A stretch of 64,000 nt of DNA, the filler included, from Basidiobolus ranarum (taxonomy: Eukaryota): the NCBI GenBank assembly GCA_040143965.1. It is 19 parts of 19 records of this genome, joined end to end, with 100 filler letters (N's around TTAATTAATTAA, not from the genome) between each part and the next. Parts side by side here need not be neighbours in the genome. Positions count along the whole stretch, not along the records: positions 23,759 to 27,044 come from JASJQH010002589.1; 18 more parts are not named here. One strand, 5' to 3'. The position numbers and the translations under genes were made by a program. The notes below the pieces were generated by a model. That model worked only from the letters and a program-made list of their open reading frames with translations, made no database searches and was not told the DNA's origin. How positions within the stretch are numbered: the first letter of the stretch is position 1; each line of letters opens with the position of its first letter. This document shows, piece after piece, positions 1-64,000 of the stretch.

Positions 1-1
1 T

Positions 2-508
2 CTTGATGACTCGTACCTATGTGGATATTTGCACATTCACGACTTGACCGAGGACTATCCCGAAATCACCACCTTCTTTGATGCCGAAATCATCGGACCC
101 AAATACTCTTTCTTGACTCGCAAATGGGATGTGGACGAGATGATTGATGAACAACATTGGGTAAGTGAATGAAAGAATTTCATTGAAATTGGATTAACCT
201 AATCAACATTCTAGATTAAATTCCCAGCCTTTAAACAATACTCTGGATCATTTAACCAAGATAATTTCAAGTACAACCTCAAGAATAACGATTTCATATT
301 TATGCGTTGGAAAGAGCAATTTTTGGTTCCCGATCATCGAGTTCATATGGTTAATGTAGCAAGCTTCGACGGGTTCTATTACATTTGCTTCCAACTCTCT
401 ACTGGCACCATTACTGGCTATTACTATCATCAAAATGCTGAACCGTTCCAACAATTGACACTGATGCACTTTTCCCAACGATCGACGTCATCATTTGAAT
501 TTCGTTAA
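2..508 (+). CDS. GID4: GID complex substrate receptor Gid4/Vid24, 3' part (exons 2-160 and 215-508)
   Basis: [27 protein letters not shown]...TRKWD...HW, GT-AG intron 161-214, then [13 protein letters not shown]...[11 protein letters not shown]...GYYYH...SSFEFR*, typical of the Vid24/GID4 family. Confidence 0.92.
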
Positions 509-1083
509 TGTTCCATTTCCATGTTGATGCTCTGTACTTTTATCTAACACATGTATAGCCCAGAAAGTATGTATACCAACCCTTTACAAGCCCTTATAGA
601 TCAATGAATGCATACTATCCCTTATAGACCAAAATAATTCTTAACCATCGGCAATTCTCTCTACTCCCTGTGATCTTTCTTCCATCTTTATCTAAACAAA
701 TCTGGTGGGAATGAACTCGATGTGAATTGCCATCATCCCACACATAACCAACATACTCCTTGAGTGAACAGTTAACCCTCCAGACTTAGAACCCCTCCAT
801 TGGTGGATAGAGTGTTAAACCCATTGATAATGGGCTCCCCCTTACCAAACACTCCGTGAGGTACCAAGCGCTTATATGCAAGCTAATGCTCCCGTAGGTC
901 TGGAATCACTGCCAACGTCATCAGCCTGGTGGCTGAGGAAGAAACCCGTTGTTTGATGAAGACATCTCTTATAGCAAAATAATTGATGATGAATCTAGGA
1001 TGCTTCACGTGAGCTGTAAGTACACGCTCAATGATTCCACATTAAAGTCTCACCATTGGGGGAATATCTCCAGCGCTTGAAAA

Positions 1084-1405
1084 TGTTGAAATATTTTGGG
1101 AGTTGTTGGAAGTGATTTGGAGAACTAGAAGAATTGGTGCTTTTCACTTATTGATTTATTGAGTAGAAAGTCGACATTTATAGTTTTATTAAGGAGTAAA
1201 TAAACAAAGTTGTACAATATGTTAAGGAAGATTCTAGGAACATGTATGCAAGGTCTGAGGCCTCTAGGACAAATTTTCGAAATCTATATATCTGAGAAGT
1301 AAATTCCGATTAAGAATACTAGGTGATATCTTAGTGAAATATAGAACAACTAAATAATAAGCTGCATATGACTATATAGATATTTAGGATATGTTAATTT
1401 CAACT
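1084..1405 (-). mobile_element. Solo Ty1/copia LTR (family A) with 5-bp target-site duplication GAAAA
   Basis: Diverged reverse complement of the LTRs at 39380-39727 and 42440-42744; GAAAA at 1079-1083 and 1406-1410. Confidence 0.8.
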
Positions 1406-3300
1406 GAAAATACCTCTCCGTGCTTTCTTCCATATATGCAACCTTCATTGGTATTCGTGTTTGTTGTCAGTCAATATTTGTTCCTAGAACAAGCTAATAT
1501 TAAACCATTCAGGTCTATCTTTGTTGCTCATAGTGGTCCAACCTTTTGTGCCTTACTTATAATATATATATATATAGGGTACAGACTGAAAAGTGGATGC
1601 ATCTTGTTTGCTGTAACTTTGAATGCTCCTGAAGTTGTACACCTCATTTCTATGAAAAAGATAAAATATGTGTTTGGGGCATAAAAGTATTTCTGTCAAG
1701 CATGTAGAAAAACTGAACTGATTCTAAGTGAAAAAATCATTCTTCACAAACATTACCATGCCGCATAAGCAAACAGGAACAGACACTTCTCAGTTATTGT
1801 AACACTCAAAACTTCGTGTTAAGCCTCTTCAAACATTTGAGTTCATCTGAAAATGCTAAATTTGCACTAAACCTCTTTGGGTATGAGAAATTGTCATTAC
1901 AACTTGGTACTAATTTACGCTGTAAACTACATCAGGCTTGGTAGGATTCAAGCTATACAACATAGGATAGCTCTCTATCCCCCAGCAGTATATCCACATC
2001 ACGAGTGATAGGGACCATCACATTTAATACGAATATTGATAAATGAGTATCACTTTCTAATGTAGACAATGTACAAACACTATCTCATATTTCCTGAAAA
2101 CTCTAAGCTGGGAACTAGAGTAGATATATAGGAAGTTGGTATATTTTTAACTGAATAACCATTGCACTCTAATTAAATCTCAAACAAAATTCGGACTTCA
2201 GATAAAGCAGAAGATTAACACATCTATACTTAGTTACCTGGGGATATTGAAGCTTGTTGTCATTACTTACGTATATCACCTGTTACACCAATCATATTTA
2301 GTTAAAATATACATATAAATAATGCAAAGGTTAACAAAGTAACAAACCATGATGCATCACTTTACTATGGAATGGACACTCAAATCTCATGCACGTCATT
2401 AATGCTCTTTTTAGCACAGGAATTGGTACCTTGGTCTTCGGCGAAGTCAAAATGAAGGCTTCAAATTCATCACAAATAACCACCTTAGCCTCGATTAGGA
2501 TGAACAACACATGTCATTGGTTGATAAGATCAGTCATTTGTGATGACGGTTATGTGACGTAAGTTAGGTTTGTAACCTTTAACTTTAGCGGAAACGTTAT
2601 GTACACAGTTCGATTCAGGTTAACTATCTAGGTTAGTGGGTCCTACCATCTAGGTTGGTGATTAGTGGATATTTCGATCTAGGTTGGCGTACATGGACAT
2701 ATATATCCTCACAGTTGGGCAGTTTGGCGGTTACAATCTACTTGGGCAATTCGTCAGTTATTTAACAAACCATATAACTTGGCCCTCCTCTTCCATTTGC
2801 TGAACTAAAACATCAACTTGGCAGGAACAAGACCAATGAGGGGAAGTTAGAATCTCAGAAACATTGGTACATTCTGCATGAATTCGACCGCAGAAATATC
2901 CCCAATGTTTACAGATTTTAACCATGATCAGAACATAACAATTAAACGAAGTACATGGATTCGTCAAGTCATAAATAACCAACAAATGGAATTTCTCTCT
3001 TGGACTATTCGAGATCACGGTCTTAGAGTTCTTTTCAGAAATACCGACTCTTCGAGAGATTCGCATAAGACCGGTGATTCCGTATAAAGTGCGGGGATTT
3101 CTCTATTTGAAATTCACAATTCTCTTGTTGGTATATCTCTCTTCATAATGCCAGTCACATCAGTACCTTTAGAAAGTAGCATCCAAAAACTCCGTCCAAA
3201 TGATGAGGGTCAGGATGCACAAAACGAGAAGTCTCCTATGCAACTTAATATCATGCGATTAACACCTACCGGGACCTACACGCTCTATTCTGGAAGTCAA

Positions 3301-3400
3301 NNNNNNNNNNNNNNNNNNNNNNNNNNNNNNNNNNNNNNNNNNNNTTAATTAATTAANNNNNNNNNNNNNNNNNNNNNNNNNNNNNNNNNNNNNNNNNNNN
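3301..3400. other. Artificial contig spacer N44-TTAATTAATTAA-N44. Recurs at 6700, 10097, 13491, 16881, 20270, 23659, 27045, 30431, 33814, 37195, 40575, 43950, 47325, 50699, 54071, 57442, 60813
   Basis: Identical 100-nt linker with six-frame stops; lengths of the flanked contigs decline from 3299 to 3271 bp. Confidence 0.98.
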
Positions 3401-4200
3401 ACTGGAACCCATCTTGCCAACAAGCATTTGTAACTTTAAAGAGTGCTTTTACCTCAGCACCAATCCTGGCACATCCCAAGCTAGACAAGCCATTTATTGT
3501 TAAAACTGATGCATCTAACTTTGCTCTAGGAGCAGTGCTATAACTGTTTGATGATGACAACCTACTGCACCCTGTTGCCTTTTACTCAAGAAAGCTCTCT
3601 GCAGCTGAAATCAACTATGATATCCATGATAAAGGACTATTAGCAATTATTGCTGCATTTGAACAATGGTGACAATACTTGAATGGAGCAAATCACAAAT
3701 CACAGTTTATTGTGATAACAATAATCTTCAGTATTTTAGTACAACCCAGTTCTCAACCATTGTCAAGCAAGGTGGTCATTATTTCTTGCCAGTTTTGATT
3801 TTGTGACTACAAATGAACCAGGTAGCCAGCAAGGAAAAGCTGAAGCCTTATCACGTAGAGCAGAATATCAGCCTAAAGAAGGGGATGAGGCCTTTGGCCA
3901 ACAAAATACTTCCTTACTGAAGCCCTACCAACTTCAAATTAGTGCAACTGCCCTTTCTCTGCCTAGTTCAAGCACATTCCATGAAGACATCCACAAATTT
4001 CAATCTGAAAACCCATTGGTAATATCAGTCAAGAAGGCCCAGGAAACAACTAAAGACCTCTCAAGCTTGAACTTGTACTGCCATTTCTCTATCATCAATG
4101 CTCTCTTGTTTTATAAGAAGCACATTTACATTCCAGACCATGCTTCCAGACTCCAAATCATTCAGGGAAGACATGACTCACCACTAGCAGGACACTTAAA
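3401..4200 (+). mobile_element. Degenerate Ty3/gypsy pol fragment (RNase H and integrase N-terminal Zn region)
   Basis: APILAHP...[56 protein letters not shown]; stops and frameshifts. Confidence 0.92.
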
Positions 4201-4389
4201 CCCCCCAAGGTTGGCTTCCCTCTTATTCCCCATCTTTCCCACGCTTCCCTGCTAAGGCAAAGGTATCTTCCACCGTTGGGTAATTGTTCTAAGTGCAGCC
4301 TTGTCAAGACACTACTGGTTGAGTTTACAGTTGTTTTTGATCAAAGAAGCTTTAGTACTTGATCAATATCAAAGAATGCTGATCTGGTG

Positions 4390-5310
4390 GGATTGATTGA
4401 GTTTCCATATGAGAATGGATGAGGAGAGCAGCATGTTGCTATACAACATCCCAATATTACTTACTGTGCCATATAGTGGAAAATTCAATGTGAATGAGCC
4501 GTTCAAGACAGGAACAAAGTTTGAATCAATTGGGTAAATGCTTGAAAGCATCAAAATGCTAGCATACTTTACCAAGACTCCCATCAATATCCACTCATCT
4601 AGGTGCTTATTCAAATTCAAAGACTGGAAGTATTGGATTTGTATTTATTCAAGTGGAATCTTGAAAATGATTTCTGCTTGATAAGTATTGGCAACATTGG
4701 GAGTTATTTGTTCATATTGTTAATATATTCTTATGGCATCAACTCACCTTGGCAGATCTCAGGCACATACAGCAACTGTGCAAAGATTTTGTAATTGGAT
4801 ATGAAAAACTTTATCACAGGTTTAAAGAAGATACACTGAATCTATGCCAGTTTTCAATACATTCCTGGCTGCATCTTTCAAGTGCTTAGAGATGTTAGGC
4901 CCTTGCCATACATTATAGGAGTTCCCAATTGAGCACACCTGCAGTAGAGTGATACTCCATGTGAAATTGTAGTATTACTGGATGCTAATCTGATTAAAAT
5001 TGTATCAGCAAAATAGTGATGGATGCAATATGATGGGTTAAAGAGACTCCAGAGTATATTAACCTTCCAACAAAGGGCTTTTTCAATGTGCTCACAGGAT
5101 TTTGCACTGTTTGAGCACAATAACATCAACAAAGCCCAATCTATGGACACAGAGTAAGTACCTCTAAAAATTGGTCTAATTAGTTTGTGTGATTATCCAA
5201 CAGTACTTCTACAAAAGCTGCAAGACAGACTTCTTGTTGAGATTGATTGAGATACACCGTAGTTGTTGTAGGGTGTATGCAGCAACTATAACTGCAATAT
5301 TCTAGGGGTT
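4390..5310 (+). mobile_element. Degenerate CACTA/CMC (EnSpm-like) transposase C-terminal region
   Basis: KFKDWKYWIC.YS, YWQHWELFV, DFVIGYEKLY, IHSWLHL...GP...FP; homologous to 45382-46860 (minus). Confidence 0.75.
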
Positions 5311-5834
5311 TTGTGAAGTTTTCAAAGGGTGCATAACCATGGTTGAATAACTCTATGATGTGCTGTAATATAGGTCTGTCTTTTGCCTCTTGGGTCTATG
5401 TGAGAGGGAATCAAGCCTCTAGAAATGTCCAAGGACTGATAAACCACAATGCAATGTCCAGCTTTCTGTTGAATAATATGCAGGTGCCTGACAACAGAAT
5501 ATACTGGCTTCAAAGTCCTCTGAGAATGATCAGAAAAAAAGGGCATATCCAATCAAAAACAACTGTAAACTCAGCTAGCAAGGTCTTGAACAAGGATGCG
5601 CTAGTAGTGAATTATGCCAGGATATGAAAAGTTCCTTGCCTATGCAGAAGAAACTAGGGAAAAAATAGAAAGTATCAGAAATATAACACCTGCTTGTCAG
5701 TACTTCCTTTGAGCCAGTCAAGTTCTATCTAGTCACACAGTAGCCTGTAACTGCCACTAGTAGTCACTCTTGAGCTTCCTATGCCAAGGTCTTGTAAGTG
5801 GTGACAAAAATAAGTGGTGATCGCAAGTAGTAAA

Positions 5835-6316
5835 TGTTAGTTGAAAACGAATATGATTATTATTTGAAATGACATGGCTCCTGTTTATACTTTTCTGAAG
5901 GTAGATACGATTACTGACAAAAATTTCTGCATAGTTCCAGAGAATTCTATTGGTGGGGATCTGGGGTTATGATATCATCATAAATCATAAGATCAGTAAT
6001 CCATGGAATATTCAGGAAGGTTGTGGAATGATGCAGAAAGTCATGGAATGTTCCAGCAAAATTAAGTTTTGATTGGTCAAAACTCAATCAATCATCAAAT
6101 ATTACAAGAAATTTTGTGGAATGTTCTAGAAGATTGTAGAATTTTCCAGAAAACAATAGGGCTAACATAAGTTAATATTGATAAATCTGAAAAATAGGGG
6201 ATAATACCAATGGTATGATCTGATTGGCTAGAAAATATGGGTAAGTCAAATATGGATAATAAAATAGAAATTGTGCAATAGTAATGATATGAGCTAGGAG
6301 TAGAAATATTTTAACA
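5835..6316. repeat. Possible solo LTR of another family (TGTTAG...TTAACA)
   Basis: TG...CA inverted termini, non-coding, CpG-poor; no TSD and no second copy seen. Confidence 0.3.
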
Positions 6317-6329
6317 TGTATGAATATCA

Positions 6330-6572
6330 TCAATATACTGTCAAAAGGCCACTGTCACACCATCAAAATCTCTGGCAGAATGAAAGCCAACAATATTGTG
6401 ATGGTTCTCTGATGGTCTTGCAATTTCTAAGGGTGGATCCATTCCAGATCAAAGTGATCTTATTTTTGGTAGGGGAATGAGCCATTTGAGTCAGGATCAA
6501 AGTTTGTATCAATTGGGAAAATGCTTGAAAACATCAAGACATTATCATATTCTACTCAGACTCCCATGAATA
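6330..6572 (+). mobile_element. CACTA right terminus (...ATTTTTGGTAGGG at ~6474) followed by a short transposase fragment (GSKFVSIGKMLENIK)
   Basis: Similar to 40700-40809 and to the reverse complement of 45382-45510. Confidence 0.65.
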
Positions 6573-6699
6573 TGTTGAAATTAGGTAGATAGCAACTCAT
6601 TATTTAGTAGTTAGTTTATTCATATTCTGATTATTTAGCACTCAATTCTGTTATTCAAAAACGTGTGTTTATTGCTCTAATTGATAGAAATATCAATCA
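6573..6699 (+). mobile_element. Copia LTR family B, 5' part (cut by contig end)
   Basis: TGTTGAAATTAGGT..., nearly identical to 63693-63820 and similar to the reverse complement of 21310-21446. Confidence 0.8.
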
Positions 6700-6799
6700 N
6701 NNNNNNNNNNNNNNNNNNNNNNNNNNNNNNNNNNNNNNNNNNNTTAATTAATTAANNNNNNNNNNNNNNNNNNNNNNNNNNNNNNNNNNNNNNNNNNNN

Positions 6800-7077
6800 T
6801 TGTATATTTTTTTGCAGACTTTTGAAGGCATGAAGCTAAAGAATTCTCTCCAAAGCAGAGTCAAAAGTTGCTTCCACTTTTGTCTAAAGCCCCCTTCCCC
6901 AGCTTCTGTCAAGTTTATCAATAACTCCCATATATCCAAGCAAGAATTCATGGTGGATACCTGGGCATCTGTAGAATCATTAGGCATGCACTGTGGATCA
7001 TATAAGTTCCATGTTTCATTGAGCAAGAGCTCTGCAAATTTTGTAACATTGCAATCTGAAAATACTTTGAAATGCAT
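6800..7077 (-). CDS. Hypothetical intronless ORF directly downstream of the primase pseudogene (cut by contig end)
   Basis: Open ~92 codons (MHFKVFSDCN...) starting ~33 bp after the primase stop; no recognisable motif. Confidence 0.3.
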
Positions 7078-7110
7078 GATATCTACAAAAAATTTTAGAA
7101 ATGACTTGCA

Positions 7111-7955
7111 TTATTTTTCATATAAGAATCAAAAACACATGTACATATTCTTATAAAAATATTTATTTTCTCAATAATAGATTCAGTTACACAATTTGCA
7201 ATAACTAGGATAAATTCAATCTAATAGTATTAAGTCTCCCTGTTTACACCTTGTTTTAAATCCACTTGGAATTGATATCTGATCTAGATAAGTTTTATTT
7301 TTAGGAGGCATTGGAAGATTACTTTTCAACTCTATTAAATGTGAATTGTCATATACTCTAACCATTCCTAAGATTATTGATGTACCAATAGAGCTTAAAC
7401 CTATTCAATATTTCCATCTATGTTCTCCAATTTTTTACTGCCTTCAAGCCTAAACAATTGGACTCTTTTGTACACAGACTGATCTAGATAATTAGTCCAT
7501 GAAGTTTTACCATGCTTACAGAGTTTCTGCATGAATACTTCTACTGGCATAATGCTTTTGAAAAAATGGGATGATATAATTATATGGTATGAACTTTTAT
7601 TTAATCCAGTACTATTTCCACAAATATCATAAACATTCATATTTGGAGCATCAAAAGAATTTCTCAAAAAAAAGCATTGTAAATTTGATACAGCATCTTG
7701 GATATTAGCTGGTCCATCTAAATCTATCTTTAGTTTTAGTATATCATTCAAAAAAATAACTTTGTAAAATACTTGGTATGCTGCAGTTAAAACAGTAAAC
7801 CACTTTTCAATATCTGTATACTTGTCAAATCTTGTGTACATTTTACATCCAGAATGTTGAAGAAATACATCATCTGGTGTATGAACATTGGCAACTTTCT
7901 TGTAAAATTTTTTCCAGATATCCATATCATCACTTTTAAAAAAATATAATCTCAC
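7111..7955 (-). pseudogene. AEP-superfamily primase (NCLDV/herpes/PrimPol clade) with C-terminal Zn finger, pseudogenised
   Basis: Motif I FYKVI...KLKIDLD, motif II KSSYHIII, motif III LDQSVYKRVQLFRLEGSKK. After a 1-nt frameshift near 7432: IGEHRWKY*...LLD*IYPSYCKLCN*IYY*ENKY...MCF*FLYEK, where the TGAs read sensibly as CGA (Arg). Confidence 0.8.
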
Positions 7956-8559
7956 ATAACATACCGAAATTCTAATTTTTTTGCCATATTTATGACATAT
8001 TTTTCATATCCTATTATCTCTAGTAAACCATTGAGTTGGGATGCTACTTGATGTTTAATATTATACAAATAACCTATTGGCAAATTATCAAATATAACTT
8101 CAGGCAAAGTATACATTTTTCCCCCTGTTTTTTTCCTTTTGCAACAAATAACTATTTAATACAAAAACCCAGTAAAACAATGCAATTGATAATGAATAAT
8201 AAATGCAAATAGAAATTTTATTATACTGAATGTAGGGAATTTTACCATGATAATTGGAATTCTTAGATAAATAACTCACACACATCAGATCAATCAGTAT
8301 TGTGCCAGCTCAATACAAGATTAATATCATGTTCTCCATCTACTCTAAATGCTCATTCCTCATTAATCCAAAAACTACTACTGGCTTTCCTATAACCACC
8401 CTAGAGGCCATATTTGAGGAATACTGTGGCTCATAAACTCCAATACCTACCAGAAAGCAGCTAGTCAATTTGTTTTGTTACTACAAAAACTATTGTCCAA
8501 TCTGATTTCAGTGCACTATTAATGGTAGCAAAAGTGGGAGAAGCTTCCATATCAGGCTT

Positions 8560-8945
8560 CAAGTAAGTGAGAATTATTTGATTACAGTGATGAATGATGT
8601 TGAAGGTGCCCAGGACAAAAGATTTAGAGACACTAATTTCCTTCCATTTCCTAGAGTATTTCCCAATAGAGTTCATGTCAGAAGTAATCTTGACACATTT
8701 CCTGTGAGAATTAACAGGCACAAAAGCAACCAAAAGCTATTATATTCAGGCTAGTACAAAGCCCACTGTGTAAAGTTCCAGGCCTTGACAGATTTGGAAG
8801 GAAACATCATTTGGTTTCATGGGCCACATCTAGGGAGACACCATAGCAACAGGGTTGAGGTTAAGAGGCATGCACCAATTGTAAGATATGAGAAGACTAT
8901 GGATGATTTGGCATATATTGGGGAAGAATGCAGAAGGCTAGGATG
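8560..8945 (+). mobile_element. Degenerate DDE_Tnp_4-type (PIF/Harbinger/ISL2EU, IS5-like) transposase fragment
   Basis: LDTFPVRI...QKLLYSG*YKAHCVKFQALTDLEGNIIWFHGPHLGRHH ... EKTMDDLAYIG. Confidence 0.7.
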
Positions 8946-10096
8946 TGTCATATATTGGGAAAACATGGGCTGTTTAGAGGAACTTTAGAAAAGTGGTGTT
9001 ACAAATAGCTTTGTGAGATAATTATTTATTGTCCAGAAATAAAGTATTTATACACTTTGGTAGAAATACAGAAAACTAACACTGGGCTTGTGTTCAGAAC
9101 ATCTGTGAGAGTAGAATGGGCCATTTTTGGGGCAATTTGGGCAAGTTTGAAATCTTTAATATGGAATTGCTAATTCTCATATTATTCACATATATTTATA
9201 ATATATGTTCCTATTTTCAGTTAACTGATGTTTGACTAAGTAGTGCTACCTACTTATATGTGACATATGAGATAGTTAGGTGTATCAAGATAGGGATAAC
9301 AAATATGATAAGACAATAAACTTCAACACTCCCACTCAACTAAGTATTCATGTATCTTTAACCTAACTTCAATCTTAATACTTCAAATTTTGGTTTAGGT
9401 AATGGTTTGGTAAGGATTTCAGCAATCTTATCCTCAGCTGGACAGTACTCTAGTTGGACATGCTTATTCTCAATAGCTTCCCTAACAAAGTGATGTTGCA
9501 TGTCAATGTGCTTACTTCTAGCACAAAATTTGGGATTTTTAGCTAAAGAAATACCAATTTGATTATTCTTGAAAATTATTGTAGGTGAACTTTGAGAAAT
9601 GCCCAAGTCTTTGAACAGTTTCCTTAGCCACATAGCCCCCTTTGTTGCATGAGATGCTGATATGTACTCTGCTTCATTTGTTGAAAGTACTATGGTGGGT
9701 TGTTTCTTGCTATTCCAAGATATGACTGCTTCACTATAGAGAAAGATATACCCAGTGATAAATCTTCTGTCCTCAATATCATGTCCCCAATTTGTATCAC
9801 TAAACCTGATGCAATCCTTATTCTCATAAGAATATGTGTATCTTAATCCTAGATCAATTGTCTCTTCAAATATCTGAAAATTGGCTTAAATGCTGCATAA
9901 TGCTTAGATCCTAGGTTTTGCACATGTTGTCTGACTACTACCATGGCAAAAGAGAAATCTGGCCAGGTTCCAGGCATAGTATGGATCAAACTACCTATCA
10001 TAGACTGATAAGGGAACTCAGGGCTTTCAAATGACATATTTTGAGCCATATTTGGCCAATTTTCATCATTTTTGATGGGATTTTTGACTAATTTCA
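8946..10096 (-). mobile_element. Ty1/copia 3' end: RT C-terminus, RNase H, PPT and 3' LTR (~8946-9328)
   Basis: FPYQSMIGSL, SWNSKKQPTI.LST.EAEYI, WLRKL, RSKHIDMQHHFVRE, ILTKPL; PPT GTTGAGTGGGAG followed by TGTTGAAG. Confidence 0.92.
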
Positions 10097-10676
10097 NNNN
10101 NNNNNNNNNNNNNNNNNNNNNNNNNNNNNNNNNNNNNNNNTTAATTAATTAANNNNNNNNNNNNNNNNNNNNNNNNNNNNNNNNNNNNNNNNNNNNGCAT
10201 GCTATGAGGATTGAAAGAATTCTTCATACTAGCTCACCGGCCACAGCTGCTTACTCCCCCAGAGGACTGACTACAGGAGCATATCATATGGCTCTTGAAA
10301 TTCATGCCTAACCTGCGGCTTGGTTCAACTCTGTTTCTACAGAGCCACCTTTGTTACCTTACTGTGTGTGTGTCAGCTCAGTTGTCAGGCGAATCATACG
10401 CTGCTGTACCGCGTAACATCGCTTGTGTCGATTTTCGCGACTCGTTTCATTATTAAAAAGAATCCAGCATTAGAAACTTCCCTCTCTTACACCTCGATGC
10501 TAATGAATGTGGCTGCATCATTTAATTAGTATGATTTATTCATGTCCAACCGCAGCACAATGTATATGAAAATGGTGGCCGAGGAAAGACTTAATGTTTA
10601 CGATAGGAATATTGTGAGAATGTAAATGGTAGTAAATGATAATCAAACGGTGATTCTGGATGAACACCAGGAGAGA

Positions 10677-12164
10677 TCAAATCTGGACAGAAGTGCTCGC
10701 GCCACGTTCACTTAAGCCACCATAGCTCCGAACTTTAGCCAGTAAAGCTTTATTTTCAGGCTCCGAAGACCTGGCTTTGGAGGTAGGGAAAATGTTTTTG
10801 AATAGTGTCCAACCAGAATTTGAACCTTTGCCAGCATTATAGATACGATCTAGTCGTAGACGATGATTTGAATCCAAGCATATCACTATACACGTCTACA
10901 TGATTTAAAGCAACAGTTAGCTCCCTTGTGTGTTCTTCACAATCAAAATCTAAAATACTCAAGCCATACTAAAACAGCACCCAAAGTCCCGAGTGAGGTG
11001 GATGCGGCAATCATGAACATTATGATTTGCTGATATTTGACAGCATCCATTACTGGAGCACCTCCAAGAATTTGTCCAGTCATCATTCCTAGAAACTCTC
11101 GGTCAGACGTTAGGAAAAGCACTGGAACTTACGGCCTACACTAACCTGGAATGGAGATCAACCCCATAACACTATAAATGATAGACTTCTTATTAATCTT
11201 GTTTTCTACACTTCGAACCAGCTACAATGCTCAATAAATCTAAAAGGATATTTACCTCATAGAGTTTATAGTTGGTAACATGGCCACTCTAATGGCTTCA
11301 ACAGCAACAGGTCGACCAGCCTCCCATCTTGTGGCACCAAGTCCTAAAGTCATCTCCAGACGCTCCTTATTATCACTGTAGGAAGGAGTAAACATGAGTA
11401 TACACGGAAAGTCGATCTTCTTGCATGATACTCACCAGAACTGAGTCAAGCACGAGCTTATTCCAAGTGCCATCCCAGTCATACAGTTCCCAAGAAGCAT
11501 TCCGAGAGTAGGAATAAATTTATGAGCGGTCCAAACAGGAGAGACATTCATTGCAAAAGCATTACCTAAGTATCATACATGGTTATATAAACGATATTCT
11601 TCTTTCAAGGTATAATGAGAAATCTACCAATTAGACCGATAAGAAGGGTACTTGAGAACATCGATACAAGAACTGATAAAAACTTGAAGAGTATCAAAGA
11701 ACCGTTTCCATAAATTATAGACGAAATCATTAAAAGGTTGTACCATCCCTGTATGTCTTCTTTTACTTTTGTTAAACGTAGTCTCGTATGCACCTAACAA
11801 CACGAGAACAGCTAGAAGTATAACGTAAGAAATTAGATGTATTCAGGAATTGAGAAATACATGTATATATACGTACTGGCCATCCCAAAAATTACAAACG
11901 GATTTCGAGTTTTGAATACATCCTCAAGTACCATTCCCATCAAAGTTAATTGCACAATGGAGCGTGTACCACTAATAATAAGCGACCATTCCAGATTTAG
12001 GCCCATGTATATTGAGATAATACCTATTAGTAACAAAAAGGTCATTAAGTAACAAAAAAGATATTCTCTTCATGGTTTTCGGTACCATTAATTAATAACA
12101 ATGCAGCGGCAATAGCAACATTAGACCAAGCCAAAGGCTCTTCGGGTTGTGGGCCAGCTTCCAT
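10677..12164 (-). CDS. UPF0014 family membrane protein (FetB/YbbM/STAR2-like permease), multi-exon
   Basis: LAWSNVAIAAALLLIN, RSIVQLTLMGMVL, FIPTLGMLLGNCM, LGATRWEA...AMLPTINSM, GLISIPGMMTGQILGGAP..AVKYQ.IIMF; GT-AG introns. Confidence 0.88.
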
Positions 12165-12823
12165 TAGGACAAAATGACTCGAGTAGTGTGCTGTGTGTAT
12201 GAAGGAACATGTTTAGAATCATTCACATATCTATTCTATCACGTGCTCTGTCCATTTATGATTCAGTATGTATCACTAAACTATAAAATAGGGTCAGTAA
12301 ATCTCAAAACCTGCCACTACGAAAAGTTGTTCAATCAGATCTCGCCAAGATATTTTCTAGCTAGTGATGAAACTGTAATTGTATTTTCGATTCCAATTGA
12401 TCGACTCCGTGTTTAACACAATCAAGAATATCAGTATGAGGAAGATCCAATATAAATCCGCGTGTATTTATGACGCGAGCTGTAGAGCGGATCTCATGAT
12501 GATAGAGTAGTCACACATGCACACACTTGAAATATGGAATAAAGCGTACATCTCTCGACCTGCAGCGGTAGTTTTGCTCCGTCACGTAACTCATATGTAC
12601 CAATCTCCTTGATGTTTCCAAAACATTCATGCTTCTGACCTCTCGCATTGATCATAGATCCAAAGCGTCAAGAGTCTGTAGTTCGGAAACTTGGATAACC
12701 CAATCCCATGATTTCCTCTGACGAATCAGTCTTTGCGTACGAAAATACTTTTTTATCTAGACTAGTATCGTAATCGATTTTCCTCTAACTCTCTTCGAGT
12801 CTTTAGACCCGGACTACGTAGAT

Positions 12824-13490
12824 ATGACCGCAAATACTGAGATGTCCTCGATGAGAACAACTCCACCGTATTACATAAAGCTTAGCGTATTAGCTATGTC
12901 TTGCCTACTGTTGGTAGTGATCTTACTAAATGTGTTATGCTATTCCTCTTCAGTACTATTTCCTTTTTACGTAATCTATTTGGGTTGGTTTATTCTTTTT
13001 GACCGAAAAACATCGTCTATGGGTGGTCGTTCAAATACCTGGCTGCGTGAATCCAAAATTCAAAAGTACTTTGGTGAGCATTTTCCTGCCACTATACATA
13101 AAGAAGTAGACTTGGCAACCGACCAAAACTACATTTTCTCTACACATCCTCACGGTATTTGGGGTTTTGGTGCACAGACTTGTCTCGCTAGTGAAGCTTG
13201 TAATTTCTCTCAGCTTTTCCCTGGCATCGACATGCGTCTGGTTACCTTGAATTTGAACCTTAATTTTCCCTTTCTTCGTGAGTATTTGCTTTGGCGAGGC
13301 TTTGTTAGCGCTAACCCTGATAGTATAAATTATATACTATCTCAAAAAGATCCAAAAAACCCTGAGCGTGGAGTTGGTAAAGCTGTTGGACTTCTTCCTG
13401 GCGGTGCAGCTGAAGCCTTACACGCCGAACCTGGCACTCACCGTATAGTGTTGAAGAAACGTAGAGGCATGTTCCGTCTTGCACTGCTCA
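12824..13490 (+). CDS. DGA1: Diacylglycerol O-acyltransferase 2 (DGAT2/Dga1 family), 3'-truncated
   Basis: HPHG catalytic motif, PFLREYLL, GGAAEAL...PG, LKKRRGMFRLAL; N-terminal TM segment. Confidence 0.9.
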
Positions 13491-13789
13491 NNNNNNNNNN
13501 NNNNNNNNNNNNNNNNNNNNNNNNNNNNNNNNNNTTAATTAATTAANNNNNNNNNNNNNNNNNNNNNNNNNNNNNNNNNNNNNNNNNNNNACCTTTCTCT
13601 GCGCGCCACTCAGGGCCGCTTGTCCCGTCTGGGGCTCATATATTTGAGCTGTGCAGGCATAGGCCCAAATTTGGAACTTATTAATATATTAATCAGGCCT
13701 ATATCTGATCCAATTTGATTTCCTGGTTTGGGATAAAGGTACTACAACTTCCGGCATTGTATTGGGCACTTCAGTAGGCAAAATTCTGG

Positions 13790-14028
13790 TTGAAGGGTCT
13801 GCTGGAATGCTCTTTTCTTCTTTGTTTTAGTTTGAATCTATTTGAATGATTGGATCAGGAGAAAATTGATTTTTGTCATCATCCAAGGTCTTTTTGGGGA
13901 AAAATTTTTTATTTTCATTAAATCAAACATCCCTGGACTTGATTAACTTGGAAATTTCATCATAGAGTCTGTAGGCCTTGGCTTAAGTGCAATAACCCAG
14001 AAATATGCATTTCTTACTTTTTGGATCA
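13790..14028 (-). mobile_element. Copia integrase C-terminal fragment
   Basis: DPKSKKCIFLGYC..AKAYRLYD...KSRDV.FNE. Confidence 0.8.
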
Positions 14029-16880
14029 CCCTAACAGAAATTTGAGGATTGTTGTTGTAGAGAAACCATCACAATTTTAATCCATTTGGGATTGACCATT
14101 CAACTACCTTCATAAAATTATCAAGTTAGATCTGATTTTATTCAATTTTTTCAATTCCAGGAGTGAAATTTCAAGATCTTGCAAAATAGTTGCACATGAT
14201 TGGCTACAATCTCAGAGAACTGTGGGTCAACACATGTGCAAAAAATGTAACTCAAATTTTACACATTTACCACTTGGATGCTAATTTGTTACCTTTGAAA
14301 TCCCTAGTTTCTTTAATATATTCTCCTGAATATTTTTATAGAGTTCTTCATACCCAAGGTTTAGCTCATATCCAACAACAGTTTGTATCAATATCTCTAT
14401 CAAAGCCCACCATTGTATTAAAATTGCTGAATCAACATTATTCCAGCTATCTGGTGGATACCCTACAATATTGTGCCACTCTGAATTAAGTTCCTCCCAG
14501 ATTTCCACATGGTAACACCAGACTGAATGTCAAGTTGAATGTTCTTCTTCTGAAACCACTTTCTGCATATTTGCACTGTGTTTATCCCTTCATACTATTG
14601 AAAACACTCTTCAAGCACTTTGAATATGTATATAAATCATTATGGTGTGACACTACTGAGGGTGCTCTGTGGTGTTTGTGTGGCTTTTTGCTTGCCTGCC
14701 AGTTTGGGGCTAATTTCAACACTTAGAAAAGTACCAGTTGAGGATGAAGAGACATGAGTTTTATTTGCTGGTGTTTTGGCTTGTTGAGAGGTGCCGGGTG
14801 TTGGATAAACTTCTGAATTTAGCACTCTTTTAACTGATGTACCTGGTTCGATGATGAAATTTAGCTTTTTTTCCAGTATGTCTGACTCTGGAAATGCAGA
14901 TATTTGTAATGGGGTGAAGAGTTTGGTGAGTGGGACAATAGAGCCTAAACTCACTGGCTCCTTTGCTTTTCCTTTGGGTTTACAAACTTCCTACTCCTTG
15001 AGTACTTCTTTAGCTGCTTTTCTTTCTTTTCTAAGCTGATAATAGCATACATCTTTGAGATGTTTCATGAATAGGCCTAAACTAGCCCAACTGCCATTTG
15101 CTTTCAAAAACCCAGGAAAAGCCACATGAAATAAGTCAAGAATCTTCAGAGTGATGCCTGGTTTTTGGTTTTTCCACAATTGGCTTAAATCCTGGTGATT
15201 TTGGGCAAGATTCTGCATAGTTTCCAAAATGCTAAACCACTCTTCATCAGAGCAAGTGACAGCAGCTCTGATGTTCAGAGTCTTTTGGTTTGCTGGTTTT
15301 TCTATGAGATTTCTACTTTCATATGCCCAAGCAATTTCAGATTGTTGTGTAGGCTAAATAGTCTCACACATATTCTGCCCTGCTAGATTGTCATGGTGAC
15401 ATTTATATGTATGGTGTGGGATTGATTGAAATCCCTTCTGAGAAAGGAAGGAGGTAGCAGCATGTTGCTGTAGCTCAAGTACAGTATTCTGAAGGTCTTG
15501 TTTCATTGTTGAGTGACTCTCTAACTGTTGACTAGTTGCTTCCAAATGCTACATTAATTTCACTATTAAGGCATTTTTACTTGTCATGCCCTGTATAGCA
15601 ACTTTGTAGTTTTTACTTATGATTGAATACAATCATTATGGTGTTCTGCCTATGATTTCCTTGTTGTAAAAATTGTATCCAAATTATCTGCAGAGGGTTG
15701 TTCAATAGGGGGCACAGTAGCCATTTTGGAAGTTGATGGTCTTGACGGTGTTTTGGTTGAACTTTGCTCAACTATTGATTTACTATGTAATTGAATGATT
15801 AAAATCTCTTCACTTGCACTATTGCTGGAAAGGAACACATCTAGTAAACAAATTAATGCTTCATCGTTACTTGAGTTTGTTTCTGGCATGTTAATACCTT
15901 CCAAAGTGGATAGTGGATTGCTAGACTGCTTATCAATTGAGTCATCTGTTCTTGTTGGTTTTTTCATTTCCTGCCAGCAGACTTTGGCTTGGAGGCCAAT
16001 TTTGATTTAGATTTTGATTGCTTTTTGAATGGCATTTAATTTTTCAGATGGTAAGCTTAGTGTAATGAAATTGCTTAGAAACAGCTTATAATAGACCAAA
16101 ATTGCCATCCATTACCACAAAAATATCTTGTAAATCCCCTGATGACTCATCTGTGACACCATCTCAGAATCAGCTGACAATATTGATGAGCTATACCTAA
16201 AATACCATCCTTACATACAAGGTGTTGTTTTTTCCACAATATCCTTCTTATGCCACAACACAAACATTTAAAGAAGCCCTGCTATCATTGTCACAAATTC
16301 TTGTGCTATGAAAGCAAGAGGCTTAGTAGAAAAAACAATCACAAGCACAATCACCATACAAAGCCACCAGCTGAACAGAGCTTGGTGAGTACCAACAGCA
16401 ATAAGTGAACAAAATCAACTTCTGTTTTGCCCACTGAGTCAACTGACTGTACTTTGCCTCAAAGTTTTGGTAACACTGCTAGAAGTCAAGATACTGTGGA
16501 GTTTCCACAGCTATATGACCAGAATGATGTAGATAGAAATGTAACTTTGATCAAACCAGTGAGTCCAGACAACTTTGAGGACATGCTGCTAGATGTTAAC
16601 CTTGAATATTCCAATACTGATGGTAGTATATTGGAAGTTGAAGAAGAAGATAATGGTTTTGTTATGGACTTTTTGTTATTGGCAAGCATTATTCCACTCA
16701 TAACACTTGCAGTAAAGGAAGCAGCTTTGATTATTGAGGAGTGGAGAGTTCAATCCAATCTTAGCAACCAGGTGTGCATTGGTTTTCTTACACTTTTACT
16801 GTAGTTGATTGGTAACTGTTGCTTGCCACAGACCTGGTACAAGTGAAAAACACTTGTCAATTGTATGACTTATAATCCTT
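14029..16880. mobile_element. CACTA/CMC element, left part: TIR CCCTAACAGAAAT, decayed accessory ORF(s) on minus, probable transposase N-terminus on plus from ~16250
   Basis: Same terminus at 46911; internal blocks repeated at 46911-47324 and, inverted, at 37295-38560; CpG-depleted. Confidence 0.6.
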
Positions 16881-16980
16881 NNNNNNNNNNNNNNNNNNNN
16901 NNNNNNNNNNNNNNNNNNNNNNNNTTAATTAATTAANNNNNNNNNNNNNNNNNNNNNNNNNNNNNNNNNNNNNNNNNNNN

Positions 16981-17666
16981 CCTCAAGTCCCCACCTAACA
17001 TCAGGTCCAGCGTCATAAACATGTTGTAATCATCCTGAAAGGCAAATCGCATATTGCAAACGAATGGATGATCCAACTTTTCCAATATATTCCGTTCTCG
17101 GAGGACGTTTTTTAGCGCATTCATTTTGATGCATTCAATTTTGTTGATATATTTTAAAGCGTATAGCTTCTTCGAATCTCTATGTTCCACGATACGAACC
17201 TGGTGAGTTGGTAAGTCGGTCACACGAACGGATGGTTAAAAGTTGGGAAGATTGGACAAAATAAAAAAAGTGGAAAGTTAGTTTATAAAGATATCAAGGA
17301 TATATGCAAGAATCAAGTTCAATCTCTGGTATGGCTATGTATACGTCTTCAATAATCAACTTGTAGCTCATATCAAAGAAAAAAGAAATATACACGTGGA
17401 AGATAAAGAAGGATTAAATACCTTGCCAAAGCTACCTCTACCGACGCTGTTCATGAGCTTGAACTGACCAAGATTCACTAAAACATTTCAAAAATACTTA
17501 GTTTACAGTTATGTTATGTAGGATTTTTGACCAATGAAGTTAAAAACACTGGGTGTAGCAAAAAGGAATAGAAAAGGGAAAAACTAATGTTTCTCATTTA
17601 GAATGGTTGATGTTTTCAAGTACCTTCGTCCGCAAGCTCAAAATCTTTAGAATTTTGGTTACCCAT
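16981..17666 (-). CDS. YANK/STK32-family Ser/Thr kinase, 5' exons (MGNQNSK...GRGSFGK...ALKYINK...LGGDLR)
   Basis: ATG at 17666, Gly-loop GRGSFGKV, catalytic Lys in YALK, GT-AG introns. Confidence 0.9.
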
Positions 17667-18626
17667 CTTACTCTAGTTGTTCTAAGGATAGTTGAGGAGC
17701 CGAAGGTAAAACCATAACTTTGGGAATATTCAATAAAAGTAGGCAACTCAATGGCAAGATTATATATTAATTGACACCAAATACCATATCGAATTGTTGC
17801 CTAATCAATCGTTCAATGGGAAGATGAAAGATTTTCCTCGATTTGAATTACTGAAATGATAATATATGGAAATAGTTTGAAGTGTACGGTCATTCCTTGG
17901 ACGAAAAAGGACACAGCTAATCGAATAAAACAATATTTAGGTTGACTTTCTATTTTTGGCAATGTTTATCCATTCATTCATACGTGCTAGATGTATGTTA
18001 ATTGTGGAGATGACTGGGTGATTCTCTCCATTTGGCATAGCAATGCATATATATATACAGAATGGAGTAGTCAGGTCGATTGATTCATACAAGTCTCCAA
18101 CAAAGGTAGACGAGATTTCCTTGTAAGGAATCGGAAGCCTCGGAACAATAGAAAGTGAACGAATTGGTGGGAAATTTAAAACGGCAGCTTCTTTTATGGT
18201 ATGTGAGTGTTGCGTATGGAAGTTCTTTAATATTAGGCGATTCATTATTCTCATTTATTGGTTTGATGAAAGGTCCATTTCCTGCATACATGCTATTGGC
18301 GATGGCTATGGGTACCAAACGTATACGCTCGATAACCTACATGGCTGATAAGCTCACGCCTTCATGTGATCACGAAATAAAAGTAAATATTTAGATATTA
18401 TATATGGGTGAGTAGCGGTATGTATCAAATATTAGCACAGTCTAAATGTGAGTATTAAATTATTGGGAATTTCCTCTATAGGAAGCGAGCAGTCTATTGG
18501 TTGGAAAAGATAGCCGGTAGTGTTTCGAGGGATAGGGGTTATGATGACTGTTAAGAACGTATTTGTAGTTTTCTAGGTATTTACATCGCAAGGTAGGGTA
18601 CAGGGCCTTTACTTGCTCAACAAGTC

Positions 18627-20269
18627 TTACACATCCATGGTCCTTCTACGGGTGCCGATTGTTTGAGTCGCCATCTCCTTGCGGTTGGTTCCAAGGGCTT
18701 CCAAACTTTTGGTCTCCCTAAGCTCTTTGATTATCGGGTTTGGATCGACACATTTAACCCATTCTGGTGGATCACCTACACACATTTTCAATGGATCAAC
18801 ATAACCTGGATACCGTTCGTACAGGAGATAATCAAAATTTTTGAACTCTTTCTCAATCCGATTCATATCTTTACTGAGGGACGCTTTCAGTTTCTGATTG
18901 CGCTTGCGTGGTCGAGCTTCCAGTGGGTTTTGCTCAAGTAATAGCTCCTCCAAATCATATGCTATATCGAAGTTGGATTGTGTTTGCTAAATACCAATTA
19001 TGCTTAGTCATATCATCATGGTGATCTATGGATATTTTGACTTACACTGGGCACAAAGGGTGGCTTACACTTCTTTTGTTCTAGCTTATCCCAGTCGATA
19101 TCTTGAAAGAATGGATGTTGTTGTATCCGAAGAAACCCATCTGGCCCACATCCTAGTCGCTTTGTGATGTCTCGCTCCAAGAACTACATCACAATACCAA
19201 GTTAGCCCTCAATCTAATCAGAACACTCAAACTCTCCCCTCATCTCTCCTCAGTTCATTCATGCTATTCACATTGCTTTCACTTACCCCCTTCATCGCCG
19301 ATATACACTCTTCCGTTACAGGTCCAGTCTTTGATACGGTCGGGAACGGGATCTCGGCCAATTGTATCGCCTCTCTTACTTTTTCTACGTTATCGAACGT
19401 GAATGGGCGCTAAAATTTCAATTAATAAGAAAGGAACTCGGCATTAGTATATCTCCCTCTCACTCCACCTCCCCTGCAACTCTGATTCCTCTCACCTGTC
19501 CGTAAATTGCCTCGTAAAAGACTACTCCAAGTGACCACCAATCTACTGTGGTGCTGTAGCCGTGAGCTGAGAACATTTCAGGTGCTAAACGAACGAATAA
19601 ATACCATCGTTAGACAGGTGGTTCATTCTAACTCTATTTCTTGCTTCCTCTCTCCTGATCATGTCCTCCCCTTTCTCTATGCCTTATATTCTCCTTTATG
19701 AATTGGAGAGCTTTGCTACGATTGTAAATGTACTTACCCATGTAGTTATATGTTCCTGAGCGTGACCACAACGGCTTGTCATTATACACAATGGCAATAT
19801 TGAAGTCTGTCAAATGAGCGTGTCCTGCTTGGTCCAGTAGAATATTATCCGGTTTGATATCCCTGTGTTACAAAAAAAGGCAAGCATTCCATTAGTTTCG
19901 GGATCTTTTGAAATTTACTTCCTCCTTCTTATCATATCTTCTCTGGGGGTATGGTACACATCTACTTTCTCTGTCCCACTCCCGATTTCTACTCTACTCT
20001 GATCTTCATTCTATCTGTACATCCTAGCTATTTAAATGTCAAATTGATCTTTACCTGTGGACAATTGACTGTTTGTGTAGATAGAGTAGACTGCATGCTA
20101 ACTCAGAGATCCAGAATCTTACTTCCAGCTCCGAGAATCGTCGACGATTTAAGTGAAACCTCAAGTCCCCACCTAACATCAGGTCCAGCGTCATAAACAT
20201 GTTGTAATCATCCTGAAAGGCAAATCGCATATTGCAAACGAATGGATGATCCAACTTTTCCAATATATT
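18627..20269 (-). CDS. YANK/STK32-family kinase, middle and 3' exons
   Basis: IVHR/DIKPDNILLD..GHAHLTDFNIA (DFN, not DFG), VDWWSLGV, FDIAYDLEELLLEQNPLEARPRK. Confidence 0.9.
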
Positions 20270-20419
20270 NNNNNNNNNNNNNNNNNNNNNNNNNNNNNNN
20301 NNNNNNNNNNNNNTTAATTAATTAANNNNNNNNNNNNNNNNNNNNNNNNNNNNNNNNNNNNNNNNNNNNCAATAAGTGAAAACCATCAATTCCCATCAAA
20401 ATTGATTCAATCAAAACCA

Positions 20420-21095
20420 TTGTTTTAAAGACTTTGGTGAGAACCAAAACCTGCTTATCTCCCAAATTCAAAATGACTAATCATGGTGAACTGACAAACT
20501 AAGTTTAAATAAGATAGATGTGTATGCCAAAACAAAAACTTTAAACCAGTCTATATATATTTTTTATGCACTTAAAAGTTTAAATCAGAAGAATGGGCTC
20601 AATATGTATCAAAATGAAGACAAATCTTGACTTATCCAAAAAATAGCTCAAATAACTCATCAATAAATAGAAATGAACGCCTGGTATTTGCTTATTAACC
20701 TATGGTGAGCTATAGGATGTAAATTGTGGTTGGAACATTGCTGATATTTAAAGTTCTGTGGGAGCTGTATTTCACTGTCTTCAAAATTATGGATTTGATC
20801 AAATGACAGCAATTATGTGGTTTTTGAGATATTTGAAAGGCACTGTGGGTCCATGCTCTAATCTATTTGAGCTAGATCAAGCTTTGATATGATGGGATAT
20901 TCATATACTAATATGGGAAGAGACATTGAAAGCACATGATCTACAACAGGATATTCATTTTTAGCTGCAATGAAGCTATTGCTTGGAGTTCTAAGAAATA
21001 ACCTGATGTAGTACTTTTAACAACAGATGTAAAATACATGACTGCTTGTGAAGCAACAACAGAAGTTATTTGTTAAAGAAAACTTTTGAAAGATT
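20420..21095 (+). mobile_element. Highly degenerate copia RT/RNase H fragment
   Basis: KFKMT..GEL, FLRYLKGT, STTGY, AWSSKK remnants. Confidence 0.75.
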
Positions 21096-23658
21096 TGATA
21101 AAAGTTTTTAGGGGATTTGCAAGAGTTTAGGCAAATATTTGGAGTTGTGATATAGACACTGGGGTTTTATTGAATTGAATAAGTTGTTTTTATAGTTTAC
21201 TCTGATATAGAGCTACTGAACATGCTTAGATCTTAATAAACATGCATGTTGAGCATGGGTCAAAATTTGAGATCATTTATTGAAGTGTGGAGAAAGATGT
21301 GAAAATTGAAAAAAGCGATCTAATTGATATTTGTGTCAATGAGAACCATAAACACACACTTTTGAATGGCAGAATTGAGTGCTAAATAATCAGAACATGA
21401 GCAAAATAACAACTGAATGATGAGTTGTCACTTATCTAATTTAAACATTCCCACTCAACTAATTATTTGTACTTCTCTTAAACCTAACTTATATCTGTAT
21501 AGATCAAATTATGCTTTAGCTAAAGGTTTGGCTAATGTGTCAGCTATCATTACTTCAGTAGGGCAATAGAGAAGTTCAAATATATCTCTCTCTTTCACTT
21601 CTCTGACAAAATGATGCCTAATATCTATATGTTTTGTTCTAGTATGAAATGTAGGGTTATTCAGCTTTTGATATACAACTTTGATTATCTTCAAATACAT
21701 AAATAGCACATTTATGCATGTAGCCTAAGTCTGCAAATAACTTCCTTAACCACATAGCTTCTTGTGTGATAGCAGAGGCAGCCATATACTGTGCTTCTGT
21801 AGTGGAACATGCTACAGTTGATTGCTTCTTACTATTACAAGTTATGGCTCCATTACCATAGAGAAAAGTGTACCCAGTTGTTGATCTTGATCATCAAGGT
21901 TTCTTCCCCTCTCAGCATTGCTATTGCCTTCAGAATTTTGTGCATCAGGAGTGCCTGAGTATTCCAGAGCTAGATTTACAGTTTCAATCAAATTCCTGAA
22001 TATTTGTTTTACTGCATTTTTGAGCTCAGATCCTGGATTTGTGGAGATATTGGCTGAAAGTTCCCACTGCTCTAACAATGCCTGGATGTGTTCCTACCAT
22101 TGTATACATTAAACTATCTACTATGGAATGATAAGGGTACTACTCCTGACTTTGATTTAAGTCATTTTGGGCCAAATTGAAAGAAATATTGATTAATTTC
22201 ACATTTGGATCCATGAATGTTGACACAGGCTGGCTATACTCCATGTTGAGGTGTTTCAGAATGTCTAAGATGTTTGTAGACTGACTGAACATGATTTTAT
22301 GATTGGGTTTATCTCGCTTTATAAGGATTCCAAGAAAATAAGTCTCCCTAATCAGTCATCTGAAATTGGTTTAATCAGCAGATTTTTATGTATTTAAGTT
22401 TGTCTAGATCATTTGTGGCTATGATCTAGTCATCCACATATAGTGCAAAGATAAGGGCCCCATTTCTGAGTGTTTTGGCTTAAATACTGTGGCCTGCTGT
22501 TCATTTTTGGAATTCCAGAGATTCCAAATAGGTATCCACCTTGTTGTTTGATGCCCTGGGTGCCTGCTTGAATTCATATAGCAATTTTTGCAGTTTACAG
22601 ACCGTATAGGTGTGTTCTGGGTCAACTAGTCCATCTCATTTTTCCATTTAAATCTCTTCTTCTAGACTTCCAATCAGAAAGGCTGATTTTAGATCCATGT
22701 AATGTAAATCAAGGTTATGCTTGGCTGAGAGTGCCAGGATTGATCTATTGGGGCTAACTTAGCTACTGGAGCCACAGTTTACCAACATCAACTCTTACAG
22801 TCTGGGAGTTACCTTTTGTTACAAATCTTTCTTTACACCTTTTAGTTTTTCAATTAGCACGGTGTTTGACTTTGAAAACCCATTTGCAACCCATTGGCTT
22901 TCCTCCCAATGGTACAGGACTTAAAACCCCTTGCTTTATTATCCTGAAGTGAAGAAAACTCATCAAATATTTTTTCTCTCATAATTTTGATAACAAACAC
23001 TCCAGAGCTTGATCTAGAGTTTGTGGCTTGCACCAATTGTGGCTTATGCATGGTTATCATCATTGGAAGTATTCCACCAGTTCCCTGACTTATTTGTCCT
23101 TGTGGATGATCTTGTAAGGTCTGACTCATCCTCTGATGACATTTGGGCTAGTAATTTGGTTGAATTAGGCTCAGGTATGGCTGGATCTTTGTCAGACACT
23201 TCCTGAATAGTGCTGATTGTGTTTTCTGAATCAAGAATAGTGAGTCAAGGTGAATATTTACTTTTTCAGTAAAGAAAATTAAACACAACTTGTGTGTGCA
23301 ACCAAAGCTCCTGATATGATCCACACTTAGTTTTGATCCATACAGGGCTTCAAATGGAGTAGAATTTTGTAGCAATCTTGTTAGGCATCTGTTTTTCATA
23401 TAGACAGCAGTGAACACAGATTCAGCCCAATATTGGTAATCTAACTTTTGATCATGTAACATTGATCTTGCCATCTACAGTATAGTCTTATTAGTATGTT
23501 CTGAAACTCCATTTTTCTGTGGAGTATAAGAAACAGTAGTTTATTGCTTAATTCCATGTTTACAGCAAAAACTAGCAAAGTCTTTAGAGCAGCATTCTCC
23601 ACCATTATAACTCCCTAGTACCCATTTCTTTGTGATGATTTTTCTGTGTCATTGCTTT
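21096..23658 (-). mobile_element. Degenerate copia element (integrase, RT, RNase H), PPT and 3' LTR family B (21096-21446)
   Basis: MARSMLHDQKL..YWAE.V.TAVY..NRC, TPFEALYG, FHTRTKHIDIRHHFVRE, ADTLAKPL; PPT GTTGAGTGGGAA. Confidence 0.92.
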
Positions 23659-23758
23659 NNNNNNNNNNNNNNNNNNNNNNNNNNNNNNNNNNNNNNNNNN
23701 NNTTAATTAATTAANNNNNNNNNNNNNNNNNNNNNNNNNNNNNNNNNNNNNNNNNNNN

Positions 23759-25230
23759 TTCCGACGCCTCTATTGGGCTCATGATACTTTACATTTCCAG
23801 CCGATCAGTTACCAAGTATTAATATAGCATCATTCCCAAAATTCTCTCGAAGATTCTTGGCAAGCCGTTTGTCTGATTGTAGTTGGTTAATGAAACTTGA
23901 GTGCTTCATTTTTCTAAGAGGTAACAAACTGCTGGCACGCCGGTCTTTTCCTGCAGGGCAATCTTCATTTGAGTAATACACTCTCTTGGCTTTTTCTTGA
24001 AGATACTCGGTAAACTTGTCTTTGTTGGCAGTTGAAGATTTAAAATACGATAGGGAAAGCTCAGCTGCGATGACTTGGTCTGTCTTTAAGTTCTCTGAGC
24101 TTCCTGAATTTTCTGCCTTTTGTTTCAATTGCGTTTTGGTTGCTTGCATATCAGTAAACCATTTTGTTTTCAGTGGTACTTCCTTCGTGCATACAGTACA
24201 GCAAATCGCGACGTCCAGGATCAATTAGCACACACTTGCCAACAACTCTTCTCTTCCCAACTTCTACACATACTGCAACTCGTCTTCTAAAGCAAGATAC
24301 TTTGACTTAGGCACCACCCTTCTTCTTCGTATCATGGTTTTGCTTTAACACCGACACACCTACACCATCTGTGTACATCAACTTCATTAACTTTCTTGTT
24401 CCTTGTGGTTTCATTGCCTTTGATGTGAGGTCAATAACGGCTCCCCAGACTATTTCTTTATCCAAGTAGCTGGTGATAGAATTCTTTAAAATTGGAGTAT
24501 TTAAAATATACATATCGATTGTCATGTAGGATGATATGAAGCACCTTCTTAATGGAAAGCAGTTGAATGACTTGTTTTAGAGAGCTTCGCACATGCTTAA
24601 CAGTCTGGGGTACACCTTTATATGCTTGAGAGAGTTGTTTTTGTAGTCGTAATAAATTATGTCTTTTGCAAATCGATAATCAGTCGAATACGAGCCAAAA
24701 AGATTATGGATCATATTCAAATCGTTTGAGGAGAGAAATTCTTTAGGTATATCTTCAATATTTCTTGACGAAATAGCCAGTTTGACCTTCTTTATCTGCT
24801 CTGTTACTGTCTTTATAGCTGCCACAATCTCTTTCTTCCTTCCCCATTCCTCTTCATTTCGCTTTTCAGCGCTTTGATTCTTTCGTTCTTGTTCAAAAGC
24901 AAGTTAAGAAACATTTTGATAAGCAGTAACAGTCTCTGCCACTTTATAAGAAGCTATCTGATGAGCATACTTCATGTTGACTGGTTCGTAAGAACAGCAC
25001 TGAGAGTACTTATCCCGATAGTTGAGTATTAGATCTTTTTAAGTTCTTGATTCTGTCGAAGCTTTCTGTTTATCTGGTTTGTAGTTGCTGAGGAGTGACA
25101 AAAAGACTTCTTTAAAAAAGCCAACATTAATGAAATCCTCCAAAGGAAACGCAGGATTATCTTCCAGCTCATGAGTAAAGATGTACTTCAGAAAGGAAGA
25201 GGTATGTGACACAAGGGTGTGACATGAGTA
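23759..25230 (-). pseudogene. Fanzor1 (eukaryotic TnpB-like RuvC nuclease), degenerate, C-terminus lost at contig end
   Basis: FLKYIF..EL, FF.EVFLSL, FNCFPLR..FI.SYMTID, TDGVGVSVLKQN, RuvC-I GKCVLIDPGRRDLLYCMHE, LRKMK.SSFIN..Q.DKRLAKNLRE.FG.DAILILGN(W>*)SAGNVKYHEP.RGVG. Confidence 0.85.
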
Positions 25231-26721
25231 GTGGAACGTATTATGGCTTCCACCTAATACTAGCGATTGAGCTTCTGACTGCATTAATCTTTAGAGGTGG
25301 CTAAAAAAGCGAATTGACTTATGTCGTTAGTTTTAACGCATCACTGATATATTGTATTTAACACATCACTGGTGTCAATATTTTTAACAGCAATAAGGTT
25401 TAACAAATTTCATCCGTGGAACTTACATTGTTCGATCTTTTGAATGTGTTTATAATATACTTAGGTCTGTACGGTATAGAAGACCAAATATCATACAAAA
25501 TAAATATGTTTCTCATGTTTGAGAGGAACCCCTCCATTCACCAGTGCAGCAGTTGAAAAAGTCTACCATTCATCTATTTGACTATTATATCCCAACTCTG
25601 AAAAGCTAATCATCAAACCCCACCAAAGATGGTTGGCCCAGATTGAATTAGTAAGTGTAAGTTGGGTGGTATAAAATAGAATTCTTCAAGTGCTTCTTGT
25701 GCTCCATTTTCTACCGAGGTATGTATGGGCTGGGTTATTGTCCAGCGTGAAGAAATACCTCCTAAACACAAACTTCAATTTCTAGGTAAATCAATGAGAT
25801 AAATGGGAATTGTTCCAGTAAACCAAGCATATTGAGTATGATAGAGAGAAATAAATGTTAAGGATGTCACCAAATTATAATTGCTTATCACTCCCTCCCC
25901 CCACAACCAGTATTAATAAACGACCACTCGCCACCAGGGTAGAGCCCCGATTCGACTGATAATATGCAGTTCAACGCCATTGGAATCTTGACAGAAGAAT
26001 CTGGTGATGCGACCTATACTTTCTAAACTCTTACCACCGCAATGCAATGAGAAGCCTATTACATTAAAATTCAGCCTTGCTATGCTAACACCAGTTTAGA
26101 TATATAGTAAACATATCATAAGCCTACTCTCGGCCTTGTTCTGATCGCACATAGGCATATTCTTGATAACAATTACCCGATTTAAGTTAATTGAATATAT
26201 TTTTATCAGTGACACACCAGCGGAACCCTCGGATTATCCTTGCAACAGGAATTCCTAGGAGATCAAGCATACATGGAATAAATGCAAATAGAGTAAAAAT
26301 AGGGAATACAAAAATATTTAATAGGATGGAGATAAATCGTTCACCATAAAAAGACGCGAAAAAAAACTGACCATGGCAACAATAAGCAGAAGTATATAGG
26401 TGATAATCACCAGCGAAAGTGATAAAAGTGGGCAAAAATAATAAATACTAAGAAAATCAATGTACAGTACGGATAGATATATGATGTAGAATCGGAGTGT
26501 ATGTGATAATGAAAATCCAGTTTTCAAGCCAAGAACATGACTGATAAGGAGTTATGCGGGCTATTACCACCTTTCATCTAAGAGTAGTCTTTCATATGGG
26601 AAATGAAAGAAAAATTATAAACCATGTAAGGGTTCGGGTAAGTGTATAGAATAGAACACATTTCATCTAACGAATAGTGTTGCTTTGAGGCGTCAGTAAA
26701 GCAGAGAACTCAAGTAAACTC

Positions 26722-27044
26722 TCAAGCATTGTGAGCTGCTTCATTCCCCGTATGCATGGTACTTAACGTTAATTTCGCCTGAAGCTCTTGAAGTTCACGC
26801 TGGAGATGATCATTTTCGTCCTCAAGTTTCTGTACTTTTTCTTCTAGTTCGGAGACATACTGTTTCTTCTTTTTGCGGCATTCCTTGGCAGCTTCTCTAT
26901 TGCGAACCAATCTACGCTGTCTCCTCTCTTCAATGGTAAGTCCTTTAAGCGAGCCTGGAGTGCTGCAACGCTCACGATTACCACTGTCTGGTGGAGAGGA
27001 GGGGGAGCTAGTTAAGGGAGATATACTTCCAGTATCAGCATTTG
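26722..27044 (-). CDS. bZIP transcription factor (CREB/ATF-like), 5'-truncated
   Basis: ERRQRRLVRNREAAKECRKKKKQYVSELEEKVQKLEDENDHLQREL: basic region and Leu zipper. Confidence 0.92.
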
Positions 27045-27144
27045 NNNNNNNNNNNNNNNNNNNNNNNNNNNNNNNNNNNNNNNNNNNNTTAATTAATTAA
27101 NNNNNNNNNNNNNNNNNNNNNNNNNNNNNNNNNNNNNNNNNNNN

Positions 27145-27290
27145 GGTGTTTAGGCAATGCTAATTTCAACACTTACATCTTGACAAAACTATAAATATTG
27201 ACTTTCAACTCAATAAATCAATAAGTGAGATCCACCAACTTCTCTATTTCTGCAAACCACTTCCAACAGGCTCCCAAATACCTTAACACC
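27145..27290. mobile_element. Two abutting fragments of copia LTR family A in opposite orientation
   Basis: ...GGCAATGCTAATTTCAACA (reverse complement of LTR start) followed by ...CAATAAATCAATAAGTG...CCCAAATACCTTAACA. Confidence 0.7.
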
Positions 27291-28021
27291 TTGCTGAACA
27301 AAATTCCTTAGATTACTTTGGTAATGTAAGAGCATATATATTCTGATTTCAGCCAGTCGTTGTATATTTCTGGAACTTGTACTAGTTGTATTTCAAATAC
27401 ACTCATATCCTAGGCCTCTTAATATTCTCAGCATATTTCACTTTGACATAATACAGAATATCTCTCAATTAAATAAAGATATTTGTCAATAATACAGTTC
27501 CAATTATCCTGAATACTTGAATTATAATATATGCCAATGGCAAATAGAATAAGTATCAGCGATTTTATTGATATATTGAAGAATATTTATCACATATCCT
27601 TTAAATTAGGTAATTTATAAATCCGAATTAATCAGGAAAAGTTTGTGAAGCGCCACACAAAAGTACCTATTGATTGAAATAAGAAATATGGTTGACGTAC
27701 TAGAGAGACACTGCATTCCGCGGTAAGACTCCACAATTGACCGCAGCAAAGAAATTGTTAATAAAATTGAATCCCATATTTGTGCTCGAAATGCATGTAC
27801 TACGAAATCACTTCTACTCCATATTGACGTCTTTAGATTTCTGCTAATTTCCTGCCTTGATATTAAAAGTATGTGTATGGTGTTTATAGACATGGTTTTC
27901 TGGCATTTGTGCTTTGCGGAGTATCACTTTGGCTCAAATATCAAGAATTCGGTTGTCTATTAAGTCTGTAGTAAAGGAAGAATTCTCATGGAAGTTACCC
28001 CTGTAGGTTTATATTTGCAGT

Positions 28022-29722
28022 ATGCTTGGACAATCTTCTATACTGGCTGTCACCAGACCAGCTTCGGCACTTCTAGCCTTGAATTCTCGTTTGATAGCTC
28101 ACAGAGTCCCTCAATTGGTAAAATATTAATAGTTACTTCTATGGTTTGAAAATTTGAAATTCATCCCTATTTTTACGTTCTACTCTTAATTGTAGTTGAG
28201 CAACCAAGTGCTCATTAAGGAGCAGCATTCATGGTATTCCAGTCCGACCGGATATGGAAATTCCTCTTGGTCACGTAGGCGTTTACCACGAAACACTGTA
28301 AGCTAACGAGTCATTTCCCGGGTCTAGAATGAAGTAATACTTATTCATGGTTTGTAGATAATCAAATTTGTTCCTCAACAAGAGGCTTGGCTCGTCGAGC
28401 GTATGGGTAAATTCAGTAGAGTTTTGGAACCAGGTCTAGCTATTTTAGTTCCCATTTTAGACAGTATAAAATATGTCAAGAGTCTAAAGGAAGTGGCCAT
28501 TGAGATTCCCACTCAAAGTGCTATCACCCAAGGTAAATCATGGACATTCTAGATACGCTGAAGAGGAAACTTATTTTCTCTTCTAGACAACGTCACCCTA
28601 CAGCTCGATGGTGTTCTTTATTACAAAGTTGAGGATCCTTATAAGGTATAGAGATTTGATTCCCACCTTGTTTGATCTACAGACTAATACTCCCCAGGCC
28701 TCCTACGGCGTTGAAGATGCAGAGTTTTCGGTTTCTCAATTAGCACAAACAACGATGCGCGCTGAGATTGGTCACATGACCCTTGATAAAACTTTGGCTG
28801 AGCGTAATACGTTAAACATCAACATTGTGGAAGCTATTAATACAGCAGCCGCTGATTGGGGTATCAGATGTTTGAGATATGAAATTCGTAAGGGAATCTT
28901 GGATCTAGTTGTACTTAGTACTGCTGTTAACAAGATGTATTCTAGGTGACATTCATCCTCCTGATAATGTGGTCGAAGCTATGCATTCCCAAGTCTCTGC
29001 AGAGCGAAGCAAACGTGCCCAGATTTTGGAATCCGAAGGTACTGGTCATGAAATGGGTCTGACGATCTTCATAATATACTTATATCCGTTATTGATTAGG
29101 TTCGCGTCAGGCTGCCATCAACGTTGCTGAAGGTAAAAAGCAGGGTACTATTCTTGCTTCGGAGGCCCAAAAGTTGGAGCAAATTAATGAGGCACAAGGT
29201 ACTTCCCAGTGACTAGGTTCTTTCCATGATACACGAAACTTATCTTTGATTGATAGGTGAGGCGGAAGCCATTATTCTCCGCGCACAGGCTACTGCCCAA
29301 GGTATTCAGCGTATTGCTCAATCGATTAGTCAGTCTGAGGGTGGACACCACGCCGTATCTCTTACCGTTGCTGAGAAATATGTAGATGCCTTTGGTAAAT
29401 TGGCTAAGGAGGGCACTACTATTGTTGTGCCTGCTGCAGCTGCTGATGTTGGAAGCATGGTTGCTCAAGTAAGTAAAATTGGTACAACATGGCAACTTCA
29501 TCAAGACTGATCGATCTCCACTATAATTAGGCCTTGACTATCTATAACAAGATCAACCATAATGTTGGAAACCAAGGGCATTCTGGAATGTCGACCATTT
29601 CAGAGGAACCAGTTAGAAAAGCGATTAAAGAAAAGCCAGAGATTCCAGCTTCAAGGATATCCGATGAATTCAACGTGTTCCAAAACCATCTTGATGATTC
29701 AGATAACAACGACAAGCGCTAA
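28022..29722 (+). CDS. STOML2: Stomatin-like protein 2 (mitochondrial SPFH/band-7 protein), multi-exon
   Basis: [83 protein letters not shown]. Confidence 0.92.
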
Positions 29723-30253
29723 CCTAATCTTGATCAAAATCAGGGTGGCTTTTACTCACAACTTTGTCGTTCCGATATATCGGACATTCTCTGGCATATT
29801 CTTACGCATCTCAATCTCCTTAAAATAAGGCTGTTTAACACCAATTCCCACCCTACTGTTATCTATTGTCATAAAATAAATTTCATCTTTGCCGCGAATA
29901 TACATACATTTTGTTAATTTCTGTTTTGTTCATTAAATCGAGGAATGCATATCTGGTTTAGATGCAACATTTGCCGTAGATAATCTGAATATGCAGGTGT
30001 CCATTAATCAAGTGAAACCTCCCAAAAGTGGTGAAAATGATGATCAGCCAAGATTAAGTATGTGGGATATCTCTACTAGGTCACTACCATAACTGTACTA
30101 AAGAGGAAGATAGATAGCTAATCACCAGTTACCAAAACGCCACCATCATAGAAGTAGTACTACAATTCACAAATCAAGGATAAGCGACCTTATAAAAAGA
30201 AGGAATAGCCTAGTACTGAACCACACTATCACTGAATAAGCAATTAGCCTTAA

Positions 30254-30430
30254 ATGTCTGCCACTTTATTGAGATCAGCTTCCTTGCTCAAGAATGCTAC
30301 TCCTTCAGCTGTAAGAGCTCTTCCTGCTCTTAGAAGTATGAGCACCCACGCTAATGCTGCTTGCGAAGAAAGTGAACCTGCATTCCTTGGTTGTGTAGAG
30401 CAGTTCTTCGATAAGGCTGCTTCAGTCAGT
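30254..30430 (+). CDS. Probable mitochondrial glutamate dehydrogenase (GLUD-type) N-terminus, truncated
   Basis: Arg/Ser/Ala-rich presequence, then EPAFLGCVEQFFDKAAS, resembling the GLUD N-terminal helix; TATAAAA at ~30191. Confidence 0.6.
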
Positions 30431-30530
30431 NNNNNNNNNNNNNNNNNNNNNNNNNNNNNNNNNNNNNNNNNNNNTTAATTAATTAANNNNNNNNNNNNNN
30501 NNNNNNNNNNNNNNNNNNNNNNNNNNNNNN

Positions 30531-31241
30531 TATGTGACTGCCAAGATTCTTCGTCGTTGTACGAATAGGAATAGTCAAAGAAATTCGCAAAACCACTGTT
30601 AGTGATACTACTGCATTTCAGATATATTTTTTCGTAATCTCTATCCTTAAACAACTCCAATAGTTTATCATTTAAGTGATGACGCTTAGCAGCAGATTTC
30701 AAGAGACTCTGCTTCAAATGACTTGGTAATTTGACAATCATATCGGAGGTGATCAACTCGGATTTGATGTATGTGGCTGCGACTTGAGTACATATCCTGG
30801 TAAGGCTTTTGAGACGGGTTTGAGTATCTTCTTAAGTAAAGCCAAAATATAAATATAAGTATTTAATCTCTGTTCCACTATAAATCGAGTAAATTGATGC
30901 AAACCTTTTGACCTGTCTTTCACACACCGTGTTCTAGGAGGAGGTGGAAGTGGACCGGCTAATACTTTTTGAGCTGTCACAATAGCTCTACGCTTATCTT
31001 TTTCGTCCAGAAAAAGATTATAAGTGGTAAATGAATTGGTGAAAGGAAGAATACTGTTTCGAGCCCATACACTTTGAGGTGAATGTTTTTGGATTTGTGC
31101 CGATATTTGCTCTTGTTTTAGCTCATTTAAGGCTACATTGACAGCTTTTTCCACACAGTGATGATTGTAGACATCATAAGGTCTTACTCTTTTGATAGGT
31201 CTACAATATCTAGGCGCAAAAGGCAAGTTTCTTTTTGGCAT
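30531..31241 (-). CDS. Hypothetical protein, 5' part (probably one intron ~30845-30910)
   Basis: Two long adjacent ORFs (MPKRNLPFAP... and ...KSLTRICTQVAA...LPSHLKQSLL...); possibly an LRR/F-box-like N-terminus. Confidence 0.5.
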
Positions 31242-31885
31242 ATGCAATAAAAGAAGTATGAAAATAACTAAAGAAAAAGTGGGTGTTTTGGTTCGTGAAG
31301 CATAACAAGACCAAACGTTGACCTTATAAGAGTAAAATATATTTTCTACTAAGCAAGCTATTAAAAATTTCCATTTTACTGGTTAACCGTATTAATCCAA
31401 CTGGCCTGCTTATATTAATTGCGGCAATACAATCCCCAAATACTCAGTCAGGCAAGCTATACTTTTGTGTGAATGTGACTTGTGATAAAAGAGAGACATA
31501 GCATGAGATAAATCTTATTGCTTATGACCAATTTCTATCATTCGTAAATAGGGGATTCCCCAACAAGTTCTACAAAAAAATGCCGCAATATTATGAACCC
31601 GCTATGATATACATGTATATTGATATATACAGTCACAGGTATCAAAGTCTGACTGCGCATTCGAAAAGGAAAACTTATCCGAATTTTGCATTTTGAATCT
31701 TGATCAACAACTTATTTTGTAGAATATCTTACGAGGTTCTTCCATCTCATTGATGAGAAAGCACGTGCGTTTTGAAATGTGATTTATTCGCAGCATTAGA
31801 GTGTTTGATAGTGTGTCATACCTCCAACTTAAGGACTAACAATTAAGTAATAATTTACATATAAAATGAGATTAAGCTAGAGCCA

Positions 31886-32050
31886 TCAATGCTTGCCACC
31901 AGATATATGGGATGGATATAGACGAAGACTGTTATCAGTAGCGATCTTCTTGCCCATACTGTAGAAAGCAAATCCGACAGCACCACTCAAGACGGCGATA
32001 AGAGGAGTAACTTCGACTGGGACTTTTCTCAAAGCAGTTCCGAGGCTCAT
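31886..32050 (-). CDS. NDUFA4/COXFA4 (MLRQ/B12D)-like microprotein, copy 1, 54 aa
   Basis: MSLGTALRKVPVEVTPLIAVLSGAVGFAFYSMGKKIATDNSLRLYPSHISGGKH*; P.E..PL, single TM, D..LRL; TATA-like element upstream. Confidence 0.75.
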   Translation of the reverse strand: MSLGTALRKVPVEVTPLIAVLSGAVGFAFYSMGKKIATDNSLRLYPSHISGGKH

Positions 32051-32884
32051 GTTTAGGTATTATTGGTCAATTAGCTAGGTTTAAAATGAGTTTAGCTGGT
32101 GAACATCCTTTTGCTTTTATATATGATATTCCAATGATTTGCAGAGACTCCAGAACAGTCGATTAACTCCAGCATGATCAAATCATTGGACTTACTGACT
32201 ACGAGACATTAACCCTATAGTACTCTTGCCATACATCCCTTATTCCTGAGAAGGCTCGTACCTAGAACCACCGTTACCCAAATAGTAAACAGGTGTATCT
32301 TCAACCATTCCACGTAAAGGAACTCTTCCGCTACTAAGTGTGTTTCATTAACGGGTAATTTGTGATTCTAATATATTGTTTACTATTCTTATTATTTATA
32401 TATTCAGCTTTGGTCCTCCATAATTTCAAAAAATTGATCAACCTAGAATGCTCCAGAGGGCGCTAGAGTCTATATGCATATCCAAATTAAATTACACCAC
32501 CTCTTCGATTACACTGCAGTTATTTCTTTCTCCACACCTGCTATGAATAGAGTAATCGGGATAGATTCTTGTTGACAGAGCAGCTATATATTATCATATT
32601 CTAAGCTTGGCGCAAAGATATCAAGATGAAACAAGTCACAATAGTATTGACTATTCATGTATTTTGTAAGATTTAGTTACATATTTTGAAGTGATAGTTA
32701 AATAATCGTATCTACTTGAGGAACGTTGGTCACAATATCAAAGCCCACTATTTCAAATATGATGTTGAGAAATGATTTATTTCAAAACTAAATGTGCATT
32801 CTACACGTGCAATATTGATTGTCAGAATTTTGAGATAGAGAGGCGATTAGGGGTATATTACAATGTTTACGGTGATGTAAATTT

Positions 32885-33052
32885 TCAATGGTTCTTGGCA
32901 CCTGACATATGAGAGGGATATAGACGAAGATCTTTATCAGTGGCGATCTTCTTGCCCATACTGTAGAAAGCAAACCCGACGGCACCACTCAAGACGGCGA
33001 TAAGAGGAGTAACTTCGACTGGGACTTTTCTCAAGGCAGTTCCGAGGCTCAT
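32885..33052 (-). CDS. NDUFA4/B12D-like microprotein, copy 2, 55 aa
   Basis: MSLGTALRKVPVEVTPLIAVLSGAVGFAFYSMGKKIATDKDLRLYPSHMSGAKNH*. Confidence 0.75.
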   Translation of the reverse strand: MSLGTALRKVPVEVTPLIAVLSGAVGFAFYSMGKKIATDKDLRLYPSHMSGAKNH

Positions 33053-33654
33053 GTTTAGGAATTATTGATGGATTAGCTTGGTTTAGAATGAGTTTAGCTG
33101 GTGAACATCCCCTTGCTTTTATATAAGATATTCCAATGATTTTCAGCGGCTCCAGAACAGTCGATAATCTCCAAGATGAAATTATCAGGCATGCTGACTA
33201 TGAAATCTAATCTCACAAAGTCTTTAGCATATAATATTTCTCGGAAGATTAGTACCTAAAACTATCGTTTCTCAAATAATAAATAATGGAGTATTCACTC
33301 ATATATCTACTTTGAGACCTATATCTTACTAAAAATCTAGATATATTACCCCACATTTAGGATTAAACCGTAGATATTCATCACTTGGCTTACTAGAACT
33401 AGTACAAGCAAGATAAGTTCCTGTTGATCATGATTGAGCAAACGACTTTACAATGGATTAATTTAATGTCTAACCAAAGATAATAATGGCATCCACACCT
33501 CAGACATACCAAAGCTAACTAGTATAAGTTTGTTGTGAAAAATTTATTGCTGTTAAGGGTACATGTATATTTTACACCCACAATGTTTGTTTTCAAAACT
33601 TGAGATAGGAAGAGGATTATAGGTATATTACAATGTCTACTTTGACGACGACTC

Positions 33655-33813
33655 TTAATGGTTCTTAACATCAGACATGTGAGAGGGATAAAGGCGAAGA
33701 CTTTTATCAGTAGCGATCTTCTTGCCCATGCTGTAGAAAGCAAATCCGACGGCACCACTCAAGACGGCGATAAGAGGAGTAACTTCGACTGGGACTTTTC
33801 TCAAGGCAGTTCC
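33655..33813 (-). CDS. NDUFA4/B12D-like microprotein, copy 3 (first 3 codons beyond contig end)
   Basis: GTALRKVPVEVTPLIAVLSGAVGFAFYSMGKKIATDKSLRLYPSHMSDVKNH*. Confidence 0.72.
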   Translation of the reverse strand, partial: GTALRKVPVEVTPLIAVLSGAVGFAFYSMGKKIATDKSLRLYPSHMSDVKNH

Positions 33814-33913
33814 NNNNNNNNNNNNNNNNNNNNNNNNNNNNNNNNNNNNNNNNNNNNTTAATTAATTAANNNNNNNNNNNNNNNNNNNNNNNNNNNNNNN
33901 NNNNNNNNNNNNN

Positions 33914-34334
33914 CCACACAACTCATCAAACCAATAATCCAATTTCTGCTGGAGTTCCTACCGCTGGCGTTGGTTCTACTGGAGTTGCTACCAGTAATGA
34001 TCCTTATCACAATGTGTCTGGTGAAAAGCCTTCGACCATGTCAGCCAAGAAGGATCAAGCTGTAGGTGCAATGAAGCAGAGTGTCGGAAGTACCTTCAAC
34101 AAGCCATCCCTTGAAGTTCAAGGTGCAGGCCAGCGACAAGAAGGCCATCTACAAGAGCATGTGGCTAAGAATCAACCAGGAGCTGTCACAGGAACTGCTA
34201 ATGCTGCTACTGGTGCGGTGAAACAAAATGTAGGCTATGCAACTGGCAACCCATCCATGGAGGTCAATGGGGCTTCACAACGAGTACATGGTGATGCACA
34301 ACAGAATGCAGCTTATAACAACAGAGTATTATAA
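33914..34334 (+). CDS. CsbD/LEA-like hydrophilin, copy 1 (3' part)
   Basis: Paralog of the C-terminus of 35295-36182 (KKDQAVGAMKQ.VG, GAVKQNVGYATGN). Confidence 0.8.
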
Positions 34335-35294
34335 ATATTTACTTATCCAGACAACTTACTGTCAGTTAAATTCTTCTCATGTACACCAATTGCACTTTTT
34401 TGTTAAATAGTAAAATAAATATTGCTTCAAAATAACTCATTTGACTACGTTTGCAGTGCATGCATTATAATCCTCTGTTTACAACGGCAAATTTAACAAC
34501 GTAGTTAAATCTACAGCAACACTGATGGCGATTTGCTATAGATATCACTAGGATAATTTTGCGTTGGGTTTGTTTTAATCTTCGTATTTGTTGAGATATC
34601 TAACTTCTGTCCAATTTGAATGCATAAAAAATACACCACTCATTATTAGTATTTCGATTAATAGGCCGGTTTAATATTTATAACTTAAACGGAACAATGT
34701 AAATAAGAGATTTATATATCTCGTTGGTTGTAGCTTTAACGATGGGTTCGAGTATAAGAAACCACTGTGATACCTTGTAGTTCTTGGAGTGATAGTAGTG
34801 TAAATATTAGTAACTTAGTAACTTTAACGATCGGATTCAGTATAAGAATCCACAGTAATACCTGGTGATTCTCAAGGAGTGGTAGCAGTGTAAGTATTGG
34901 TAACTTATTGACAGCAGCTTGAAATGTGAGAAAGAAACTAACGTTAGTCCAAGTACTTTGCGTTCTTCACAGATCAACATATATTGATGGTTCTACCAGT
35001 CGCGAGATTAGCTTCGGTGTTAATCAAGCGGTTGCTATGTGTATGCGTAACGGTACTCATTTAGGTAAAAATGAAATTATGCTAACTAGCATTAGACTTA
35101 AGGCTAAGCTATATTTAGATGCGATGAGATAATTACGGTGACGAAATCAGAACGTAGTCCGTATGACATGATCTGCGAAATATTCATTGCTAATATAAAT
35201 TCATTCTGAATTGAGCGAGTATAAAAAGGAAGTAAGTGATCACCATTATAATTAAAATCAACTGCCTCTAAAATCATATCAATCTAATATCACC

Positions 35295-36182
35295 ATGTCT
35301 AAAATCTCTGCTGCCGCCAAGAACGCCGCTGGTAACATCCAAGAAGGAGTTGGTAAGATGTTCAACAGTGAAAGTATGATCGCCAAGGGCGAACAAAAGC
35401 AAGTTGAAGCTGAACAACAAAAGTTGGCTGCCGAACAAAAGAGTTCAGGTAATGCTCACTCAGCCAAGGGTACAGCCAAACAAAACATTGGTGAGGCTAC
35501 CAACAACCCACACCTAGCTGCTGAGGGTGGAGCCGAACGCTATCATGGAAATGCTCAGCACAATGCTGGAAAGTTAAATGATCCAAGTGACAGAGTAGGT
35601 GCTGGTATTACCGGCACCCATCATACCGGTACCGGAGTAACTGGTACTCATCATACAGGCGCTGGAGTTACTGGTACTGGCTTAGCTGGTACCAATGCTA
35701 GCAACAGTCATATTCCTGGAACCACGAGCACTGCAGGAACTGGTTACACCGGAGCTGATCCACTTCATGGCCATTCAACCAGCACAGGTCACCACACAAC
35801 TCATCAAACCAATAATCCAATTTCCACTGGAGTTCCTACCAGTAATGATCCTTATCACAATGTGTCTGGTGAAAAGCCTTCGACAATGTCTGCCAAGAAG
35901 GATCAAGCCGTAGGAGCTATGAAACAGAATGTTGGAAGTGCTTTCAACAACCCGTCTGTTGAAGTCCAAGGTGCAGGTCAACGTCAAGAAGGCCATCTCC
36001 AAGAACATGTGGCTAAAAATCAACCGGGAGCTGTCGTAGGAACTACTAATGCTGCAACTGGTGCGGTGAAACAAAATGTCGGTTATGCTACTGGTAACCC
36101 ATCTATGGAGCTTAATGGAGCTTCACAAAGAGTACATGGTGATGCACAACAGAATGTAGCTCATAACAGCCGAGTATTGTAA
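35295..36182 (+). CDS. CsbD/LEA-like hydrophilin, 295 aa, four CsbD-like units and a G/T/H-rich linker (copy 2)
   Basis: Intronless ORF; repeated G..KQ.VG...N......G...EG units; TATAAAA at ~35220. Confidence 0.85.
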   Translation: MSKISAAAKNAAGNIQEGVGKMFNSESMIAKGEQKQVEAEQQKLAAEQKSSGNAHSAKGTAKQNIGEATNNPHLAAEGGAERYHGNAQHNAGKLNDPSDRVGAGITGTHHTGTGVTGTHHTGAGVTGTGLAGTNASNSHIPGTTSTAGTGYTGADPLHGHSTSTGHHTTHQTNNPISTGVPTSNDPYHNVSGEKPSTMSAKKDQAVGAMKQNVGSAFNNPSVEVQGAGQRQEGHLQEHVAKNQPGAVVGTTNAATGAVKQNVGYATGNPSMELNGASQRVHGDAQQNVAHNSRVL

Positions 36183-37048
36183 TATAGTTTCTCATTCAAA
36201 CCACATACCGTCGGTTAAACGTATATCAGGTTTACCACCTTCTTGTTAAATAGTGAATAAATATTATTCGAAATCAACTCGCTTGACCATACTCTTAGTA
36301 TTTGATTTGCCATCCTTCATTCTTATTATTATATAAACTGCTAGGATAAGTAGTAAGGGTTTCTGCCGCTGAAACATTCAATTTAGGCTTATTTGTATCT
36401 GGAAATTTGAATCTTACTTTGAAAGTAACAAATGAAAAGATAAACAGGCTTCAATGTACTTGGCATTCAAAAATTGATGGTTCTCTCATTACTCGAACCG
36501 CCAACTGAAATACCAGCAATATCCATGATCTGTGTGATATTGGACCCTAGATTTGATCGGTCCCGACTTTACAAATATAGTGATAGTATAAACCGGTCAA
36601 AGTACCAGAGTATTCTTAAATAGAGGTCACCGTAGAAGCAATTAGCAACTGCATGAAGCACGAGAAAAAGTCAACGGAGATCACGTCATAATTTGTTCTA
36701 TATAAATCAACATACATTGATGGTTTTGCTAGCACTAAGATTGGTTAGTGTGTATGACATCATACAATTGCTCTTCGTATACTCAACGGTACTTCAGGCG
36801 AGAAGGAAATTATTTAATGGCTATAGATTCAAGACTATTCCGGATTAGGTAGATATCCTGAAAGTTGGATTCTAAGCAATAAAGTGATGATAGTGACGAT
36901 ATTTGAACGTAAGCAGTGGCCCTAATCTACGAAATTTTTAATGATGCTCAAAATTCTATCCGAATGGAACGAGTATAAAAAGGAAGTCAGTGATCACTAA
37001 TATCATTAAAATCAACTGCCTCTAAAACCATATCAATCTAATATCACC

Positions 37049-37194
37049 ATGTCTAAAATCTCTGCTGCCGCCAAGAACGCCGCTGGTAACATCCAAGAAG
37101 GAGTTGGTAAGATGTTCAACAGTGAAAGTATGGTCGCCAAGGGTGAGCAGAAGCAAGTAGAAGCTGAACAACAAAAGCTAGCTGCTGAACAAAA
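37049..37194 (+). CDS. CsbD/LEA-like hydrophilin, copy 3 (5' part)
   Basis: Near-identical N-terminus and proximal promoter to copy 2. Confidence 0.85.
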
Positions 37195-37294
37195 NNNNNN
37201 NNNNNNNNNNNNNNNNNNNNNNNNNNNNNNNNNNNNNNTTAATTAATTAANNNNNNNNNNNNNNNNNNNNNNNNNNNNNNNNNNNNNNNNNNNN

Positions 37295-38560
37295 ACACCC
37301 ACTATATAAGATTGGTATTTTAGGTATATCCCATCAATATCATCAGCTGATTCTGAGATGGTGTCACTCATGAGTCATTAAGGGATTTACAAGATATCTC
37401 AGATAATGGATGGCAATATTGGTTTATTACAAGTTGCTCTTAAGCAAATTCATTATACTAAGTGTGCCATCTGAAAATCTCAATGCCATTCAACAAGCAT
37501 TCAAAATCTAAATCAAAATTGGCTTTCAAGCAACAGCCTGCAGGCAGGCAGGGAAAACAACCATTATGAACAGAGGTCCTAGCTGATGAGCAGTCTAGTG
37601 ATCCAATTTCCTCTTTGGAAGGCATCAACATGCCAGGAACTAACTCAGGTAACAATGAAGCATTAATCAATTTAGCAGATGTGTTCCTTTCTAGCAATAG
37701 TGCAAGTGAAAATGTTACAATCCCCCAATTACATAGTAAATTGTTAGTCAAGCAAAGTTCAACATAAATGCTGTCAAGACCAACAACTTCAAGAATGCCC
37801 ACTTTGCCAAATATTGAACACCCCTCCATATACAATTTGACTAGCAACATTACAATCAGGAAATCTTAGGCAAAACACCACAATGACTTGTATTTGATCA
37901 TAAGTAGAAACTACAAAGTGACTATACAGGCCATGACAAGCAATCATGCATCAATATTGCAATTAAAGCAGCATTCTAAAGCAACTTGGCTTTTACAGGA
38001 AGTGTTATGTATGTACTAATGTCTTCTGATAGCAGCCCAGACACTGCAAAGCATACTGAGTAGTGCCATACTACAAGGATGTATATAAATAGTAAAGGTG
38101 CTTGAAGAGTAGCTTCAAAAATATGAAGGGAAAATACAATGCATGTATGTAAACAGTTGCCTCAGAAAAAAGAACATTCAGCTTGACATTTAGTCTGGTG
38201 TTGACCATGGAGATATTAGGGACAAACTTAATACAGAGTGCTACAATATTGCAGGGTATCCACCAGATAGCTGGACAATTGGTAATTCAGCAATATTAAT
38301 ACAGTGGTGGGCTTTGATGGAGATATTGATACAAACTTAGGTTGAATATGAGCTAAACCTTGGGTATGAAGCACTTTGTAAAAATATTAAGGAGAATGTA
38401 TCAAAGAAATTAGGGATTTTGAAGGTGCAAATTAGCACTCAAGTGGTTAATATGTAAAAATTTGAGATACAATTTTTGAGCATGTGTTGAACCATAGTTC
38501 TTTGAGATTTTAGCCAATCATGTGCAACTTTTTTGCAAGATCTTGAAGTTTCACTCATGA
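37295..38560. mobile_element. CACTA/CMC internal fragments, inverted relative to 14160-14640 and 15500-16220
   Basis: Block similarity, e.g. GGGTATCCACCAGATAGCTGGA and GAGATGGTGTCAC. Confidence 0.7.
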
Positions 38561-39379
38561 CTATAGTATCTACTTCAGGTCAGATAAGACAAACCAAGTT
38601 TTATTAGCCTTATATGTAGATGACCTTATTATAGCAACCAATGACTTGAAGACTTTGGAGAAAACCAGATCCAGCTTATCTGCCAAATTCAAAATGACTG
38701 ATCTTGGTGAACTGACATATTATCTTGGCATCCTAAGTAAGATTGATAGAACTACCAAAACAATCACTTTAAACAAGTCCAACTATGTTTTAGATATACT
38801 AAAGCAGTTTAGGATGGAAGGATGTAATCCAGTATCTACCCCAATGGAGACAAATCTTAACTTGACCCAAAATGACTCAAATTGGATATTTTTGGTTTCA
38901 AATGAAAGCCAAAATTTTCTTAGCAATATATGGTTGTTAGTTTGATATATCATGGTTGCAATATGGCCAGATAATGCATATTATGTGGGAGTTATGTGCC
39001 AATATCTTCAAAATTATGGATCCAATCAAATGATAGCAGTTAAGTGGATTTTTGGATATTTGAAAGGTACTATGGATTTATGCTTAAAATACACATATTC
39101 TGGGTCAAACTTTGATCTGATGGCATATTCAGATGATTATTGGGGAAGAGATATTGATGACAGAAGATTTACAACAGGATGCTTATTTTTTTGGTGTAAT
39201 GGAGCTATCTCTGTGAATTCAAAGAAAAACCTACCATAGCACTTACAACAACAGAAGCCAAATACATGGCTGCCTGTGAAGCAACAAAACAAGTAGTATG
39301 GTTAAGAAAACTCTTAATAGATTTTGGTTTTTCTCAAAATTCCCCAACTACAATATTTCAAGACAATCAAAGTTGTATT
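38560..39379 (+). mobile_element. Copia RT/RNase H fragment
   Basis: LALYVDDLII, KFKMTDLGEL.YYLGI, YSD.YWG.DIDDRR.TTG. Confidence 0.92.
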
Positions 39380-40385
39380 TGTTGAAATTAGCATTGCCTA
39401 AGCACCTATATAGTCATATATAGCTAGCTACAGATTTTTCATATATTTCATTAAGATATCATCCATTATTCTCAATTGGAGTTTACTTAGAATGTTTTTA
39501 GCTACTTAGAAGTTTTCAGACATTAAGATTTTTCAAACTTGTGCTAGAAGCCCCAAACTTTGCACACATGTTCCTGGGGCCTTCCTTAACACATTCTATA
39601 CATCAGTTAGATTACATTTTGACAAAACTAGAAATGTCAACCTTTGACTCAATAAATCAATAAGTGAAAACCATTGATTCCTCTAATTCTCCAAACAACT
39701 TCCAACAGGTCCCCAAATACTTTGACCGGTTACTAGCCCCAAGCTTGCACTCTCTGTAATGTCTACTTCTCAAATTTATGGAACTTTTCCCTCTTCTGAA
39801 AAATTGGATAGAACCAATTATCAAGTTTAGAAAATTAAAATGTAAATGCTGCTGCATGAAAAAGGACTTTGGGACACTATTGTAGGAGAACAAAACAATG
39901 CAAAATTATCTGAAATCAAAGTTTTACTTTGGGTTAAAGAAGAACAAACTGTCTTTAACACAATTTGTCTTAATGTTAAAGGCAAGTTGCTAATAGAATG
40001 TTCAAGAGCTACTACTGCCAAGAAGGTATCAAAAGCCTTGGAAGACATCTACCAGCTAAGTTCTACTACCAACAATATGTTTCTAAGAAGACATTTCTTC
40101 TACTCAAGATGAAGCCAGGAGAAGACATTAATTCAGTAATTAATAGAGTCACTATTTGGTAGATGAAATGGAATGCATTGGAGTACCTACCACTGATCAC
40201 AATATCATAAATTTAGTCCTGAATAGCCTGTCATATCAGTTTCACAGTCTAATAATGGCTCTGGGGTTAAGAACTCAAAATTTGACCTTGAATTATGTAT
40301 TTGGCAGACTTCTGGATGAAGATTTACACAAATTGGGATCCAACCATAAGAATGAAGAAAAAGCTTTAACAGGCATGGGAAACTG
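39380..40385 (+). mobile_element. Copia 5' end nested in the RNase H above: LTR A (39380-39727), PBS GGTTACTAGCCC, degenerate gag
   Basis: TGTTGAAATTAGC...; KLDRTNYQV*KIKM*MLLHEKGLWD; LVLNSL..F.SLI.AL; RLLDE. Confidence 0.88.
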
Positions 40386-40674
40386 TTGGAGGATCTTGAC
40401 AAAATGGGGGTAGACTTTGAGTACTAGAAGCAACTTATGATAGTGTGTTTTAGTTACTTTATTCTTAAGAGTATATGGTGACTTTTTTAGTTGAAAAGAG
40501 AACAATTTTTTGAGATATTCAGGAGTTTGTGTAATAAGATATAACGGATAAGTGGGGATAATAAGACATACTTGNNNNNNNNNNNNNNNNNNNNNNNNNN
40601 NNNNNNNNNNNNNNNNNNTTAATTAATTAANNNNNNNNNNNNNNNNNNNNNNNNNNNNNNNNNNNNNNNNNNNN

Positions 40675-40809
40675 ATTAAGGAGCCTCCATCTAACTTTCA
40701 AAACCCCTGGCAGAATGCAAGCCACCATTAATGTGATGGTTCTCTGATAGTTTTGCAATACCAAATGGTGGATATGATCCAGATCAAATCAATTTTATTT
40801 TAGTCAGGG
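40675..40809 (+). mobile_element. CACTA right-end fragment
   Basis: Matches 6370-6474 and the reverse complement of 45382-45490; ends ...TTAGTCAGGG. Confidence 0.6.
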
Positions 40810-40984
40810 TATATCAGTGAGTCCCAAATTTGGGCCTATATCTGCACAGCTCAATTACATGAGCTGCAGACTGTAAAAGAGGTCCTGAATGTCCCTCACA
40901 CAAAATTTTGGAGATCTGCAATGTCTGATAAGTTCCAGGCTTTGATTGATAATCATGCTTGGATTTTAACCAACATACCTGATG

Positions 40985-42744
40985 ATAGAAAATCAATTGG
41001 CTGCTGATGGGTTTTAACATTAAATACAACTCTGATTGCAATATAGAAAGGTACAAGGCAAGACTAGTAGCCAAAGGCTATTCCCAAACACCAGGAGTAG
41101 ATTATACAGAAACTTTGGCACCTGTAGTAAAGTTTAATTCAATCATACTGATTTTAGCAATTTCAGCTAAACATCAGTATATTATACATCAAATGGATGT
41201 TAAAACTGCTTTTTTGAATGGATAGCTTGCTGAGGAGATCTATATGGACCAGCAAGATTAATTTGTGGACCCAGCAAATCTTAAAAAAGTTTGCATACTC
41301 TGGAAAACACTCTATGGCTCAAAACAATCTCCAACAACTTGGAATAGCAAGATAGATGCTTTTTTGGAAAAACTCATATTCCAAAAGAGTAATGCTGACT
41401 ATAGTATCTACTTCAGGCCAGATGAGGCAAACCCAGTTTTATTAGCCTTATATGTTGAAGATCTTATTATAGCAATCAATGACTTGAAGACTTTGAAGAA
41501 AAACAAATCCAGCATATCTGCTGTATTCAAAATGACTGATCTTGGCAAAATGGCATACTATCTTAGAATCTAAATTAAGACAGATGGAACTACCTAAGCA
41601 ATAACTTTAAACCAGTCCAAGTATATCCTAGATATACTAGAGAAGTTTCAAGAAGAAGAATGTAATCCAGCATGTACCCCAATGGAGATAAATTTTAACT
41701 TGATCAAAAATGGCTCAAATCAGATGTTCATGGATTAAAATGGAAGTCAGAATTTCCTTATCAAACTATGGTTGGTAGTCTGATGTAAAACATGGTTGGA
41801 ACATGGCCAGACATTACATATTCTAAGGGAGTTATGCATCAATATCTTCAAAATCATGGATCTGATCAAATCATAGAAGTTAAGTGGATTTTCAGATATT
41901 TGGAAGGTACTGCAGATCTGTGCTTAAAGTACACTTATTCTGGATCAAACTCTGATCTGATGGGATATTCAGATGCAAATTGGGGAAGAGATGCTGATGA
42001 CAGGAGATCTACAACTGGATACAAATTTCTTTGCTGTAATGGAGCTATTTCTTGTAATTCAAAGAAACAACCTACCATAGGATGTTCAACAACAGAAGCA
42101 GAATACATAGCTGCTAGTAAAGCAACAAAAGAAGCAATATGGTTAAGAAAACTCTTAACAGATTTAGGTTATTCTTAAAAGCCACCAACCACAATATTTC
42201 AAGATGATCAAAGTTGTATCTAATTGGCTAAAAATCTTATACTTCATGATAGAAGCAAACATATAGATATTGGACATCACTGCATTAGAGAGACTAGAGA
42301 ATAAGTTTAATGACTTAGCTCATTGTTCTACAGAAGACATGATTGCTGATATATTAACCAAATCATTAGCAAGACAAAAATTTGAGAAATTTAGACCTTG
42401 CTTAGGATTTGTTTATATGACTATTTAGTTGAGGGAGAGTGTTGAAATTAGCATTGCTTAAGCACCTATATACTCACATATAGTTTAGTATTTAGTCATC
42501 TAATATTTCACCAAAATGTTACCCATTATTCTCATGAGAAATTTACTTAGAAGTTCTCAGATATATAGATTTTTCAAAGAAGCCCCAAACTTTGCACACA
42601 TGTTCCTGGGACCTTCCTTAACACATTCTACACGTTAGTTTGTTTATATCTTGACAAAAGTATAAATGTCAACTCAATGAGTGAAAACCACCAATTTCTC
42701 TAATTCTCCAAACCACTTCCAACAGGCTCCCAAATACTGTAACA
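40985..42744 (+). mobile_element. Copia RT-RNase H, PPT (GAGGGAGAG 42431-42439) and 3' LTR family A (42440-42744)
   Basis: [70 protein letters not shown]...TAACA. Confidence 0.95.
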
Positions 42745-42822
42745 GGAAGAATCACAATTCAGTCATACTTTTCAGGAAGAACCATAATTCAGTCATTCAT
42801 TATAGGAAGAATCATAATTCAG
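42744..42822 (+). repeat. 30-bp tandem repeat x~2.7 (AGGAAGAATCAYAATTCAGT core)
   Basis: Visible repeat units, translating as RKNHNSV three times. Confidence 0.75.
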
Positions 42823-43258
42823 TGGCACGAATTAGCACTTCTTTTTACCTATATAGTAATGAAATAGAGCTTGACACATGATCGCCGATTATTTCGCAAC
42901 ATGCGTTGTAAGGTGGTAAGAAAGAATTCCAAAAGAATTCCAAAATCAGAGTTAACCCTAATCCTCAGGAGTGCAATGAAAAAATAGTCCCTTTAATTGT
43001 ATCTTTTGGATATATTTTCACAATGATGTCCTATTTACATCTTTTTAATGGCTCGTACGTAGAGCTGAACATCTTGAGAATTACATTCTATTACGTAAAA
43101 ATATTGGTCGTAATTGACTTAAAATAATGAATACACTACATGTACATGCATGAACAATCTAGTGACTTTCGTGATTATCCATAAATATATCACAAAAACT
43201 AGAAGATTCTCAATATATTCTTGCACAGTTCACTTCCAGCATTTCTAAATCAATTAAC

Positions 43259-43687
43259 ATGATGGAATTTATTTCCATACTCTCTCTCTTCCCTGCAACC
43301 ACTGTTACTGCAGCTGGGGTCGCTGTAAAGGTTGACCCATCAAACCCACTTATTTTACGAATTTACAGCAAGTGCGAGTATAGCGGCACCGAGAAATCCT
43401 TTCGATTGAAGGACTTTGATACAAATGGTTGCCGTAGTGACTTAACAGATGAGCATATCATGTCTTACAAACTCACTAGTGGTTATGAGATTAGATTTCA
43501 CGGTTTTTATACCTGGCCTGCTGATTTCATTCTCAGTATTACAAATCCGAAGTGCCTGGGCGCGATTAACTCTGAGAGTATTGGTTCCGCTACCATTAGA
43601 AAATCACATGAAAAAACCCTCTGTTTCTGCCATAAGTTGTTATCACCTGCGAGTCAGACCTGGAGCTGGACAGGGCAGTCATTTTAA
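43259..43687 (+). CDS. Putative small secreted protein, possibly beta/gamma-crystallin-like
   Basis: Hydrophobic N-terminus; LRIYSKCEYSG...C...IMSYKL.SGYEIRF pattern; retains CpGs like host genes. Confidence 0.4.
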   Translation: MMEFISILSLFPATTVTAAGVAVKVDPSNPLILRIYSKCEYSGTEKSFRLKDFDTNGCRSDLTDEHIMSYKLTSGYEIRFHGFYTWPADFILSITNPKCLGAINSESIGSATIRKSHEKTLCFCHKLLSPASQTWSWTGQSF

Positions 43688-44049
43688 TATTTTAAGGAGA
43701 GGTTGCAGAAGCACAGATAGGTAGAATATACATTTAATGTCCAGACGATCGAGTAACTCTGGATTTCAGTAATTTCATAATCAACAATGGTTATTGTTCT
43801 CTTGCTGAGAATATATGTGTTAGGATATATATGCTTCAGAGACCGCCAAGATAATTTTAGAAGAGAATTTCATTTTGATAAACAAAATAGAGAAATAATG
43901 AAACTTGTATAATATGATAAAACTTAGAGCCTCGTAAGGGATATTTATANNNNNNNNNNNNNNNNNNNNNNNNNNNNNNNNNNNNNNNNNNNNTTAATTA
44001 ATTAANNNNNNNNNNNNNNNNNNNNNNNNNNNNNNNNNNNNNNNNNNNN

Positions 44050-45365
44050 GGTGCTTACAATCTTGTAAGAATCTAACCAGGAGACCAATGGAAAACTGCC
44101 TTTCAACCTTGCTATGCACACTTTAAATACAATGTCATGCCATTTGGACTTATCAATGCCTCTGTAGTCTTTCAACACATGATGAATGATATCTTGAGAG
44201 AGTCTCTTGACCAGTTTGTGGTAATCTACTTGATGATAACTTGGTCTTCTCAAGCTCTCAAGAAGAACCTAATATTCATGTTCCACAAGTCCTAAAAAAG
44301 TTGAAAACCTCTGGTCTCTATGCCAAACTTGCAAAATGTGAATTTGACCAAGCTCAAGTTGAATTCCTTGATTTAACATCAGCCCATCAGGCATCTATAT
44401 GGACCCTAAGAAGGTTGAATCTGTTCTGTCTTGGGATACTCCCAACAATGTGAAGGATGTCCAATCTTTCCTTGGATTTGCAAACCTTTATCAATGGTTT
44501 GTCAAGAACTACTCCAAAATATCTGCTCCATTGGCAAACCTTATCAAGAAAGAACATCCATTTGACTGGAACCCATCTTATCAACAAGCATTTGTAACTT
44601 CAAAGAATGCTTTTACCTCAGCACCAAGCCTGGCACACCCCAAGCTAGACAAGCAATTTATTGTTGAAACTGATGCATCTGACTTTGCTCTAGGAGCAGT
44701 ACTATCACAGTATGGCAATGACAACATACTGCACCCTGTTGCCTTTTACCCAAGAAATTACCCTGCAGCAGAAATCAACTATGACATCTTGACAAGGAAC
44801 TGTTAGCAATTACTGCTGCATTTCAACAATGGTGGCAATACTTAGATTGAGCAAATCAAACAATCACAGTCTGTTGTGATCATAAGAATCTTCAATATTT
44901 TAGTACAACCAAAGTTCTCAACTGCCACCATGCAAGATGGTCATTATTTCTTGTTAGCTTTGATTTTGGGATTACATATCAACCATGTAGCCTGCATGGA
45001 AAACCTGATGCCTTATCATATAGAGCAGATTATCAGCCTAAAGAAGGGGATGCAGCCTTTGGCCAACAAAATGCATCCTTACTGAAGCCCCACCAACTTC
45101 AAATTATGCCACATGCCAGAAACACCTTCCAGGGCCAATCCTTTGACCCACCCCCAACAATCCAAGTTGAAGAACACCTTGAATATAAAGTTTGCAAATT
45201 TCTAGATTCCAGAATTTATCAACATAAATTGCAATATTTAGTGGACTGGAAGGGATACTCAGCAAATCATCATTCATGGGAGTGAGCAACAAATCTTTAC
45301 AACTCTAACAAACTTTGCCAGGAGTTTCATGAAGCCTACCCAGAAAAACCTGGCCCTATGATGTC
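44050..45365 (+). mobile_element. Degenerate Ty3/gypsy chromovirus: RT, RNase H, integrase core deleted, chromodomain
   Basis: GAYNLVRI, VMPFGL.NA, VVIYL(D)D, VQSFLGFAN.Y, ETDASDFALGAVL; LDSRI...LQYLVDWKGY....SWE...EFH..YPEKPGP. Confidence 0.92.
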
Positions 45366-45381
45366 TGGAAGCCATCACTAA

Positions 45382-46860
45382 CCCTAACAAAAATAAAATT
45401 GATTTGATCTGGATTGGATTCACCCTCGATAAAAGAAAAACCATCAGAGAACTGTCACAATATTGGTGGCTTGCATTCTGCCAGGGATTTTGATGGTGTG
45501 ACAGCAGTTTCTTGACAGTATTTTGATGGTATTGATACATGTTAAAATATTTATCCTCAAATTTGGCATGCATTATTCAATATCTGGCAATTTTTGCAAA
45601 AATATAATGTTTGAATGGCAAATTACTGGGTGTACTGCTGTAGGAATTCGAATTAATATGCATGCCTTTATTTAGTTGTTTAAGGCTTTGTATTCCAGCC
45701 ATAATGAGAATCAAAAAATACAAGAATCTTGTTGTGTTTAGTCTCTACATATGCACATACTTGACTGATTAGACATAACTCAATAACATCAATATGTTTT
45801 ACCAGCAAACTACCAGTGGAAAAATTGCTAAACATCTGAAATTTTGAATAGCACTGACACTTGGCAAAGAGCTGACTTGTGTTACCATTCACAATGAGAA
45901 TAAGCTCCTGGATTTTGGCAAATTTCCGTAAAGAATTCTGCCAATATATCCCCAACTTGCAGTCAACAAATGTCCTGCCACAAGTAGATATGTCATTGTT
46001 GGAATAGATTACCCCATGGCTAAAACAATAATACTGTATATCTTGATCTATCTCACCAAGAAGTCTGTCTTGTGGCTTTCCTAAAAATACTATCAGATTA
46101 TCACACAAGTAAATTAGTCCAATTATAGAGGTACTTACTCCGTGTCCATGGATTGGGTTTTGTTGCTGTTATTGTGCTCAAACAATGCAAAAACCCATGA
46201 GCACATTGAAAAGAGCCCTTTGTTGGCAGGTTAAAATACTCTGGAGTCTCCTTAACCCATTGCATTACATCCATCACTGATTTTGCTGATAAGGTGTTAA
46301 TCAGATTAGCATATGGTAATACTGACAATTTCACATGGAGCATCATTTCACAGCAGGTCTGCTCCATTGGGAACTGCAAGAATGTATAGCAAGGGCCTAT
46401 AATCCCTAAGCATTGTGAAAGATGTAGCAGGGAATGTATTCAATACCAGTATAGATTCAGTCTCTCTTCTTTAGACCTGTAATAAAGTTTTTCATATCCA
46501 ATTACAAAATCTTTGCACAGTTGATATATCTTCCTTAGATCTGCTAATGTGAGTTGAAACTGTAAGAATATAATAACAATAGCAACAAACAACTCCCAAT
46601 GTTGCCAATACTCATCAGGCAGAAATCTTATCAAAATTCTACTTGAATATATACAAATCCAATACTTCCAGTCTTTGCATTCAAAGAAACACCTAGATGA
46701 GTGGATTTTGAAGGGAGTCCTGGTAGAATATGATGGTATCTTGATGTTTTCAAGCTGTTTCCCAATTGATTCAAACTTTGATCCTATGTCAAATGGCTCA
46801 TTCATATTGAATTTTCCACTATATATAGTTAAGTAAGTAGTATCTGAATGTTGTTGAATA
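45382..46860 (-). mobile_element. CACTA/CMC element right part: transposase C-terminus reading toward TIR (CCCTAACAAAAAT at 45382)
   Basis: KDWKYWICIYS...LPDEYWQHWELFV...FV.GYEKLYY...RLNL...IHSLLHL...GP....FPME. Confidence 0.8.
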
Positions 46861-46910
46861 GTAAGTGCATAGTGCCCAATGGGAAGCTCTGGCTCCCGCC
46901 AGTCCCCTTT

Positions 46911-47324
46911 CCCTAACAGAAATTTGAGGATTGTTATCATAGGAAAACCATCACAATTTTAATCCATTTGGGATTGACCATTTACTTACTGTTGTAAAAT
47001 TGTCAAGTTAGATTTGATTTTAATCAATTTTTTCAGTTTCAGGAGTAAAATTTCAAGATCTCACAAAATAGTTGCAAATGATTGGCTAAAATCTCAGAAA
47101 ACTATGTATCAACACATGTGCAAAAAACGTAACTCAAATTTTAGACAATTACCGCTTGAACACTAATTTGTCACCTACAAAATCCCTAGTCTCTTTGATA
47201 TATTCTCCTGAATATTTTTATCCAGTTCTTCATATGCAAGGTTTAGCTCATACCCAACATGAGTTTGTGTCAATATCTCCATCAAAGCCAACCATTGTAT
47301 TAAAGTTGCTGAATCAACATTTTT
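46911..47324. mobile_element. CACTA/CMC left terminus, second copy
   Basis: CCCTAACAGAAATTTGAGGATTGTT..., collinear with 14029-14440. Confidence 0.75.
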
Positions 47325-47424
47325 NNNNNNNNNNNNNNNNNNNNNNNNNNNNNNNNNNNNNNNNNNNNTTAATTAATTAANNNNNNNNNNNNNNNNNNNN
47401 NNNNNNNNNNNNNNNNNNNNNNNN

Positions 47425-47742
47425 TGTTCAAATATAGCTTAGTACTTAGTTATCTTTTATTTCACTAAGAAATTACCCATTATTTTCAGTTGGAATTTAC
47501 TTGGAATATTTACACCAACTTAGAAGTTCTCAGATATATAGATTCTTCAAACTTCTGCTTGAAGACCCAAACCTTGTACACATGTTCCTGGGACCTTTGT
47601 TAACACATTCTACACGTTAGTTTGTTTACTTCTTGTCAAAACTATAAATGTCAACTGAATACTCAATAAATCAATGAGTGAAAACCATCAATTTCTCTAA
47701 TACTCCAAACGACTTCCAACAGGCTCCCAAAATACTTGAACA
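47425..47742 (+). mobile_element. Copia LTR family A (5'-truncated)
   Basis: CACATGTTCCTGGGACC...CAATAAATCAAT...CAACAGGCTCCCAAAATACTTGAACA. Confidence 0.85.
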
Positions 47743-49525
47743 AAAACTCATCACTCTGATTTACTGTTGGATTAAGAGAGTATCTCCAGATGGCTTCCCA
47801 AGCCAATAACTTGGTTATTATCACATTAAAATTCACTATTAATTGGAGTGCAGCAAAACAAACATACATTTCCCTTTGATAACCAAACTCCATACTTGTC
47901 TTTATGTATCAAGACATAAAAGTATCATGATGTATATCTGATATATGCATTTTATATTTTCCCAACTTATGATTGTTCCTGTATTTCACAACTATAACTA
48001 AGTAGTGACAGTATATACAGCAGGACTTCCTTTCCTTGTAGATTTGACACTGTACATACTCAGCTGCAGAATTTACCTACTCATTATCAAGGCACTAATC
48101 TCAGTTTTCTAGGTCATGAAAATCTTATGATTTGAACTGCAACAAATTAGTTGAAAGCCAGCTAAGCAGGTATCTTGGGACATCATCCTATCTGGTAATA
48201 TATCTCGTAAATACATATCTCCATCGAGTCGCACCGTTCTCAAGTTGTCAAAGCTGGTGTGAAACATGCACCAATATTCAATAAAGCCACCCCTTATCAA
48301 AATGACAAGCTTAATATATGTGCCTATTAGTGTCAGCAGACATTCCAACGACCCAAATACCATAAGAACACGGAGTTAAAAGTGAAAAACGGTAAAATTC
48401 GGTGAAAATAGGTTAGAAAATCCATACATCAGGATCAAAAAATAGGCAAAATCCAGGAAACATTCCAATACTTTATTCCAATAGGTTTCTATTGGCCCTT
48501 GGGTACAAGGTGCAAAAAAATGTTATATACAGGTTTTCGAGATTTCTACGCTCAAAATTGAAACTATTTATCAGTTAAAAGAAGCAAGAATTCCCCCATA
48601 GACTGCCTTTTCGAGATAATATAGAGTTTCTGGTACTAATAGGGTGGTTGTGCGGAGATATTGATCCAAAAAGGCGAAGTCGATAGATATTACTTTTGTC
48701 ACCAACACTGCATATTACTTAGGGACATCAAAAAGACCAGGAAAGTAAACAATAGCAGCAGGTACTACGGTACGGGAATGGCTGAAGCTCTTTTTTCTCT
48801 ACAACTTCTGGCTACATTTTCTTCATTACTCCACCTTTGGTAGGTGAGGACAACAAGAACCACACCAATCTGTCCATGACTGTCATCAATTCGGCATTGG
48901 CCTATCTTGAGATAACATAAAAGCTAAGATAAGACACTCCCGCCATTTACTCACACTTGGTTGATAACACTGAGCAGAAAGAACATGACGTCAAGATGAT
49001 GCAATCGACAGTCACATTCTCCATGTCCGTCACGGTTCCAAATTGGTTGTCAAACCTAGCCCAGCATTGAGAAAGCAACTAACTGATTTTAGGATGATAA
49101 GCAGTTAAAAAGGAACTGAGAAATGTTTCCATCGAAGTGGATTCAAGTTGCTAAAATACTCTCGTGTCCGAGCCACCAATAAAATGGCCAATCGGTGCCC
49201 CATGATTCTAATATTGTTGGAAGATTTGCTGTTATAATGACGTCTTTTCAACTGAATCATTGACAAATATAGAAATTAGCGTCACCGGAATATAAATCCC
49301 ATTGTTTATTGAAGATAGAAATCGTCTAATAAATATGCCAAAAGTTCTAGAAGTAATAGGCTATCCTCCAATCAGATATCTGCAAATCATTTGCACACAT
49401 GCGTTGTTGATACTGGGATTATGAATTTATCGAACACTGAGTGTAATTAAGCATTGATCTCTAATATTGTGTATAACTAAACATTGACTATTGGATTTAT
49501 ATAATAATACATAATACATTAAAAT

Positions 49526-50698
49526 TCAAGATTTCGCCATTTCGTGGAATGGGGATATTTTCCAATACAAAGAACTCTGTACAATACTGGCACACATGGG
49601 TGCAAACCATGGAATCCAAAATTGCTGGTAGTTACCAGAAGCAACAGCAACCCCGAGATATTTACCTGGATTGGCTCCTACACCAATATATCCTGTATTG
49701 AGTCCTCCACTGACAAAAATATTAAGACCTAAAGATAGAGCGACACAACAGGCTGGAATAGCTGGCCCATAAACTTTGCGTTGTTTGGGATCAAGGCCAA
49801 TTAAAAGAGTGAGCCAAGCATATGACCAGCTATAGAAAAACTCTAGACAGAACGCTTGACCCATAGTTACCACCTCTTCATCATAACCCCAGGAACCAAG
49901 TTTAGTAGCCTCGGCAACCATATGGCCACAACTGACACGAAGTACTGCTCCCGCAATAATAGCACCAATGCACTGCATAACTGTATGCACAATTCCAAGA
50001 GGCACAGAGCAAAGGCGAGCTCCAACTGTAGTCCAAGTAGCCATGGTATTCATTTGAATACCAGGTGTAGCTGTAGCAGCTATAGCGAGTATTGACTGAA
50101 CAGCAAAGGTACCTAAACCAATATTCAAAGATACAACTGGACCTCCAATCCGTATTGACCACACAATGACGCCACAGGACATGAGAACGTACCACATCAT
50201 CAAGACACACTCGCAAATACCCGATCTCCAGACCATAGGATTGCGCAACTCTGACCAATCGAACATTTGCTCTAAGGTAAGATGATTCTTATCAGCAACC
50301 TTCTGTCGAGGGAGATTAAGTATATCCTGCCGCGAGAGTGAGCTTTGGAGCGGAATGGCATTGGGACAACCAAGACAAGCCTGACGACTGTGGGAAATGC
50401 GCAAGCCAAGAGTATTAATAATTTCGTTTGTTATTGGCATCGTCACAGCCGCTGGGGCTTCAGCTTCGTTTGCTACAGGCACCATCACAGCGGCTGGTGC
50501 TTCAGTTTCGTTTTCTCCGGGCACCGTTACAGCTACTGGTGCTTCAGCTTCGTTTTCTCCGGGAACCATTACAGCTACTGGTACTTCAGCTTCGTTTTCT
50601 TCGAGCACCGTTACAGCTGCTGGTACTTCAGCTTCGTTTTCTTCGAGCACCGTTACAGCTGCTGGTACTTCAGCTTCGTTTTCTTCGAGCACCGTTAC
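49526..50698 (-). CDS. Aquaporin (MIP family, XIP-like) with divergent NPA boxes and acidic N-terminal 14-aa repeats; 5'-truncated
   Basis: VWRSGICEC, six hydrophobic helices, QCIGAIIAGAVL, GQAFCLEF, GLDPKQRKVYGP, loops GIQMNTM and GANPGKYLG, WIPWFAP. Confidence 0.88.
   Translation of the reverse strand, partial: VTVLEENEAEVPAAVTVLEENEAEVPAAVTVLEENEAEVPVAVMVPGENEAEAPVAVTVPGENETEAPAAVMVPVANEAEAPAAVTMPITNEIINTLGLRISHSRQACLGCPNAIPLQSSLSRQDILNLPRQKVADKNHLTLEQMFDWSELRNPMVWRSGICECVLMMWYVLMSCGVIVWSIRIGGPVVSLNIGLGTFAVQSILAIAATATPGIQMNTMATWTTVGARLCSVPLGIVHTVMQCIGAIIAGAVLRVSCGHMVAEATKLGSWGYDEEVVTMGQAFCLEFFYSWSYAWLTLLIGLDPKQRKVYGPAIPACCVALSLGLNIFVSGGLNTGYIGVGANPGKYLGVAVASGNYQQFWIPWFAPMCASIVQSSLYWKISPFHEMAKS
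50440..50698 (-). repeat. Coding 42-bp tandem repeat x~6 (VLEENEAEVPAAVT)
   Basis: Repeated CTTCAGCTTCGTTTTCT...ACCGTTACAGCT units; the contig breaks inside the array. Confidence 0.92.
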
Positions 50699-50798
50699 NN
50701 NNNNNNNNNNNNNNNNNNNNNNNNNNNNNNNNNNNNNNNNNNTTAATTAATTAANNNNNNNNNNNNNNNNNNNNNNNNNNNNNNNNNNNNNNNNNNNN

Positions 50799-52524
50799 AC
50801 TTCTCTTGTGTAATTCCAGGTATGATTAAGAAACAACATGGATCTCTATAACTAGCAACTTATCCTTTTTAAATTAGTGAATAATCAGTCCAAGATTTGG
50901 AAACGCAGGTCATTGACTACCTTGAAAAGCTATTATTGAATTCGTTTGGAGAGGATGCTTATAAGCAAAGTATTAGAATAGTAACCATTTGCATTGCGAC
51001 TCTCTGGGATTTGTTCAGCCGTCTAAAAGATAATCCAAGTAAATTCAATGGCCAGATCAGATATCATTGTTCAACATTTATTGATTATTTCAAGCTAGGC
51101 ACCTCACAGGTGGTAAAGTTGGCCCAATTTCAAACCCTCTCATTAGTATTGAAGCTCCAGATTGCCTACCTTCAATCACCAGTATTCTCCAACATTCCCT
51201 GGTCTGAGATCGGCTTCCCCGGATGGAAACTGAATGAGTTTCAAAACGCCATCTTATCTACTCTCACAATATGGTCCAGTTTTTGCGTGTCAAATTTCGA
51301 ATATCTTACTCAGCTATACTTGAATTCCAAGTCGGATCCAGATCTAAAATACGTCCAAACGGTAATTTGAAGATTGTAGGTTCAATTAACTTCTTTATCA
51401 TACTCAAGATTTACGTCTTTTAGAGTGTAGAGGTGTTTATCCATATGCTTATCGACCTTTTAAATAATGTCGGGAAAGTGGAATATTGCCAAGTCGCGGA
51501 ATATATTCCCGAGGATGTGATGCTGTTGGGCATTCAGCCATTACGCAAACTTCATAAGGAGTTGACCATTGGACCTCTACTCGGAATGCAAAATCAATCG
51601 TCAACCAACAAAATCATAGCTCAGTTGAATCGAATCTCAAAACTCGCATTCAAATTCCATGAAAGTGATGTAAGTCTACCACTCTAACAATATTTGAATG
51701 TTCCTTCTCACTCACCCACCTCAACCAAATGGTTTAGGTGTTTGACCTCGTTCAATACAACGACACCGAAATGAAATATACCATTGTAAATGAGGGCGTC
51801 AAAATCAAGAATAATGAGCGTCTTATGAAGGCAATGGCTCAGCAGTTATTGATGGATCAAGTCAACTCTTTAGAGCAAGATTTATCTCGTATGACAATAC
51901 CCAAATCCGCATCTCAAAAGCGAGTCGATGTTATTTTAAGACAGATTATTCTGGATGTGGGGGTGTTTTTGGACCATCTCCCAGCAGTAAAACGTTGGCT
52001 CAGTACTCGTAAATGTGTCATTATAGTCCCTTTGGAAGGTGAGTGTTTATCGAAACTTGATAGTCTCCATGATTACAACTCTAACAACTTCTCTAGTGAT
52101 CGAATCCCTCGATGATTTAAAGAAAGGGACTGGTAGTTTGAACGCTAGAGCTCGCGAAGTGATTCGCTTTTTAGAGGGTAAATTCAAAGTTGCCGATCAA
52201 TTTATTCGTCCTCAACGACCTAGCGAACAACTTTCCGATTGGAATGAAGTACAAAAGTACTTTATAGAAGAAGATGAAGACGATTTCGAAGGAGATGACG
52301 AAGAGGAAGAGTTTTATGGACCTCGAAGTATCGATCATGTTCCTCTGGAATATCGACCCTTGCTTGGATGTTACTTTTATCATAAGATTGTTGCTTCCAA
52401 AATATCCACTCTAATCCCTACCATTTTGGTAGCTGAAGATTTAGAATTTCTATCTTATGCGCAATGGTTTGACATTCATAGTATGGATGTAAATCAATTC
52501 ATAGAATGGTTGGCTCAACAGTAA
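50799..52524 (+). CDS. EST1/SMG5-6-7-like protein with C-terminal PIN domain (NMD/telomerase factor), 3' part
   Basis: IPED..LLG..PL, RLMKAMAQ..L..QV..LE, IILD..VFLDHL..VKRW...IIVPLEVIESLDDLKKG....NARAREVIRFLE; introns near 51362-51423, 51670-51737, 52039-52096. Confidence 0.8.
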
Positions 52525-52733
52525 CATGATTATGACAAATAGGACAACCGCTAGTTTACTGATAAATCCTCGACACATATTTTTAGTTGGAACGATTAGA
52601 AGTTTAATAAACTATCGGTGTATATAAATAATGACTGTGAAGGTTCGGTTAAGTAGTAAAAAAAACTCCCATTTCTATTGTTGAGAGCATATCTATGTAA
52701 TACAAGAGAAGGGAAGCTTTATATGAAAGAAGG

Positions 52734-53684
52734 TCAAGGTGATTGATGTGGCTCTGGTTTAGGAATACCAAGATACATATCCCATGGATTGGACTCTTCC
52801 CCTTCGGAGAAGACATCATGAGACTGCGTGAGAGAAATTTTGTTTTGCACCAAATTAAGTGCAGAGATACGATCGTTCTTACGTACAGCATGTGCAAAAT
52901 CTACCTGCTTAGTGGCTAGCCAAGAGTTAAGTACCCCTATGTAAATTAAGGATTCATAAGTAACGAGAAAAAACATCTATCCGGTTGAACAAGAACACTT
53001 ACAGCAAATGGAAAGTAACTGACGAGTATTCGTTGGTGCTACGTTAGCCAACAAAAGTGAGGCAAGTATGATGAAGGAGAGACATATCGCCAATGGAAAT
53101 GTGAAGCCTTGTCGAATAATAGTAGAAAAAATGGCACTTGGAGTCAGTTTGCTTTGTTTGATCACTCTGACGAGATATAAACCACATAGAAAGACAATCA
53201 CCACAGCTTCAGTACCGATAATCCCTAAAATCCACTTGTTTGTAACCTCTTGGCGACAAGGATCCAACTTACCAGGGACAAACTCTACGTGTATATTGCT
53301 TTGGATAACAAAGAACAACCGGGCCACTTGCAAAAGAGAACATATCACAGCAATGAACTTGGATGATTTGTTGACGTAATATGCTTTCAGATACAGGATT
53401 AAATCCACACAAAGAAGACTCAGGTAACTCAACACAGTGTACAAGAAGTATGGAAACCGACAGTTAAGCGGTTGATGGAATACACTAATCATTTGGACTA
53501 CTGTGTTGATAAGCAGCAGTGAAGTTTGGATGAAATTCAACTTGAAGATGATACTGGACTCTTTTAACGAGATTAAGGCCGAACGATAGACAATAACTAC
53601 GGCCACTGGAAATGCAAATGCAGTCACCATTGTGTTGAAATTATAATCCAAAGCCTCTCGCTCTAACTCCTTTAAGTTGTCCAT
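52734..53684 (-). CDS. Multi-pass (about 7TM) membrane protein, GPCR-like; one intron ~52938-53002
   Basis: Seven hydrophobic segments, Cys before TM3 and in the ECL2-like loop; GTAAGT...CATAG intron joins SIC-W-VLNSW. Confidence 0.65.
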
Positions 53685-54170
53685 TTCCGTCTAGTCTAAA
53701 TGATTATTGGTAAGGAACAGTGAACTAAAGAGAACTCAAATAATTATTATACAAGAGAGGAATTTGAAATGAATTCGGAAAGCCGTTGAATCTCATACCT
53801 CGTACTTTTATTTTCCCGATCAAAAGAGCCTCTTGTCTTACTCGAAATTCGTACACCACGAAAGGTTACTTTGAATGATTAATAACCAGTTGATAACCAG
53901 TTTCAGTGTCGCACATTCCCCTCTAACGAGGCAGCGGATGACTCAAGATAATGAGTGCGGGAGAATCATAGTTACACACATGAATCAACCGAGCACTAAC
54001 CACTCTTAACCAGTAGGAGTTTCCATAACGGCTCTAGATATCTATGATTATCTCAGAAAATCGTTCCAGTNNNNNNNNNNNNNNNNNNNNNNNNNNNNNN
54101 NNNNNNNNNNNNNNTTAATTAATTAANNNNNNNNNNNNNNNNNNNNNNNNNNNNNNNNNNNNNNNNNNNN

Positions 54171-55120
54171 AAACACCTATATAGTCATATATAGCTTAGT
54201 ACTTAGTTATCTTATGTTTCACTAAGATATTACCCATTATTCTCAATTGGAATTTACTTACAATAGTTTTACCAACTTAGAAGTTCTCATATATATAGAT
54301 GTTTCAGACTTGTGCTAGAAGCCCCAAACTTTGCACACATGTTCCTGAGACCTTTGTTAACACATTCTACATGTTTGATTGTTTACATCTTGACCAAACT
54401 ATCAATGTTAACTTTCTACTCAATAAATCAATAAGTGAAAACCACCAATTTCTCTAATTCTCCAAACCACTTCCAACAGGCTCCCAAATACTATAACACT
54501 TGCCAAATACTGGAATTGTTCTCAGTGATAATGCTGGATTGTGCTGTATGCTTTATGTTGAATAAAGTATCCCAGATATTACAGGCTGAATTTAGTACTA
54601 TCCAGCACCTTCTGGTAAACCTGATGACAAAATATTGATGTCAGCTTTCTACTCAATAAATGAATAAGTGAAAGCCACCAATTTTTTAGTTCTCCAAACC
54701 ACTTACAACAGGCTCCCAAAATACTTTAACAGATGGTTTGCTACTATTTGACTCTAGGTTCAAGTACCAAATAATTGTTGTTGACTTTGTATAAATCTTA
54801 ACTTTAAGTGGCTATTTCAGCTACTATTTACAGTTGAAGCTTCCAGAAAACAGGGTAAGGTTGTTAAAGCATTTTGGGAGCCTATTGTAAGTGGTTTGGA
54901 GCACTAAAAAAATTGGTGGCTTTCACTTATTGATTTATTGAGTAGAAAGTTGACATTTACAGTTTTGTCAAGATGTAAGCAATCTAACGTGTAGAATGTG
55001 TTAAGGAGGGTCCCAGGAACATGTGTGCAAAGTTTGGGGTTACTAGCACAAGTTTGAAAGATCTATATATCTGAGAACTTCGAAGTCGGTAAAATCATTC
55101 AAAGCTAATTACTATTGAGA
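54171..55120. mobile_element. Cluster of copia LTR family A: 54171-54498 (+), 3' fragment 54640-54731 (+), 54862-55120 (-)
   Basis: Direct similarity to the LTR at 42440-42744. Confidence 0.85.
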
Positions 55121-55599
55121 ATAGCTCATTATAAAATATTCCTTCATTCAGACCAAGTAATATTTACATTGTAAACTCTTGTCAACTACAATTCTCAAAG
55201 TGCATTCTAAGCTCCAAAATCATTACATATGCTTAAACAGAAGCCAGTGGGGAAATTGCAGTTACGTGATAGTATAATTGCATATATCTTGAGAGTTGTG
55301 AGCATCAACGTGCTATCACTTAACTCTAATTTGTCGCACGCCGAAGTCATTTTATGATACCATATCCTTGGTTTCATTAAGTTCACCATTCAAAGTAAAC
55401 AATAAAATCAGATCATTGAAGTAGTCTAAATCTAGATTAACAGTTTAAATAGTATTGTAAATGAAATAATGTTTAAGTAATCTCCAGGAAGGATCTCCAG
55501 TTAACCAGCTATGTCAACAAAATGGTAGTAGACCACTGAAACTCAAAAACCGCTTACCAACATGCTGTCGATGAATGAGTGTGTAATTTTGATGTAGAA

Positions 55600-56797
55600 T
55601 TTCTTAGCAATGCAGAGAATATGTGCAAGCTCTGAGATTAACGTTCATTTTGTACAAGCACCTGGTGTGACACTTGTGCCAGAGAGGTCTGATGTTGCAA
55701 GCGTAGTGTACCACTTAGAGACTGTTGTTTGGGTCCTATCTCCGTATCTTAATGTTCTTGAAAAAAAACGAAATGAATTTCCTGTTTACCAAAATTGTTG
55801 ATGTTGAACAGAAATCCAATGAAAGTTATTCAACCAGATTACACAAATGAAAATCACTGGATAGTTACAAGAGGGATCAGATTGGTTAGTATATTGAGCG
55901 ATACATAGGAAATTCGACTGCTTTACTAATAACAAAGGATCGGACCCATGTAGTTTTGCGTTCCATATTCGTAATCAGCACCGTAATTTCGTACATTGGT
56001 GATTTTGTACTTAATACCGTGTCACAACTGAACTCCATCGACGCCATCGTATCATATCGTCCGAATCTATGTCTGTTCCAGCGTCACGAATGTGTTCGCA
56101 AGTATCGCTGGCTGATTGCTTGTTCCATCAATATCACTGATGGTGGCCAACCCTCTAGGGCCTGTCAGGTTGAAGGACTGTAATGGCCATCAACATTCAT
56201 TTGACTTACTGCCATTGGTGGAACTGAGCACCTGATATTCAGAAGAAAACGCGAGGACGCGTCAGCTCCGTGGCCAGTAACAGGATCATTGGATAACGCT
56301 GAAAGGTAATTATATGTGATTCAAATTTGGGGATGTTTATTGGTAGACTTTACATAGGGTGACTAAAACAGATAATAGCTATACAGGTGGGTGTAGGGAG
56401 TACGACTAAGATTTCACGTACGAAGTATAGTGACGGTTCATTAATTAAAAAAGTAAATCCCTTCGTTTTCGACGATCTGGCGGAGAGACAAGTTATCTAG
56501 CAAGTAGTCTAGGAATTCTGCGGTGGACTTGTTCTGTAACGCGGGAATAGCATTCTTCTCGCGATGAATCCGCTCGATGAGATGTTTGGGTAAGGGAACT
56601 GAGGCGTAGTCGGTGGGATTGTCGAGCTGCATCCCAGTCACATGAGGATATGAAGACTCTTCTGCTTCTTCGATATGGCGGCGTTTACGAGGTGCAGGGG
56701 AGGTGTGTGAGCTGGAAATGTATGAAGGGCACGAGTTTGAGAGAATCATTGTAACGCAATCATTACCTGAGGGGAGATCGCTCATTTTATATCTCAT
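55600..56797 (-). CDS. Hypothetical protein (clear first exon 56797-~56460 with basic PRKRR motif; later exons uncertain)
   Basis: CpG-rich 118-codon ORF; coding-like sequence downstream. Confidence 0.4.
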
Positions 56798-57251
56798 CGC
56801 AGAATGAAAACGCGCTCTAGAGGTGAGACAATCCGGAAAACGTGAAGTCGCGGATGATTGGCCGGTCTGAAGATTCAGGAATAAGCCATTGTTTTTACCA
56901 ACTCTGTTGTTCTAGTCTCACCTTATATTGAAATGAGTGTTTTACTTTAGGTAATTGATTGATATCATCATAATAATCCAAATTAGTTTTAAATTCCGTC
57001 AATAGTTACAGATCTTGAATCATTTACAACAATCATATATTGGCTTGGGATTTAATCGATGATTGTAAGGGGCATTTGCCTAGTTATTCGCATCAAGTAA
57101 TTTATCGGAAAAATCTATCAAACTTTTGACTCCGGATCTTTGCAGCCGTCATGGCCAAATCAAAACATGTATTGTTTTCATTTTTTGCCGAAATTATTTG
57201 ATCGGCTTGTGTCTCCTAGGGTTCGACTGCTTCACTTTATCATTAGTTATC

Positions 57252-57441
57252 ATGCTAGCAGGGGAAAAGGTAGCTTCGCAGGACGAGCAAATGAACTTGA
57301 TCCACCACGACGATGAGGAAATTTCTCCTAGTAACAGTAAACGTCAGAAATTCACAAACACTTCTTTTACTCAAAAGGGTACTCCTTTGCGTAGTAAAGC
57401 TACAGAAAACTGGCTAATCTCATGGGATACGCCTTCTATGG
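57252..57441 (+). CDS. Hypothetical protein N-terminus, divergent from the gene at 56797, truncated
   Basis: ATG-initiated open frame running to the contig end (MLAGEKVASQDEQ...SKRQK). Confidence 0.4.
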
Positions 57442-57541
57442 NNNNNNNNNNNNNNNNNNNNNNNNNNNNNNNNNNNNNNNNNNNNTTAATTAATTAANNN
57501 NNNNNNNNNNNNNNNNNNNNNNNNNNNNNNNNNNNNNNNNN

Positions 57542-60500
57542 AGGAAAGTTTACTAAGTCTGAAGACTGCTGACAAGTGACAAAGAGTATGGTGATAACAA
57601 ACACCGGGTATGTGAAACACTGAAAGGAGAGTTTATGAAGTGCTACTGACCACAGACAAATGATGAAGAGTAGAGTGCCTAAAACGACGGGTATGGGAAA
57701 CACTTATAGGGTAGTATACGCAGAGCTAAAGATCAAAGAGGCTATGAAGTGGTAAAGACTACTTGGAAACAATGAAAGTTAAGGAAAGGGTATGGTGGCA
57801 AGGAATGAGCGGTATGGGAAATACTTAAAGAAGAGTTTACAGAGAGCTAAAGACCACTGACAAACGATGACGAGTATGGTGCCACAAACGTCGGGTATGG
57901 GAAACGCTTAAAGGAAAGCCAATAAAGTGGCAAAGATGTGTTAAGACTACTGAAAACGAAGAAGGGTACGGTAATAATAAAACAACTCGTACAAAAAACA
58001 CTTAAAAAAGAGTCTAGGCAGTGTTGAAGGCTACTGACAAGCGATAGAGGTTTGTTGACAATAAACAGTGAGTATGAAAATCATTAAAAAAAAGATTTTA
58101 TGTAGTTCTAAAAACTACCGACAAGTGACAAAGAGTATGGTGCCAAGAAACGATGGGTATGGAAAGCACTTACAATAGAGTCCACAAAACGCGGGGAAAC
58201 ATTTAAAACAGATGCTACAAAGTTCAAATACCTATTGACAAAAGACAAAAGTATGGAGCCAAGAACCAAGCGGTATGGGAAACACTTAAAGAAGAGTTTT
58301 TAAAGTGCCTAAAATTAGTGAAAAATGACAAAGAGTAAGGTGACAACAAACGAAGGATAGGGGAACACTTACTGGATAGTCTACAAAGTGCTAAAGATAA
58401 CTGACAAATGATAAAGGGTATGATGAATACAAACTTTAGGCGTGGGAACCACTTAAAGAAGAGTCTGCGAAGTGTAAAAACTGCTCTTAAGTGACAAAGG
58501 GTATGGTGATAACCAATGGCAGGTATGGGAAACACTTGAAATAGAGTTTACGAGTCTTAAGGACTGCTGACAAATGATAAAGGGTATGTCGGACATGGGA
58601 AACACTAATAGCGAAGTCCACTAAGATCTAAATCCTGCTGACAAAAGACAAAGGGTATGGTGATAACAAACGCCCGGTATGGGAAAGGCTTAAAGAAGAG
58701 GTTATAAAGTGCTAGAGATTATGGGAAATACTAATAGCAAAGCCTACCAAAAGGTATACACTGCTGATATGTAACAAACTGTGCGTAAGACTACTGTTAA
58801 ATGTCAAAGTGTATGGTGTCAATAAATTGTTACTCTGCCAATAAGCGAGCGGTATGGGAAACACTAAAAAGAGAATGAACGCTGTGCTAGAGACTACTGC
58901 AAAATGACGATGGGTATGACAAACACTTAACGTAGAGCTTACGAAGTACTCAAATCTACTGAAAAGAGATGAAAGGTATGGTATAACAAACAAGCGGTAT
59001 TGAAAACATTTACAGCATAGTCAAGGCGGTGCAAAATACTTCTGAAAAGTGATGAAGGGTATGGTGCCTAGAAATGACCGGTATGGAAAACACTTAAAGC
59101 ACATTTTAGCAAGGGCTAAATACATCTGACATGTGATAAATGGTACGGTGTCAAGAAAGAGTGGTCAAGAAACAATTAAAGTAGATTTATGTCAAAGACT
59201 ATTAACTTAACAATTGACAAGTGGCAAAGGGTACGGTGTCAAGAAACAGCAGATATTGGAACCCATTAAAGTAGAGTTACAAAGAGTATGGTGCCAAGAA
59301 ACGATGGGTATGGAAAGCCCTTACAGTAGAGTCCACAAAGCGCGGGGAAACATTTAAAACAGATGCTACAAAGTGCGAAAACCTATTGAAAAAAGAGAAA
59401 GTATGGTGCCAAAAACTAAGCGGCATGGGAAACACTTCAAGAAGAGTTTATTGAGTGCTAAAGACTCCTAAAAAATGAGTGAGAGTATGGTGACAACAAT
59501 GAAGGGTATAGGAAAAACTTAAAGAAGAGTCCACGAAGTGGTAAAGACTGCTGACCAGTGATAAAGGATACGGTGAAAACCAACGGCAGGTATGGGAAAC
59601 ACAAGTGAAAAACACTTAAAGGAGAGCCTGAAAATGACAAAGGGTATAATGCCCAGAAACATCGGTATGGAACAGGCTATGCAGTGCAAGAGACTACTGG
59701 CAAATATCGAAGTGTATGGTGCCAAGTAACGACGGGTATGAAAAACACTAAAAGGAGAGCCGATAAAGTGCAGAAAAGAGACAAACGATACGGTGGGAAG
59801 AAACGTCGGGTATGGGAAATACTTCAAGTAAAGTCTAGGAGTTACGTCACACTACTAACCAATGCTGAAAGGTACGGGCCTAGAAATGACGGGTTTAGAA
59901 AACACCAAACATTTAAAGCGGGCTACAAAGCGCTAGAGACTACTGATAAGTGACAAAGGGTATGGTGCCAGGAAATCACTTAAAAGAAAGTCTTGGAGCC
60001 GCTAATGACTACTGACAACTTAGAAGGGGTATGATACCAAGAAACAATGGGTATGGAAAACTTCAAGGGGAGTCTACGAATGGGAAACATTTGCAGGAAA
60101 GTCTAAGCAGTGCCAAATGATTGAAAACGACGAAGGGTATGGTGATAACAAACAACTGATAAAGAAAACACTTAAAAGAGAGTCTAGGCAGAGCTGAAGG
60201 CTACTGACAAGTGATGAAGGGTATGGTGCCAAGAAATGACAAGTATGGATAACACTTAAAGTAGAGTCTACGAGCTGCTTAAGACCACTGATAAATACCA
60301 AGGGTATGGTGACGAGAAACGAGCGGTATGGGAAACATTCGAAGAACAGTCTACGAAGAGCTAAAGACCACTGATAAATGACAAAGGGTTTGTTGACAAT
60401 AAACAATGAGTATGAAAAACACTTAAAAAAGAGTTCATGTAGTGCTAAAAACCACCGATTAGTTACAAAGAGTATGGTGACAACAATGAAGGGTATAGGG

Positions 60501-60812
60501 AACACTTAAAGAAGAGTCTACGAAGTGGTAAAGACTGCTGACCAGTGACAAAGAGTATGGTGAAAACCAACGGCAGGTATGAGAAACACAAATGAAAGAG
60601 TTTACGAGTCTTAAGGACTGCTTACAAGTGACAAAGGGTATGGTGATAAAAACGCCCGGTAACGGGAAAGGCGCAAAGGAGAGTTTATATAGTGCTAGAT
60701 ACTACTGATAAGTGATGATGAGTACGGTGCCAAGAAATGACCGGCACGGGAAACACTTAAAGCACGTTTCATTAAGTGTTAAATACAACTGACAAGTGAC
60801 GAAGGGTGTAGT
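57542..60812 (+). repeat. Diverged tandem satellite, monomer ~83-84 bp, with higher-order blocks
   Basis: Approximate consensus CTGACAAGTGACAAAGGGTATGGTGCCAAGAAACGAGCGGTATGGGAAACACTTAAAGAAGAGTCTACGAAGTGCTAAAGACTA; GRGTATGGTG-like anchors at 60219, 60302, 60386, 60470, 60553, 60636, 60720. Confidence 0.92.
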
Positions 60813-60912
60813 NNNNNNNNNNNNNNNNNNNNNNNNNNNNNNNNNNNNNNNNNNNNTTAATTAATTAANNNNNNNNNNNNNNNNNNNNNNNNNNNNNNNN
60901 NNNNNNNNNNNN

Positions 60913-63692
60913 GGTCTCCATACACGATTGCTATGCACCTTGTTGAATTGTTTTAGGATAACTAGGATGGAGTTATACCATGCAGCATGCTTTTCTGATT
61001 GGGTTTATCTCTCTTGATTTAGATACCAAGAAAATGACTTCATTCACCCATATCAGTCATCTGAAATTGGTTTGATAAGATGCTTGTTGTTGGATTAAGT
61101 GCTTATAGATCAATTGTGGCTATGATCACGTCATCCACATAGAGTGCCAAGACAAGGATACTATTTCCTTTTGTTTTGATGTAAATACTGTGAGTTGCTG
61201 TGCATTTTTCACAATCTGGTGACTGCAAATAGGTGTCTATCTTGTTGTACCATGCCCTGAGAGCTTGCTTGAGTCCATATAATGATTTTTGCAATTTACA
61301 GACCATATCAATGTGTTTTGGGTAAACAAAATCATCTGGTTGCTCCATATTGATCTTTTCTTCCAGGTTTCCATTCAGAAAGACTGTGTTTACATCCATT
61401 TGATGTAAATTCAGGTTATGGATAGCTGAGAGTGCCAGGATTGATCTAATAGAGCTCAACTTAGTTACTGAAGCAAAAGTTTTGTTAAAATCAACTTCTG
61501 GAGTCCGGATATAATCTTTTGTAACTAAGCTTGCTTTGTACCTTTCTATGTTTCCATTAGCTTGATTTTTTACTTTGTGGATGCATTTGCAGCCTGTTAG
61601 CTTTCTGCCTGATGGTAGAGGACTTAAAACTCATATTCTATTGTCCTGAAGTCAAGAAAGCTCATCAAGCATTGTTTTTCCCATAGTTTTGATTCTGGAC
61701 ACTCCAGAGCTTGATCCAGAGTCAGTAGTTCAATATAGAATGCTGCATAAGCATACATACCATCATTGGAAGAGTTCCACCAGTTTCCTGGCTTATTTCA
61801 GCTTCTGGATGATCATCTGATAGCTGCATCATCCACTGAAATAATTGGGACTTGAATTTTGGCTGAATAGGGCTCAGATACCACTGGAATTTTGTCAGAC
61901 AATTCCTGGATAGTGCTGATTGTGTTTTCTTCATTAACAACTGTAATTTGAGGTGAAAAATTTGCTTTTTTATTGAAAATCACATCTGTGAACTTTTTCT
62001 TCAAAACTCACATCACTGCACTCAATTAACTTCTGATTCTCAGTTTCAAACAGTCTGTAGGCCTTAGATTAATCACAGTAACCAAGATACATGCATTTTC
62101 TGGTTTTGAGTTCCCATTTAAAGCATTTTTGAGCTGGAATTAGGCAATATGCTCTGCAGCAAAAGTTCCTGAGATGCTTCACACTTGGTTTGGATCCATA
62201 TAGTGCTTCAAATGGAGTAGAACTTCAAAGCAATGTTGTTGGGCATTTGTGCTTGATGTTGACTGCAGTGGAGATGGATTTGGCACAATATTAGTAATCT
62301 AACTTTTGCTCATGTAACATTGATCTTGCCATCTCTACTATGGTCTACTAGCATTTTTGCAACTCCATGTTGATGTGAAATAAAAGGTACAGTAGTTTCT
62401 TACTTATTTCAATGTTTAGAACAAAAGCTAGCAAAGTCATTAGAGCAGTATTCTCCACCATTTGTACTACTTAGTACCCTTTATTTTTAACTCGTAATTT
62501 TGCAACCATTGCTTTGTATTGCTTGAACATAGCTAAGGCTTTAGATATTGATTTGAGAAACATTACCAAAGTTTATAATGTTTTGTCATCAATAAAGATC
62601 ACAAAGTACCTTTTCCCATCTAGTGAGATGTTTTGCATGGGTGCACATAGGTCAGAATGAATCAGGGCAATATTCTGAGTAAATTTGGTCTGTTGAGAGC
62701 TTGAAAATGGCTGTCTGTGATTTTTTCCATATATGCAACCTTCACACAGGCCAATTTGGTGATATTTTCAATGTCTAAGACTAGAATAAGATGATTTCAG
62801 ATCATTTGGGTCAGTTTTTGTTCCCCATTGTGGCCTAATCTTTTATGCCATGTTTGACAGCCTATTTCACCAGCTTTGGCCAGGTTTGCATGCTCAGAAT
62901 GCAATTTGTTGATTCCTAGCTTGTATAAGTTTTGAGCTTTGAACCCAATAGCTAATTTGGTATTTCTCTGATCTGTGTTAGTGCATCCAGCCTTGCTGAA
63001 CAAAAAATTTATTCCTTCTGTTGTTGCCTGGCTTATAGAGAGTAGATTCTTGGCTTTATTTGGTACATAGAGTACATCATCTAATTTCACAAATGGTGTA
63101 GATGAATTTTGGTCTATAATGCGCCCAACTATCCCTTATTAACTGCATCTAGTGTATAGTCATTACCTAAGCAGACTTTTCCTGTTTGGATTTTTTTAAG
63201 CTAGAAAACCAATCCTTCTTTTTTAACATGTGCTGGGAAGCTTCTGAATCATAATACCACATTTCTGAGTCTTCTTTAGTGGTAACTCATGGAGTAGACA
63301 AAAATAAATAATTCCTATCAGTGCTAACTTCATATGCTTGTTCTGATCTTAGCTTTTTGGCAAAAAAAAATCAATTTTCTGTAATCATTGATTAAAAGGC
63401 CTGGTTTCTTATGTTACTTGCAGATGTTTGATTTCCTATTAGGGGCTTCATTATTGAAGTCTGTTGGGTGTTTTACAGCTCTAAAAATGCCTGTTCTGCA
63501 TTATTATACTAAAAATTAGATCTCCTTAATTCCTCATTCAAAAGCCCAGAACCAACATATTCCATTGTTAATGGCTCTGTTCTTGATTCTAGGGCAATTA
63601 TGAGGTTCCCATACTCATCTAGCCAGCTCCCAAATTGTGTCATGACTAAGTCATCTTTATTTACAGGTGCTCCAATGGATGAGAGCTGATCT
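60913..63692 (-). mobile_element. Degenerate copia gag-pol (gag, protease, GAG-pre-integrase, integrase, RT)
   Basis: WYYDSEASQHM, LDDVLYVP...KNLLSI, WHKRLGH, IHSDLC.PM, NGGEY, HQMDVNTVFLNG, LYGLKQA.RAW, LALYVDDVII. Confidence 0.95.
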
Positions 63693-64000
63693 TGTTGAAA
63701 TTAGGTAAATAGCAACTTATTATTTAGTAGTTAGTTTATTCATATTCTGATTATTTAGCACTCAATTCTGTTATTCAAAAACGTGTGTTTATTGCTCTAA
63801 TTGATAGAAATACCAATTAGATCACTTTTACCAATTTTCACTATTTTCTCAAAACTTCTCCAAATCACCTCAAATTTTCACCCATGCTTAACCGGCATGT
63901 TTGTTATGATCTAAGCAAGTCCAATAGTCCTATTTCATAGTAAACTATAGGACATATTCAATTCAATAAAACTCAAGTGTCTAATTCACAAATCCAAATC
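63693..64000 (+). mobile_element. Copia LTR family B inserted into the gag of the minus-strand element
   Basis: TGTTGAAATTAGGTAAATAGC..., near-identical to 6573-6699. Confidence 0.8.

Follow-up and report, generated by a model that had tools for sequence, protein, structure and literature searches.

Endogenous elements derived from giant viruses of the NCLDV group have been described in fungi under the name 'fundsalphavirus' (Gong, Zhang and Han, 2020; PMC7017919). The accessible text of that report places pithovirus-related elements in Basidiobolus meristosporus and B. heterosporus, and gives PolB, D5, SNF2 helicase, SAM methyltransferase, RPB1n/RPB1c, RPB2 and RPB5 as the gene set that fundsalphavirus elements have in common (PMC7017919). 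The idea that NCLDV insertions occur in early-diverging fungi, which formed part of the original prediction for the locus described here, is thus already in print, with Basidiobolus included; our literature search on giant viruses in this genus returned PMC7017919 as the one relevant report. According to the available portion of another paper, a search for MCP in 2,543 fungal genomes gave a single match in a non-zoosporic fungus, Dimargaris (PMC13533422). With regard to the primase that is the subject of this work, the closest systems include the stand-alone proteins annotated as 'DNA primase' or 'DNA helicase/primase' in Pithoviridae-like viruses, such as those of LCPAC104 (A0A481Z3W0), P. 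sibericum (W5S590), Orpheovirus (A0A2I2L5S9) and Brazilian cedratvirus (A0A2R8FET7).

The stretch of DNA analyzed, referred to here as the window, comprises 64,000 nucleotides, filler included, from Basidiobolus ranarum, and is made up of about 19 short contigs with N44+TTAATTAATTAA+N44 linkers between them. The evidence presented below leads us to consider, with a probability of around 0.85, that the minus strand of positions 7111-8155 is a fossil of about 1 kb left by the integration of a giant virus of pithovirus-like type (Nucleocytoviricota), consisting of a PolB tail and a dead primase. The features identified are listed in Table 1. Since the remnants lie on the piece 6800-10096, the surrounding sequence is limited to 3.3 kb.

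Table 1. Features of the contig at positions 6800-10096 of the window.
Feature	Position	Strand	Remarks
AT-rich block	7050..8300 (limits approximate)		GC 23-32%; holds both viral remnants
Open frame, 92 codons	6801..7077	-	Runs off contig end; outside AT-rich block
Compact (~272-codon) giant-virus-type AEP primase pseudogene with C-terminal zinc motif, intronless	7111..7925	-	Two-frame gapless alignment to P0001
AEP motif I, D68-L-D70 of IDLD, metal-binding DxD	7716..7724	-	D68 at 7724-7722, D70 at 7718-7716; A1 columns D70/D72 invariant
AEP motif II, SSYH	7584..7595	-	A1: H116 invariant, S114 near-invariant; aligned to SFH of poxvirus D5
AEP motif III, D-QSVYKRVQLFRLEGSKK (D..VYK..Q.FRLEGSKK)	7431..7484	-	A1: D150, Y154, R161, K167 invariant; aligned to D5 and PrimPol
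Six-A homopolymer, one-base frame shift	7431..7436	-	Homology passes from frame A to frame B at P0001 residue 167
In-frame TGA no. 1	7405..7407	-	Opposite P0001 K176; R in P0003
In-frame TGA no. 2	7216..7218	-	At Arg column R239, which does not vary in alignment A2 (7 sequences)
In-frame TGA no. 3	7183..7185	-	Near-invariant Arg column R250
In-frame TGA no. 4	7171..7173	-	Opposite P0001 Q254, variable column
In-frame TGA no. 5	7129..7131	-	Near-invariant Arg column R268
Zinc motif remnant, C-x2-C-x-R-x-H-x2-EN...C-x-R	7129..7200	-	Near-invariant A1 columns
Family B DNA polymerase C-terminal remnant, ~62 codons and stop	7952..8155	-	Stops 26 nt before the primase ATG
Frame-broken PIF/Harbinger-like transposase fragment	8506..8988	+	Weak Pfam DDE_Tnp_4 match, E=0.0084, below cut-off
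Ty1/copia-like pol C-terminal fragment	9358..10096	-	Family dispersed in the same assembly

A compact primase pseudogene of giant-virus type

The pseudogene extends from an ATG at 7925-7923 to a TAA at 7113-7111 on the minus strand. Of the limits first proposed, 7111 to 7955, the former was correct, whereas the latter lies 30 nt too far upstream. The closest relatives, P0001 to P0003, come from Logan contigs, and the intact P0001 (276 aa, encoded on a contig of 19.8 kb) aligned to the pseudogene without gaps across the frame shift and all five TGAs (E=6e-60 among 1.84 billion representatives, and 1.9e-59 in a second search). In this alignment frame A, at 7925-7431, corresponds to residues 7-167 of P0001 with 57% identity, while frame B, down to 7114, corresponds to residues 167-273 with 58% identity. 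This bears out the original description of an intronless gene with AEP motifs and a frame shift at a run of A's, followed by a second frame with five in-frame TGAs. An error in the assembly might account for the one-base shift at the A-run, but hardly for the five stops, which are substitutions.

The family to which the gene belongs was defined by 55 relatives at E<=1e-3. Alignment A1 has 41 rows, corresponding to 40 of these relatives and the window ORF, and alignment A2 has 7 sequences; locus scans were run with smaller alignments, the full ones being too diverse. Seven columns of A1 are invariant (D70, D72, H116, D150, Y154, R161 and K167) and eight more are conserved in at least 90% (C245, C248, R250, H252, E255, N256, C266 and R268), the zinc motif of the family being C-x2-C-x3-H-x13-C. 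The residues D68/D70, S-Y-H114 and D148...K165 of the window sit on invariant columns of the 41-row alignment, with motifs I, II and III in that order. In the remnant of the zinc motif the Cys columns 245, 248 and 266 are kept, but the His of column 252 has been replaced by Tyr and there is a TGA at two of the Arg columns. The copy in the window cannot be catalytically active.

Single-sequence searches with the window were of little yield: its ORFs gave nothing significant against Pfam and PHROGs, and the primase ORF alone had no match in IMG/VR and reached E=0.09 at best against D5. Using the A1 profile, the poxvirus D5/E5 proteins (VACV/MPXV) were matched with E=2e-8. The AEP fold was examined on the intact P0001 instead of the broken window copy, and its AlphaFold (AF2) model had a pLDDT of 91.6, compared to only 32 for a single-sequence AF2 fold. 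When this model was compared with the PDB using Foldseek, PrimPol, E5/D5, ASFV PrimPol and HSV UL52 were retrieved (E 2.5e-8 to 2e-4), while in BFVD the matches included the 'DNA primase' of Pithovirus LCPAC104/403/001, P. sibericum W5S590, Orpheovirus and Cedratvirus (E 1e-20 to 5e-16). Members with a record in the nearest ESM Atlas clusters were Nucleocytoviricota in 88-94%. A profile word search gave 61 proteins, and the organism-named match was one from Piromyces sp. E2 with 36% identity. The assignment to the giant-virus type of AEP primase, zinc motif included, is therefore supported by the PrimPol and D5/E5 profile matches and by the fold of P0001, which among viral models is closest to pithovirus-type primases. 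The suggestion that it was asfarvirus-like did not stand, since the nearest named viruses are pithovirus-like and ASFV F1055L appears in rank 3 among viral models.

The best solved-structure match of the A1 profile was human PrimPol (5l2x, E=9.5e-21), which was also first in the Foldseek PDB ranking. This is what could be expected if the DNA were not viral but a degenerate second copy of the PrimPol of the host, an explanation that we nonetheless regard as highly improbable. The compact family lacks an equivalent of around 72 residues of human PrimPol (195-266), which are located between motifs II and III. Moreover, the Herpes_UL52 model PF03121, which is a mark of cellular PrimPols, was matched neither by P0001 at E<=10 nor by the other 54 relatives at E<=0.01, and it did not match the C-terminus of the window with TGA read as R, C or W. 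A distant relationship to the UL52-type zinc finger remains likely, because 17-19% of the members of the ESM Atlas neighbor clusters carry PF03121. The Pfam model AEP_C962R reached its cut-off in 1 of 54 family members scanned.

Two other gene models were tried and rejected. TGA as a sense codon (in a mitochondrial, Euplotes-type or other code) led to no Pfam match with TGA as R, C or W, and decay was preferred as the better account of the frame shift, of the TAA and of the CpG statistics. An upstream exon at 8116-7966, joined through a 32-nt GTATGT...AG intron, was dropped because P0001 begins at the position of the ATG at 7925 and the stretch proved to be the PolB tail. Separately, we observed an imperfect inverted repeat of 32 nt, with 78% complementarity, on either side of the primase ORF.

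A polymerase remnant in the window and NCLDV genes next to the relatives

The homology to family B DNA polymerases is limited to 8140-7985, with none further upstream. It covers residues 802-853 of the 863-aa PolB encoded at locus L005 (37% identity over 52 aa, E=2e-6), and the PolB of the L003 contig was matched with E=1.2e-7, so that the assignment is based on a stretch of about 52 residues with an identity of 36-37%. Both in the window and in L005, the match is followed by 10 codons up to the end of the ORF. No Pfam model was matched by the 67 aa of the tail itself. PolB and primase are in tandem in the window, whereas in L005 and L006 the two genes are divergently oriented with about 2.4 kb between them, hence their synteny is not conserved. 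When the other 18 contigs of the window were compared with 370 ORFs from the related loci, no match was found below E=0.02.

The relatives with readable flanks, which share 24-33% identity, all adjoin NCLDV genes (five of five: L001, L002, L003, L005 and L006). The neighbors are D5_N/DUF5906, the C-terminal part of Rpb1, Rpb2, UDG and XPG in L001; the N-terminal part of Rpb1, an SNF2-type helicase and UDG in L002; PolB on the L003 contig; and PolB, Rpb5, the C-terminal part of Rpb1, Rpb2 and a D5-like protein in L005 and L006. An additional relative, L004, is on a GVMAG contig. These neighborhoods, together with the viral-type PolB tail directly upstream of the primase in the window, separated from it by 26 nt, weigh further against a copy of the host PrimPol and agree with the viral insert that had been proposed.

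Phylogenetic trees were built with FastTree on all 110 rows and by quick IQ-TREE runs on 38 and 42 rows, in sets without cellular PrimPol sequences. The window paired with P0001 with a support of 99-100, and the pair was placed inside the group of L001, L002, L003, L005 and L006 (SH-like 84-95). Support for the wider viral clade was moderate (SH-aLRT 84-87 in the mixture-model trees). The terminal branch of the window had a length of 0.5, versus 0.12-0.16 for P0001.

A smaller mobile element or virus with an AEP primase, such as a Polinton/Maverick, a polinton-like virus, a virophage or a transpoviron-like element, could be invoked given that the fragment has only about 1 kb, that capsid and packaging genes are absent from the 3.3-kb contig, and that an inverted repeat surrounds the primase ORF. 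We consider this origin very unlikely. The polymerases matched by the PolB tail carry the Pfam domain DNA_pol_B PF00136 and the exonuclease domain PF03104, while protein-primed Polinton polymerases fall under a different Pfam model, which disfavors the Polinton-like option initially contemplated. In addition, the relatives adjoin NCLDV marker genes, namely those for multi-subunit RNA polymerase and a D5-like helicase, primases of Pithoviridae type are the viral proteins with the most similar fold, and the inverted repeat is, by a rough estimate, near chance expectation for AT-rich DNA.

Composition, decay and flanking elements

The AT-rich block is flanked by sequence of 35-45% GC that is equally free of CpG, a difference that again does not fit a duplicate of the host PrimPol. 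On the contig at 6800-10096 there is 1 CpG versus 89 expected (observed/expected ratio, 0.01). Across the contigs of the window this ratio is 0.09 or lower in 7 of 19, and between 0.61 and 0.81 in 11; a copia RVT_2 domain is found on one of the low-CpG contigs, and three of the high-CpG ones carry ordinary genes (DAGAT, MIP and CsbD). As for arginine codons, the seven that remain in the pseudogene are all AGR, and at the 17 Arg positions of P0001 the window has TGA in three cases and CAA/CAG in another three. The single CpG and the three TGAs at conserved arginines fit CpG-targeted decay. Inactivation of the methylation type, as originally put forward, thus receives indirect support from the CpG ratio and from the location of three of the five TGAs at near-invariant Arg columns, although the same trace would be expected from a RIP-like process directed at CpG.

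Two transposon-like fragments share the contig with the viral block. The YSG-K..H...D..G motif of the fragment at 8506-8988 presumably corresponds to a PIF/Harbinger transposase. No Pfam model was matched by the fragment at 9358-10096, and its motif is one that we take to be of copia type; paralogs of this fragment are present in three other contigs of the window (about 68% nucleotide and 50-58% amino acid identity).

These surroundings are relevant to the question of whether the DNA is integrated at all. The contig is only 3.3 kb long and the assembly is fragmented, so a free or episomal virus, or a contaminant, might have been co-assembled with, or chimerically joined to, fungal repeats. This seems most improbable to us, because the gene is dead (its frame is shifted, it contains five stops and one zinc ligand is gone), because the CpG loss in the viral block (0.00-0.05) is like that of the transposon-bearing host contigs (0.02-0.09), and because a copia-like family that is dispersed in the assembly is represented on the same contig.

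The frame at 7077-6801 had been considered a possible second gene of the insert, but viral evidence was not obtained for it in any of the searches done: there was no Pfam match, no relative in viral_contigs and no longer homolog, and the ESM Atlas rows were unspecific. The antisense frame at 6800-7156 is likewise open.

Proposed history of the fragment and its significance

According to the reading that we favor, that of a fossil of an integrated pithovirus-like virus, the fragment would retain the last ~62 codons of PolB and, after 26 nt, a complete but dead compact stand-alone primase. In the living virus, the protein of about 275 aa would have acted as an archaeo-eukaryotic-type primase or primase-polymerase, a role suggested by homology. 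The DxD, SxH and D..VY..R..GS.K motifs are predicted to make up the catalytic site, zinc would be bound by the C-terminal Cys/His motif, which probably helps to hold the single-stranded template, and the likely partners are the PolB of the virus and, as a separate protein, a D5-like helicase. Once integrated, the fragment may have been handled by the fungal genome like the neighboring transposons. CpG-targeted C-to-T decay, most simply by deamination of 5-methylcytosine, would have erased essentially every CpG, with CGA codons for arginine becoming either TGA stops or codons for glutamine (CAA/CAG), and the inactivation may have been completed when the A-run acquired its one-base shift and the His that binds zinc was lost. 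The fragment presumably has no function at present.

It is conceivable, but rather unlikely, that the compact primase, with its variant zinc module and without a curated Pfam family of its own, is an unrecognized core replication gene of a pithovirus-like lineage that infects, now or recently, non-zoosporic fungi such as Basidiobolus. In that case the intact P0001, which is 57% identical and has a short branch, would come from a living or very young virus of such a fungus. These fungi are not known to harbor any free giant virus.

The finding alone alters no open question, because endogenous NCLDV fragments in Basidiobolus have already been published. What it adds is one more datable relic in the sparse record of contact between giant viruses and non-zoosporic fungi, and a clean case of the destruction of foreign DNA by this genome, with a near-total loss of CpG and the conversion of arginine codons into stops.

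Comparison with known systems

Human PrimPol (5l2x, 7jk1), VACV D5/MPXV E5 (8xif/8xig), ASFV C962R (8iqh) and HSV UL52 have the same motifs I-III, an AEP fold and a zinc module after the core. The zinc ligands of PrimPol are in the order C-H-C-C, in contrast to the C-x2-C-x3-H-x13-C of the compact family. D5, C962R and UL52 operate together with large helicase modules, either as fusions or in a complex, while the compact primase stands alone.

With the fundsalphavirus elements, as characterized in the accessible text of PMC7017919, the locus shares the host genus Basidiobolus, a probable pithovirus-like affinity of PolB, the fragmentary nature of the copies, with stops and frame shifts, and the presence of retrotransposons nearby. 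The related loci carry several of the genes listed there, namely PolB, D5, SNF2 helicase, a split RPB1, RPB2 and RPB5 (PMC7017919). That text names six shared genes, and the compact primase is not one of them (PMC7017919); this small stand-alone protein, unlisted in the published set, travels with the PolB, RNA polymerase and D5 set of pithovirus-like elements.

The Pithoviridae-like primases, compared through fold-search rows alone, show 18-25% identity to the P0001 model over about 300 columns. As in P0001, a C-terminal Cys/His module comes after the AEP domain, and the D5-like helicase is a different protein; however, they are longer, with 334-492 aa versus about 275 aa in the compact family. 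Unlike them, the copy in the window is a pseudogene in a cellular genome.

Structure of the primase pseudogene

The 64-kb window consists of about 19 contigs of about 3.3 kb each, linked by N44+TTAATTAATTAA+N44, and features on opposite sides of a linker have no physical linkage. Since the primase pseudogene is located on the piece 6800-10096 (JASJQH010002584.1), its physical context extends over only 3.3 kb. Its elements and those of the adjacent frames are listed in the table.

Table. Features of the primase contig (window coordinates)
Feature	Position	Strand	Remark
PolB C-terminal remnant	8155-7955, stop 7954-7952	-	67-codon frame directly upstream of primase
Start ATG of primase pseudogene	7925	-	opens the motif-bearing frame
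AEP motif IDLD	7724-7716	-	first frame
AEP motif SSYH	7595-7584	-	first frame
AEP motif D-QSVYKRVQLFRLEGSKK	7484-7431	-	first frame
Six-A run	7431-7436	-	first frame stops shortly past the run; homology resumes in another frame
Five in-frame TGAs	7407-7405, 7218-7216, 7185-7183, 7173-7171, 7131-7129	-	second frame
Terminal TAA of primase pseudogene	7113-7111	-	end of second-frame homology
Open frame	7077-6801	-	truncated by the contig end

A word-index search returned one close relative, P0001, an intact protein of 276 aa encoded on a 19.8-kb contig. The first window frame aligns with its residues 7-167 (57% identity) and the second with residues 167-273 (58% identity), in both cases without gaps, so that the reconstruction in the original prediction, a one-base shift in the A-run plus read-through of the five TGAs (about 272 codons), proved right nearly to the base. 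The gene is intronless, as proposed, and begins at the ATG at 7925 instead of at 7955. The frame shift at the six-A run may be a homopolymer error in the assembly. An imperfect 32-nt inverted repeat (7078-7109 and 7891-7922, 78% complementary) flanks the primase ORF almost exactly, with one arm directly past the stop and the other inside codons 2-12; by a rough estimate, this is near chance for AT-rich DNA.

Comparison of all open frames of the contig with the retrieved loci of primase relatives revealed a second viral remnant, the 67-codon frame upstream of the primase. It matches the end of the DNA polymerase B (PolB) of two metagenome loci, L005 and L006 (37% identity over 52 residues, PolB residues 802-853 of 863), and both this frame and the L005 PolB end 10 codons past the matched stretch. 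It also matches (E=1.2e-7) the end of an 804-codon frame on the contig of the IMG/VR locus L003; this 804-codon frame encodes a Pfam DNA_pol_B protein (E=2e-83). Pfam gave no match with the 67 residues themselves, and no PolB similarity was found upstream of 8140; the viral block thus comprises a PolB tail and the primase in tandem, and an AT-rich region spanning about 1.25 kb encloses both (GC 23-32% versus 35-45% in the flanks). Gene order is not conserved, since the two genes are divergently oriented in L005 and L006, with about 2.4 kb between them, and in tandem in the window.

The frame at 7077-6800, previously suggested as a second gene of the insert, gave no evidence of belonging to it. 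It has no detectable relative, lies outside the AT-rich block and has an open antisense frame. Neither a Pfam match, nor an IMG/VR relative, nor a longer homolog was found for it, and its ESM Atlas rows were unspecific. In the region 6800-7156, frames of 92 codons (minus strand) and 118 codons (plus strand) are open up to the contig end, and the plus-strand frame likewise has no detectable relative.

Protein family and predicted fold

An exhaustive search identified 55 relatives at E<=1e-3, three at E<=1e-10 and one at E<=1e-30; two of the 55 hits (P0025 and P0031) were low-complexity, multi-stretch artefacts. Of the 55 hits, 40 entered the family alignment together with the window ORF; 15 truncated, multi-stretch or near-duplicate sequences were left out. 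In these 41 rows, D70, D72, H116, D150, Y154, R161 and K167 are invariant, and conservation reaches at least 90% at C245, C248, R250, H252, E255, N256, C266 and R268. These residues point to a family architecture in which a putative zinc motif, C-x2-C-x-R-x-H-x2-EN...C-x-R, comes after the AEP catalytic core.

No significant Pfam match was obtained for the window pieces or P0001. Among the 54 other relatives, five touched AEP_C962R (PF23162) at E<=0.01, above the cut-off in one only, and none matched the Herpes_UL52 model at E<=0.01; the family also differs from the UL52 zinc finger in ligand order. The family-alignment profile recovered human PrimPol (E=9.5e-21) and, at E=2e-8, the AEP domain of poxvirus D5/E5; the window ORF alone reached only E=0.09 against D5. 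P0001 was modelled with AlphaFold on the family alignment (pLDDT 91.6), and the best-matching solved structures were those of PrimPol, MPXV E5 / VACV D5, ASFV PrimPol and HSV UL52. The top predicted viral structures were the 'DNA primase' of several Pithovirus genomes, Pithovirus sibericum, Orpheovirus and Cedratvirus, with ASFV F1055L in rank 3, and of the recorded members of the ESM Atlas neighbour clusters, 88-94% were Nucleocytoviricota. The ancestral protein belongs to the AEP superfamily by its motifs, profile and fold alike; by mechanism, it would be a primase of the PrimPol/D5 type that carries a zinc module.

Evidence for a viral origin

Neighbouring genes were read for every relative with retrievable DNA. 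In IMG/VR, a primase-family relative is encoded by four (L001-L004) of the 72 pattern matches. Next to the primase gene, L001 carries a D5-like helicase, an Rpb1 C-part, Rpb2, UDG and an XPG-type nuclease, and L002 an Rpb1 N-part, an SNF2-type helicase and UDG; L004, a giant-virus MAG, carries DNA-repair genes (35 of 45 ORFs of >=150 aa scanned, overlapping antisense frames omitted). On the 17-kb L003 contig (IMG/VR class: inverted terminal repeats, about 5% completeness), PolB occupies one end, and about 10 kb separate it from the primase-family gene. Of 99 pattern matches in JGI metagenomes, 22 encode a relative, and the best two of these, L005 and L006 (21 of 28 ORFs scanned), each carry PolB, the primase-family gene, Rpb5, an Rpb1 C-part, Rpb2 and a D5-like gene. 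The compact primase travels with a PolB / RNA polymerase / D5 set. The 72-kb contig L005 further contains, at 1478-2419 (+), a gene for a protein with a HET (heterokaryon incompatibility) domain (E=2e-15). This domain is typical of fungi, a hint that L005 may be a virus of fungi or an insertion in a fungal genome. The sole relative with a named organism is a hypothetical protein of Piromyces sp. E2 (36% identity).

Trees were built with FastTree (110 rows) and IQ-TREE (quick, mixture model; 38 and 42 rows). The window primase and P0001 form a pair (support 99-100), joined next by the relatives P0002 and P0003 (85-97), and the window sequence is nested in a group holding L001, L002, L003, L005 and L006 (84-95), the last two values being moderate support in these trees without cellular PrimPols. 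With motifs, profile and fold, the NCLDV neighbours of the relatives and the PolB tail, the original prediction of a giant-virus primase relic is correct.

Decay and host linkage

The primase contig contains 1 CpG versus 89 expected, with a TpG/CpA excess of 1.31. CpG observed/expected ratios are bimodal over the 19 window contigs (7 at 0.01-0.09, 11 at 0.61-0.81, one intermediate), and all seven low-CpG contigs show a TpG/CpA excess of 1.31-1.44. One low-CpG contig carries a copia RVT_2 domain; the DAGAT, MIP and CsbD contigs are all high-CpG. This pattern resembles CpG decay aimed at repeats throughout the genome.

The seven Arg codons that survive in the window primase are all AGA or AGG. 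At the 17 Arg positions of P0001 the window has AGR (4), TGA (3), CAA/CAG (3) or other codons (7), TGA and CAR being the two codon types that CpG decay produces from CGA/CGG, depending on the strand affected. Three TGAs fall at conserved columns (R239, R250, R268); the other two fall at columns that vary and hold Arg in some relatives. Tyr replaces the near-invariant zinc-ligand His in the window, and the terminal branch of the window sequence is 3-4 times that of P0001 in the IQ-TREE trees. Methylation-type inactivation, as first proposed, stands as the simplest mechanism in view of the near-total CpG loss and the TGAs at conserved Arg columns: judging from composition, methylated CpG would have been deaminated in silenced repeats. 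A RIP-like process aimed at CpG, instead of methylcytosine deamination, would look the same. Since the flanks lack CpG to the same degree but have a lower AT content, the donor's composition probably also contributes to the low GC of the viral block.

The same contig carries a frame-broken Harbinger-like piece (weak DDE_Tnp_4 match, E=0.0084) and a copia-like pol C-terminus with paralogs in three other window contigs (about 68% nucleotide identity). The primase contig may be chimeric; these transposon pieces and the common CpG decay argue for an integrated viral block and not a free virus or contaminant. Neighbouring contigs of the window show a eukaryote with genes for copia-type reverse transcriptase, DAGAT, MIP and CsbD. 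Two tandem-looking CsbD-repeat proteins at 33914-37194 (ORFs 33870-34334 and 35256-36182, the latter with four CsbD stretches, E=4e-34) represent an unusually repeat-rich version, in a eukaryotic genome, of this bacterial-type stress domain.

Comparison with known elements

The viral block is an endogenous NCLDV fragment of small size, and fragments of this kind are already on record for Basidiobolus. P0001, an intact copy 57% identical, is present in public data, and its genomic context is worth recovering. In literature searches on Basidiobolus with giant viruses, one report alone was relevant: Gong, Zhang and Han (PMC7017919) describe pithovirus-related 'fundsalphavirus' elements of fungi, including copies in Basidiobolus meristosporus and B. 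heterosporus, with Piromyces sp. E2 as another host and short PolB fragments from Basidiobolus in the supplement. A major capsid protein (MCP) survey of 2,543 fungal genomes reports one non-zoosporic hit, Dimargaris (PMC13533422). The best named relatives of the ancestral protein are the annotated stand-alone primases of Pithoviridae-like viruses, and the gene set described for fundsalphavirus elements in PMC7017919 is the set found on L005 and L006.

What the first reader, a model, noticed from the sequence alone, without database searches (positions are those of the whole stretch)
23759..25230. Fanzor1-like (eukaryotic TnpB/OMEGA) RNA-guided nuclease gene, relatively young
Seen: four ORF-track fragments on the minus strand join through frameshifts into one intronless ~490-codon protein. 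It carries FNCFPLR..FI.SYMTID, TDGVGVS, RuvC-I 'CVLIDPGRRDLLYCMHE' (24240-24184), a Lys/Arg-rich helix (LRKMK.SSFIN..Q.DKRL) and 'ILGN(W)SAGNVKYHEP.RGVG'. Knowledge: this motif order matches fungal Fanzor1 proteins, which are transposon-borne, omegaRNA-guided DNA endonucleases. Inference: unlike neighbouring TEs it keeps many CpGs (e.g. GGACGTCGCG), so it is younger or escaped methylation, and intact copies with an omegaRNA may exist elsewhere in this genome. RuvC-II/III, the Zn finger and the omegaRNA would lie beyond the contig end at 23759.
Basis: partly seen in the sequence, partly recalled or inferred. Interest (0 to 1): 0.82.

Follow-up and report, generated by a model that had tools for sequence, protein, structure and literature searches.

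The report
Dead Fanzor1 relic, probably horizontally acquired
This is a broken, cut-off remnant of a known transposon-borne RNA-guided nuclease gene (Fanzor1) in a Basidiobolus-like fungus, ordinary in itself but so close to copies from the unrelated mould Rhizopus that it probably jumped between fungal lineages.

Summary
The motifs are real and the family assignment is right. Every minus-strand piece between 25300 and 23760 matches the solved Parasitella parasitica Fanzor1 in the same order (best E 1.4e-19). The copy is 77% identical (306/396) to a Rhizopus arrhizus protein.

The start Met is missing, and there are 7 premature stops, 6 frameshifts and several deletions. The 3' end is cut off at a contig end. 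That removes about 146 residues carrying RuvC-II, the Zn finger and RuvC-III, plus any omegaRNA.

The window is 19 unrelated contigs of about 3.3 kb joined by linkers. The "neighbouring TEs" therefore lie on other contigs. CpG retention is real: o/e 0.62, against 0.01-0.09 in 7 contigs.

"Young" is only half supported. The copy is clearly dead, yet it keeps 66 of 69 family-invariant residues.

The unexpected part is the host. A bZIP gene on the same contig is Basidiobolus-like (82%, versus 60% or less in Mucoromycota). Yet the Fanzor nests inside the Rhizopus clade, and the AU test rejects the vertical alternative (p 2e-8). This points to horizontal transposon transfer.

Verdict: a known family, a dead copy, modest interest.

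The parts
23759..25306 (-). Fanzor1 pseudogene relic, about 515 codons. It corresponds to residues 1 to about 431 of a 577-626 aa FRI-less Rhizopus-type Fanzor1 and is cut at its 3' end by the contig end.
   Evidence: Collinear PDB hits to PpFz1. Frameshift-aware alignment to P0008/P0002. 306/396 identity to P0002.
25301..25306 (-). Lost start: TTT TAG where the homologs P0008 and P0018 begin Met-Glu (MEPPLKI).
   Evidence: Sequence, translation, compared with the P0008/P0018 N-termini.
25241..25243 (-). Premature TAA (homologs have Q or R).
25216..25222 (-). Frameshift zone 1 (1 extra nt).
   Evidence: position differs by a few nt between P0008 and P0018 as guide
25039..25041 (-). Premature TAA (homologs have Y).
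24918..24939 (-). Frameshift zone 2, with a deletion of about 10 codons (homolog 'NGVKVQFGNKVR' is missing).
24835..24845 (-). Frameshift zone 3 (2 extra nt).
24577..24579 (-). Premature TAA (homologs have Q, H or Y).
24310..24576 (-). Best-conserved block (FNCFPLRR...YMTID...TDGVGVSVLKQ). It aligns to PpFz1 chain 770-858.
   Evidence: E 1.4e-19; SpuFz1 E 0.002; 34 relatives
24307..24309 (-). Frameshift zone 4 (1 extra nt).
24264..24266 (-). Premature TAG (homologs have E).
24244..24245 (-). Frameshift zone 5 (2 extra nt), with about 4 codons missing.
24184..24234 (-). RuvC-I motif CVLIDPGRRDLLYCMHE. The catalytic-position Asp codon GAT is at 24220-24222.
   Evidence: aligned to PpFz1 'VLMDPGRRDLLYCM' and SpuFz1 'VVIDPNKRDILYC'; sequence
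24151..24153 (-). Premature TGA (homologs have R).
24090..24096 (-). Frameshift zone 6 (1 extra nt).
23805..23807 (-). Premature TGA in place of the W of the conserved 'LGNWSAGNVK'.
23659..23758 (.). Scaffold joint (44 N + ttaattaattaa + 44 N). This is the contig end that removes the C-terminal ~146 codons and the 3' flank where an omegaRNA would lie.
25307..26721 (.). 5' flank / intergenic DNA. No convincing terminal inverted repeat, RNA family or tRNA. CpG o/e for 25307-27044 is 0.67.
26722..27044 (-). 3' part of a host bZIP transcription-factor gene, running off the other contig end. Its nearest relatives are Basidiobolus proteins.
   Evidence: bZIP_1 E 9.1e-16; B. ranarum 82%, B. meristosporus 74% and 73%, best Mucoromycota 60% or less

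Best explanation
The feature is the inactivated, 3'-truncated remnant of a Fanzor1 gene. Fanzor1 is the eukaryotic TnpB-type, omegaRNA-guided RuvC DNA endonuclease carried by DNA transposons.

This copy belongs to the short subclade (about 580-630 aa) found in Rhizopus and Gilbertella. That subclade lacks the roughly 100-aa cyclophilin-binding FRI insertion of Parasitella PpFz1.

An intact relative would bind an omegaRNA encoded at the 3' end of the element. It would cut DNA next to a short TAM using the D (IDPG), E (DEFRTS) and D (WNRD) triad. That mechanism is taken from work on PpFz1 and SpuFz1, not shown here.

This copy cannot do any of that. It has no start codon, 7 premature stops, 6 frameshifts and several deletions. 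Everything from RuvC-II onward is absent from the 3.3-kb contig.

The relic lies 1.4 kb downstream of a Basidiobolus-type bZIP gene, in DNA with the CpG content of genic contigs. It was not hit by the CpG-depleting process that affected 7 of the 19 contigs in this window, some of them carrying LTR retroelements.

Its position inside the Rhizopus Fanzor1 clade implies that the element entered the Basidiobolus lineage by horizontal transposon transfer from a Mucorales donor and then decayed. This last step is inference.
For: Family:
- 6 of 6 ORF pieces hit PpFz1 (9cf0) collinearly, and 2 also hit SpuFz1 (8gkh).
- 34 relatives at E<=1e-3.
- 233 50%-identity clusters at E<=1e-3, 94 at <=1e-10.
- The RuvC-I Asp sits in 'IDPG' at 24220-22.

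Pseudogene status:
- Lesions were mapped against P0008 and P0002.

Truncation:
- Linker at 23659-23758.
- P0002 aligns only up to residue 431 of 577.

FRI absent:
- The alignment with P0350 (849 aa Parasitella protein) shows the window, P0002 and P0019 gapped across P0350 residues ~577-678.
- D-to-DEFxTS spacing falls into two classes, 150-174 and 259-268.
- The FRI domain is described in PMC11423790 (passages read).

Homologs are complete:
- P0002, P0019 and P0350 carry DEF(R/K)TS, CxxC...C and WNRD.

Host:
- bZIP on the same contig.

CpG:
- o/e 0.62 (relic) and 0.67 (flank), against 0.61-0.81 in 11 contigs, 0.28 in one and 0.01-0.09 in 7 contigs.

Nesting:
- Careful ML tree of 36 rows with Coemansia as outgroup: window+B. 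ranarum P0001 95/91; with the R. arrhizus/delemar clade 98/94; inside a clade with Gilbertella, Helicostylum and Mucor flavus 100/99.
- AU test p 2.2e-8 against all Mucorales-side rows forming one clade.
Against: - The local Pfam copy gives no hit for any piece. It also gives none for the Parasitella protein P0350 or for four of five other homologs scanned; P0018 alone gave a weak Cas12f1-like_TNB hit (E 0.0043, below cut-off). So this is uninformative.
- No read-level check of the lesions or of contig integrity was possible. Assembly errors or a chimeric contig are therefore not formally excluded.
- No transposon ends, TSD or omegaRNA could be identified.
- The host assignment rests on one 106-aa bZIP fragment.
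- The AU-test group was defined after the first tree had been seen.
- Basidiobolus is a 'rogue' taxon whose placement varies between studies (PMC10079182, passages read). It lies outside Mucorales in all of them.
Confidence: 0.9

Rival explanations
1. The Fanzor-like DNA is not resident in the Basidiobolus-like genome. On this view it is Mucorales contaminant DNA, or the 3.3-kb contig is a chimera of a contaminant fragment and a host bZIP fragment.
For: - The contig is a tiny unplaced piece of a fragmented assembly.
- All named relatives other than one B. ranarum protein are Mucorales or Coemansia.
- No Basidiobolus protein of 358 aa or more was found (0 of 64 hits).
- No reads could be examined.
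Against: - The copy is only 74-78% identical to the nearest Rhizopus protein, so it is not DNA of any sampled Mucorales.
- An independent B. ranarum assembly has a sister copy (P0001, 150/189 identical; it shares 'KPDKQKASTESR').
- GC and CpG o/e of the relic (0.386; 0.62) match its flank (0.379; 0.67).
Confidence: 0.1
2. The similarity to Rhizopus reflects vertical descent. An ancient Fanzor1 lineage present in the common ancestor of Basidiobolus and Mucorales survived in both, and the other Mucorales clades are older paralogs.
For: - Fanzor1 families are multi-lineage within genomes. Bao & Jurka list 4 families in R. oryzae and 10 in Mucor circinelloides (PMC3627910, Table 1 passage).
- Some phylogenomic studies place Basidiobolus next to Mucoromycota (PMC10079182).
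Against: - Window-Rhizopus identity is 77%, while Rhizopus-Gilbertella copies (same order) are 58% and window-Coemansia copies are far more distant.
- The path length from the window to P0002 is 0.31, even though the window copy is a decaying pseudogene.
- The host bZIP drops from 82% (Basidiobolus) to 60% or less (Mucoromycota).
- The AU test rejects a Mucorales-only clade.
Confidence: 0.07
3. The gene is intact in the organism, and the stops and frameshifts are sequencing or assembly errors in a low-quality contig.
For: It is a short unplaced contig of a draft assembly. The residue-level conservation is still high: 66 of 69 invariant columns are kept.
Against: - Seven of the lesions are base substitutions creating stops.
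- One frameshift comes with a deletion of about 10 codons, and there are further in-frame deletions of 3-5 codons.
- By my reading, the frameshift sites are not in long homopolymers.
- The start codon is replaced by TTT TAG.
Confidence: 0.03

Closest known systems
Rhizopus arrhizus/delemar Fanzor1-type 'Transposase' proteins (e.g. P0002, 577 aa; P0010, 544 aa)
   Same: - 306/396 (77%) identity across REC, WED and RuvC-I up to the 'GNWSAGNVKYHEPxRGVG' segment.
- Same short architecture without FRI.
- Same motif order.
   Different: The window copy is dead (7 stops, 6 frameshifts, deletions). It lacks the last ~146 residues. It sits in a Basidiobolus-like genome rather than a Mucorales one.
Parasitella parasitica Fanzor1 (PpFz1; PDB 9cf0-9cf3; Xu et al. 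2024, PMC11423790)
   Same: - Collinear match of all pieces.
- Same 'DPGRRDLLYCM' RuvC-I motif and the same LLPFRKMK...LGNWSA segment.
- PpFz1 is a demonstrated omegaRNA-guided DNA endonuclease with a 5'-ATN TAM and a 75-nt omegaRNA (passages read).
   Different: - Only 42% identical (209/494).
- The window copy lacks PpFz1's ~130-aa N-terminal extension and the ~100-aa FRI cyclophilin-binding insertion.
- It is not functional.
Basidiobolus ranarum hypothetical protein P0001 (204 aa)
   Same: - Sister to the window copy in the tree (95/91).
- 150/189 identical.
- Same host genus as inferred for the window contig.
   Different: P0001 is a gene model that skips ~150 residues of the family alignment, so it is probably another degraded copy. 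Whether it is orthologous to the window locus could not be tested.
Spizellomyces punctatus Fanzor1 (SpuFz1; PDB 8gkh)
   Same: It is recognisably related in the WED block (E 0.002) and in RuvC-I (E 0.19), with the catalytic Asp aligned.
   Different: It is much more distant and comes from a chytrid. It has a different TAM (the paper's text, gives CATA/TTAA for GtFz1/SpuFz1 'respectively', but a later passage speaks of GtFz1's TTAA TAM) and a 90-nt omegaRNA.

Membership tests
Fanzor1 (eukaryotic TnpB-like RuvC nuclease) | Significant collinear sequence similarity to experimentally characterised Fanzor1 proteins. | tested here: met
   6 of 6 pieces hit PpFz1 (E from 2.3e-3 to 1.4e-19) in the same order. 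2 of 6 also hit SpuFz1.
Fanzor1 (eukaryotic TnpB-like RuvC nuclease) | RuvC-I catalytic Asp in a D-P-G context. | tested here: met
   'VLIDPGRRD', with Asp codon GAT at 24220-24222, aligned to the Asp of PpFz1 and SpuFz1. The DPG signature is named in PMC10711439 (figure-legend passage).
Fanzor1 (eukaryotic TnpB-like RuvC nuclease) | RuvC-II Glu, [TS][TS]-x-x-C4 Zn finger and RuvC-III 'RD' (Bao & Jurka motif D-X(125,275)-[TS]-[TS]-X-X-C4-X(5,50)-RD; PMC3627910 abstract). | not testable with these tools
   This part lies beyond the contig end at 23759. It is present in the close homologs P0002, P0019 and P0350: DEF(R/K)TS at D+167 to +169 in the short forms, CxxC...C, and WNRD.
Fanzor1 (eukaryotic TnpB-like RuvC nuclease) | Open reading frame able to encode the nuclease. 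| tested here: not met
   No start codon, 7 stops, 6 frameshifts. It is a pseudogene of the family, not a working member.
Fanzor1 (eukaryotic TnpB-like RuvC nuclease) | Associated omegaRNA at the 3' end of the element. | not testable with these tools
   The 3' flank is absent from the contig. Rfam finds nothing relevant on the contig.
Fanzor1 (eukaryotic TnpB-like RuvC nuclease) | Residence in a DNA transposon with TIRs and TSDs (e.g. MuDr-like ROr-4 in Rhizopus, 9-bp TSD; PMC3627910 passage). | tested here: inconclusive
   Only one end could be present. No convincing inverted repeat was found (best pairs 14-21 nt at 76-93%). There is no second copy in the window.
FRI-bearing Fanzor1 subgroup (PpFz1 type) | An insertion of about 100 aa in RuvC that binds cyclophilin (PMC11423790). 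| tested here: not met
   The window copy, P0002 and P0019 are gapped across P0350 residues ~577-678. The spacing classes are 150-174 and 259-268.
Horizontally transferred transposon (HTT) | Element phylogeny incongruent with host phylogeny, and element similarity exceeding that of host genes. | tested here: met
   - Nested in the Rhizopus clade.
- AU p 2.2e-8.
- 77% identity to Rhizopus, against 60% or less for the linked bZIP to any Mucoromycota.
Horizontally transferred transposon (HTT) | Physical integration in the recipient genome confirmed, and synonymous divergence below that of host orthologs. | not testable with these tools

The most novel reading that the evidence does not exclude
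A Fanzor1-bearing DNA transposon of the Rhizopus lineage (Mucorales, Mucoromycota) crossed into the Basidiobolus lineage, which all cited phylogenomic studies place outside Mucorales. It persisted long enough to leave copies in at least two Basidiobolus genomes, then died. That would be a documented cross-phylum horizontal transfer of an RNA-guided nuclease element between fungi. I found no paper holding both 'Fanzor' and 'Basidiobolus' (0 papers). The only paper holding 'Fanzor' and 'Mucorales' is the PpFz1 structure paper, which merely speculates about transposon-mediated transfer.
Probability: 0.65. Interest if true: 0.45.

Novelty: new member of a known kind. Interest (0 to 1): 0.33.

Why it matters
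In itself it matters little. This is a dead, truncated copy of a well-characterised family that has hundreds of relatives in Mucorales, so it offers no new nuclease, omegaRNA or TAM.

Two side results have some value:
1. The copy documents Fanzor1 in Basidiobolus with a Rhizopus-like sequence. That is concrete, testable evidence that Fanzor-carrying transposons move between distant fungal lineages. It bears on how these nucleases spread in eukaryotes, and on the 'mixed ancestry' that makes Basidiobolus hard to place.
2. The window shows a sharp two-class CpG pattern. Seven contigs, three of them with retroelement domain hits, are stripped of CpG, while genic DNA and this DNA-transposon relic are not. 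This is a handle on repeat-directed cytosine methylation or mutation in this fungus.

Tried and rejected
- Pfam on the six ORF pieces gave nothing relevant. Pfam also gives nothing for the full-length Parasitella protein or for four of five other homologs scanned; only P0018 showed a weak Cas12f1-like_TNB hit, E 0.0043, below cut-off. The local Pfam copy lacks the model (PF26935) that the protein database lists for this family. I do not know that model's name.
- Searching the window's own genome: none is held.
- Earlier findings of this scan: nothing by place or by sequence.
- Other copies or the missing C-terminus elsewhere in the window: none. tblastn with 34 homologs hits only 23.7-25.3 kb, and blastn of the contig against the window gives a self-hit only.
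- Terminal inverted repeats or other repeats on the contig: only short, weak pairs.
- Rfam and tRNA scans of the contig: one sub-threshold chance hit and no tRNA.
- A regex for the 'FRKMK' helix spacing mis-hit an earlier 'FRKLR' site. I used the D-to-DEFxTS spacing instead.
- The tail of the P0018-guided alignment is unreliable, because the P0018 gene model deviates there. I did not count the lesions it suggested below 23951.
- A search for long Basidiobolus Fanzor proteins found none among 64 hits. That search is word-based and limited to annotated proteins, so this is weak evidence of absence.
- Structure prediction and complex prediction were not run, because the sequence matches to solved Fanzor1 structures already settle the family.
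Full report
**What the window is.** The 64-kb window is not one continuous locus. It holds 36 N runs of 44 nt, arranged in pairs around the 12-mer ttaattaattaa. These split it into 19 pieces of 3,300 down to 3,271 nt, in falling order of length, with the last piece cut by the window end. So it is a chain of small unplaced contigs from a draft assembly. The finding lies on the piece 23759-27044 (3,286 nt). Everything outside that piece is physically unrelated to it. No whole genome is held for this window.

**Checking the observation.**
- Each of the six pieces, searched separately against all PDB sequences, has the same best hit: chain 9cf0_P, the MBP fusion of Parasitella parasitica Fanzor1.
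- The hits are in collinear order. Chain 541-590 (E 7.2e-6), 605-645 (2.3e-3), 663-766 (6.5e-8), 770-858 (1.4e-19), 885-915 (1.9e-7), and 938-972 plus 1092-1132 (3.7e-6).
- Two pieces also hit Spizellomyces punctatus Fanzor1 (8gkh).
- The RuvC-I motif VLIDPGRRDLLYCM aligns residue for residue with VLMDPGRRDLLYCM of PpFz1. Its Asp codon is GAT at 24220-24222.

The nature of the breaks is different. A frameshift-aware alignment to the closest long homologs (P0008, P0002) traces the true path.
- The relic starts at about 25306, where the homologs begin MEPPLKI. The window reads TTT TAG CCA CCT there, so there is no Met and codon 2 is a stop.
- Further stops follow at 25241-43 (TAA), 25039-41 (TAA), 24577-79 (TAA), 24264-66 (TAG), 24151-53 (TGA, in place of Arg) and 23805-07 (TGA, in place of the Trp of LGNWSAG).
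- Frameshifts lie near 25216-22, 24918-39 (with about ten codons deleted), 24835-45, 24309, 24244 and 24090-96.
- There are also in-frame deletions of 3-5 codons.

That makes 13 disabling lesions, plus the lost start, in about 515 codons. P0002 (577 aa) aligns only up to residue 431, where the contig ends. About 146 residues are therefore missing, along with the 3' flank.

**What it is.** A search of 5.8 billion proteins with the 89-aa core found 34 relatives at E<=1e-3. All named ones were Mucorales (Rhizopus arrhizus, R. delemar, R. microsporus, Gilbertella, Cokeromyces, Helicostylum) except one Basidiobolus ranarum protein. An exhaustive HMMER search of 1.84 billion cluster representatives found 233 clusters at E<=1e-3, 94 at <=1e-10 and 10 at <=1e-30. 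The named ones I looked up were again Mucorales, plus distant Coemansia proteins.

The close full-length homologs carry the rest of the nuclease after the point where the window stops: LLDEFRTSS (RuvC-II Glu), CPSC...HGLLRC..C (Zn finger) and WNRD (RuvC-III Asp). This matches the Fanzor/TnpB signature given by Bao and Jurka (PMC3627910, abstract passage).

The local Pfam copy is blind to this family. It gives nothing for the Parasitella protein, and only one weak below-cut-off hit (P0018) among the five other homologs scanned.

**Subtype.** Xu et al. 2024 (PMC11423790; passages read) show three things about PpFz1:
- It cleaves DNA in vitro with a 5'-ATN TAM and a 75-nt omegaRNA.
- It carries a ~100-aa 'FRI' insertion in RuvC that binds cyclophilin.
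- The authors found that insertion only in Parasitella and Rhizopus.

I aligned the window copy with P0350 (an 849-aa Parasitella protein whose YPQPE loop sits one residue off the paper's P614/P616). The window, P0002 and P0019 are all gapped across P0350 residues ~577-678. Across the homolog set, the distance from the RuvC-I Asp to DEFxTS falls into two classes, 150-174 and 259-268 residues. The relic therefore belongs to the short, FRI-less subclade of about 580-630 aa. It also lacks PpFz1's N-terminal extension of about 130 residues.

**Surroundings.**
- Upstream of the relic lie 1.4 kb without ORFs of note, convincing inverted repeats, Rfam families or tRNAs.
- At 26722-27044, on the same strand and running off the other contig end, lies the 3' part of a bZIP transcription-factor gene (bZIP_1 E 9.1e-16).
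- That bZIP's nearest relatives are Basidiobolus ranarum (82%) and B. meristosporus (74% and 73%). The best Mucoromycota or Glomeromycota hits are 60% or less, and mostly cover only the basic-zipper core.
- The contig therefore comes from a Basidiobolus-like fungus, not a Mucorales species.

**The incongruence.** The relic is much closer to Rhizopus than its host should allow.
- It is 77% identical to the R. arrhizus protein P0002 (306/396).
- It is 79% identical to the B. ranarum protein P0001 (150/189), and P0001 is 76% identical to P0002.
- Rhizopus and Gilbertella copies, from two genera of one order, are only 58% identical. The relic is 42% identical to the Parasitella protein.

I built a careful IQ-TREE analysis (36 rows, 546 columns, LG+C20 PMSF) rooted on four Coemansia proteins.
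- Window+P0001 form a pair (95/91).
- That pair is sister to the R. arrhizus/delemar clade (98/94).
- Next comes an unnamed Logan protein (96/86), then R. microsporus (88/91).
- All of these sit inside a clade with Gilbertella, Helicostylum and Mucor flavus (100/99).

Forcing the 30 rows that are neither Basidiobolus nor Coemansia into one clade costs 81.7 log-likelihood units, with p-AU 2.2e-8. One caveat is that I defined this group after seeing the first tree, although it follows from taxonomy.

Phylogenomic work places Basidiobolus either at the base of Zoopagomycota or next to Mucoromycota, but never inside Mucorales (PMC10079182, passages read). The simplest reading is horizontal transfer of a Fanzor1-bearing transposon from a Rhizopus-lineage donor into Basidiobolus, followed by decay.

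Two alternatives remain. Contamination or a chimeric contig is made unlikely by three points: the 22-26% divergence from every sampled Mucorales protein, the sister copy in an independent B. ranarum assembly, and the matching base composition of relic and flank. It could not be excluded with reads. Ancient vertical paralogy is hard to square with the identities and branch lengths.

I found no paper holding both 'Fanzor' and 'Basidiobolus' (0 papers). The only paper holding 'Fanzor' and 'Mucorales' is the PpFz1 structure paper. No Basidiobolus protein of 358 aa or more appeared among the 64 relatives of P0001, so there is no sign of an intact annotated copy in that genus.

**CpG and age.** The relic has 36 CpG (o/e 0.62) and the rest of its contig 0.67. 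Across the 19 contigs the values fall into two classes:
- Eleven contigs have 0.61-0.81.
- One has 0.28.
- Seven have 0.01-0.09, with raised TpG+CpA (1.31-1.44).

Of the seven depleted contigs, three gave Pfam retroelement hits among the ORFs I tested: RVT_2 and gag_pre-integrase on 60913-64000, RVT_2 on 37295-40574, and weak Chromo/RT_RNaseH on 44050-47324. The tested ORFs of the other four gave none. CpG-normal contigs carry ordinary genes such as DAGAT, MIP and CsbD.

So the relic shares the CpG state of genic DNA. That fits low copy number or a genic location that escapes the process hitting those depleted contigs. It also fits a recent arrival.

On age the evidence points both ways. Thirteen disabling lesions show the copy has been dead for some time. 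Yet it differs at only 3 of 69 columns that are invariant in the Mucorales-side rows of its clade (4.3%), which is within the 0-8% range of most members in that set. I conclude that it is dead but not ancient. 'Relatively young' can be neither affirmed nor rejected without DNA of other copies.

**How it works.** An intact member of this subclade would act as shown for PpFz1 and SpuFz1. The protein binds an omegaRNA transcribed from the 3' end of the element, recognises a short TAM through its REC and WED domains, forms an R-loop and cuts with the D-E-D RuvC site (PMC11423790). That mechanism is taken from the literature, not tested here. Its role in transposon maintenance is inferred by analogy with TnpB, which is my own knowledge and rests on no call. 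The window copy can do none of this.

**Verdict.** It is a new member of a known kind, a pseudogene of an already characterised family. The probable Mucorales-to-Basidiobolus transfer is the only point of wider interest.

Noticed in passing
whole window (linkers at 3301-3400, 6700-6799... 60813-60912): The window is a chain of 19 contigs of about 3.3 kb in falling order of length. They are joined by 44 N + ttaattaattaa + 44 N. Adjacency between the pieces has no biological meaning.
   Followed up: yes
contigs 3401-6699, 6800-10096, 13591-16880, 20370-23658, 37295-40574, 44050-47324, 60913-64000: These contigs show extreme CpG depletion (o/e 0.01-0.09) with raised TpG+CpA (1.31-1.44). Eleven other contigs have 0.61-0.81 and one has 0.28. 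Three of the seven depleted contigs gave Pfam LTR-retroelement hits. This suggests a CpG-directed methylation or mutation process aimed at repeats in this fungus.
   Followed up: partly
26722-27044 (-): C-terminal part of a bZIP transcription-factor gene on the Fanzor contig. Its nearest relatives are Basidiobolus ranarum (82%) and B. meristosporus (74% and 73%).
   Followed up: yes
35256-36182 (+) and 33914-34334 (+): Two separate contigs encode similar proteins with repeated CsbD-like domains. The first has 4 stretches, Pfam E 5e-34. The second shares long near-identical stretches by eye. They are probably paralogs or alleles.
   Followed up: partly
49526-50698 (-): A MIP/aquaporin gene (Pfam E 1.5e-17). 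Its N-terminal region, running into the contig end, is a tandem repeat of the type VTVLEENEAEVPAA.
   Followed up: no
12761-13489 (+): Fragment of a diacylglycerol acyltransferase (DAGAT) gene, running into the contig end (Pfam E 1.7e-46).
   Followed up: no
7401-8003 (-), 45680-46168 (-), 46440-46958 (-): ORFs of 160-200 aa on CpG-depleted contigs with no Pfam hit at E<=0.001. They may be unclassified transposable-element proteins.
   Followed up: no
protein P0001 (Basidiobolus ranarum, 204 aa): This annotated 'hypothetical protein' is a Fanzor1 fragment. Its gene model skips about 150 residues of the family alignment, so it is probably a mis-modelled pseudogene. It is the only named non-Mucorales, non-Coemansia relative found.
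   Followed up: partly
protein database annotation: The protein database tags this family with Pfam PF26935.1. The local Pfam-A copy returns no hit for members such as P0002 and P0350. The lack of Pfam hits here is a gap in the library, not evidence about the proteins.
   Followed up: partly
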